Below are positions 1 to 64,000 of a stretch of DNA of 64,000 nucleotides, in pieces. The notes under the pieces are model-generated. The model saw nothing but the letters and a program-made list of their open reading frames with translations, was not told where the DNA came from and did no database searches. Numbering within the stretch: position 1 is the first letter of the stretch; each line of letters begins with the position of its first letter. The stretch lies in assembly GCA_047967505.1 (NCBI GenBank), contig CM106538.1. One strand, given 5' to 3'. The DNA comes from Dipteris shenzhenensis (taxonomy: Eukaryota). A program made the translations under genes and the position numbers.

Positions 1-27
1 GGCAATTTTCCAGGGCAAAAAATAACT

Positions 28-147
28 AAGGATTAGCATGATCTCATGAGGCATTACATATCTTCTTAAAACATGGTCCTTACCCATCTTGTATAGTTGT
101 CTTGCAATGAGTTGATAGGGTGCAGCTTTTAAAATTAGTTTTCTAGC
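28..147 (-). pseudogene. Ty3/gypsy pol fragment (segment just upstream of the integrase zinc finger)
   Basis: Minus strand reads ARKLILKAAPYQLIARQLYKMGKDHVLRRYVMPHEIMLIL, matching KLTRKAHPYTILGDVLYKQRKDKVLRRVV of the pol at ~10900-10990. Confidence 0.7.
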
Positions 148-305
148 AGGCTCTTGTGGACTTTGTTTTTCTGAAGTCTCATTATCAAGATTCATCTGTA
201 CATGTGGCTTAAACTTTCAAAACTTCTTACATTTGGAACTATGGGGTAAGTCTTCCACTAGCAAAGTATTCCCAAGTAAGGGTTCATTTGCTATGCATAC
301 TCCTT

Positions 306-1140
306 ATTGACTTTGTGGGTCGCATCCATCCAGCAGCAGCAAAGGGAAAACAAGTGCTACATCATTGTGGCCACTGATTACTTTACTAAATGAGCTGAAG
401 CTAAAGCAGTTAGAAAGGTAGATGCTAAAAGCACAACAAAATTCTTATACGAGAATGTGATCACCCGATTCGGATGCCCCATTGAAATTGTGTTGGATAG
501 AGGCACGCATTTTGTCAATGAGGTTATCCAAGAACTCTTGTCTGGCTTTATGGTAATCCATAGAAAAAGCACACCCTACTACCCCCAAGGGAATGGACAT
601 GATAATCTACCAACAAAATATTATCCTCACCAAGGTAGTAGAACCATAGCATTCTGATTGGGCAGAAAAACTAAATGCAACCTTATGGGCATACAAAACC
701 ATAGTCAAGGTCAGTATATGGAATACACCTTTTCAATTGGTGTACAACTGTTGTTGTGAAGCTATGGTCCCACTAGAATTTGTAATACCATGCCTACCCA
801 TAGCAGTTTAGGAACAAATGGGAGATCATGCATCCCTGAAGGAAAGACTCTATTAATTAGAGAAGCATACACAGACTAGATTAGTCGCCTACCATGCCAT
901 AACAATAGAAAAATACAAAAGAAAGGCATGGTTTGATAGAAATATTAAAGCCAAAGACATCAAGGAAGGTGACCTGGTCTTGCTATACAATGCCAAAGTC
1001 AACAAGGAAAAAATCAAGTATCTAGGTCAAGGACCCTATTGAGTAAGAAAAATGAATCCCATCAGAGCTATGCTACTAGAAACATTGGATGGAGTCCAAC
1101 TCAACACAACCATAAACGGGAGTCAATTGAATTGCTGCTA
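306..1140 (+). pseudogene. Decayed Ty3/gypsy integrase (core and C-terminal GPY/F region)
   Basis: IDFVG..YIIVATDYFTK*AEAKA..ITRFGCPIEIVLDRGTHFVN..STPYYPQGNG, then LWAYKT and GPY..LETLDG..INGS; stops and frameshifts. Confidence 0.9.
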
Positions 1141-3009
1141 CATCAACATGCAAGCCATCCCCGACAAAAATGAAGATTTGGGAACCCCAACTCTTCCTTA
1201 GTTAGTATTAGATTATATCATGAGCACTCACTTGCATATGTACGTCTTCACTCATATAGGTAGCATCAACCAATTTCAACCTAGGGTTCAAAAGTGATGC
1301 CTCAATACTAGCTGCCCTATGAAATCCCAAAAATAACAAAAAAAGCATATAGTTAGTCCCTACCTAGTTACTAGGTCATGTGTACTCACACGCTTTCGCT
1401 TAGACACATAGTCAATTGCATGAATAATTGTGCTACACACTTTCATTCCACACTCTCAAAGCATGTGTAACAAAAAATCTCTCACAATACACACTCACAA
1501 GTGTTATACCTACATACCACAACTAATCTAATGATTAATGGTACACCATATAAACATGGATGCAGGTTTAGAAACAATTCCACCACTAAAGAGGATGCGA
1601 AGAAAGAGCCCACCGCCCCAGCCCCATGAGACCTCCTCAAGAGTTCACAGTAGCCGTGTACCTCCTCTCAACCAAGGTGACCATAGGCATTTGTGGTTCA
1701 GAGTGATAGCTTTAATGAGGATTCTGTGCATGACATGGAAACACAAGAAGTATAAATGCCACCCCAATCACCACCGACCTACACAACCATTGATGGGGCC
1801 CGATCCTTGGAGCTTGTGTGGCCTTCTACATCGACTTATGCTCTTTCTAATGCAACAACATCTTTCTTAGAGCAAAGGGGTCTAGGCAATTTGTATGAGA
1901 GCCTAAAATCCTTGGAGGATAGCTTACAATGACCAAATACATCAGGGACTTTCTCCATTCTTACCACTCTAGCGATGCATAGGTTGGCAAGTACGGCACC
2001 CTCACTGTACATCAGAGCCAGCTCAACATAATACTCGATAGTATAGTGATTCAGAGGGTTTTCTCACTCCCAAATCAAGGTGCAAAATACCCCACAAGGC
2101 CTACCGATGCCAAATTTATCGAAATACAGCCTCTCCTCACTAAGGGCACCAAGTTCCATAGGGACATGATATTACTTCGCACCATCATTAACTGTCGACT
2201 CAAGGAAGCAACATAATTCCTATCCACAATCCTGGGGGGTAAGTGCAACAAGAATCAATCCCTCCCACTCCACACATTTTTTTGCTGAGTAGGCAGCTAA
2301 AGCAAGACTGGATCCAGCACTTAGTCATCTTCTTCACAAAAAAACTCGATGGTTCATCAAGCCAAAAATGTAAAATTCCACACTTATTGGCTGTAATCAT
2401 CAATAAAGAGCTACAAGAATGAGAAATGACTCTACTCCAGTCACCAAAACCTATTGACGAATTGGACATTCCCTTCTCACCACATGGGAGCAGTCACCAA
2501 CTTCTCCTACTATCACATTGGCAAATGTGGATACCTCAAAAGAAATGCCTATTTTAGAGGTAGGAATTGAGGAATTGACCCACGAGATGCTATGCTTGGT
2601 GCACAATTACAACCGATGTATCTCCCATAATAGCAATAGCTAGAGCTTAAGGCTACATTGACACTAGCACTGCCCATCAACATCATGCCAATCAATGAGC
2701 CACAAGGAGAGCTAGTGCCAGATTAGTAATACAACTACTGTACCCAAGTGAGTGACTTATCATTGGAACAAAACCCCCAGCAAGTACTACGAAATCATTT
2801 GGATGGCTACATGGACACCAATTGTATCAATAGTATTGCCAATCCTCATCACCGTTTATCATTCTCCATCATTAAGCTAGCATAATGCAGCAAACATAAG
2901 AACTATTCACTGGCTTGGGCCAAGGAGGAACATGCATGAGAATTGGAAATCCTCCTTCTAAACCCTAAACCTCCCTGTTCTTGAGATACTAAGAAATCAG
3001 CAGATCGGA

Positions 3010-4416
3010 GTTTGTGGTCTGACTTTCATGGTCAGTTTTTGTTGTTCTTTGGATGGAGGGAGATGATAGAACTTATTCCATGTTACTTAGCAGGCCTAAT
3101 TTTGGGTAGCCAAGATTAAGCAGGATTGGGGAGCTGATAGGGTGACTGTTCGTAAAGGAAAGAACAAATTTAAAATGGCCATGGTGCCAACAAGTAGTGT
3201 TCCAAAAAGTGTTCAACCCTTGGCACCAGCAGCAGCAGAGCTGAAGGCATTAATATGGTGATTGAAGTTGAAGATGATGAGAAAGAGTATTTTCTATAAA
3301 GGAATCCTTCTTTAATTCCAATTTTTGAAGTTGATGTGCATGCCATAATGGACCAATACAAGAAAAATAACGAGAGCAATTCTTCATCAAAGAAGGTTAC
3401 TTTAGTTTTGATTTCTGAGGGAGACTGTCTGAAAGGAAAATAGAGGAAATTTAAAGATTAGAAGTTAGATGAAGTAACTTCAGACCAGTCTGATGCCAAT
3501 GAAGAAAGAATAATTTTATATCAAAACATATATTCAAGCAATCATTGGAGTAGAAACAACATTTGAAGATCACTTAAGAAGGTGTGCAAGAGTTCAGTAG
3601 AATGACCTCAAAGAGATGAATCTCAAAACCAAACAAGATCCAAAGATGGTGCATGTTAGTGCTTTGTTGTTAGATGATGGAAATTTTTAGGAAAATCTGA
3701 GACATTTGCTGCTGAAAGTCAAGGATGTATTTGCTTGGCATTATACAGACATGAAGGCTCAAAAGGTAAAGAAAGAAATTGACAAATTGCTCAAGGTGGG
3801 GCTTATTTACCCGGTGGATAAGGTAACATGGATTTCATCCATAGTTATAGTACCTAAAAAGAATGGTAAACTCTGGGCGTGTGTTGATTACCAAAAGTTT
3901 AATGCAGCAACCATAATAGATCCTTTTCCATTACCTTTCTATGACACAATGCTTGATGTTGTGGTGGCTGCTCATGAGATGTATAGCTTTCTTGGTGGTT
4001 TTAGAGGGTATAATCAAATAAGAATGGCTCTAGTAGAGACAAAATTGCTTTCATCATCATAGAGTGGGGAGCTTTTGCTAGCAATGTCATGACTTTTGGA
4101 CTAAAGAATGCATCTTACACATTCAAAAGTGGATTCAAGAAGTCTTTGCTCCATATTTGACAAGTTTTATTAGAGATTTTCTTGATGATTTCTCTATGTT
4201 GGGAAAGAAGGAGGAGCATTTGCAACATCTTAAATTATGTATTGAGAGATGCAGAATTGCACGGCTCTAGAAAAGTGTGCCTTTATGGTTAAGAGGGGTG
4301 TTATATTGGGTCATATAATCTCAAAACAGGGCATGGCTATAGATCCAAGAAAGGTGGAAGTTATTTTAGAATGCTCCTACACCAAGAGCTATTAAGCATT
4401 TATCATGCTTTGTTGG
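3010..4416 (+). pseudogene. Decayed Ty3/gypsy protease end and reverse transcriptase
   Basis: RTYSMLLSRP (protease tail); DVFAW, WISSIVIVPKKNGKLWACVDY, GYNQI, MTFGLKNA, FLDDF, LGHIISKQG. Cut at 4417 by another repeat. Confidence 0.9.
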
Positions 4417-4660
4417 TGTTGACTCTTTCCCACGGCTTGTGCAAGAAGAGCAAGGTATTCTCAGTATGCAAGGTTCCGAGGATTTTTGTCACCTACAAAT
4501 ATATCGGTGTTGTCGTTTGTAGTATAAGTGTAGCTTAAGACCTCGGATCGTATTCCAGTGAGAGACGTAGACTTAAGTGTGGTAAGCAAACATAGTGCAT
4601 GCATGTGTGAAAGGGATGTGCATCATCATCATTGGGGTAATGAAGGCTTTCGCCTTCATT
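4417..4660 (-). mobile_element. LTR terminal fragment (copy 1 of the repeat also at 47106)
   Basis: Starts TGTTG and is clearly homologous over ~240 bp to 47106-47349, including the shared block cgtattccagtgagagacgtag. Confidence 0.65.
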
Positions 4661-6748
4661 GGGGCCTTTGTTGATTGGCCATTTTGACCTGAAAAGAAGC
4701 TATTTCTAATTCATGGAGACAAATTTTTTTGTAAAGATCCTTTGACAAAATGTTCGCACCAGAGCCACCATCCAAAAGGACCTCCGGTATGATTAGTGAT
4801 TTGTATTCCACCTAGATTAGGTGAACATTATAATCTACATCTTTAATTTGTGCCGCATTAACTTCGGGGTCAACTTCCCAAATATCCTCATCCTCCTCTT
4901 TTGCCTTATCCATTAGGCTTACACCACCATCTGACAAAGTTTCAATAGCTGTGCTTTGAATTCTAGTACCATATTAAGAAGCTAGTCTAATGTGATATTG
5001 ATTTGAGCCTTCATCAAACTACAAAACAATTCCCCATGGCTCATTGCATCCCCAAGTTTGGGTCTGTTGTGTATGTCATTTGCTGGATAACACCCTCGAG
5101 AAAGAGTATGTTCTTTCAGATCATCAAGCTATGTGCCTTCATGTTGTTCCTTGAGCTCATCACCTTCATGCCAGTCACCTTCTTTAACTGATGCCTCCTT
5201 AGTCATGGCTAGCTTCATACATGGGGGTAGAGTCTTCTCCTCCATCGTCTTTATTTTTATATCAATATTTCTTTTTAAAGGTTGAGAATGTGAGGTATCT
5301 TTTACTCCCCACTTAACCTCCTTTCCTGCATTCACCTTATCAAGAGCTTTTAAGAACATCTTGACAAACTCTATTTTGCTCATTCCAATCAATTGGATGT
5401 TTGCCTTTGGATTCCACATGCAATTTCTTTTCACTAGATATAGGACCCTTAGATCGCATGATGGCAAATGCTTCTGGATAACTTTGTTTCTCTAGCCCCT
5501 CCCCTTCTGGTTTAAAGCCCATATCATCAAAGGACATTGCCAACATTGACTCCAAGTCTTTCTCTCCATGTCCGACTAGTTGTTTCATCTCCTTGGGTGT
5601 GTCACTCGAACAACTCTGCTCCAACTGAATAAGTACAACATTGGCTTGAGCTGGTGGTTGACAAGGTGGATGTTATCCCCCTCTCATTGAGGTGTTTGCA
5701 CCATAACTCACAACTTGGGCCTTGTTGATGTTCAGCTTGACCACAATATGTGCAATTCTGAGAATCATTATTTTGATTTGATTATTGAGGATTATTTCCC
5801 CAATTTTGATATGCATGTCTTCTTCCTTGGTTAGTAAGATCATTCACCCCTAATTGATTAACTATAGATGGTTGTGACACTGCCCCAGTGTTTTGAAGAT
5901 AAGGAGGTAATCTCCCCTTGTAATTTGGACTATACCAACAATTGGTGCTCTCGTGATTCATTTTACCACAAAACTCACATTTAGACTTCTTAGAGGAAGC
6001 GGCTCCTGATAATACCATGCTTTTCAAATGATGTTTGATCTTTTTCTCCAACTTCTCATCTCTTGAAGAGGATTTCACTTTCTTCTTGGAGTTTGGGCTC
6101 TCCTTAGATTTCCCTTTCTTTGATTGCTTGTCTCTTTTACATTTGGTCTTCTTGTCTTCATTATCAGATGCATCCAAATCATCATCATCAGACTCAGAAT
6201 TCGTAACTTCATTCTCACGGTCTGTATCAGAGTCTCCATTCGAATCTATGTCCAAATTGCAATTCTCTGTTTCCTTCCTCCTATTCTTTTTGGATTTTCT
6301 TTTGGTCATTCCCACTCTTCGTTTAGCTCAATGTGTGGCTTCTACCATATTGTCAAAATCATTAGCTCTTGCTAGGGTGTCCCTCCCAGCCACAACACTT
6401 CTTAATTCGGTATTCAAGCCCTTACAAAAGTAATCTCCCAATTGCTCTTGAGTCGGTCTTTGAGGAGCGGCTAACCTTTGATTTAGATTGTGAAACTTTT
6501 GGGTGTAGTCTTCTACCAACATATCATTTTATTTCAACTGTTGAAGCTTTTTGAGAATTGATTCTAGTGTTTTCTCTTGCCAAAACTGTGCAAGAAATTC
6601 CTGCTTTAAAGTCTCATAGCTTGCAAAATGTCCCATGCCATATTGAATGAACCAACTCATTACTTTACCCACCAAAGTGGCTACCAACTGTTCCTTCTTC
6701 ACATTGTCATCAAGTTGTCCTTCAAAACCACTCGCTACCCATCGGGTC
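4661..6748 (-). pseudogene. Decayed Ty3/gypsy gag-protease fragment
   Basis: Gag core (VMSWF..YETLKQEFL..LVEDYTQKFHNL..FCKGL), zinc knuckle CEFCGKMNHESTNC, protease active site VLLDGGSGANIL at ~4750-4790; truncated at both ends. Confidence 0.85.
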
Positions 6749-6805
6749 TTAGCCCCAATGTTACTATCAAGGTCTTGTTTTGATTTGACACTAAATTTAG
6801 TAGAG

Positions 6806-7017
6806 ACCGATTAGCTCAAATCAATGCTTCCCCTCAGCCTTTTTTATTTCCAATGCTAGAGTACAACCTCACCTTTGACATCTATATCTTTGTTTTGATC
6901 TGAGAAGATAGAGAGTAAGTGTCTCTTTAAGCTTCATCTAATGCCCAAATCTCTTCTCTCTTCTTCAATTTTTGGGTTGAGATGTGACCAAAACCAAACC
7001 CCCAGTTTTGTGTCACA
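6806..7017 (+). repeat. 5' LTR remnant of element A (last 212 bp only)
   Basis: Near-identical to 13820-14031; ends TGTCACA. Confidence 0.9.
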
Positions 7018-7132
7018 TCTTTTGCTAGAGACGCTCGGTAGGTTTTGCCTAGGTTTTTCCCATCATAACCTCAAGATCTCATCTTCTTTACAAGCAAAGA
7101 TTTTCTTCTTTTGTGCTCATTTTCTGTGTAAG

Positions 7133-10100
7133 ATGTACAACATTCCAGTGTTTCGTGGATCAAAAGGAGAAGACTCAAGGAGTTACCTTCGAGAATTCAA
7201 TCGAGCATGTCGCTTGACTAGTTGGTCTATGAAGGAACGTGTTGAGATACTTCCGTATTTCTTGGAAGGTGTGGCCTTAACTTGGTATGAGGCCTTGCCA
7301 AAAGATACCAAGGATGATTGGGAAAGCTTGGTCGAGGCAATGAAGGAGAGATTTGGGACATTGGAGTCACCAAATTCCTTGTTATTGCAGCTAGAGAAGA
7401 TTTCCCAAAGGGAAGGAGAGTCAGTTTCAACCTTTGCTATGAGGTATGAGGATTTATTCATCAAGTACCAACAAGATGCTTTGCATATGGTTGAGTCTTC
7501 GTCATTTTCTACAAGAGATTCTAAAGGTTCATGGGCAATGGAACATCTCAAGATGAGCAAATTTGTTTATGGTTTGGATTCTAACTTGCATGGAAAGGCT
7601 CTAAGCAAAAATCCCAATAATTTCAAAGAGGATCTTCGCATTGCTTTGAAGAAGGAGGCGGCCCATCAAATTGAGTCCGCATTTCAGCCATCTATAAGTG
7701 TCATGACTCCGGCACATCGGGTAGAGGTGGCCTCAACATCCTAGGTATTTGCTCCCTCATTGGATCATAATATTGCACAATTGATGGCAAAATTTACTGA
7801 TTTGAAGTTGCATTTAGTGAATGCCAAGCCACCTAGGGCTCCACAAACTGAGGATAAGCCTAGGGATAAAAGCAATGTTACCTATTATGAATGTCAAAAG
7901 AAGGGACACTATCATCCCGAATGTCCAAAATTGAAAAAAAGAGAAGACAAGAGTGTAGTACTCTTAGAAAGAACATGTTCAGAGGAGGAAGATGAGGAAG
8001 AAACTTTGATGCCATTGATGATAAGAAGTCATAAAACTAGGAGTGACGAGGAAGAGGAGGAAGAGAAATAATGGAAACATAAGAAAAAAAAATCATCCCG
8101 AAGAAAGATTGGACAATCTGATTTTCCTCTTGGACAAGGGACTCTTAGTTATGATTTGTTGACTGCACAAATCACATTTGGGTAGGTTTTGGCACTCTCT
8201 CCAAAACTTATGAAGGAATGGAGTAAATTGGCTAGCACTAGGGAGTCTAAGAAAAAGAAGAAAAAGGATAATGGGACACCTATGGCACAAAAGGTAGACA
8301 TAGATGTGGGAGATGATGTACCTGTTGTTGATGTCATCATAGATGGCCAGACTATTTCTTTTGCATACATTGATGGGGGTGCATCGATAAATGTCATGAG
8401 TGAAAAGACAATGAAAGATGCTGACTTCAAGTTATCTTCCCTTAACTCTCCTTATCGCATTAAGTTGGCTGATCATATTAGAGTGAAAAATCTAGGAGTT
8501 GTGAAGAATTTGGCAGTGGATGTGTGTCGAATTTCTGTACCTACAACATTTCAGGTTATTCCTACAAAACCAGATGCTAGGGCTTACCCATTAATCTTGG
8601 GAAGGCCTTGGCTCTGTCAAGTGAAGGCAGTACAAAAGTGGGAGATAGGTGATCTTATTCTCCAAGGAGGGAATAGGAAGGAATGCTACAACATCAAGAG
8701 TCACCACAAGAAGGTGGTAAAGGAGGAAACTTCAACTTTTGAGAGCTTAGAGTCCAAGTCATCTGATCATGAGACAAGTGACACCTCCAAGGAGTCCATC
8801 TCAGAAGGAGAGGTGGAAGGAGTGGTGTTTGGTCTTTGCCTTGGTGTTGATTGGGGGGGACAATCAAGGAAATGGAGCTTCAGAAGGAGAATCATCTTCA
8901 ACCATGTATGAGGAAGTGGTGGATCGCACTAGTCTTCGCCAACAAAATGAGATTCTTCTTGATGAGATTATAAAAGAGATGAATACCTAGAAATGCTTGA
9001 TGGGTTTCCTAATCTGTTTGCAAATAGTTACTCACAGGTGTGCCAAGTTACCTTAGTGGAGCACAAAATTGACTTGAAACCTCAAAGCAAGCCAGTGGTG
9101 CAATAGCTTAGATGGTTGGGAGTGGTACAAGCAGAAGTGCCCAAGAAGGATGTAACTAACTTGCTCCAAGCTAGGATTATTTTTCCAGTTGAGAATTCAG
9201 AGTGGGTTTCTCCAGTGGTGGTTACTCCCAAGAAAGGAAAGAAATGGTGTGTTTGTGTGGACTTTCGCCCTCTGAATGCATTCACAAAGAGGGATTATTT
9301 TCCTCTACCATTTCAAGATGAGATATTGGATCAAGTTACAGGCCATGAAATATATTCAGTATGTGATGGGGTACTCTGGATACTTCCAAATTCAAATTTG
9401 TGAGGAAGATCAAAGGAAGACTTCATTTGTTACACCATGGGGGGTGTATGCATATAGGGTGATGCCATTTGGTTTAACTGATGCACTAGCATCGTTCCAA
9501 GGATTCATGAGCTAGGTATTTGCACCCTACTTGGGAAAGTTCATAAGAGTATTTTTGGATGATTTTTGCATTTATTCAAGCCATGTGGATCACTTCGAAA
9601 AGTTGAGGATTGCATTGAAAAGTATTGATAATGCAAAAGGTTGCCTTAATCCTGCAAAATGCCATTTGGCCAAGAAGAAGGTGGCTCTGTTAGGACATGT
9701 TATCTCAGAGGAAGTATAGAAATGGATCCTGAGAAGGTACAAGCAATCATGGCCCTTCCACCACCTAGTAATGTCAGAGAGGTGAGGGGCATTTTGGGTA
9801 AAACAAAGTATTACCAGTGCTTTGTTAAAAGATGTATCCTATAAATTTATTGACAAAGAAAAATGTATCTTTCCAATGGGGACTAGAGCAAGATGAGGCA
9901 TTTTGTTTGCTTAAAGAATGCATGAGCCAAAGGCCAATTATGCAGCCTCCTAGGTGGGAGGATGATTTCTATGTGAATCCAAGTGTGTCAACTCATTCAG
10001 TGGGAGCTATACTACTTCAGAAGGGTGAGCAAGGACGCATGCAACCAATGTATTACGCAAGTCGGCAACTCAGGGAGGCTGAGGAGAGGTACGGTGAAAT

Positions 10101-12065
10101 GGAGAAAGAAGGTTTATCTTTGGTCTTTGCAGTGAAGAAGTTTAGGTCATACTTGCTGCCTCGCCCTTTTTTCTTCCTTACATCTCAACCTGCTTTACAA
10201 TTTTTGGTTTGCAAACCCAATCCTATTGGAAAGTTTGCTAAGTGGATTTGTGAGCTTCAAGAGTTCTCTTTCACCTTTATTATAGAAAGCACCACTAGAG
10301 CTTCTCTGGCAGATTTGCTTATAGGTAAGGAGGAAGAAGAAGTAACAAAGGCAAAGGAAGACTTAGATGAAGAGTTGGAGACCCCACCAATAGCTTTCAA
10401 GCTGCATTTTGATGGAGCCTTTAGCCCTTCTAGGAAATGTGGAGCTAGGGGGATAATTCTATTTGATCCAGAAGGAAAAGAGGTATGGGCCAAGGGTAGG
10501 CAATTTCCTAAAGCAATATCAAATAATGTGGCTGAGTACAATGCATTGATCTATGGATTAGAAGATTGCCTAAAGGAAGGAGTGAAAGACGTAGAGGTTA
10601 AAGGAGACTCTCAACTGGTCATTAGGCAAATGAAAGGTGTTTATAAGGCACGGAGTCCTAATCTACAAGATCTTTATAAAAGAGCGATGGAGTTAAAGGA
10701 AGCTTTTGAGTTTTGCAAGTTTGTGCATATTCAAAGAAAAGATAATCATCAAGCTGATGAGATGGCTACTAAAGCTATGGCTTCTTTCACTAAAGTTACT
10801 CTTGCATTGATAGATATAGGTTGGCTAGAGCTCCAAGATGTTCAATATTGCTTGGATGAAGGACATTTTCCTCCTAGATTGACCCCTCAACAAAAGCAGA
10901 AGCTCACAAGGAAGGCTCATCCTTATACAATCCTTGGGGATGTTCTATACAAGCAACGTAAAGATAAGGTTCTTAGGAGGGTAGTGAGCTTGGAAGAATC
11001 TAAAAGGATTATGGAGCTGTGTCATGAATGTTCAGGTCACTTTGCTTCAGCTAGCACTACTCAAAAGATCCTTAACACAGGGTATTATTGGCCCCAACTC
11101 AACAAAGATGTCCATGAGTGGTGCCAAAGTTGTGAGGTATGCCAAGCATATGGATGCAAGCAATTGGTTCATGGGCCCTTGAATCCCATTCCAGCATATG
11201 GTCCATTTGAGAGGTGGGCTTTGGATTTTGTTGGCCCCCTTCCTCGTTCTTCACAAGCGAAGTATTATATATTAGTTGCAATTGATTATGCAACTACATG
11301 TACGGAAGCAAAAGCTACTATCAACAACAAAGCAACAACGATGGCATCATTTCTTAAGGAGTTTTTATATGCCCGTTTTGGTTGCCCTTTGGAAGTCCTT
11401 ACAGATGGAGGGAGGTCTTTTAGGAATGACTTGATTGAATCTTTGGTGCACAAATTGAAAATAAATCATGTCATATCAACTCCATATTATCCCCAATGCA
11501 ATGGTCTTGTGGAAAAAACTAATGGTTTGCTTTGTGGGTCCTTGTCTAAGCTAGTAGACACCATGAAAAGGAAGTGGGATGTGCATATACCAGAGGTTTT
11601 GTGGGCTTATAGAACCACTCATTAGCACTTCCTTGGTTTCACACCTTTTCAGCTAGTTTATGGAATGGAGGCCATCTTGCCAATAGAATTGGAAATCTCA
11701 AGCCTTTGTGCGTCTTTTTCTCGATTGCGTAACGAAGAAGAAACACATGCCCAACGTCTAGTACAGCTGGAGACCTTGGATGAGAAGCAGCTTCAAGCAC
11801 TTCAACACTTGGAGGGAGCACAACATCACAAAGCAAGGTATGATGCTCTTACCAAGAAGAAGAAGAAGCCAGAATCAAAGAAGGAAGCTTGATCATGAAG
11901 TTTGATGGTCGTGTGGAGAAGCGGCTAGACAAGAAACTCCTTCGCTGCTGGGAAGGTCCCTTCAGGGTGAAGAAAAAGTTCAAAAATAACACTTATCTTT
12001 TGGAAGATGCAAATGGTCAAGAGGTTCGTGGACGTGCTAATGAGTATTAGTTAAAAGTGTTTTAT
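7133..12065 (+). pseudogene. gag-pol of element A (disrupted)
   Basis: Gag MYNIPVFRG..LEGVALTWY; knuckle YECQKKGHYHPEC; protease YIDGGASINVM; RT WVSPVVV..CVDFRPLN..MPFGL..FLDDF; RH; aRH FDGA..NNVAEY..GDSQL..NHQAD (~10393-10779); integrase GHF..CQSCEVCQ..WALDFVGP..YYPQCNGLVE; WEGPF. Confidence 0.93.
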
Positions 12066-12115
12066 CCGCGGATACCATGGCTAGCAAACCCCCATGCCAA
12101 GCACGGGGATCTGCT

Positions 12116-12128
12116 GGGGGGGGAAAGA
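12116..12128 (+). other. Polypurine tract of element A
   Basis: GGGGGGGGAAAGA immediately before the LTR start TGTGACA. Confidence 0.85.
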
Positions 12129-14031
12129 TGTGACAACAAAAAATGATATCTTGTTTTGAAATCTGTGGGAGGGTTTGTGGGGCCCGCAAGGTGACAAAAG
12201 CTAGCCATGGAGACAAAGAACCAAGAAGCGTGACAGAGAAGTTGGTGGCGGGAGATGGCTCTTTGTGGCTACTCTCATTGCGGCTTGTCAATCTTTTGAT
12301 GTCGACTACTTTATTTCATGTAATCATTAATGTGGGTTTGACACTACTTAGAATAATTAATGAAAATGATTGCAAATACGATTATGAGTGGAGTGCATCA
12401 TTGTAAATACCATGGGCATGAATTATAAATACCTTGGTATAGGGATAGAATGGTTTGAGAGATATGTTATTTGCTTTGTAATTGGGAAAATAGAAATGAG
12501 GCATGTACTTTGAGTGGGCCACATGACTGCATGGCCTCCATAAGGTACTAAAATAATATGGAGAGCACATGCCAAGCACATGGACGGCATGTGGAGGAGT
12601 GTGGAAGAGTGTAAAGTCAAGAGGAATCCTTCTAGAATTCCAAGGTGGTGTATGGAGGATATTGACATATGGAAAAGAGAGGGTCCCTATGGGCTCCAAG
12701 GGGAAAGACTCTTGAATTTCTTAAATTTTAAAGAGTCATGAGGATCTTGTGATGGGACACTTGTCAAAATGTACCTAAAAGGACATTTGATGGTGACCCA
12801 TGTGCTTGTCACCAGGGGGTGAAGGAATCTACTAGCTGAAAATGTAATAAGGTGAAGGAGGGTGAGAATTGCTCTATAAAAGAGACCTCTCTCCTCCCTC
12901 TCCATCATCTGGTTCTTCCCTTCGTAATTATGCCATCACTTGTATCTAGCTTTGCCTATCTTTTCCCTTCTCCCTAGAGCATTAGGCTCTCACTTTGTAC
13001 CCCTCTTCTTGCTTTTGATGTTTTGAATAAAGTTCATGCTTCCTTTTCCTCATCCTTCTTCCATCTCCTCTCTCCTCACTCTAAAGCTTAGTGTACCCAC
13101 ATGAGTGAGTCATTTCTAAATCTGTGTTAAGGGTATTCTCTACTCCCCTAGGCAACCTCAATTTTCCATGTATCTGGGAAGCTAGTTCTCTGCTGAAGGA
13201 GATCATTGCGCTTTCCATAACTGCAGTCGGGTATGAATAGTTTTGACAGTCTTCCATAAAATGGTCATAACTTTCTACTCCGAGCTCCGTTTTGGATGAA
13301 ACTTATATCAAAATCTTTGTCTCTTCAAGATCCATCTATTGATGTATTAAGATATTTGTTCCATTTAGTAAAATAAAAGTTATTGTTGTCTGAGTGGTTG
13401 GGTCTATTGTTTGGAATAGTTTTGAGAACCTTTCGTAAAACCGTCATAACTTTCTGTTCCAACCTTTTTTTTGAATGAAATTGATATTAGAATCTTCGTC
13501 TTTTTAAGATCTATCTATTGATGTGTTCAGATATTTGTTCCATTTAGTAGAATAAAAGTTATTGTTGTCTGAGTGGTCGGGTCTGTTGTTTGGAGTAGTT
13601 TTGAGAACCTTTCGTAAAACTGTCATAACTTTCTCTTCCAAGCTCCGTTTTGAATGAAACTGATATCAGAATCTTCATCTTTTTGAGATCTATGTTTTGT
13701 CCCAACCGTCCCATTCAGCCAAATCAGCCCTATCAATTCAGGCCTTTCACATTAGTTCACATTATGTTGAGTCAAAAGATGTTCTTCCAAACAACAGCTC
13801 GCCCTTACTTTTGGGGCTAACCGATTAGCTCAAATCAATGCTTCGCGTCAGCCTTTCTTATTTCCAATGCTAGAGTACAACCTCACCTTTGACATCTATA
13901 TCTTTGTTTTTATTTGAGAAGATAGAGAGTGAGTGTCTTTTTAAGCTTCATCTAATGCCCAAATCTCTTCTCTCTTCTTCAATTTGTGGGTTGAGACGTG
14001 ACCAAAACCAAACCCCCGATTTTGTGTCACA
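12129..14031 (+). repeat. 3' LTR of element A (1903 bp)
   Basis: TGTGACA...TGTCACA terminal inverted repeat, follows the PPT, TATA-like CTATAAAA at ~12874. Confidence 0.9.
13235..13692 (+). repeat. 179-bp tandem repeat (~2.6 copies) inside the LTR
   Basis: Units start at 13235, 13414 and 13593 (ga(a/g)tagttttga...gtcataactttct...). Confidence 0.9.
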
Positions 14032-16301
14032 GTATCATGCAACCGTTGTCGTGAATGGGGAGCCTATAGTTGAGCGGTTGGTGGAAAAGACCTTTTGGGC
14101 ACTAAGGAGGACCCAGTTGAGAAGCCGTGTGAAGTGCATGTAGTGGGTAGATGGAAAGAGGTGCAATACCTTTGTTGGAAGCTCAACAAATACCATAGTT
14201 TCACGTTCCTTCTATGCAATGAGGGTACACCCCAATGGAGCTCGTGCATAGTTCATGTGGTTTTGTAGCAAGGATATGACACACACTTGGAATCCACATT
14301 GGAGCATTAGCTCCATACCCACACCCATACCCTCAAAATGGCAATCGTAAGTGGAACTAACATCTTACAACTAGAAGTGGACTTATTGACGGTTGGGGAA
14401 TTCACTTTGGAGACATCAAATGATGGTGGGGTATCGACGGTCTCTGCTTTTGAGGCACATGTAGACAATGTTCATATGGTCTCAACTTCCAATAGCACAA
14501 CAATAATGAGTGCGAGGGACATCACTTCATGCATTATCATTATGAGGCACACTCCACATTGAGAAAGTGGTTAATGAGACAAATCATGAGGTGTTTATTA
14601 TTGAGTCTGTGATGACTCATTGCATGCAATGGAATATGACGCACACATGGGTACACATATGTGTAAAGGAGTAGTTGCTGAATAGGGAAGTATTATCTAA
14701 GCCGCTTCCCCAAGTTGGATATAATAGGGGTCAGGAAGACGATGTTCTAGGCAATGTATCCTCCCTAGATTGATTCTACTCATTCACATTGTGCCATTGG
14801 ATTTTGTAGCTGATAGTCACTTTGGCTCAAAAGTATCACTAAGTGAGGGTCCTCCCTGCAATGTCGTAGTACTCATTATTATGGTGGGAATTGGGGCACT
14901 TTACATAGCCTCTATCCTTGTGGCTCCTTTGGCATAAATTATGATGAAACTTTTGATCCCCATTTCTAGGGATTGGTATAAGCTATGTTGGTCAATTGAA
15001 TATTTGACTTTGCATTTTGAGTTATGATTTATGATTTTGTTTTTTAAATTATGGATCTAATAATAGGCCCTATTGTTTTCACATATTAACCTTGGATGCC
15101 TAAAATAAATTTATCTCCCCAATTCCGCTTTTGCAACTTCTTGCAAGTTATGCTCTTATCCTTTTTGCATGGGCTTATGAGATTTATTAGGATGGTATTG
15201 AAACTTGTTGTATTGGCACATGTGCCCATACAGCATGTAACACACTTCAATTATGCTAATATGTATTGCTTGTGTGATTAGTGTGTGCCATGCACTTATT
15301 TTTTGTGGCTATGTACATCACGTTTATTCTATGACTGCACACAATGGTATTTTGTCATATTTGTCTATTAGATGTGTTGCATGTTTTATTTGTGCTTACA
15401 CTATGTGTTTTGTTTCACATTACTTGCATTGTGGATGTGCTATTGATGCATGCATTCGTTTTGTGCATGCATTGCTTGTAGTTGCATTCTGCTTTTTGAT
15501 TTGTGTGTGCCATTCGTTATCTTGAAGGCTTTAGCCTTGCTTTGCCTTGACTGGTGCATTACACAAATCTACCCTCTGAGTGACTACAATTAACTTCTCC
15601 TTGCATTGAAGGCGACTTCTACAAGTCTATCCTAGCATATGGATCTAGTCATATAGATGCAATTTGTAGCTATGAAGGTATACTTATTACTCTAGAATCA
15701 TCTCTTTAGTCAACTGTGGAAGCAAAATTGACAAGATTCAATGATGAAGCTTTAATTACACCATCCAATCAAGTGACAAATTGATGCTAATCTTAGGGTT
15801 AGGGTTTTCCTATGGCCCCTTTTAGGATCCTCTCTAGACCTTAGTCTATGGTGCAATTTACACCATTCTTAACATGTACCAAACCCTATTCATAGATTGT
15901 GGATCTTGGTAATACCTAGATTTTGTTTCCTATATTTCCCTACAATCTTTAACTTATGTGTGCCTCTATTATCATTTTTGTGCATATATAATGAGTGAGT
16001 GAGAGATTTGAGAGCTAGGTGTGACATGTAGAAGCTTAAGATTTTGCTATGAGGGTAGTCAAGGCATAGGATTCTCTAGTCTCTCTCACAATCACCATGG
16101 TCTAAGAGTTTAAAATGCAAGTATGGTGCTTGGCAGGATGAGATGCTCCCTAAATGCGATTATGGATATAGTTTATGCCATGGGTTCTTATTAAACAAAA
16201 TCATGGCCTATGCAAAGTTGCAAGTTAATAATTCATTAGTGTTTTGTTAATAAGAGTGTTTTGATGCTTACTAGGGTCTAGCACATGCAAGAGATACCAA
16301 A

Positions 16302-16303
<2 letters not shown>

Positions 16304-16336
<33 letters not shown>
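16304..16336. repeat. (CT)n microsatellite
   Basis: Direct inspection. Confidence 0.95.
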
Positions 16337-16339
<3 letters not shown>

Positions 16340-18444
16340 GTCTTTCAATACAAGTTGATTATACATGAAATGTGAACAAGATGGAGTGTAATTTTGTAAC
16401 TAATGGGAAACAAGAGACACAACACTAAATAATAAGGAATCTTGAGTAGCTAATTGTAGCAAAGTAGTTTCAAATGTAGCCTTCCAAACATGTTCCTACA
16501 TTTGTTATATTTTCCAAAAAACCTCCAAATATGTGCCTGTGTTTGTTATATTTTCCAAACAATATGCAAAAGAATTCCAAAAAACCTCCAAATATGTGGA
16601 GTTGAGGCCCACTTCAAGGATTTTGAATTTTTGGAAAAAATCTTTTGTAGCATGAACACTATCATTTGGGAAAAATGTTTTGCAGCATGAACACTATCAT
16701 CCAATAACTAGCATTGCTTTTTTGAAAATAGATTTGATGATGGTTCATTGGTCTTGATGTAACATTAATATATGCAATAGTCCCACATTTAAAGCCCTCA
16801 TCTAACTTCCTCTTCAATTACAATCATCTAATCCATGAGCTTATTGAGTGACAACAAAATAGAATGGTGGGCGTGATATTTTGTGTACATTTTATACATT
16901 TCTTGGAATGTAGATTGAATGCTACACTCACCATCTAATGAATTTGGATACGTTGCTTTAATTTGTGAAATTAGTCATTCCCCATTAGATCCATTTTCGA
17001 TCATAATTTAAAATAAAACAAATGACCTAAATACTTGCAAACAAAAGTTGGGAGTGACATTTACAAATAAAACCTTGATTGATATTGATAAAATGTTATG
17101 ATTTATAGAATTTAATTATTGTTATATATATTTTTTAAAATTGGCATTTTGTATGTTTATATTATAATATTCTATGATAACAATTTTGATGAGGTTGGAT
17201 AGATGCTTGGGAAAGGGTAACTTCCCTATCTATAGAACAAGATCTATAATGATGCCTTTAGAGGGGCTACAATATGATTAAGAATTGGGTCATAGATAGA
17301 ATTAAGATCTTCTTGAAAGCCAAAATGTATAATATTGAAGATATTTACACATAATAAAACATGAAGATACAAAATCTCAAGACATATTTGTTTTATAGAA
17401 TTCTTAATAAGATGAAACATTGAATATATAACAGCTAAACATACAACATAAGATTGTTCCCTTCCTTTGCTAATTTCACTACTTTTTTGACATTTTGTTG
17501 TTTGTAAGGGAGTTAAAATCTAGGTCGTTTAGAATAATTCTCACAAAAAATATTGCTATTAAGATAAGCATCAAAATTTAACATTTTAATAGTAATAAAT
17601 GTTCAAAAATATTTATGTTTATTCAAAGGATCTTAATCTACCTCTCCTTACTTTAGCCTCATTATAACATTGTAATAATATGAATTGCTACTTTTGATCT
17701 ATATTATAAAATAATTCTAACTCTTTATATCACTTTGTAATATTTCAAATGATAAGCCTATTTTTCCTATAGTCGTTAGCAATTTCAAATGATAAACATA
17801 TATTTCAAATAAATGATTGATTAATATGGAAAATATTTTAAATTACATAGTTGAGAAGAAGTTTAATTGATTGTGGGTGATAATTTATTGTTAGAAACAT
17901 ACATCATCTAAGGTAAGAATAGAATCGAATTCAGAATGGTGAACATTGAATCATAATAAAGGTGAACATGTGATTTCTTAGGCCCACCCTATGTTAAAAA
18001 GGGTTTTTAAATGTGGTGTGACGCATATAGGAAAGAGTTCATTACCTTAGTTTTAAAGAATCCTTCTTGTGGTCCACATAATATGTCAAGTAAAGAGAAT
18101 AATTGCTAGTAAATCTATAAAATGATGTACAAGGCATCATGACTCCATTGAAATAGGAATTTGTCATATTTTTTATAGGGAAAAGGTTTGTCCTTAATGA
18201 TTTATAATCTATGAAAATGAATGCAAGTTACCCAAATCTAAAAATTCTTTTATGAAGTGGGCCCATTAGATTAAACATTGAGATATGAAGTCTTTTTAAT
18301 GTAGGAAAGCTCGTGGCATTGATATTCAATATAATAAAATACCACTTAGTAGACAATCTATTCCAATAAGATCTATGAATGAATCTAAAGATGTGTGCAT
18401 GCATGCATGAAAATATACATATATGCATGTAGGTGCGTGCGTGC

Positions 18445-18709
<265 letters not shown>

Positions 18710-21149
18710 ACAAAAACATGAGCCAATGAGAAAAAACGAAATAAAAGTTCCCTTTGTCAATGAGGGGATAGTTGTGGGACATCCATTTAGCTTCCAAGGA
18801 ATACTGAAAAATAGCTTATATCTTAACACACAATTTCTATGAATGTCACTAGTGAAATTTTTTGATGGCTTGTCGCCTTCCTTTACATGACAAATCCTCC
18901 TCAATAATTGCTAGTAGCTCACAAGTCTGATGAAGGCATCATTTCTAACCATGAATACCTTGATCATAAGTAGCTTCAAGTGCCATGATATTATAAGATA
19001 AGCTAACTATAACAATTGCGCAGTCTGCATTGATTTTCTAGTAGAAATACGGGTTCATAAAAATAAATTTCGTTTGTTAATAACTAAGTTTTGATAGTAT
19101 TGAACCCACTGTGCCTTAAGTTATTTAGTAGAATGAACAATTGTATAAATTCTTGTCTAATTCGAAGACTAACAACATAAATGGATATCCACTAGTGAAT
19201 TTAAGCCTAAGGCATTACAATGTGTATTGTCAAATAGTGTTTAAAAGTGTATAATTAACTAGTGTTGAAAGAAGATACAAGGAGGGTGTGTGGTGATAGG
19301 GGGTGCCTAGAGGGACCCTTGGTAGTAGTATATGGACATAGAGGATATTCTAGTCTAAAATGGATTAATAAAAGGAAAGGCGAGTAGACATCGGGGTAAT
19401 AAAGATCTAAATCAAAAGATTCCATAGACCTCTAGTTGACCAAGCAACATATATAAGACCATTGTAAGTGAGTGAGCCCCATCCACTTCCTGTGTGTAAG
19501 GTGAAGTCACAAAGATCTACCCCATAGAGAAGCAATTCCATTTCTTTTAATGGAGGATAGTAAACAAGCTTTAACATCCCTGACAATAATTATGTTACTA
19601 CATTGTTAGTGGATGATTATTGGTGGATGTCATAGCATTGAGGCAAGGAACAAATGTGCTTGGAGTATTTGGACTCTCCATGCTAAAACAGTGTAGTGTC
19701 AACATTGTTAGATTAATAGAGAGAAAGTAACACTGTTAGTATGGGACCACAATAGTGATGTGTATTACAAGTAGGGAATATTATCTAGAATTAATTATTA
19801 CCACTGCAAATATATTGACTTTTGAAGCAAATATTCTCTAGAGTTAATTATTACCACCGTAAATGTCTTGATCTTTGAAGCAAATTGATAAATCTACTCT
19901 CAAGCTTACTTTGCAGTGTATAAGCATAGGCATAGTGTTTGTCTAATGACCTAAGGAGGTATGATCAATTTTGGCATTCAAATGAGGGCCTATTGGGATC
20001 TACATGAAGAGATTTTGTATGTGGGGGAAATGAATGACCAATTACAAAATACACTATGATGAGCCCAACATCTTCATCAAGGGGGAGGGTAGGAGATGCT
20101 GATTGGTCTGCTTGCTTAGCCATGTTAGCTTCAACGGCTCCTTCTTAGATCAATTCCTTATCTGTTCACTATGGTGTTGTGGCCTCATTTTTGCTATGGC
20201 AAGGCTGGAATTTGGGACTTCTTCATGGTCTTCATCATTTTGGCTCCCACTATTAGTAATGCTACTTGCTGAACAGATTTCTAAATCATGCTATTAGACA
20301 TTGACTGAATTTTGAAACGGCACTATTCAAGTGCACCTTATGAAAATGCAAGAGCAAATGATGATGAGGTTGAACTATTGGTCCTATGATGCCATTGTAG
20401 TTATTTTATGATGAGAGAACGTTAGCCTTTGGAAATCAAGGGAAGGAATCAAGGGTGATATTATCATTCTCTCAGCATTATCAGTTTAAGTGAAGGAGTT
20501 AATCTTGTAATTTAGTTCTTTTTGGCATTTTGAGATACATCAATTTCTAAGCACATTAGTCAGAGATTAAATGAATTCTTAAGCGGCGCTATTCAAGTGC
20601 ACACAGTATACGATAATGCAAGAGCGAATGATGAGGAGGTTGAAATATCGGTCCTATAATGGTATTGTGAGAGATATTAGTTGCTAACTAGTATAAAGTA
20701 TTTCTTGCTTGAGATGAACATTTAACTTTTTATAAAATTATTCTTTTCTTTTTCAAAAGATTAGGGCAAGTTTAATAGTGTAGAATTCCTTGGCCCAAAG
20801 AAAATTGTGGCTCACATTGAGGAAGCAAGGCTAGAGAAAGAGATACATGGGAAAATCTATTGCTCTTAAAGGGTAATGCCATATTATAGAATTTTTGGTA
20901 AAATGTACATGCATCATGCAATTGGAAGACAACATTCAAAACCTACCCAAGAAAGATTATATACTTACAACAATATCTCCAGGCAGACAAATAATGATCT
21001 TGCTTACCTCTATAAACTAATCAATGGCATGTTGGTTAGTTTTTAGGCCATTAGATTAGCTCTTATGTGGAGCTACATTTGCTATTCAAATGCACAAGAT
21101 ACATATGGATTTGAAAGGAGGCTGCACATGCCATGCCTATGATTTAGCA

Positions 21150-21298
21150 AGTGAGATTCACTTAGACTTACACTCTAGACAATGTTAACTGAAATTCACT
21201 TAAGCTTCTATTATAGACAATGAGTGGAATTCACTTAGACTTCCATTGTAGACATTGAGTGAAATTCACCTAGACTTCCATTGTAGACAATGTGTGAA
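21150..21298. repeat. ~35-bp minisatellite (~4 copies)
   Basis: Unit agtg(g/a)aattcacttagacttccattgtagaca(a/t)tg; clear units start at 21223 and 21258. Confidence 0.85.
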
Positions 21299-22099
21299 TA
21301 GATTGCTACATCAAGAAAAATACTTTTGGTTTCATAAGTCTTTCTGAAGTTCTATAAAGCAAACAAAAATATCAAGCATGTGCTTGGCATCAAGCTACTT
21401 CATGCTCATGTGATGGTATTGTGAGTGATTAGCAATTATTATATTATGATTTGTCGATGAATTATGACTACCCACATGCTTATAATTTTGGATATCTTTA
21501 GTGCTTTTAGAGAAATTTATAAATGATATTTAATACTTTTATTATCTTTTAAACACCAAAAACCTATTTATTACACAATATATGTTTGAAAAAAATTACA
21601 AAGTAGCAATTCACATTTTTACATCAAACACGGTGCACTAATAAACCTGAGGGGTGCACCACTAGGAAAACTTACAACTTGCATGTAAGCGGTAACATGA
21701 AAACCCCTAGGTACATCTAAATCCTAAATTCTTTTCATTTTAGAGAAATTTAAATTTTGATTTTGTAAATTAAAAAACCCCTTATGGATCTATATTTCTA
21801 TGCATATGTTGAAATTAAAAACCTCTTATATTGAACCCATGTCATCTCATGGTTTAATAGAGGGCTAATAAAAATGAAACCTATATTCATAAGAGAAATT
21901 ATGTACATGTATTTTTTAACTCTTTCTTCTTTCATCTCCTAAGTAAATAAACCTAGACTTCTTAATAGATGGTCATCAGTTCCATTTTGACTCTTAATAT
22001 CCTACTTGTTAGGATCCTCATCAATAAAGGGAGATTTAGCCCCCTCCTCGAATTTCACAAGCTCACCATTCTTAAAGTGCCGAAATTATTAAGCAGGTG

Positions 22100-22620
22100 G
22101 TCAGAGGCCCAAGGAAATAAGACCAAGTACCAAACTGCAAAATTTGGCTGACAAAAGGGGGCCCATGCCTTTATAAATGCTGTAAAATGTAGATGTTAGA
22201 TTAGCATTGATGTGGGTCCTAATTTCCAAGAGGTTCTTGCTTACAACCTGGTCTTTCTCTATCAGGACCCAACACAGTTCTCTCAAAATTCCCTTGACAA
22301 GCAAAGTAATCGCCAAAGCTTTGAACCTCAACCCCTTAGCTACATCAAATGCCAACTCATTGTGGTACTCCCACAGGGCAATCAGGAGTGCCGCCCAACA
22401 TATGGCCATCACGCTACCATCAAAGACGAGAGACGGTGATCATCTCCCAAGAGCACTAGCATCCAGTTAGAGCCAGGAATAAGCCCGAATCACAAATACT
22501 TAAATTGTAGGTTGGGGCTCATATGAGCCATGTTGTACTCTACCCTTGTCTATACTAGATCTAGCACCACCTTTACATCTCCATTAGGCAAAATGTCCTC
22601 TTTATGCACTTGCTGTGAAA
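22100..22620 (-). pseudogene. Possible LINE ORF2 C-terminal remnant
   Basis: WAALLIALWEYHNELAF resembles the W-x-LW-xx-RN-xx-F motif of plant L1 ORF2 tails; otherwise very decayed. Confidence 0.3.
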
Positions 22621-24489
22621 TATTGGCTGCCCTGGTAGTGTAATTCTTTAGTGAGGTGCAATGCACTGATTCACTAAGAGGAAATATCTAATGCTACTCA
22701 CATACACCTCTATGTATGCAATATTTTTGCTGTCTCCATTTATGTGGATTTGTTCAGATTAGTGTAACATAGATGCTAAATGATTTCTTCTCGGGTTACT
22801 GTTAAATAAAATTAACATCTTTAATGGCATCCATGCCTAGTTTCTTACTGTAACATGATGAAATTATTAGATCAAATAATTGAAATGTATGTGTACGATC
22901 CATGAGTGATAAGTTGAATATAGCCTTCCTTGTACTTGGGCAAATTTGGTGCACGCAAAGGACTAGCTCACAATTATTTACTAATAAATTTCACTTTCGA
23001 AGATGACATGACATTCATTTTGCTCACAACATTCAATGGTGCATTCGTTATTTATTGATTGTAGAGATTAAATTGTCCTTACTTGACAGTTAGATATATT
23101 AAGACGATAAACAAGAAACTTTGTAGGTTACCCCATAAGTCGTTTGCGCTAAACCACATGTTACAAACATTATGTTTCTTCAAAAGCATAAATTCTCTCT
23201 CTCCTAAATACCACCTTGATTTTGCTTCATTATAAAATTCTAATAATATGCATTCCTATTTTCTAATTTGATGTAGGAAATTAGTCCACAATCTCTAAAT
23301 TTTTGCATGATGAACATACCTTGCCCATCGTGACCACAAAGGATAGAATCCTAAACGTCATATGAGCTTTCTTATTACATGAGAAGAGACTCTTAAACTT
23401 CTAAATTTTTTTAAACAGTTAAAAGGTGGTTGAATTGCTTGGGAAGAATCAACATGTCTTGAACTAGGATTAATAAAGCTATATTAAAACATATACAATG
23501 TGAAGGAAGAACTAGGTCAAGGTCATGGTGATGAAAGAATGAATCATGCTAGAGTTAACGTGTGATTCTTTGGGACCACCCTATATCTACTTTTATTGTG
23601 TAATTGATGTTATTCGTATTGGAAATACACATGTAGCAAAGGGTTCACGACTAGCTAGTGTACTCTAATATTAGCATGATTATCTTGTAATTGACGTATT
23701 GAAAAATGTATTGTTCACACATTGATACAATGATGTACAAGCCACATCGATCCCAAATAAGCATTTATCCCCTTTTTTACAAGGTCAAGATTTGTCTTGA
23801 GCTTTTTAATTAAAATCTACTCAAATTTTGTGTAAAGTACCCTATAGCACACGTTTACTCTACGACTTGGAGTGCGTCCATTAGATGAAACATTGAGATA
23901 TCAGGCTTCTCCTATCCAAGGAAGGTCGTCACATTAGAATTGACTTTATACAAATACCTTTTGGTAGAACATCCTTTCTAATAAAAGGTAACATCAATAG
24001 CTCTTTAAGTCAAAAGGTTTAGTTAAGGGAATTATTATGAGTATATTAGATTAGAACTTTAAAATTGGCATCAAAAGAAAATGGGACTACATGCGAAAAT
24101 CAAGGTTTAGAAGAGTGAGAAAAACAAAAGCATTCAATTTTTTAGAAGGTGGAGGGAGGCTTTAAAGGTGCTCGACAAGTTGGGGGATGCAATTTGTGAA
24201 GCTAGGACATCGGGATTCTCCTAAGCTTTATGTGTTTATGCAAGTTCATGCATGGAGCATGCGTGTGTCCCTTGGGTGATTCAATTGTTATATAGGGGCC
24301 CCTATAACATGGGTGCTTGGACCTCAAAAAACCCCCTTTTAACATGTTATACGTATAGGTATTTGCTTGAAAATAAAGCATACCTCCCTTGGTACATGCT
24401 TGGTCACAAAATCCCCCTTTCCTTGCATGGTGGTTGGTGAGAATTAAGAGTGAATTGCATTTGGGGAGGTGTGAGTGTGTGTGTGTGTG

Positions 24490-24509
24490 TGTTTGTTGTG
24501 TGTGTGTGT

Positions 24510-24563
<54 letters not shown>

Positions 24564-24671
24564 AAGGAAGAGAGCACAACCACCTAAATAAAAGCAAAAT
24601 GTGTCCTTTGAGGTGGGGCTGACATTGAAATACATGCTTCTTTTAATGAATTGTTAGCAAGTGATGTTTGT

Positions 24672-24732
<61 letters not shown>

Positions 24733-24940
24733 AAGGAAGAGAGCACAACCACCTAAATAAAAGCAAAATGTGTCCTTTGAAGTAGGGCTCACATTGAAAT
24801 ACATGCTTCTTTTAATGAATTGTTAGCCAAGTGATATATATATTATGCTTTGTGAATTTGGGGAACATGGATAGGACCACCAAATAAAAGCAAGAGAGTC
24901 CTTTGAGGTGGGGAGCACCTTGAAGCACATGTTTTTCTTA
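24490..24940. repeat. ~170-bp tandem duplication containing (TG)n(AG)n, plus a diverged partial third copy
   Basis: gagttttgaaggaagagagcacaaccacctaaataaaagcaaaatgtgtcctttga occurs at ~24556 and ~24725; diverged copy at ~24877-24940. Confidence 0.9.
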
Positions 24941-25103
24941 GACATGGTATATGGAAGGGGTATGTTGTGTGAAAGGAGAGAAAAACCTAGACTAATTTTT
25001 GAGGTGAGAGAGAGAGAGAGAGAGACTTTTTAGCATAGACAAAGATAATCTAAACCCCCATTCACACCACACACACACAACACACAGTTAACGAACACTT
25101 TAC

Positions 25104-25149
<46 letters not shown>

Positions 25150-25323
25150 CACTAAAATTGTGGATGGGCAAAAGGGGCGAGGGGTAGGTGGTAGTACTTG
25201 GAAGATTCTTAAGCTGAGAAAGGCCATGGTCTTTGTGTGTGAAAGAGGGGTGGGGGGGTAAAGGAAAAAACCAAAACCTTTTCAAGTAAATGAACGAAAA
25301 AAAAAAGCGAAAAAAAAAAAGAG

Positions 25324-25372
25324 CACGTGGGAAGAGAGATGGACACGTGGCGAAGGGCAGGAGGGACACGTG
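25324..25372 (+). promoter_or_regulatory. Three G-box/ABRE-like motifs in the promoter of the CCCH gene
   Basis: CACGTG at 25324, 25344 (GACACGTGGC) and 25367, about 440-490 bp upstream of the ATG. Confidence 0.55.
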
Positions 25373-25811
25373 GGGATGGGCTACGGGGAAAGGGGCAAAA
25401 ATCGCAGGGCGACGGGCGGTAGGCAATGATTGACAGCGGAAAGGCGGGTTCCTGGTTTTGGGTGAGCCTTGTCGTGCAGTGCCGGAAAACCACAAAAGGG
25501 CGGGAATGGACGCCGGGGCGCCGCGAAACCGCCATCAGGAGAGTGGTTCCCGGTTTTGCTTCCGGAATGACCACAGGGACGCCCATTCTCTCTTCGTCTT
25601 CTTCCTTTCTTCCTTCCTTTCTTCGTCGTCGTCGTCTTCTTCTTCTTCTTCTTCTTCTTCTTTTCGCAGTTCACTGTTGCTTCTTCCGAGCTCGCCATCG
25701 CCATAGCCAGCTCCCCCCCCCCCAAAGCTTCCCTTCTCCATATCCCCCTCTTCTCCTTCCCAAGCTCCCCCCCTTCCCCTTGCTCCTTCCCCATCTCCTC
25801 CCCCATGTCTC

Positions 25812-28800
25812 ATGGAATTCTTCGCCTCTCCCCCCCCTTCCTTTGAACCCCCCGCCCCTCCCTCCTCCACCCCTCCCTCCTCCTCCTCCTCCTCCTCCCT
25901 CGTCCCCCCCCCCCTTCCCCTCCCCTTCCACCCCGAATGGCATCGCCCCAGCGACACCGGCTTGGAAGGTCTGCTTCCTTCCCCCTCCCCTCTCCTGCTC
26001 CACCTTCTCCCTTGCCTCCTGTTACCCCCAGTCTGCTTTGCTCCATTGTCGCCCATGCCAACTCCCCCTCTCAGCAAACGATCCTTCAGATGCAATCGGC
26101 TTAGCATTGATCCTAGCATTGGTCCTGCTGAAATCCGCGACTCTGCCATCCCAGCTTCGATCGACCGTGCATTTTCTCTTCCTATCACTGTACGGCTGAA
26201 TCGTGCTCTGGGTTGTTTTGCAGAGACAATGTGGAGGCTCTCTATACGGCCACAGGAGGGGGTCGACTCTGCGTACCCAGAACGCCCTGGCGAGCCCGAT
26301 TGTCCCTACTACATGCGCACTGGTCTTTGCGGGTTCGGGATCAACTGTAAATTCAATCATCCACCGAACCGCAGACTGGTGAGAAATGCAATCGAAATGT
26401 GATTGTATGTCGGCTATGGTATTTGCCAGGATTGAACCCTTGTAACGAAATTCAAAGCAGAGTTTGCACAGCAAAGCTAAAGCTAGGGTTTTCGTAACAG
26501 TGTGCACACATGAGCGTCTTGCGAGGCACGCCTCGGGAATACCAGAATCGTACTTCTTCGTCGATCGAATAGTAGGATTTTTCTAAATCGGTCCCATCCA
26601 TGGCCATTTCGATGCCTATACTGGCCTTGTGTGTGATTGATTGCAGGCGTCGTCATCGGGAACGTCCCGAAGCAGAGGTGAATACCCGGAGAGGCTTGGA
26701 CAGCCGGACTGTCAGGTGTGTGGCTGCTATGAATGTTATTTTACATACACTAATCTATGCCAAGCCTGATCACTGAGGAAGGTGCTTTCATGCAATGCCG
26801 CCTAAATTTTGTATCCGCGGTGTCTTCCAATCTAAGTAGTTTTACGAGACACGCCCGAAGGCGAAGTCAGCCACTAAAATACTTAAGCTTAACCCCTCCT
26901 CTTCTCTTCTTAGTATTATCTGAAAACCGGTACCTGCAAGTTCGGAGCAACCTGTAAATACCATCATCCACGAGAAAAAGCTGGACTGGCAGGGAGAGCT
27001 CAATTGAATGTTCTCAATCTGCCTTTGCGGCCGGTAAGATGCCCGAAACCGATCCCGATACATGCAAGCATACACGTGTTTAGCAGTTAAACAGTTGTTA
27101 GATTCGTCTTGTCAACGCATTATGCATGCGGAAGCAGTTTTGTGTGGTATTTTACTTGAAAATCTTTTGCCACACAATTCCGTTCAGCAGAAACAGTTAT
27201 CCTTTTCAAAACCTGGGTGGAGCAGCTCGCCAGGGATGTTTATTGTCTGCAAGGAGCATTGCCAGGTTACCATGGACTTGCGTTAAGCAGGAAAAACAGT
27301 GCACTAAGTGTGTTAAGGAAGAGGGGGTACCGCATGCCAGTCTTGTGGTCAAAGAGTGGATGTAGCAGCTAGGGAGCATCTGTGTGGAATTTTACTGTTG
27401 AATTTGTGCAAGGAGCATTGCAAGATTACCTAGATTTGTATTAATCAGGGGAAAGAGTGCAATGAAAAGTGTTAGATTGTTCTAGATTTATCTTCTCAAG
27501 AATGGGGACTAGCAGCTAGCAAGTAATTGAGTGTAAGATTGATCAGGATTTATCTTCTCAAAGGGTGGGTGTAGCAGCAAGGGAAAATGTGTTGGGAATG
27601 TTAGTGTTGAATTGGTTCAAGGTGCTTTGCAAGATTGAGAGCATGGAGGGTTTGATATGGTGGCAGGGCGAGAAGGATTGTGCATATTACATGCGAACAG
27701 GGAATTGCAAGTATGGTGTGACATGCAAGTTCAATCATCCACAACCGGTCTCCATGCCCCCTTCCCCTATTTTTCCAGGATCAGGATCCGGTTCAGCTCC
27801 TGCCCCTCAGGCCTACCCTGCCGGATTGCCAGCTTGGACCATGGCCAGACCTCCCTACTACCCGCCCCCACGCCTCGCTGGACCCTCCAACTTTGCTCCT
27901 GTTTTTCTTCCCTCTCCTCAAAGTGTCCTCTCTGTACCGGGTTGGAGCCCTTACCAAGTAAGTTCCTCACCCTCTTCAAGGGTTTATTGCCGGTCAACTC
28001 GAGGATTAAACTCTTTGAATTTTGTCCTCTGCTGTATTCAGAAGATGCCACCCTTTCTCTCCTGCTTTTGCTTTGACCTGGCTGTTGATCCAGCAAATGG
28101 TCTCGGCATTGGATCCACTGATTCCAGATTGTGATGCTGAGGGTTGCAAAGCACATATTTGGCTTGATTTGCCACTTTTGATTGGATTTGAATATTGCAA
28201 AGCACATGGGTATTTGTCTATGTTTTTCTATGTTTTCTCACGCCTAAAAGGCATCCCCAACCTCCCTGCTGCATGGATGCTGGATTGTCAATTTCCTGCT
28301 CAGAATTTTACATTATGCTTGTTGGGAGACCCGATCAAACAAATTTTCCTGAAATTTTTATGGTTGTCCAGAGTTCTCTCGTAGCACAAGAGGGGCAGCA
28401 ACAAGCACTGCCATACATGTATAGTGCAGCGCCACCGCATGATCCTGTGGCCATGGGCTTGCATGCGGCCTTCCCTCCCTTCATGCAAGGCTCTTCTATG
28501 AGGCTACCGTCACCTTCTTCACCCTCCACAACTGCACCTCAAGAGGCTCTCTATCCTGAGAGGCCTGGGCAACCCGAATGCCATTACTACATGAGAACTG
28601 GGGAATGCAGGTTCGGCTCACAATGCAGGTTTCATCATCCCAGAGACAGAAATATTCCCGCACAAGCTAGTCTTCTGAGTCCTATGGGTCTTCCCTTGCG
28701 GCCGGTATGAGGTTTCTCTTGCAAGTCTTTGGCCTTGCTACTGGATCGGCTTTGTCTTACGTTCAATTTTGGTCAATCAATTGGCACTAGATCGTCTTTC

Positions 28801-29209
28801 TTGTCTTGCATTCTGATTGAGTTTGGTTTATGAACAGGGTCTTCCTCCTTGCACCTTCTACAGTCGATATGGTTTCTGCAAGTTCGGGCCGACTTGCAAA
28901 TTCGACCACCCATTTGTGCATCGTCCCTTTAGTGCCTCATCGCTTGTTGAAGTTCCTGTTGCTCAGTACGCCACGGGGGTGTCTGCATCCGCTGCCCCGA
29001 ATGTTCTTCCTTCTACCGAAACTCCCAGGGAGCTTCTGAGACATCCTTCAACCAGCGCCACAGGAGGCTTCGTCAGCGACCTGGCATTATCCTCATCGGC
29101 AGGTGCTAGCAGGCCATCTTCTTCGAGACAAACTTTGGAAGAGGGTGACGTTTTGTCGGAAGATGCTGCAGCAAGTAGCCCACAAGGCGACATCCACGGT
29201 TCGTCATAA
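25812..29209 (+). CDS. Tandem CCCH (C-x8-C-x5-C-x3-H) zinc-finger protein with 5 fingers, ZFN1/C3H32/33/58-like; 7 exons, ~498 aa
   Basis: Exons 25812-25968, 26224-26378, 26647-26715, 26914-27033, 27667-27957, 28372-28704, 28838-29209. All introns GT-AG, frame continuous (1497 nt). Motifs [104 protein letters not shown]. The exon 6 acceptor is the least certain boundary. Confidence 0.93.
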
Positions 29210-31684
29210 CATCTCATTGGAATTCCTTATGGTGCTCTCGGAGAACGGCGAAGTATTAGAAAGGTGGCAACGAAGTCTACTGTGAGCTGGCTGATTCCTC
29301 GCTCGTCGTCGTCGTCCTTTCTTGCCTTTCCTGCGTGAACGCGTCCATGAAGATTCAAGCTACAACTCATTCATTTTTTGTTCTCATTTTTCCTCCACTT
29401 CGGGTCTAAATAATTGGAACTATAGCAGCCATTCGTCGGTGAGGGCGGCACTGCTTTCTTGTAAGATCCCTGTAGAATGAAAGAAAGCATCGTCCTCGCT
29501 CTCGCCGAAAAGCACATCCTGCTTATTGGATATCTAGCCCAGATAGGTAAATGCGAAGGCGAGCAGACCTTTGGACGGCGACGCACTCCAAGTTCGCAAG
29601 AACCAGCAGTAAAGCAAAAGCTTTTGCCTGGCAAGCTGGATCCGACTAGCCTGAAAGGATCTCGCAAATCTCTGGGACACAAAAAATGTGGGGAAAGGCG
29701 TAGCAGGAGCGGCAAGCAAAGCAATTCTTGGGTTTTGGAGTCGAGTCGTGTTTGGATTCGCCGTTGGATGATTGATGCACTCATTGATGAGGGCGAAAGT
29801 GATCGATCGCCCAAAGCTCTGTTCTGGGATATGAATAAAAAAAGCTGCCATGTCTTCGGAAGGTTTTTGTTGTCGGTGGAGCAAGCGCGGTCGTGTGATT
29901 GAATTGAGATCGCCGACGTCGCAAATGGTTGTGGCCAATGCCGGAATTGTTGAGGGGTGTCCGAAGTGGGAGCGATTGCAACTGCGAAAGTCGTGATGCG
30001 ATCGTCCAGCGCGCCTCGATTCTAGGGTCGCCGTAGTACGTGATGGCAGAGCGCGTTTGATAATTTGATTCTTCTCGTTGCTTGCACCGGCGTACGTATC
30101 TTGAATGTCTTCCACTTTTATACTGTCACTGCGTGCCTGCGTGAATGCTTGGGATGTGCCGATATGCATAGTTTTTCGTCTCGTCCGGAAGGCGTGGGTG
30201 CTCGAAATTTTGCCGTCACAATTTACAACGTCGCTGCCGCGCACAAAAAGCACTGCGCACAGCTGTGGGTGTCCTGCGCGGTGATGTGCTGAACTGCAGA
30301 TGGTGCACTTGGCGCTCCTATGGGTGGGATGGTGTACCACTCGTGCATGTGTGCGTGAGGGCATGTGTGAGTGAATACTTTCACAAAAAACCAAAAAAGA
30401 ATATCTCATGAATGGGCGCGGTATTGGGGAATTGCCAGCAGAGGCCTTTCCCTCGAGTAAAGTGCCCTTTTTGCATGTGCCATCATCGCACCGCGGAGAC
30501 TTACTCGAGCTCTACTGGAGCCCTTGATGTATGTGTGCATCTGTCGTGATCGCGCTTGCTCTTCACATGCCATGAACTCAAAGGACATCAAGTGAATGCT
30601 ACATATTGTGTGCGCTTGTGCTCATTCATAAGACGCATTTGTCTCATTCGTATGACCTCCTTGGACTTATGGGCATGGTGCGTATTGTATATGTATGAGT
30701 GTTCATCATGATCGCACTTGCTCTACACTTGAAGTTGAGCTTGAGAGTTGTCGTGCCCTTACACGGGTCTAAACTCTCCATAAGAACATCACACACTTGT
30801 TAGTGCCTTAAGACTTTCCTTGACAGTTATTGTGCCCTTTGCAGCTCTCCTTGACCAACAATGCTACCTTGTCTTACAACACTACCTCGATTGCCTACTC
30901 AAGGAGACTCACATTCTTTGATTGGATATATTCTAGTCTTACAAAGGTATATTCGAAGTGTGGCCTTACTATGGATTGCTCACTTATTCTCTTTGTGAGT
31001 AGCTTGTGTTGACTCCATGCATGTTCATGAGTCAACACTTGTTCTAAGGCCCTTTATGGATAGGTCTATGGAATATCATGTTGCCATTGAACCTTGGCCC
31101 TACTAGCTCAATGCACATTGCAATTGTGGATAGGGAATTGAAAGCAAGAAGCCCTTTTTGTGTTGATCTAAGGGGTGGGAATCTTGCCTTAGTAGGGGCA
31201 ACCTCATCTACCTAGAGCTTTCTCCACATGTGGGTGTGTTCAAGTCATTTTTGTAATTTTGTAAGGGTCTTCCCTCATGGAGGAGAAAAAGAGGGGCAAT
31301 AAGGTGGCTTTTTTGGCTATTTTCCCCTTGCCAGAGCATATTTTGGAAGTTTTTCCCTTGGTGCATGACACAACAATCTAAGTGGGAATAAGAGAGGACT
31401 ATAAAGAAATCACATCAAGAGTAAAGGGTGTCGCCCTTAGGTCTAGAGCATGGAGTGCTCCTTTCCATGGTACCAGCTATTTCCCACACAATCCCTCCAT
31501 TTCTCATGGTGTATTTTGCATAGCTCCTCGTCATGATGATGCCCCTCTGTCTCATTCAGTGATGGACGTTTCACAACTGCTTGATTCTTATGCGGACATT
31601 ACCAAGCATGGTGAGTGGGGTACGGGTGATTTGATCTCCTTTGATTGCTTAGCAAAGGATTTGTCGGATATTAATGAAAAGTAG

Positions 31685-32250
31685 CATGTTGTGTCGGATA
31701 CATCTCAGGTTGATAGTTGGGTGTTTAAAGCCCAGTTGCCTATCCCCCCTGACAACCTTTGTCGTGAGTACAACCGCCTTCATGGCATAGATTCAAACCA
31801 ACGTACAAATTCTTCTTCCAACGGGACTCTACCCATGAAATGCTCCCTCAAGGACTATTGCTTTTAGGCAAAGGTTTTGTTTTGGGCATCACTTGCCTCT
31901 GTTGCTGAACGTGACTTGGTGTTGTCGTGCTCAATCAATTTTAGGGAAAATTTGGTCTATTCCCTTCCTTGGTTTGCTACCTTTTCCATTGACAAAGTAC
32001 TTTAGCACCATTGTTTGGTTTGGATGCACTTCCTTGGCCTTCACAAGCTATTCATGCCTCAGTTGCATGGTACTGCTTTAGCTTTGGGATGTGTTCTCTA
32101 TATCCCTCCTTCTCAGCCCAAGCGTCTCAGTGCTAAAGTATGTATTCTTTGGGATCATCGGGAGGAGCCTCCGTCCCAGCTATCGCTTTCTCTACTTAAT
32201 GATTGGGAAATTTTGCTTAGTGTCTCCTTTGGTCCTTTCCTCGATGTTGT
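31685..32250 (+). pseudogene. Probable LINE (L1) ORF1 remnant (DUF4283-adjacent region)
   Basis: LPWF..LVWMHFLGLHKLFMPQLHGTALALGCVL..AKVCILWD..PSQLSL resembles the VWV-L-GLP..IG..ARVCV-ID pattern of plant L1 ORF1. Confidence 0.45.
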
Positions 32251-32867
32251 TATCGGTGTAAGTAGAGTGGCCATTGTGCACGTTTGTGTCCTACTCGGGT
32301 TACTCATGAGTCTCACTCGCCATCGGCTCCTACTCATGATGTTCTTGTTGCAATTGTTCTTGCAATTGTTCCTGGCGTAGGTGTTGCCATTGTCGTCTTG
32401 CCTATGGGTGTGGGTGCTCCGCTCAATCCTAGCACTACAAATGATTGTCAATTGCTTGCCCATAGAATGTCAGATTTGCTAGACACAAATGTACATGATT
32501 GAGTTACGGTTGTTGGTCCTTTCGTCGTCACTAGTAATAGTAACCATACCAGAGTCTCTTAAGTTCAAGGTCAAGTTATGCATGTGGTTAAGCACATGGT
32601 TTCGAGTAGTGGCCATGTGGTTGAAACTCATGCCAAATTTGTGACTCCTTCACACGAGAACACTAATTCGAGGCCCTTTTGAGACCCCATTTCTCCCCTA
32701 ATGTATGCCTTAACCTCAGTTATGTACACAATAGTCAACATATATATACGAGAAACAAAGAAGATAAGGGTGATTGAGCACCCACCACATCGGCCTCCTG
32801 GTTCTCTCTCCCCCTTCTCCGTTGCCCATTGCCCTCTTGGTTTCAGCTTCCGTTGTGTGCTCACAAC

Positions 32868-32879
32868 TGGTATTAGAGC
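32868..32879 (+). other. PBS (tRNA-iMet) of the copia element
   Basis: TGGTATTAGAGC, one mismatch from TGGTATCAGAGC, 2 nt after the LTR CA. Confidence 0.85.
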
Positions 32880-34132
32880 TATCGTTCCTTGCCTTCTTGC
32901 CACCCTCCTCTACTTTCCTATTGCTATGTGGAAGCTTGCAGGAGAGCTTCTATTTGCTTGTGGCTTCGAAACGGAGGAAGGGAATCTCGTTTTTCTTGTT
33001 GCACTAGTGATTTCCAGCTTGCTGCCTACTTTCCAGAGCTTCTTTCTTGCTCGTTTCTAGCTTAGGAAGGGTTTTCTTTGTCTGTAGTTGCTGTGTGTGG
33101 AGTCTCCTACTGAATGAATTTAGTATTATTTTTAGCCAGTTTTAAGCCTAGAACTTGAATTTTGATGCAGAGACTAAGGCAATATTCCTCTTGTGTTCAT
33201 TGCCATCCTTATGGGATACCTTTCATATAGTTGTCAGTAACTCTGCACTTGGTGGAGTATTGAAGTTTGATGATGTTGTGGGTAGCTTGTTGGTCGAGGA
33301 GATTAGACGGAAGTCTATGGATGGCAACAAAAAGGATACAGCCTTAAATGTGCAAAGGGACAGATCACAGTTTAGGGGGAAGTCTCAAGAAAGAGGGAAG
33401 TCTCGTACCAAATCTAGGGCAGAGAACATTGAGTGTTACTATTGTGGCAAGAAGGACCACATGAAAAAGGATTGCAAAAGGATAAGAAAAATAATGCAAA
33501 TTAGGGTGCAAATAAGAAGAAAGAGAGTCCAAGGGAGGACAAAGGAAAAGTGAAGATCGAGGAGATCGATGCAGTTACTGATAATAGTGACAATGGCATT
33601 CTTTTCATGTCTAGTCTATCTACAGAGTTACTTACCACTTCAGATGATGCATATTCTTAGGATTGGATTTTGGATTCCGGTTCTTCATTCCATGTTACTC
33701 CCTATAGGGAATGGATCTTCACTTATGACAGTGGAAAGACAGGTAGTGTGCATCTTGGAGATAACTATGCATGTGACGTAGTGGGAGCAGGTGACAAAGT
33801 TTTCTTTTGCAAATGGGTTTGCATTTGGTTTGAAAAATGTGAGACGTGCCTAAACTGACCAAGAGTCTCATTTCTGCGGATCAGCTAGATGGATCAGCTA
33901 GATGATGCTAGTTTTTAGACCACCTTTGGCTTTCAGAGTTAGAAAATTCAGAAGGGCTCTATGGTTTTGGAAAGAGGTTCCAAGTGTGGGACATTGTATC
34001 CTTTACTTGTACCAAGGGTGTCTAATCATATTGTTGCAATAAGCGACTAGCCAAGTACTTCTTTGTGGCATTGTCAGTTGGGACACATGAGCTAGAATGG
34101 AATGAAACTCTTATGTCGTTTGGGTTATGTAC

Positions 34133-35117
34133 TGCTATGGATAAATTTGACCAAAGTAAAAAGGCATAAATTTGAGTGTGTGTTTGTATGTGTGGCAATA
34201 GTATAATCAAATATGGTGTGCATAGGGCCCAGGGCTAAGGTGGTAGGGCATAACCATGTGCCACCCTTTCACGTAAGAGGACCCATAAGGTGTGATGTAC
34301 ATAATCCATCATAGTAATATTATAAAATGTAAGGTGGCATGGCTCCTCCATGTGTCACCCTCCACCTAAGCTGCATTTAGTGAGATATGGCCCAAAGTCC
34401 ATGGGAGAAGTAATATAAAATAGGTGGAGATGGATATTATATTGGGTTATTCCCTCCATATAGGATAGGCCCATGTGGGGGAGGTATAGAAGGTTTAAGA
34501 GTGCAAGTTAAATAATGGGGAAAGTAGGATGAGGTGGCAAGACTCCTTGTGCTAACCCTCCACTTGTCCTCCTAGATGTTTGAACATATTATAAAATTGG
34601 GAAGAGACCAAGGGAGTCTCATAGACTTGGGATATGGGAGTTGATATATGTGGAAAAATGTGACCAAACGTTATCGCACACAATTGAGAGTGCGAACCGC
34701 CTAGCCCACATGGAAGACTCTTCCACACACACCATGCATGTGGGAGGATGCATTTATTGGAAGAGACCCCCTCTCTTGGCTATAAAAGGAGTGGGCTATT
34801 CCTTGATGGGACACGCTCATTCTTGTAAAGCCACCTAGCTAGTACTTTGATTTCCCCTTCCCTTCTTTTCAAATAAAGCATGGTCCTCTTTCGTTGATGT
34901 CTCCATCTTTACATTCCTCCTCCGATCATGTACATGCTTCTCTTCCCCCACTCCCTTTCCCCTTGTGCCATAGTCTCCCTCTTCATTCCCTCGCCTTCTA
35001 ATCCCTTTTCCCCTCCCATGATAATGTTCGCTCTCACGTTCTCCTTTCGTCTATGGCCCTTGAGCGTCGCGATGCTTAGTGTCTAACCTCTTGTCCTGAT
35101 TTCTTTTCTGGCTAACA
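34133..35117 (+). repeat. 5' LTR of element B
   Basis: TGCTATGG...GCTAACA; matches 41984-42957. Confidence 0.95.
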
Positions 35118-35121
35118 GAAA

Positions 35122-35139
35122 TGGTGTGGTTGCTGGGAT
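35122..35139 (+). other. PBS of element B, complementary to plant tRNA-His
   Basis: TGGTGTGGTTGCTGGGAT versus TGGTGTGGCTGCTGGGAT, the reverse complement of the plant tRNA-His(GUG) 3' end as I recall it. Confidence 0.7.
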
Positions 35140-36494
35140 CGAAATCTCCACGGCTAGTGGTGTAAAATCTGTTACTCCTATGACTGGGTGTGGCTCTGCG
35201 GCCTCTTCTGTGCACAGTTCTCTACTTTTGGACCTCCAAACTGTGTGCCTTCCCTGTCTCTACGGCTACAAAACCTCCTTGCTTCTGCACTTTCAGTTTG
35301 TTTGCTTTCTGCTTGTGGTTCCTACGTGTATTTTGGTTAGCGAATCTTCTGCTCGTACTGATCGCATTTGTAGAACTGTAAGATCTGTGCTTCTACGTGC
35401 GTATTCATGCATCCACTGTGTATATGCGCGTGCATCGCAGACAGATCGTGACAGTTTTTTGGGCTCCTGCATCTTCTGGTCATGGACAGTTTTTCTGGGT
35501 TTCTGTAAAACTGTCACAGACCCCACATTCCCTCTCTCTCCTCTTTCTCTTTCTCTTCTCCTTCTCCTCTTCTCTCCTCTCTTTTTATTAAAGAGTAGGA
35601 TTTGGACCCAAGACCTCCCCCTTCACAAAGGAAGACTTATCATTGGGCCAATAAGTAGGAAGTGATGAAAATGTAATGATTTTTGCTTATATATTGAAAT
35701 CTTGGGAACTGTAACTCTATAACCGTGGGGAGTTTACTCTTGCTGTAAAAAGAAAAAGTATTTTATTTCATGTGCTCTATTCACATCTCCTAATAGATTA
35801 TCGATTCGGAACTTTTCCAAGTTCACTTCATGGACGCACGCCACATGAGGAGGGTGGATATTTATGTCACTTCTCGACGAGTTTAAGGATTTGGTGCTTG
35901 GTCCTCCGCTCATTACGGCTACCAATTAGCGAGATCTCTTTCCTGATCTTCATGTCGGCCTTCAATGGTTGATTGCCCACTGCATTGTTCAAGGAGACGA
36001 CGGGTGGGATGATACACCATGGATGATTCAAGGTGAAGAACTAGTGATACGCTCGGAGAACTTTGATTTTATTTTACTCATTGTGTGGTGATCAAGCTAC
36101 TTGCTGCTTCGAAGGTAATTAGAAGGGTGTCCTTCTTCAAAGGGTGGGATACTCCCTAAGCTTGGGGGGAGATTTGGTGCATCTGCCTATTAATTCTTGT
36201 GGATAAGCTCGTCTTGAATGGTTTATTCTCAATCTCACTACAAAGGTTTCTAGGCCTCGCTCGGCTATGGTTGGTAATGTTTCGACCAAGGAATCCATTT
36301 GTACCTAATCAACCTTTTGTGCCTCATTTCGAGCTTCAAGTTGTAATTCTTTTTAGTCTAAAGATAAACTATCAACAAAGGATTATAAGTTTATTTGGTG
36401 CTGAACGTTTGGCTCAAGTATTGAATTCTTCCCACCCTCTCCTTCTACCTATCTTGGACTAAACTTGGGATGTCCGAATTTTAGTCTTGGTGTG

Positions 36495-37227
36495 ATGACA
36501 TCTTGGATCCTTCAATTCGATGGAGCTTACAAATCTTCGACCAAGGCTGCTGGCGTGGGTGTAAAGCTCACTTCACCAGGTGGTGAGGAGTATTGTTATA
36601 GCAAGTCTGCACTTGCAAGTACTTGCAACCAAGCTGAGTACTCGGCACTCATTTTTGGGCTACAAAAGGCACAAGAACATCACGTCAAGCAACTTGAGGT
36701 GCAAGGAGATTCTTAACTAATGTGTGAACAAGTTAGTGGAAGGTGGAAGGTACGGAGCAAAGGCTTAGTTCCACGACATCAACAAGCATTGGAACTGTGC
36801 CAATAATTTGAAGAGGTAAAAATTCAGCATATCCCTCGAGCTCAAAATATAGTCGCTGATTTCTTGGCACGTGAAGCTTGTACTTCAATCACGCATGACG
36901 CGAGTGGAAGCACCACCCCAACAAAGCTGCAAGCCACGAAGGAGGGTGATCATTTGTAAGAAATGCAAAGGTTGTGGTCATCATGAAACTAAGTGTTGAT
37001 ATGAGTTTACCGACTTCGAAAGATCATCAAAAAGGTCCTCAAGGACATTGCTCAAAAGAAGGATGCCAGACCACACAACCCTTGAAGAAATAGTATGGCG
37101 ATTACAAGAACTGGAAGAAGCTGAAGGTGATGTGCAAGCTCTCCAACTGTTGACATTTGTCATGGCATTCTTGTTTGCCTTGATGAACAACCTCATGCAA
37201 CGCCGTGTCTCTAACCCTCGCTTGTAA
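36495..37227 (+). pseudogene. Extra ORF upstream of gag: archaeal-type RNase H1 plus CCHC zinc knuckle
   Basis: MTSWILQFDGA..TCNQAEYSALIFGL..VQGDS*L..KIQHIPRAQNIVADFLAREA, then after a frameshift CKKCKGCGHHETKC (36955-36996) and a helical/hydrophobic tail. Confidence 0.85.
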
Positions 37228-37454
37228 AGATGGATGCGATATCATGAGGGTTGGTCCTTTTAAGATTGTCTATGAGCAATTCTATGCTAAAGATTCTTCC
37301 CGTATAGTATTTCACAATACACCAGTCATACCCTACCTTGGCTATGTGTGCTTTGTGGATGTATCTTCACCTGATTTTCAGTTCAAGCTTCCTCTTTCCA
37401 TTGTTTGCCCATAGATAAGCCTAATTTCGTCTCTCTCTTTTCCATTTTCCAAGC

Positions 37455-49894: not shown

Positions 49895-52800
49895 TACATG
49901 ATCCTTGGTAAGTACTCAATTTATGTATAGCGTTTTGAACTTTTAAAAAATGGGACCTAGACTAATAGTTTGTTGTTTGTGTAACTACCTAAACTCAAAT
50001 TATGTAGACACTAAGATTCAAAGGGATTAAACAAAAGCATAAAACATATTATAAAGTTCTCTTCTTTATTATAAATCTACAAATTGATAAGTAATAAAAA
50101 TCTTCTTAGTACCTCATTTAACATCCAAAAGAAAAAGAAAAATCTCTCATGAATTTCATATCCATACTTCATTTACACATCCAAAAGAATAGATAAAAAT
50201 ATTATACCACAAAAATTTATCAAAACTAAAGAGAGCTCTATATAGCGTGTTGAAGAGTTATTTTAATTGAGCTATATAGCATAGTAAAATCTCTACATCC
50301 TTGAAACTAAGTACATCACATTGTGCCATGACTCAAACTTTTTGAATTTAAATGAGTCCATGTACGATATCTCTTATCATATCTTTCCTATCTGGTTTCT
50401 TGCTATCTCTAGAGTAATTTTTGAGACTACTCTCAATCTTCTTTAGCTTCAAATGTGTACTTTTTAGAGAAAGTTAGATATCAGGTATCGTATGTACACC
50501 CATATATCTTATAAGAATCATCTCCATATTCTTCTTTGAAATATCAACCACCTAATTTTATAATATTAAATTAAAAGTTCAAAAGATATTAATAAATTCA
50601 ATGTAAATGATTTATACCAATAGTAAATTCAAAGGTATTATTAAAAAAAAAAAATTATGTACTTCTTCGCTCTTGCTTGAAGAGGTAGCAATCTCCAAGT
50701 TTACATCTTGAAATCTTTTCTTTAAAATTTTAATTCAAATTAAAAAAAAGCATCAAAATAAACTTATAAACATCTTGAATCATAGAAAAGAAAATTCTAG
50801 CACAATAAGAATACTTGCATCCTTTTCTTTAGACTTTCTCACTCCTTTGCATAGTATTTTGTTCCAAATGACCTTTCATATTTTTACTCACCTATGAAAT
50901 GATATACAATAAGTGGTATGAATGCCATAATAAAGAATTATGAAAAAGTATAGAACCACCCATATGACTTGATGTGCAATACAAAATAAAGGTTTTTGCA
51001 GAGTATTGCATAAATGATAACTTGTACCTTTCACTTTCTTTCACATTTTCTAAAAATTTTCATTTGTAAAATCATTCAAATTTGATACTGGATACTAAAA
51101 ATATAACAAAATCAAATTATAAAACTTGAATTAGAAACATAGCTAAAAAGAAACCAATTCGAATTTGACATTAGATTTTAAAAACACAAGAGATTCAAAT
51201 TTTAGAACCTAAATCATAATCATATCTAAAAAGAAAATACAATTCTTACCTTCTCTTGGTTTGTGATGTACACTCCTTCCTCAACTTCACACAAGTCTTT
51301 ATCATATGTTGTAACTCAAGAAATGTTATACAAGGATTCACCTCCTATGGTCTTCGCCATAAGAATATTTTAAATAAAATATTTAAAATGGTTGAATTGT
51401 TAATGATAATATTTCAAAATATTCGAATAGTTTACAATCCTATTTTAAAATAGTTAAATTGTTACCAATAATACTTCTAAATAGACTTAACTAAGGATTA
51501 AAAAATTTATACCTCAATGGATTTATAATATAGCAATCTTTGAAAACTATATACATCTATACAACAAACTAGATGATTGAAATGAAGCAAAAGTCTCATT
51601 CTAAAATTAAAAAAAAAGAATATCTTATATATCAAATGCTTGAATAACTCAGATGATAGACAAGCTTGTGTCTTCTTTAAAAGAGGTCAAATCTTCAATA
51701 GACTGTATGCTAGAATTAAATTATCTAACTAAGAAGTCACACTTATTAGATTAAGCTTTAATAAAATAAATATATATTGTAACTAAACTAGATATTAGTA
51801 AAAATATTAATATAATCATAGATTCTCTAAAAATTGAATTTTTTGGAGACTTATCTAGACAAGGAGTCTATGCTTCAAGTTCAATGTTTCTCTACAAAGC
51901 TTCAATTAGACATCAAAATTTTTATTTAACTCTTATATATGCTTTCAAAATTTAGAATAATGATATATATATTTGTTACATACTTGAAGTGATAAAACAT
52001 AATCTGTGTTTTCTTCTTTGGAAATAGTACTCACTTCCTCAAGAGATTAGCTCATTTATTTGAGCTTCACTCATAGACCTCTATTAAACACAATAGCATA
52101 AGATGATTAGCTCATACCTATATTGTAATTTCAAAGATACAAGTTTTACAAGATGTTAAATAATTTAAAGCTCAATTTACTTTGTCCATGAGACTCCTTC
52201 TCTTGGTGTAATTTCTACTTAATTTCTTTGAGGAGATCCACAATAAATATCTTGCTCTCTCCAATTGTAGTCGACTCCAATAAAATTAAAAGGCACAATC
52301 TCATGATGATGCTCATGAATAATACCTTTGATAATTCTTTTTACTCTTTTTTATGTCGTAGATCACTAAAAATCTCTACTCCAAATCACTGTTGTACATA
52401 CAGTAGCAATCTAGCCATAGAGAATGTTGATCCTTGAAGTACTTTTCCAAGACCTCCTTTCCATATAGCTCGCTCTTATCTCTACCACTCATCTTAGGTG
52501 CCCTAATCACCTCATCATAATAAATAGGTGTAAATATTGCACTAGAGACTAAAACAAGAGAAACTTGAGGTTTGTCTTGCAAGTAATGCTAGTCCATATT
52601 TTCTTTAGAGGACCCATCTTTTGTTGCATCTCTAAAATTATATGTGTAATTTCATAGGTAAGTGCATAGCATAAGTGCATAACATAGAAAGATAAATATG
52701 CAAAACTTTGAACATAAAAATGCATAGCATAGTATAGATCTCCTAAATTCAGCCCATAACATAGTATCAATATCAGTGCATAGCATAAAAAGGCAAACCT

Positions 52801-55800
52801 ACAAAAGTCTAAACATAAGAATGCATAACATAGTACAAATCTCATAAATTCAGCTCCCACCTTCTCCCACCTGAGACCCTTTTTTCCCATTCCACATCTG
52901 TTTTTGCCCTCCCATTACATATGACTACCTTCTCGCATCCCTTTCTCTATGCTCTAAATTCAGCCACAACCTAGTTCTCCCAACCATGCATCATTGCACA
53001 TATGCTACTAGCACACTCATGCATGGTTGGGATATGGGGGTGGTGGCTAAGTTTAAAGGATTGAATGAAAAGATTGGAGAAGGGGCCGGTAGCTGAACTT
53101 AGGGGATCGAAGAAGGGATATGGAATGGGATGGGAGGAATGGAATCGAGATATAGAATGGGAGAAAAGGGTCTTAGATGGAAGAAATGGGGGTGGGAGTT
53201 TGAATTTATGAGAGTTATACTATCTTATGCATTTATACATTTGGACTTTTCTATGTTTGTGTTTCTATGTTATGCATTTGTACTATGTTTAGACTTTTCT
53301 ATGTTTTTGTTTCTATGTTATGCATTTGTACTATGCTTAGACTTTTCATTGTTTACATTTTAATGTTATGCACTTATGTTTTTACTATGTTATGGATTGA
53401 ATTTAGGTGATTTGTACTATTTTGTGTATTTTTATATTCAAAATTTTGTATGTTTACCCTTCTATGTTATGCACTTAATGATATTACACATATTGTTTTA
53501 ACATAGGCAAAGTGGAGCATAGAGATGCAACATAATATTCGTCCTCGAAAAGAGATAAGGAGCATTCTTACTTGCAAAATAGATCCCCAAGTTTCTCTCG
53601 TTCCAAACTTAGGTGCAATATTTGCACCCACTTACGATGAGGTGTTTAGACTACCTAAGATGCATAGTAGAGATAAAAGAAAACTATATGCAAAAGAGTT
53701 CTTGAAAAAGTAGTTCAAGATCAACATTCTTCATTGCTAGATAGCTATCATAGTTTCTGAAAGTGGTTTGAAGGAGTAGAGATTCTTATCTATGACATAA
53801 AAAGGAGTAACAAGAAAGTATTAAAGGCATTATTGATGAACACCATCATGGGATTGTGACTTTGAAATTATTGGAATTGAGTACAGTGGAGAGAGAAGGA
53901 TATTTATTTGTGGTGGATATCCTCAAAGTAAATGAAGAGAAATTACACTAAGTAAAGGAGTCTTATGGACAAAGTAAGTTGACCTTTAAATTACTTAACA
54001 TTTTGTAAAACTTATATATATTCAAAATCGTAATATAGATATGAGCTAATTATTATATGCTATTGTATTTCACAGGAGTCTATGAGTAAAGTTAAAAAAA
54101 TGAGCCAATATCTTGAGGAAGGAGTGAGGAAGTGAACATTACTTCTAAAGAAGAAAACATATTTTATGTTCTCACTTTAATTAAGAATATTTTCTAATTA
54201 TTTTAGAATTTGAATTGATAGATAAGATTTGAATATAAGTTTTAATATCTAGAAAAACATTGCGCTTGAATCATACACTCCTTGTATAAATGAGTCTTTA
54301 AATTATCCAATTTCAGAGAAGGTATGATCACACTATACTTATAATGATTCTTTAATTCAATTACGATATATATTTATTTGGAAAAAAAAATATAATAAGT
54401 GTGACTTCCTACTTAAATTATTAAATTCTTTAGTAAAGTCTATGAGAGATTCAACTTCTTTTAGAGGAGACTACTATGAACAAGGAATCCAATCATTTGA
54501 TGTCATTCAATCTTTTGAGATGTAACTTATTCTTTATTTTAAAAAATTTAAATTAGACTTTGTCTTCATTTCAATCATGTAGTCTTTTCTATATATGGAT
54601 AAGTTCATGCTAGCTTTAGATACCTTTAAAAGATTGTAATATTATAGCTACAATGAGGTATACATTTTAAAATCTTAAGTGGTCTTTTATTTTGAAATAT
54701 TTTTGTTAACCATTCAACTATTTGAAAATAGGATTGTAAACCATTAGGCTATTTTGAAATATTGCTATTAATTATTCAACTATTTATAAAGGATTCTTAT
54801 GGTGATGAAGACCATGTAGATGTGAATTATTCCACAACATTTTTTGAGTCACTACATGGCAAAGACATGTGTGAGGTCAGGAAAGGAGTGTACATTGCAA
54901 ATACTTGATTATGATTCAAGTTTTTAAAATTTAATTTGTTGTATTTCTAAAAGATAATGTCAAATTTCAATTGGTCTTTTTTAGATATGATTATGTTTCA
55001 AGTTTCTTAATTTAATTTTTATGATCCACTAGCAAATTTGAATAATTTTACAAATAAAAACTCTAGAAAAAGTGAAAGGTACAAGTTATCATTTATGCAA
55101 TGCTCTTAAAAAGCCTTTGTTTTGTATTATACATTAGGTATTATTTATGTTTTATACTTTAACATAATTCTTTCTTATTACACTAATACCACTTACTTTG
55201 TATTATTTCATGGGTGAGTGAAACTATGAAAAATCATTTATAATAAGAGAGTGTGCTAAGGAGCGAGAAGGTCCAAAGAAAATGTTATAAGGTATTCTTA
55301 CTATTGCAATTTTTTTTTCTATGATTCAAGGTGTTTATAACTCGATTTTAATTTCATTCTTTTTATTTAAATTATAATTTATAAGACCTTTAAGATGTAA
55401 ACCTGGACATGGCTACCACTTCAAGAGAGAGTAAAGAAGTATGTGATATTTTTTAATTAAAATAATGCATCAGTAATGAGGTTAATAGCATAAATTATTT
55501 ACTTTAAAATTTATTAATATCTCATAACTAGTGTAAATAATTTACTTTGAAGTTTAGTAATATATCGTAACTTTTTGTTTTCTTATCATGGCATTAGGAG
55601 AATATGGAGACGATTCTTTTAAAATATATTTTAGAGGAGAATATGGAGACGATTCTCTTAAAATATATGGGTATACATAAGGTTCATGATAAGTACTTTT
55701 CTATGAAAAGTACATATTTGAAGTTGAAGAAAAGTGAGAGTAGTACAAAAACTACTCTAGAGACAACAAGAAACCAGATGGTAAAGATATGATAAGAGAT

Positions 55801-56198
55801 ATTGTACATTGTCTCCTTGAAAATAAAAACTAGAGTCGTGGCACAATCTGAAGTACTTAGTTTAGAGGATGTAGAGATTTTACTATGAACATATAAATCA
55901 GTTCAAATATCTCTTCAAACATGTTATATAGAGCTTTTTAGCCTCTATTTAACTCATAATTTAAGTGATAGAAACTTTTATTTTCTTTTTGGATGTGTAA
56001 ATGAAGCATGAAGATGCTTTTATAAAATCTTATAATTTTCCTTTTGGATGTTTAAATGAAGTATAAAGAAGAATTATAAATTATCAATTTGTAGAAATAT
56101 AAAAGAAGAGAACTTATAAAATCTTTTCTTAGTGTCTACAAACAATTACCTATTGCCAAAGTGAAACATAAAATTGAGTAGTTACCAAGGATCATGTG
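49895..56198. repeat. ~6.3-kb imperfect inverted repeat (foldback-like), arms ~3.1 kb
   Basis: Termini tacatgatccttggtaa / ttaccaaggatcatgtg; 33-bp perfect anchor 51005-51037 vs 55069-55101; mirrored ORFs 52549-52890(-) vs 53130-53363(+) and 52376-52582(-) vs 53525-53713(+); central 14-bp stem 52978-52991/53019-53032. Confidence 0.92.
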
Positions 56199-56559
56199 AA
56201 GAAAGAATGTGCTTCATTTTTTATCATTATAGTACTTAACAAAATGATAACGAGTTTTAGAATTCTATATTGCTTTTTCTTTATATAGGAAAAAAGAGGA
56301 TTCTCTATATCATTTACTAGTTTCTTTTTATAGAAATGCCATATAGATTAAAGGAGGTGGTTAGTTAGCCTTAGTACAAAAGGGACCTGATTACAAAATT
56401 TGATCGCACAAGACCTATGTTACACACAGTGGAACATGCACCTACCCAAAGAAAACTTGGAACTTGCCTTTATCAGAGCATGACTTATTAGAGGGTTCTT
56501 GAAGAACTAGATCCAAGTGAAATCGTTGAGATACATGGTCATCCTTGTCAAAATAACTG

Positions 56560-57480
56560 ACACCTTGAACCCGGTGAGTATCTTATGCTAAAACAATGTC
56601 TTATTTTGGGACTTTCAGATCACTAAGAAAACTTCCATCTGTATATATTGCTAGCTTTTTGCTAATGTAAATGGTAATCTAAAGGAGTCCTACAATATCA
56701 TAGTCCACCAAGACCCAAGTGAGAAGCAGTTCATCAGCCCCACTTTGCATACTGCTACCTCCATCTTATGCCATACCTCCTTGGTTACTTCACAATTCTA
56801 GAACTGATGCCTAACAAATTTCGACCAACTTCTTATAGAGTGGACAAACTAGATTGGACCTGTACTCTGTTTGCCAATTTCTCCATATCGGCAGCAGCAG
56901 CTACATGTACATTTCCTTATCTAGGAGGACCCTCAAATTTTCCTTGGCTGAAGCCATTTCAATTTTCATTGAACCAAGTTCACCACTAAGCTCAGCTATG
57001 CCTAAGGCCCCATTTCTTGTTAAGATCCCCAAAATTAGCATCCCCTTCTGAAAACTGTTTGTAGATCACCTTGGGAAATATGTTGTGGAGCGGGGTTTAC
57101 CAAGCCACCATTGATTAGACTTCTAATCGACTACCAACACATAGTTCAACGGCCAAGACTCTAAAGTCTAATGTAGCACTACCTACAACAAGTCTGCCTC
57201 TCCATCTATTAGGGTGTAGTTGGTCCATAACTGGTCCAGTGTGAGTCAGTGCACCATGTATTTCAAAGATCTATCCGTGTCTTAATTCCTTTTGTGCACA
57301 AACTCCTTTATTTATGGATGCCATGTAGGGCAAATGGTTCATCACCCTTGGCTAGGACTTTACTCCTCGAGAGGCACTCAAGTAGATTGACATCATGCCT
57401 TAACCCTTTCTAGCTTTTTTAGGTAAATTGACCGACGCAGATTTTTAAGGCTTATATCAATCCTACCACAATATTTGAGC
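56560..57480 (-). pseudogene. Probable LINE ORF2 C-terminal (zf-RVT) remnant
   Basis: NLVCPL..VRHQF*NCEVTKEVW and VI*KSQNKTLF resemble the C..C..HLFW-C..VW and IWK-RN..F motifs. Confidence 0.45.
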
Positions 57481-57801
57481 CCATAATTTTGATTGGTAAG
57501 CGTACATACAACATATGAGACTTAGTGATACCCTTCCATGTACCTTCACCTCTACTCCTAGCCTTCTTGATGCTGATGTCCATGGGGCTTGGTCCTCGAA
57601 GAGATGAGGGTCCACTAACCTAGCACTGCCATGTTCCTTAGGCTAATGTCTAGTAGCCCTAATCCTCCTTGAGACTTTATGATCTTCATAGGTTCCCATG
57701 GTATATACTGCATCTTCCTTCTCTTATCTCCCTCCGCCTAGAGAAATCCTTTCCTCTTTAAGCCAATTGTTGCATGTGGAGCCTTATCCAATTTTTAGAG
57801 G

Positions 57802-58975
57802 TTAGTTTTTAGCCTTGCGTTGAACCCAGGCATGTTTATACCCAGTCTATTAAAGGGGTGCAATGCCCCCCTACTACAATCACAGGGGGTTCCAAAGGGA
57901 GATGATAGTAGCTATTTAGGCTCCCCTTATAGGGGTTTGGAGGAAGCCCTTGCAAAGAAAAAAATACATGAAAATTAATGCATAAGTTGTGTGGTAAAAA
58001 ATGTAAAGTAATATGTAGCTCACATAGCATGAGATCATTGGATATACTACTTATATCTTGTATCTTCTCGCTAGTTGGATAAGAAAAATGGAAGACTAGT
58101 TGCTTATTCGTGGATGTAGACAACACTAGGTGAACCATGTATATCAGTGTCTCTCTTTCTCTTCTATTTTGTGTGCTTTTTGTATTGTGTATTTTATGCT
58201 TTGAATTTTGATTCTCGCATTGTTTCTTTGTTATCATGTCACTTCTAACATTTGGTATCAAAGAGTTTGTTTGAGCAACATTCATTGAAGAAGGTTCTTC
58301 GTTCAAACGAGAGCAATAATGGAAGAAGGCAAGTTCAAAATTGAGAACCTCAATGGTAAGAACTACTAACATTGAAAGATACAGATTAAGTTAAATATAC
58401 TAAAAGAACTATTTCTTGCCATTGGGTGGGACAACAAAGAAGCCTCAGTGTAATTTAGGTGAAAATAGGGAGGTTCTTAACAGAAAGGCACTGGAAACAA
58501 TACGTATGTGTTTAGTAGCATCAATAAATTTCAACGTCCTTAATCAAAAGACAACAAAGGACTTGATGACCACATTGGATACATTGAATGAAAAACCAAG
58601 AGCTTCTAACAAAGTATTTATTATGAGGCATTTATTTAATATAAAGATGTTAGAAGGTGGGTGTATAGCTGATCATTTGAATCAGTTCAATACGAATACA
58701 AGACAACTAAGGTTGTAGGACTAAGCTTCGATGATGAGAAATTTGAGCTCTCCTGAGATTTTGTGCTCATTGCCACAAAGTTGGGACTGCTTGTTGGTCA
58801 TGGCTGTGAGCAACTTTGTTTTTGGATCAAACAGTCTAAATTTTGATGATGTTGGTGTTCTCCTTAGCAAGGAAATGTGACAAAAAAGCACAAGTGAAAC
58901 ATCAAGTAATGCCTTGATTCTTAAGAATAGGAGAAGACAAAGGGAGAGAGGAGAGAGCCCATGGAACCCTACCGC
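57802..58975 (+). mobile_element. Ty1/copia 5' fragment (partial LTR, PBS, decayed gag), copy 2
   Basis: LTR end at 58250, PBS at 58253, gag from 58319: KALETIRMCL..KTTKDLM..ASNKVFIMRHLFNIKM..DHLNQFN..LCSLPQSW. Confidence 0.88.
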
Positions 58976-59015
58976 ATAGTGGAGATTACTCCGCAAGGCG
59001 CGTGCCAAATAGCTC

Positions 59016-62000
59016 CCCTAGATGTAGTTGATATGGATGGCTACCTTAATGGTAGCAAATTGAAAAGTTACTATGGCCCCTCACTCTACAAACCCTCCAA
59101 GCCATACATAGGGAAAAGGAGCTCAAGGCTGAGGTAGCCGAGATGGCTAGGCCATGGAAGAAGCCAAGGCAGGTAATGCCAAAATCAGACAATGTAAGAA
59201 AATGGCCTTGTTCAAGGCAACAGTAGAAAACCTGGGGCTGACTGAGGAACTAACAGTAGATTCAACTAGGTTGAGTGTCCAATTGTAGGGTCCACATACA
59301 TGCATTGAGGCACTCATGGATCTACGAGCGAAGAGCCATAATTTCATCTCCAGCAAAATATGGGAAGCACTATAGGTACCCCTAACCCTTACTATTGCTT
59401 CCATTTGGGCAATGTACAATCAACTCTTAAGCACATTCGGGTATGTAGACTTGAAACTAATGGTTTTCCATTAGGAGGTGTTTTTATGTTCTCCCCACAA
59501 AGGTACTCGATGAATAGATGATATTGGGAAGGGCATGGTGCTATGCCATGAAGTGTTAAATTGTTTAGAGAGCTAAAATCTCTACTCTCATGAATGGGGG
59601 GATAACTGCAATAATTTCACTATGTAAAGTTCATTCCACTTCCCCCACAGTACAACCACCTGCAAGAGACAAGGAAGTTGTAAACGAAGGCAGGCCCAAA
59701 GCTCGAGAAGCCTCTAGTGACCCTTGGTCCGCGGACCCCTTGGATCCTCATAAGGAAATCCATATGAATGTAGCTTGAAGTCCTAATCTCAATAACGGCA
59801 AACACTTGCCATGAACTGCTCTTCCACCCCTACTTTCCACACCCAAGACTAGACCCTCGACCCCAAAATCCTATGAACAACAAGTGCACGAAGCTGTCCT
59901 TTGTTCACAACTCCACTTCAGAAGGGAACAACAGCTTTGGAAGCCCGAAGCCATGGAAGGGTTTCTGACCCCTTCGTGTCCTGCGCCAACATAGGCAATC
60001 CCTTCAAGGAGTAGAGCTCGACGTCACCAATTGCATCGCCAACAAGGTCAAATTTCAACACCCTTGAACAAAAGTTTTACAAGCATTGGGTTGCGACAAA
60101 GATCTTGGAAGCCCAGGGCTACTATCAAGGCAAGCAATACATTTGGGTCCCACAGCTTCTAACGACATCAAATACTCAAGCTATCATGAGATATTAGTGT
60201 AATGATTCCACATACAGTGCAACTCAATGAGAAGGCCGCCAAGGTCCTCGAGGAAGCAACACAAGAATCGACTCTTAAAGCGGGGTAGTTACGCAAGAAC
60301 CTTCCTCGGGGCCCGTGCGCCACCTACCACATCAAGGGTTGCAGTAACATAAGAACCTATTTTCACTTCGATTATAGCCACAGAAGAACTCACGTGCCTT
60401 ACGTCGAGTGAGTTCCATCAAAGTGAACGCTGCAGCGCCAATACACACGTGCTCTACTTGGTTGATAACATGCTATGCTATTGTTCAGCATTCATCTCCA
60501 TTCCATTCCACATAATCATCAAGCCCAGGTCTAGGTGAGTCTATATGGTAGGCATATCACCCACATGCACCAGCAGCTCACAAGTCCTTGGTATTCCAAT
60601 GCACCCACTCACATTCACGGTCAGCATTAGGTGAATATGGCAATACAGTTTTTGTGTACATTTTCTTCACGATTTGCATCCTGGCACACTGACAGCAGGA
60701 GTCTATGCATCACCTAGTTTGTCCACCCCATTTTCCCTCCGAGCAACACCCTTAGCATCAACAGCCCCCCATCCTTTCTTTTTCCCCCTTCCCCCTCTTA
60801 GCAATTTTGACATTTGTCAACCCGATGACCCGTCACCTTACAGCTATCCTGATGGATCGGCACCTTACAGCTATCCCCATAGATCATCGCCTTACAGCTA
60901 TCCCGATAGTGGATTGTCTTCTTGATCCCATCCTACCGACCCGTCGCCTTCCTCCCATCCCGCTGACCCGTCGCCTTCCTCCCATCCTACCGACCCATCG
61001 CCTTTTTTCCATCTCGTCGACCCGTTGCCTTATGCTACTCCCCCGACCGTTGAGATACCAAAAACCATAAAAATGCATCCTATCTCCTTCGTCGCCTTAG
61101 CAAAAGTAGCAAAACTCTACCAAAATTTTGCCAGATTTCCAACAGCCCCTTGCATCTTCCACACTGCCTTTCAACCACCCTTTGGATGTCCTCAACCTTG
61201 TCCTCCACCACCGACTCATTTATCAGCCACCTGCCTTCTTTCTTCCCCATGCATCCCGACAACAAGTTCTTTGAATTTGAACAGAACCTCAGTCTCCACC
61301 CCCCAAATCCACTTTCCACTAGCCCTTCTGAATCCCAAAGCATGCCCCCTGGGACTATCAGAATGCCATCAAACATCTCGACAAAGGAGATCCAGATCGA
61401 AAAGGAGATCTCGACCCAACATGCCTCCCAAGCACAGCGCGGTAGTAGTTGCAACTCCCCCGGAAATCATCCAAGAAACACATGACAACTCCAACACAGG
61501 GGGAGTACAAGGTCGTGAGGTCCATGACACACTCACCACTAGGAGAAACATGGCTCCAACAACTTAATGGCTGCAGCATCCACTCAAAGTATATGTATGA
61601 GGGGCATGATTACACCCTCTACTACTACAACGTGGCTGCACACCAATCTCTCAAGGAGCCAGAGGCACAATCCTCCTTGGCTATGATAGGCCTCAAGCCC
61701 GTTGTGGACCCTTTGCCATGTCACCTTGATATGAGCTGCTCGAGGAATTCATCAAACGTCTACAACTCAAAGTCCAACATCGGCATTCTCCGTGATGCAA
61801 TAGGCACCTCCCACTTCTACCACCTCAATGTGGACGTGGTGTGCTCTGCCTTTGGCATCCACATCATTGTAGACAAGTACTCCCACAAGAAATCCGTGCA
61901 TTAGGCCCTTGGCAAGATTTGCAATTATGATAGGAAGAAGAGCAAGGGCTGCATTCACTTCTCCAAAATAACAAAGTTCATGATGGAAAAATGGGCATGA

Positions 62001-64000
62001 GTGCTCTAGTGGTTGACCCAAGTCAAACATACGGACCACCATTAGTCAATTGTGCCAAACATTCTTGCAAGGTTGGCAATGCCACAAGTCACCAACTGAG
62101 CTAATTACTTTTGCATGCAGATGAGGGAAGACCTGAAGATGCACAGTGAGGTCCTAGGCAATCCAATGCTGTATATGCGTGTGCTTTACCACATGTTTGT
62201 CGGGGCAATAGTCGCCTATTGGATATGGGCTGGTTGACAAAGCAACCAAAGGACCTGTTCTAGAAGAAGAAGAGTAGACATGGGCTAATCCCAAATGACT
62301 AAGAAGAGCTCCAAGCCCCACCCCCTCCAGCTGTCCCGCTCAGCACAACCACTTGATAGCCAATTGCGTGAACAAGACAAAGAACGTCAACTGCAAGAAT
62401 TCTTGAGGAGACGACGATCCCTTGAGGCCTCCGCTCGACACCCTAAAGGCAAGGCCACCATTTTGGACCCATTGCTGTGGAGGAGTTTCATGGAGACGAC
62501 AATGTAAATATTGGTCTCCATCCCATGGCAACAAGCATTCCTCCCACCCCATCTGCTCCCCAGACAATAGCCCCTACCCTTGTGCAACCCGAAGAGCCCA
62601 CTTCATTCATCACAGGCTCTTCCTCTTCTCCTTAGGCTAGGCTCACAGAAGCCCTGTAATTTTGCTGCGCACCATAGTACCAAACCCCTGGAGGCTACAA
62701 TACCATGTTGGCCCAACAACTCTCACAGGCGGACCACATGGAGCTCCAACTACTGGATGCAATGGCCCGGCTCCCTTAGGTTGTGAGAATGATTTTGCGG
62801 AGGCAAGAGCAAGCATCCCACTCTGTCTCCTCCAAGCACAACTCGATGTGCGTGATAGCCACACCCGCATGGTCATTGCACAAGCTACCCACCAGCAAAC
62901 CACGCTCAACATAGTAGAGGAGTATTGAGCAAGCGTCGAAGAGGTGGAAGTTATGGTCACAAAGCTCAAGGATGAGCTCTCTGCTAGTGAATCCCTAGTT
63001 CAAACCATGATGGGCTAGTTGGACAAGGTGGAATCCAACCTTCGTACCGCAGAAGAACGAAGGGCATAAGCCGAGGACCAGAAGGCTAGGCTTAGGGAGG
63101 GATACAAACCAACAGATCCAAATTCTTTAGGATCTCCTTACATAGGAGGACCCTCACCGTTGCCATACAAACTAAGAATGAGAGCCACCGAGAGGAATCT
63201 ACATTCTCTCTACATTGGACAACAGAGAACAACAGGAGTTCTTGATGTACAGGGAGGTCTCCGCACAACTCGCCACCTACACCCTCGTCCCATGTACCAT
63301 CCCCAAAACACTTCAAAAGCACTTTGACACACTCTGTGCACAAAACCTCATTTTTCACTAAGACCTCACCTCCCCTCTCTTGCCTAACACCCTCCAAACC
63401 ATCTTGCATTGCAACCCCAACCTTTATCTTGCCAGTCTATCCCTCCAATCTTTAAATCCAAGCCACCCACCTCCTCAACTTCTAGGCGTGGTGTCGCGTA
63501 ATCACTGAGTCCACCAATTATCCACATGATGATGAGCTAAACCTGACAAACTTAGCCCATGGGTCTATACTCCCGACAGCCTCCAACAACTGGATGCAGA
63601 CCTATGGTCGGGGGCTTTCGCAATCCAAATGCAAGGACACCTAGTTGCATATCACTCCATAGCCTACCATCCCCTCAATATCATCATTTTGTACAATCTG
63701 GTGCTACAAGCTCTCTAGGACTCACTCGAGTCCTTGGTCAACAATTTTGACACAATTCATGGAGCCTACCCCGAGGATGTTATCGAGGAGGAGGGACAGA
63801 ATCCAATCATCATCTTCAAGTCTATCACCCCTCGCAGAAATACTGTAGCCACCCCCTAAAAATCCCGCCCAACCCCCCCAACAACCTGCCAATATTGTCC
63901 GCCTCCCCTTCCCTGCACCAACCTCCCCAAATACTCCTCTAACGCCTCCAACACTAGCACCACACAGCATGAGACCTCTCTGTCCATTTCCTCCAACACT
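59016..64000 (+). mobile_element. Probable 3' internal region of a Ty3/gypsy element (integrase tail, long 3' region with decayed extra ORF)
   Basis: LDVVDMDGYLNGSKLKSYY at 59018-59075 resembles the integrase end at ~1085-1135; 27-bp minisatellite; decayed coding sequence at 61450-63090. Confidence 0.55.
60831..61031. repeat. 27-bp minisatellite with two subtypes (3+4 copies)
   Basis: Units at 60831/60858/60885 (..ccttacagctatcc..) and 60927/60954/60981/61008 (cccatcc..gacccgtcgcctt). Confidence 0.9.

Follow-up and report, generated by a model that had tools for sequence, protein, structure and literature searches.

An archaeal-type RNase H (aRH) encoded upstream of gag, outside pol, raises the question of whether it belongs to the retroelement in which it lies, what it would do there, and whether such an arrangement is new. 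An ORF of this kind is found in element B, a broken copy of a Ty3/gypsy LTR element at 34133-42957 of the 64,000-nucleotide stretch of DNA that was analysed (the window). Element B is very probably an old, broken member of a Tat-type Ty3/gypsy family with many copies and the published "structure #4" or "pre-capsid" layout, which would read LTR, PBS, long leader, aRH ORF, gag, PR-RT-(dead RH)-INT, PPT and LTR.

The LTRs of element B are direct repeats of ca. 985 nt, starting with TG and ending with CA, and a clean target-site duplication was looked for at the ends of the element and not seen. Between the LTRs, Pfam matches and tblastn mapping recovered the Ty3/gypsy domain order PR-RT-RH-INT (Table 1). 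All of the single features listed by the preliminary description, i.e. the LTRs, PBS, in-frame stops, knuckle and gag ATG, were found where it had placed them. From its residue 1, the gag product aligns with gag of element A, a second Tat-type element of the window (6806-14031, plus strand), over 108 aa (38%, E 7e-18), which confirms 37455 as the start of gag and places the entire aRH ORF ahead of it. Stops or frame changes were present in gag, protease, RT, RH and integrase regions alike, which shows that the copy is old and dead. The insertion of element B split a Ty1/copia element (plus strand), of which 33152-34132 with Retrotran_gag_2, zf-CCHC and Pol_BBD lies upstream and 42958-44960 with SH3_retrovirus and RVT_2 downstream.

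Table 1. Features of element B, with coordinates in the window and the evidence for each.
Feature	Position	Strand	Evidence
5' LTR (TG...CA)	34133..35117	+	94.2% identity to 41984-42957 over 989 columns
Leader, 1377 nt, with 21 ATGs; length differs among sister copies	35118..36494	+	ATG count, contig depth
PBS, starting TGG 4 nt past the LTR	35122..35145	+	read from the sequence
aRH gene, 154 codons and natural TAA; TAA breaks at 36714 and 36804 in this copy	36495..36959	+	RVT_3, PDB matches, sister ORFs
C-x2-C-x4-H-x4-C motif, crossing the aRH stop in +1 frame and closed by TGA; doubtful	36955..36999	+	regular expression
Intact 54-aa small ORF, predicted acidic helix followed by hydrophobic helix	37063..37227	+	sister variants, AF2
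gag, with TAG stops and a frame change, and its own knuckle C-x2-C-x4-H-x5-C at 38336-38380	37455..38600	+	Retrotrans_gag E 8.7e-4, below the Pfam cut-off
Protease region	38819..39340	+	gag-asp_proteas 0.0026 and Asp_protease_2 0.0081, weak, both below the Pfam cut-offs
RT region, in several frames	39218..40135	+	tblastn with aRH-bearing gypsy polyproteins P0023, P0028, P0042, P0025 and P0016
Native RH, predicted to be catalytically degenerate	40136..40702	+	RT_RNaseH_2 E 4e-23
Integrase, 18 nt after native RH	40721..41550	+	Integrase_H2C2 1.6e-5, rve 6.2e-4, element A mapping
3' LTR, with purine tract (PPT) just before	41984..42957	+	repeat comparison

The translation of 36495-36956, with X at the stops, matched Pfam RVT_3 with an E-value of 1e-25 over profile positions 2-123 of 123, and RNase_H with 1.4e-7, and RVT_3 was also the only result of an ESM Atlas lookup. 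The nearest solved structures were archaeal-type RNase H1 (4e19_A with E 2.8e-17, 3hst_B, 2ehg_A, 3aly_A and 3u3g_D), and the catalytic D, E, D and D positions are all present. A complete aRH ORF that follows the PBS and precedes gag within the LTR pair, as the preliminary description had proposed, is thereby borne out by Pfam, PDB and the DEDD residues. With the archaeal-type RNase H1 of 4e19, 3hst, 2ehg/3aly and 3u3g the ORF shares its sequence family and the DEDD core; those are cellular enzymes, whereas the aRH of element B is a retroelement gene.

The closest relatives of the element B ORFs were found in ENA and Logan contigs only. The aRH query returned nine relatives at E≤0.001 among 21 candidates in a large protein collection, including two of 154 aa with 81-82% identity and 100% query coverage, which belong to 90% clusters of 25 and 8 members. 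The cluster members examined included 14 distinct intact sister aRH ORFs of 154 aa. All 14 start with M-[T/S]-S-W-I-L-Q-F-D-G, keep the DEDD residues and end on the same Leu; variable columns numbered 20 of 128 in the domain and 10 of 26 in the C-terminal tail. Since these ORFs are open and have Gln at both sites, the TAA codons at 36714 and 36804 represent private decay of the element B copy, in agreement with the C-to-T decay suggested earlier, and every contig covering 36714 reads C. The TAA at 36957-36959 is in turn the natural end of the gene, because the 14 intact ORFs end at the same residue; what had been taken for a frameshift ahead of the knuckle is accordingly no lesion.

At the DNA level, sister copies were sampled as Logan contigs with at least 80% likeness from two DNA runs (X2 and X4) of organism B. 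In total, 197 (X2) and 318 (X4) contigs fell on 34600-38600, covering 30 of 30 bins, with the depth peaking over 36476-37413; the contigs with C at 36714 number 7 (X2) and 12 (X4). Individual contigs span 36726-37387 and 37385-37619 and hence link aRH, the small ORF and gag. The leader is more variable: depth goes down to 2-10 over 35270-35537, which is poorly shared with sister copies, and single contigs omit 92-559 nt inside the leader, one of them 559 nt (35902-36460). A search for longer relatives, including Logan assemblies, gave 40 proteins from 566 candidates with a best identity of 44% and no fused sister form; identity this low means that, within the element B family, the DNA encodes no larger protein with the aRH as a part. 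Scanning the JGI metagenomes with the aRH alignment produced 62 pattern matches and no relatives. The aRH ORF is thus open and at a fixed place in the sister copies, where the preliminary description had suggested looking, and it belongs to the family as a fixed, free-standing gene, conserved together with its catalytic residues. In an aRH tree, the element B family joins 32 polyprotein aRHs at 87/91, which is not a starred branch, and the aRH of element A forms a long branch elsewhere.

The pol of element B was compared with the 598-aa ORF of element A (9829-11625), in which RH, aRH and INT follow each other. Residues 4-169 of that ORF map to 40205-40702 and residues 325-419 to 40721-41011, and the aRH between them (residues 192-321) maps solely to 36510-36893. 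When the aRH parts of five aRH-bearing polyproteins were taken together with that of element A, the mapping was again confined to one place, 36480-36935. As RH ends at about 40702 and integrase starts at 40721, the pol of element B is without an aRH and without room for one, and the earlier reading of RH running straight into integrase is upheld.

The native RH itself was aligned to the Ty3 enzyme (4ol8, 7q5b), and in it Gly replaces the TTDAS Asp and Ser the RTDH Asp. Both Asp residues we take to be catalytic positions; the RTDH position differs as D or N between 7q5b and 4ol8, which supports one of the two assignments. Judged from the alignment, the native RH is catalytically degenerate and has lost catalytic carboxylates. 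The main text of Biryukov & Ustyantsev 2023 (PMC10508981) describes the native RH as degraded in all aRH-bearing Tat structures. With a degenerate native RH, the separate aRH would most likely supply, in trans, the RNase H activity for reverse transcription, and reliance on it would fit the many intact copies of the ORF. In intact family members, the aRH would be made as a free protein of 154 aa from its own ATG-to-TAA frame, with the 21 leader ATGs counting against easy translation of aRH as well as gag, and we infer that it is expressed, is enzymatically active and gets into the particle.

Between aRH and gag, the preliminary description had noted a tail of about 75 aa following the knuckle, which proved to be a separate ORF of 54 codons with its own ATG at 37063 and a TAA at 37225-37227, unbroken in the element B copy. 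Ten distinct sister variants are exactly 54 aa long with the same start, one of them on 13 contigs, and an eleventh is 59 aa long with its ATG five codons upstream. A divergent relative, P0079 (52 aa), falls into a different 50% cluster with 59% identity over 44 residues, and shares the start and, nearly, the length of the others. Start, length and pattern kept at such divergence suggest coding constraint, as far as one distant relative goes; alternatively, the conservation may reflect a conserved RNA signal instead of coding, and we consider that the ORF is a real, selected gene with a probability somewhat below even. AF2 predicted, from a shallow alignment and with a mean pLDDT of 86.4, an acidic helix at residues 6-21 and a second helix at 23-50, hydrophobic and then basic, and the Kyte-Doolittle mean over the 19 residues 24-42 is 1.78; on this model the product is possibly membrane-anchored. 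Pfam and the Atlas gave no lead for the 54-aa ORF, Pfam found no family in the sister ORFs P0010 and P0012, and an ESM Atlas query with the long sister ORF P0010 resulted in a recognition of 1846 with all matches below 0.9.

That the aRH could instead be a private nested fragment, with a LINE or a host gene for RNase H as its possible source, or else a relic, dead and without a role in the family, was considered because the leader is unusually long and variable. RVT_3 domains occur in plant LINEs too, which also counts for a nested fragment. This explanation is rejected as exceedingly improbable: many sister contigs carry the same aRH ORF in the same context, and, low-complexity runs aside, the leader (35118-36494) shows no likeness to any other part of the window. 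A relic is contradicted by the intact, DEDD-bearing ORFs of 14 distinct variants, and with its native RH degenerate the element needs another RNase H. The arrangement put forward in the preliminary description, an aRH-knuckle protein made by frameshifting or readthrough with the knuckle serving RNA binding or packaging, is to be regarded as very unlikely. The motif does exist at 36955-36996 (CKKCKGCGHHETKC), with a basic run ahead of it, and the CCHC repeats of P0080 align to it (E 4.4e-6). The strict motif occurs five times in the six frames of the window where a back-of-envelope estimate gives about 0.1 by chance; pure chance is on this estimate unlikely, so the motif may be a relic, which is no proof of its use. 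It lies, however, in the +1 frame across a stop that is common to the 14 intact sisters, and its reading ends after 14 residues at the TGA (36997-36999), behind which the frame is open to 37227; reading of the aRH-knuckle junction revealed no slippery site. No Pfam family matched it at E≤0.1, zf-CCHC included, while the gag knuckle of the copia element in the same window scored zf-CCHC 4.5e-5. The strict motif was found in none of the 52 aRH relatives scanned. Of six candidates obtained with the knuckle plus tail as query, three were sister ORFs, and all three cover the tail only, leaving the knuckle uncovered by any sister ORF recovered; an exhaustive representative search gave four proteins, i.e. 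two relatives of the small ORF and two repeat proteins, P0080 and the low-complexity P0081. In all ten sister variants of 54 aa, the small ORF begins only at the later ATG, so that farther upstream their frame must have a stop or lack an ATG. Moreover, a sister type represented by P0010 and P0053, and seen in one X4 contig as well, has a 10-nt insert just past the motif, which puts the knuckle DNA and the tail in different frames, and the contig depth over the knuckle bin (36878-37011) is below that of both adjoining bins. Considering the frames, the motif is not part of the aRH protein, and the two cannot be described as joined.

A fusion of aRH and Gag by splicing, with a donor over the aRH stop and an acceptor ahead of gag, would be another way of carrying the aRH into the particle, and it would then answer the question of the 2023 paper as to how an aRH outside pol works. 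A GTAAG donor-like site overlaps the aRH stop, with GT at 36956-36957, and the best acceptor-like AG is at 37452-37453, 1 nt ahead of the gag ATG. Since the codon start positions of aRH and gag are both divisible by three, joining 36955 to 37454 would keep the frame and remove a 498-nt intron holding the knuckle and the 54-aa ORF. When pyrimidines were counted in the 20 nt upstream of each of the 122 AGs in 35143-37470, four AGs had at least 16, and the one just before gag was the best with 18. Further points in favour are the last aRH residue, a Leu in the 14 intact sisters despite the otherwise variable tail, and the number of ATGs in the leader, which makes plain scanning to gag implausible; gag is also preceded by two ORFs. 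There is also a precedent in Tat elements, the Ogre intron (text of PMC4408406), in which splicing likewise joins two ORFs; the Ogre intron joins gag-pro to pol and was shown experimentally, whereas the junction in element B is predicted from sequence. On the other side, the donor over the aRH stop agrees with only 5 of 8 positions of the plant consensus and is not among the four donors scoring at least 6. In element A, which lacks an upstream ORF, the gag ATG is likewise immediately preceded by a run rich in pyrimidines and an AG, so that the "acceptor" may simply belong to an ordinary leader. None of the ten contig joints listed matches 36955>37454, and the search for longer relatives, Logan assemblies included, gave no aRH-Gag fusion protein of high identity. 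Taken together, a spliced aRH-Gag fusion is improbable, and the same low likelihood is given to its fuller form, in which partial splicing would produce the fusion and the intron would hold a conserved, possibly membrane-anchored, helical 54-aa gene. One X4 contig omits 296 nt (37158>37455) with the right end exactly at the gag ATG. This joint differs from the predicted splice junction, and its interpretation as a processed copy was dropped, as its ends are GT..GC and it was seen once; it may be a chance deletion. Another donor-like site at 36115, agreeing with 7 of 8 positions of the same consensus, could yield a gag-pol mRNA without the aRH.

The preferred reading, a free aRH encoded ahead of gag in a Tat-type family, has precedents in print. 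In Ustyantsev et al. 2015 (PMC4408406), the aRH positions described in the text drawn on here are within or after pol only. The main text of Biryukov & Ustyantsev 2023 (PMC10508981) distinguishes five Tat structures, of which structure #4 comprises the clusters Tat B (four mosses) and Tat C (Selaginella tamariscina). Its layout was named "pre-capsid" by Prokopeva et al. 2026 (PMC13468544), whose main text credits the discovery to the 2023 paper and to Wang et al. 2021 (New Phytol). As an aRH 5' of gag was thus in print in 2021-2023, the claim of a different architecture fails, and element B is a further example. It shares with structure #4 the order LTR-PBS-aRH-gag-pol, the absence of aRH from pol and the degraded core of the native RH; the LTRs, PBS and PPT, the separate conserved aRH ORF, the aRH-free pol and the degraded RH were all found in element B. 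Its probable placement in Tat follows from the layout with an aRH, together with a similarity of 27-40% to polyproteins that carry an aRH and to element A, in a comparison confined to these aRH-bearing sequences. A host other than a moss or Selaginella tamariscina would extend the known range of structure #4.

In the main texts of the 2023 and 2026 papers, the 54-aa ORF between aRH and gag has no mention, and in this respect element B differs from the structure #4 elements described there; the ORF is possibly the sole new item. The word "zinc" has no occurrence in Biryukov & Ustyantsev 2023 (PMC10508981), and searching the literature yielded no more on the subject. Structure #3 of the same paper, known from conifers, Cycas and Ginkgo according to its main text, has a post-integrase aRH in a separate ORF. 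As in element B, the aRH is in its own ORF outside pol and the same question of its action in the particle arises, but in structure #3 it lies at the 3' end and in element B in the 5' leader. How a free RNase H enters the particle is a question raised in the text of PMC10508981. The value of the present locus is in a well-documented family of a rare layout, with many intact aRH ORFs, a degenerate native RH and a conserved small ORF, which is usable for addressing how an RNase H outside pol serves reverse transcription.

Element A belongs to structure #1, which was not found in mosses according to the main text of PMC10508981, and it shares the window with element B, which is a faint pointer, and no more, to a lycophyte or a taxon outside previous surveys as the host. 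The two elements have homologous gag, RH and INT, aRHs of 40% identity, and a degenerate native RH in common; in element A, the aRH is inside the pol polyprotein, and in element B it is excised from pol and placed 5' of gag. These two layouts are 25 kb apart, and element A holds the only other aRH in the window. It is bordered by LTR-like repeats at about 6806 and 13820 with 95% identity, and contains a 179-nt tandem repeat at 13235-13771.

Elsewhere in the window, the minus-strand ORF at 5782-6327 combines a CCHC knuckle (CEFCGKMNHESTNC) with a long run of acidic and basic residues, matches no Pfam family, and is probably gag of yet another element. Direct repeats at 49479-49882 and 57996-58398, 8.5 kb apart and 93-94% identical, probably flank a third element as its LTRs. 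A single gene seen was clearly not of transposon origin, a host-like gene at about 26300-29210 (plus strand); it has four or more C-x8-C-x5-C-x3-H zinc fingers distributed over several exons, and Pfam zf-CCCH confirmed three of these fingers with E-values down to 5e-11.

Follow-up and report, generated by a model that had tools for sequence, protein, structure and literature searches.

Structure and decay of the palindromic locus

The locus described here lies in a 64,000-nt stretch of Dipteris shenzhenensis DNA (assembly GCA_047967505.1, contig CM106538.1). This whole stretch was analysed and is referred to below as the window, and all positions are positions in it. The 6.3-kb element consists of two long arms around a short centre, the left arm being the reverse complement of the right arm along its full length (Table 1). 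It is AT-rich and distinct from its surroundings in base composition, and its left arm contains 12 CpG dinucleotides against 59 expected.

Table 1. Features of the locus and its flanks, in window coordinates.
Feature	Position	Strand	Description and basis
Copia fragment A	49287–49896	+	part of the LTR, primer-binding-like site and first ~30 gag codons; stops at the palindrome
Left arm of the quasi-palindrome	49895–52991	.	3097 nt, 28% GC, non-coding; colinear reverse-complement match to the right arm
Longest perfect arm-to-arm match	51005–51037	.	33 nt; partner at 55069–55101; perfect-run list
Central stem (perfect, 14 bp), left half	52978–52991	.	pairs with 53019–53032; sequence reading and perfect-run list
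Asymmetric 27-nt centre (loop)	52992–53018	.	sequence reading; not self-complementary
Right arm of the quasi-palindrome	53019–56198	.	3180 nt, 28% GC, non-coding
48-nt tandem array, right arm only	53220–53372	.	3.2 copies; TRF period 48, 86% matches, score 201
AT-rich right flank	56199–56350	.	26–27% GC; may be where the duplicated unit runs on untruncated
Copia fragment B	57806–58800	+	LTR, PBS and gag start as in fragment A, running on into gag

When the left arm was compared by BLASTN with the reverse-complemented right arm, a single colinear hit was obtained (71.7% identity over 2948 columns, 288 of them gap columns; E = 0), which confirms the full-length inverted correspondence proposed in an earlier sequence-only reading of this DNA. 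In a global MAFFT alignment of 3387 columns (2240 matches, 677 mismatches and 470 gap columns), the arms agree at 76.8% of the 2917 aligned pairs, within the 70–80% that had been estimated by eye, and at 66.1% of all columns. The differences comprise 366 transitions and 311 transversions (ts/tv 1.18; arm-to-arm K2P 0.281) together with 60 indels, and they are diffuse and even, identity ranging from 0.56 to 0.86 per 100-column bin. The inverted duplication is thus real, but old and worn.

The element has no coding capacity. A Pfam search of all six frames at E ≤ 1 returned no family and no transposase domain, in agreement with the sequence-only reading, in which no transposase motif was recognisable, and each frame carries 153–165 stops. 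Only 11 of the 60 indels are multiples of three nucleotides, and codon-phase bias was found in none of the five ungapped blocks of at least 90 nt. Rfam, searched over the whole window, and Pfam, searched in the minus frames of both the right flank and 45.5–49.3 kb, gave nothing in or adjoining the element. An origin as an organelle-derived insert was considered and dropped, there being no gene remnant of any kind; likewise, a solo-LTR pair had nothing in its favour beyond trivial dinucleotides.

At the centre, both the 27-nt loop and the perfect 14-bp stem that had been claimed are present. The perfect 14-nt run, however, ranks only 12th in the arm alignment and is not rare, so that the centre is weak evidence for a snap-back event. 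Nine perfect runs of at least 16 nt occur between the arms; one of them is terminal, and the longest is internal. Among the arm-specific indels, the reported ~48-bp triplication corresponds to the TRF array of the right arm, opposite which the left arm shows a 96-column gap (facing 53277–53372 in the MAFFT alignment). TRF returned 11 rows over 49000–58000, all of them small and each, apart from the 48-nt array, spanning at most 98 nt; both arms are otherwise unique sequence with a few small tandem arrays. Outside the element, the remaining 57.7 kb of the window yielded no second copy of an arm, either by BLASTN or with an nhmmer arm profile (0 hits, E ≤ 10). Neither a 24-nt terminus pattern nor a 25-nt core taken from the internal stretch that is best conserved had any hit in metagenome contigs.

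Termini and flanking sequences

Both ends of the element read (T/C)ACATGATCCTTGGTAA, in agreement with the matching termini described previously. The first 28 alignment columns are identical at 26 positions (16 + 10 perfectly matching bases), a degree of conservation reached by 1.8% of the 28-column windows of the arm alignment and, for 32 columns, by 6.4%; internal stretches, such as the 33-nt run inside the arms, equal or beat it. The hexamers abutting the element, AAGAAC and AAGAAA, match at five of six positions. With zero offset such a match was seen in 0.56% of 20,000 random position pairs, and when small offsets were allowed a TSD-like match appeared at 147 of 1000 random position pairs, the hits of the element being no better.

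Beyond AAGAA, no exact duplication of 2–11 bp around the element fits. An 8-bp duplication model was set aside, the 8-mer with one mismatch giving asymmetric ends, as was a TA duplication model after the flanks had been scanned for duplications. Plant transposon superfamilies differ in TSD length: 8 bp in hAT, 9–11 bp in Mutator, 3 bp in CACTA, 3 bp (TWA) in PIF and TA in Tc1/mariner. The termini, read for this comparison as (T/C)ACATGATCC, and the candidate duplication correspond to the typical terminal motif and TSD length of none of hAT, Mutator, CACTA, PIF/Harbinger or Tc1/mariner.

The element sits in a nest of broken retroelement fragments, two of which are copia 5' fragments sharing 90.0% identity over 612 columns (49287–49896 and 57806–58411; K2P 0.101). 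Fragment B, which continues into a Retrotran_gag_2 domain (about 58428–58799, E 9.8e-8), served as an uninterrupted reference for the left junction. Copia homology ends at 49896 (58411 in fragment B), so placing the junction to within 2 bp, and fragment A stops where fragment B runs on into Retrotran_gag_2; the left end does cut a copia gag, as had been stated. No continuation of the broken gag was found in the right flank, which means that there is no clean insertion with a TSD. The two hexamers are present as described, but as a TSD of that insertion they fail, the interrupted copia gag not resuming rightward.

Base composition differs between the two sides. GC content is 0.265–0.27 in windows covering 56100–56399, rises to 0.36–0.44 further right, and is 0.345–0.37 directly left of the element; low GC thus persists for ~150 bp beyond the right end. 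The right flank (56199–56350) matches neither copia nor the remaining window, and against the element it gave chance-level hits only (BLASTN, word size 7; E 0.57). As a relative local clock, the distances are 0.28 for the arms, 0.10 for the copia fragments and about 0.05 for gypsy LTR pairs.

Origin of the palindrome

On balance, we lean towards an ancient inverted duplication, a quasi-palindrome that has decayed neutrally. The duplicated unit was most likely AT-rich, non-coding DNA of a land-plant genome, 3.1 kb or more in length. The sequence-only reading had offered an old head-to-head duplication as one of two options, and the K2P of 0.28, the transition/transversion ratio, the small share of in-frame indels and the missing coding signal all fit it. 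Fold-back would be the most likely mechanism, and we infer both it and the later truncation to have proceeded as follows. A strand that had broken or stalled would have folded onto itself at a short inverted repeat, of which the stem and the asymmetric loop are the present form, and would next have copied its own template, giving two arms that were identical at first. Neutral drift would afterwards have separated the arms by about 0.28 substitutions per site and by 60 indels, with small tandem arrays expanding as well. What is now the left end would be a later rearrangement junction with the copia 5' fragment, truncating the left arm, and not a transposon terminus; the sharp right end would then be merely the point at which homology to the truncated left arm runs out. 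No present function is indicated.

The layout of the centre, where a short and perfect inverted repeat encloses a spacer that is not palindromic, is as expected for snap-back priming, a mechanism that has been reviewed (PMC7999016). That the left arm was simply truncated at the later copia junction is suggested by the AT-rich DNA that extends about 150 bp past the right end. The composition of the two flanks (26–27% GC on the right vs 35–37% GC in copia on the left) fits a unit that was longer rightward and cut on the left, although this is a soft argument. Counting against truncation, a random cut would not be expected within so well-matched a patch (top 1.8% of 28-column windows). The 5/6 hexamer match, rare at random without offset (0.56%), also counts against the duplication that we favour. 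With regard to age, the arm divergence per lineage (about 0.14) exceeds the entire distance between the copia fragments (0.101), and therefore the palindrome, if born perfect, would predate the copia fragment that it abuts; the difference is only 1.4-fold and the comparison presumes equal rates in AT-rich and in copia DNA.

Four other explanations were weighed. Chimeric long reads produce palindromes with short loops, the very shape seen here, and their arms are near-identical; in contrast, 677 of the 2917 aligned sites differ between the arms of this element, which are also set apart by 60 indels, and a 23% difference makes an assembly foldback artefact scarcely credible. A possible but unlikely origin would be a pair of copies from a single non-autonomous family, of repeats or of transposons, that stand head-to-head on opposite strands. 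The 23% difference would then measure the divergence of the family and not age, and the outer and inner ends would be true family termini. Such an arrangement would account for both arms stopping at the same base at their outer and inner ends, and would remove the chronological conflict with the copia fragment; the region is, besides, a nest of retroelement fragments, and a large proportion of the long inverted repeats (LIRs) of rice consists of adjacent similar transposons on complementary strands, as LIRBase reports (PMC8728187). Two independent insertions 27 nt apart and in opposite orientation would be needed, however, and no TSD was found within ±6 nt of the ends of either unit. Moreover, neither BLASTN nor nhmmer (E ≤ 10) turned up a third copy, whole or partial, elsewhere in the window (57.7 kb), and the single unit shows no recognisable element features, with no Pfam hit and no BLASTN match in inverted orientation of one end to the other.

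It is improbable, in our view, that the element is a foldback-like non-autonomous DNA transposon, consisting almost wholly of two 3.1-kb inverted arms, that inserted into a copia gag and depends for its mobility on an unknown transposase acting in trans, with a deletion in the flank having afterwards taken away the remaining copia. The well-matched termini, the agreement of the abutting hexamers, a left junction in known sequence precise to within 2 bp and the distinct base composition speak for such an insertion. The target, on the other hand, does not resume after the right end, so that a second, exactly placed rearrangement must be assumed. TSD-like matches with small offsets are common at random, a single one of the nine long perfect runs is terminal, the termini and a 6-bp duplication fit none of the plant superfamilies named above, and there is neither a transposase nor a second copy within the window. 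Foldback elements, exemplified by Drosophila FB and Galileo, Arabidopsis FARE and nematode Tm1, have composite inverted repeats with several domains and tandem sub-repeats (PMC3169594), whereas the arms of this element are essentially unique sequence. An undescribed giant foldback-like family of a non-flowering land plant, with unique ~3.1-kb arms, (T/C)ACATGATCCTTGGTAA termini, a 6-bp duplication, a copia-gag insertion and a flank deletion, is for us a similarly doubtful proposition. The giant-TIR DNA element that the sequence-only reading had put forward consequently finds no support at this locus: the broken copia gag is not taken up again beyond the right end, internal runs rival the termini, the arms are not sub-repeat arrays and the window holds no second copy.

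Whatever its origin, the locus might work today as a long hairpin-RNA gene feeding small interfering RNAs, which we regard as a rather remote prospect. Its central 1400 nt are predicted to fold into a single long imperfect hairpin (MFE −546.8 kcal/mol), so the structure would be physically possible, and hairpin-derived small RNAs are known to arise from long inverted repeats (PMC8728187). The duplex would nevertheless be poor, with only two Watson-Crick perfect stretches of at least 21 bp (55 bp in all), or 10–11 when G:U pairs are counted; the arm match falls short of the 80% match and 10% indel limits of LIRBase. The arms resemble no possible target gene (no Pfam hit), and the substitution pattern bears no sign of maintained pairing.

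Relation to known inverted repeats

Long inverted repeats abound in plants, which is in keeping with the reading favoured here: LIRBase counts 1,731,978 of them in 139 plant genomes. It requires arms longer than 400 nt, a loop of at most 100 kb, a match rate of 80% or more and indels not exceeding 10% (PMC8728187). The arms and the loop of the element lie within the length limits. Its 76.8% of matching aligned pairs and its 470 gaps in 3387 columns (13.9%) lie outside the other two, as judged from the MAFFT alignment, and the 71.7% given by BLASTN is likewise too low. Like the LIRs of that catalogue, the element has two long inverted arms and a short loop and is capable of forming a long hairpin, and it is likewise non-genic or repeat-derived, as these often are; unlike them, it falls under the match limits, and would be an older and more decayed example.

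The locus also resembles fold-back palindromes that arise de novo at short inverted repeats, after a break or in the course of replication (PMC7999016): it is a large inverted duplication, its centre holds a short inverted repeat with a spacer that is asymmetric, and the end of one arm would be set by a secondary junction. Those cases are recent, near-perfect and mostly from yeast and tumour cells, whereas the element is germline-fixed, comes from a plant and is ~23% diverged, and the fold-back mechanism is here, unlike there, one that we infer.

With foldback-type transposons, the element shares a construction in which nearly its whole length is two inverted arms (3097 + 3180 nt around 27 nt at the centre), a lack of coding capacity in the copy described here, and termini that are short and well matched. 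It differs from them in that its 3.1-kb arms are mostly unique sequence rather than arrays of short sub-repeats (PMC3169594), and in having no verifiable TSD with the target continuing beyond it, no transposase and no family copy in the window.

Taken together, the element is an ordinary kind of feature for plant genomes, and nothing found shows a new jumping gene. As it stands it matters little, being one more decayed LIR in a class that is counted in millions. Only were copies with the same ends to recur genome-wide would it represent a new transposon family with unusually long arms of unique sequence. Two aspects may interest annotators of this genome: a palindrome of 6 kb, with no more than 27 nt as its spacer, has lasted long enough for about a quarter of the identity between its arms to be lost, and the distances given above allow the surrounding retroelement nest to be dated in relative terms.

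Structure and composition of the palindrome

As an observation, the palindrome noted at 49895-56198 from the sequence alone is confirmed. A repeat finder returns 67 inverted pairs inside 48000-58000, the 25 longest of which are all centred near 53005. The left arm aligns with the reverse-complemented right arm in a single colinear BLASTN match (71.7% over 2948 columns, 288 gap columns, E = 0). Global alignment with MAFFT gives 3387 columns with 2240 matches, 677 mismatches (366 transitions and 311 transversions) and 470 gap columns, 76.8% of the aligned pairs being identical, and thereby bears out the claim of diverged, reverse-complementary arms. The centre (52992-53018) is a non-palindromic stretch of 27 nt flanked by perfect 14-bp complements, as the loop and stem had been described, and the triplication of about 48 bp reported in the right arm corresponds to a tandem array found by TRF (see the table). 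The arms contain a few short tandem arrays and are otherwise unique sequence. Since they differ at 23% of sites, an assembly artefact in the form of a foldback chimera is excluded.

The GC content is 25-31% across most of the palindrome, versus about 40% in the surroundings; its central 300 nt are GC-richer and strand-skewed. With X in place of stops, its six frames have no Pfam match at E <= 1; there are 153-165 stops per frame, and no open stretch is longer than 121 codons. Of the 60 indels specific to one arm, only 11 have a length divisible by three, and mismatches show codon-phase bias in none of the five ungapped arm blocks of 90 nt or more. Rfam yields zero matches at gathering thresholds in the whole window. 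In the remaining 57.7 kb, BLASTN detects no further copy or fragment of an arm, and an nhmmer profile of both arms has no hit at E <= 10; metagenome contigs scanned for two exact patterns from the palindrome likewise return zero matches.

Features of the window and K2P distances between paired sequences
Feature	Position	Strand	K2P	Sites	Details
Palindrome arms (left / right)	49895-52991 / 53019-56198		0.281	2917	
Tandem array in right arm	53220-53372				TRF; 48-nt unit, 3.2 copies
Copia fragments, copy A / copy B	49287-49896 / 57806-58411		0.101	606	
Ty3/gypsy-type element	34131-42957				~1-kb LTRs; long pol/gag frames 37.7-41.5 kb
Its LTR pair	34131-35117 / 41982-42957		0.046	974	
Copia-type pol remnant	43095-44954	+			SH3_retrovirus; RVT_2, E 2.9e-30; integrase core below Pfam cut-off
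Second gypsy-like element	6800-14031				gag, protease, 598-codon pol frame 9829-11625
Its flanking repeat pair	6806-7017 / 13820-14031		0.054	212	
CCCH zinc-finger gene	25700-28710	+			multi-exon; one exon searched in protein database
Long compound microsatellites	46300-47900 and 18230-18815				(TA/TG/CA)n + (CT)n type

Ends of the palindrome and junctions with copia-type DNA

The termini are well matched, yet not uniquely so. Of the first 28 columns of the arm alignment 26 match, and 1.8% of 28-column windows are equally good, a share that rises to 6.4% when terminal columns are compared at 32-column width. The longest perfect run between the arms is 33 nt (51005-51037), followed by runs of 22, 20, 20, 18 and 17 nt and three of 16 nt, one of these last being the terminal run. 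To the right, a GC content of 26-27% persists for about 150 bp beyond the end of homology; to the left, the copia flank has 35-37%. A palindrome truncated in one arm always seems sharp-ended on both sides because homology ends with the shorter arm; the symmetric ends are therefore no evidence of a transposon.

The left flank (copy A) shares 90% identity over 612 columns with a second copia fragment to the right of the palindrome (copy B), and both carry an LTR end, a primer-binding-like site and the beginning of a copia gag. Copy B extends into a Retrotran_gag_2 match (E 9.8e-8) and is therefore an uninterrupted reference for the left junction. It reads AAGAAC-TA followed by the gag continuation, where copy A reads AAGAAC-TA followed by the palindrome, in agreement with the proposal that the left end cuts a copia gag. 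The termini and flanking hexamers (AAGAAC, left; AAGAAA, right) are, on inspection, as first described, but the hexamers cannot be read as the target-site duplication left by an insertion into this copia. From 56199 onward the right flank matches neither the continuation of copy B nor the rest of the window, and Pfam finds nothing there on either strand; the hexamers are therefore not trailed by target DNA as such a duplication would be. Abutting hexamers matching at 5/6 positions occur in 0.56% of 20,000 random position pairs, and some match resembling a target-site duplication in 147 of 1000 random pairs once the scan admits offsets of at most 6 nt and lengths from 5 to 11. The two copia fragments form a 610-bp direct repeat that brackets the palindrome together with 1.6 kb of other DNA; it may stem from a tandem duplication, a patch duplication or two insertions.

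Neighbouring elements and relative ages

Remains of retroelements abound in the window, which is nuclear DNA of a plant. The Ty3/gypsy-type element is the youngest-looking, and may have inserted into the copia-type pol remnant, which lies directly after its 3' LTR. The second gypsy-like element has a 212-bp direct repeat on both sides (94.8%), and part of one microsatellite (47106-47349) is 86% identical to 4417-4660. The best protein matches to the CCCH exon are merely 61-66% identical at coverage of 90% or more, the named ones including Sphagnum, ferns and conifers; because they are this distant, Dipteris shenzhenensis and its near relatives appear to be missing from the protein collection.

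Provided that the arms began as identical copies, each accounts for about 0.14 of the divergence, which exceeds the entire distance between the copia fragments by a modest margin, assuming equal rates in palindrome and copia DNA. The palindrome would consequently predate the abutting copia fragment, and the left junction would be later. Alternatively, the arms may already have been unlike on arrival at the locus. Flowering-plant rates are about 0.7-1.3 x 10^-8 per site per year, and several-fold lower in some other lineages; under such rates, we take the arm distance to represent roughly 10-20 million years or more.

Origin of the palindrome

We consider it fairly likely that the palindrome is an old inverted duplication with decayed arms. 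A strand would probably have snapped back on a short inverted repeat and copied its own template, a route for de novo palindromes according to a review (PMC7999016). Neutral decay of both arms would have followed, and a later rearrangement would have shortened the left arm and placed the copia fragment next to it. The sequence-only reading is supported in part: of the two origins it offered, the old head-to-head duplication fits, and the giant-TIR element is not supported at this locus, where target continuity is broken.

Two copies of a single repeat family, one on each strand, would account for the coincident arm ends and dissolve the age conflict with copia, and according to the LIRBase paper (PMC8728187) long inverted repeats in rice often arise in this way; however, it is an unlikely origin here, requiring two insertions 27 nt apart, with no duplication at the ends of either arm taken singly and no third copy nearby. 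More doubtful still is the boldest reading, a non-autonomous transposon of a giant foldback-like family. In its favour are the matched termini, the hexamer pair and the precision of the left junction, but target continuity fails, the palindrome holds no transposase and has no second copy in the window, and its termini are not known to fit any plant transposon superfamily. Among the defining features of foldback transposons that were tested, the palindrome lacks two, sub-repeated arms (a defining trait in PMC3169594) and a verifiable target duplication. A working hairpin-RNA locus, which would be compatible with any of these origins, is improbable: the central 1400 nt are predicted to fold at -546.8 kcal/mol, a value without shuffle control at this length, but stretches of perfect Watson-Crick pairing that are at least 21 bp long number only two (10-11 counting G:U).

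The palindrome behaves as, and most probably is, a quasi-palindrome that arose by inverted duplication. LIRBase (PMC8728187) counts 1,731,978 long inverted repeats in 139 plant genomes, for arms longer than 400 nt and limits of 80% or more match and 10% or fewer indels; the palindrome falls just short of these limits, and is thus an ordinary feature, an older member of a common class.
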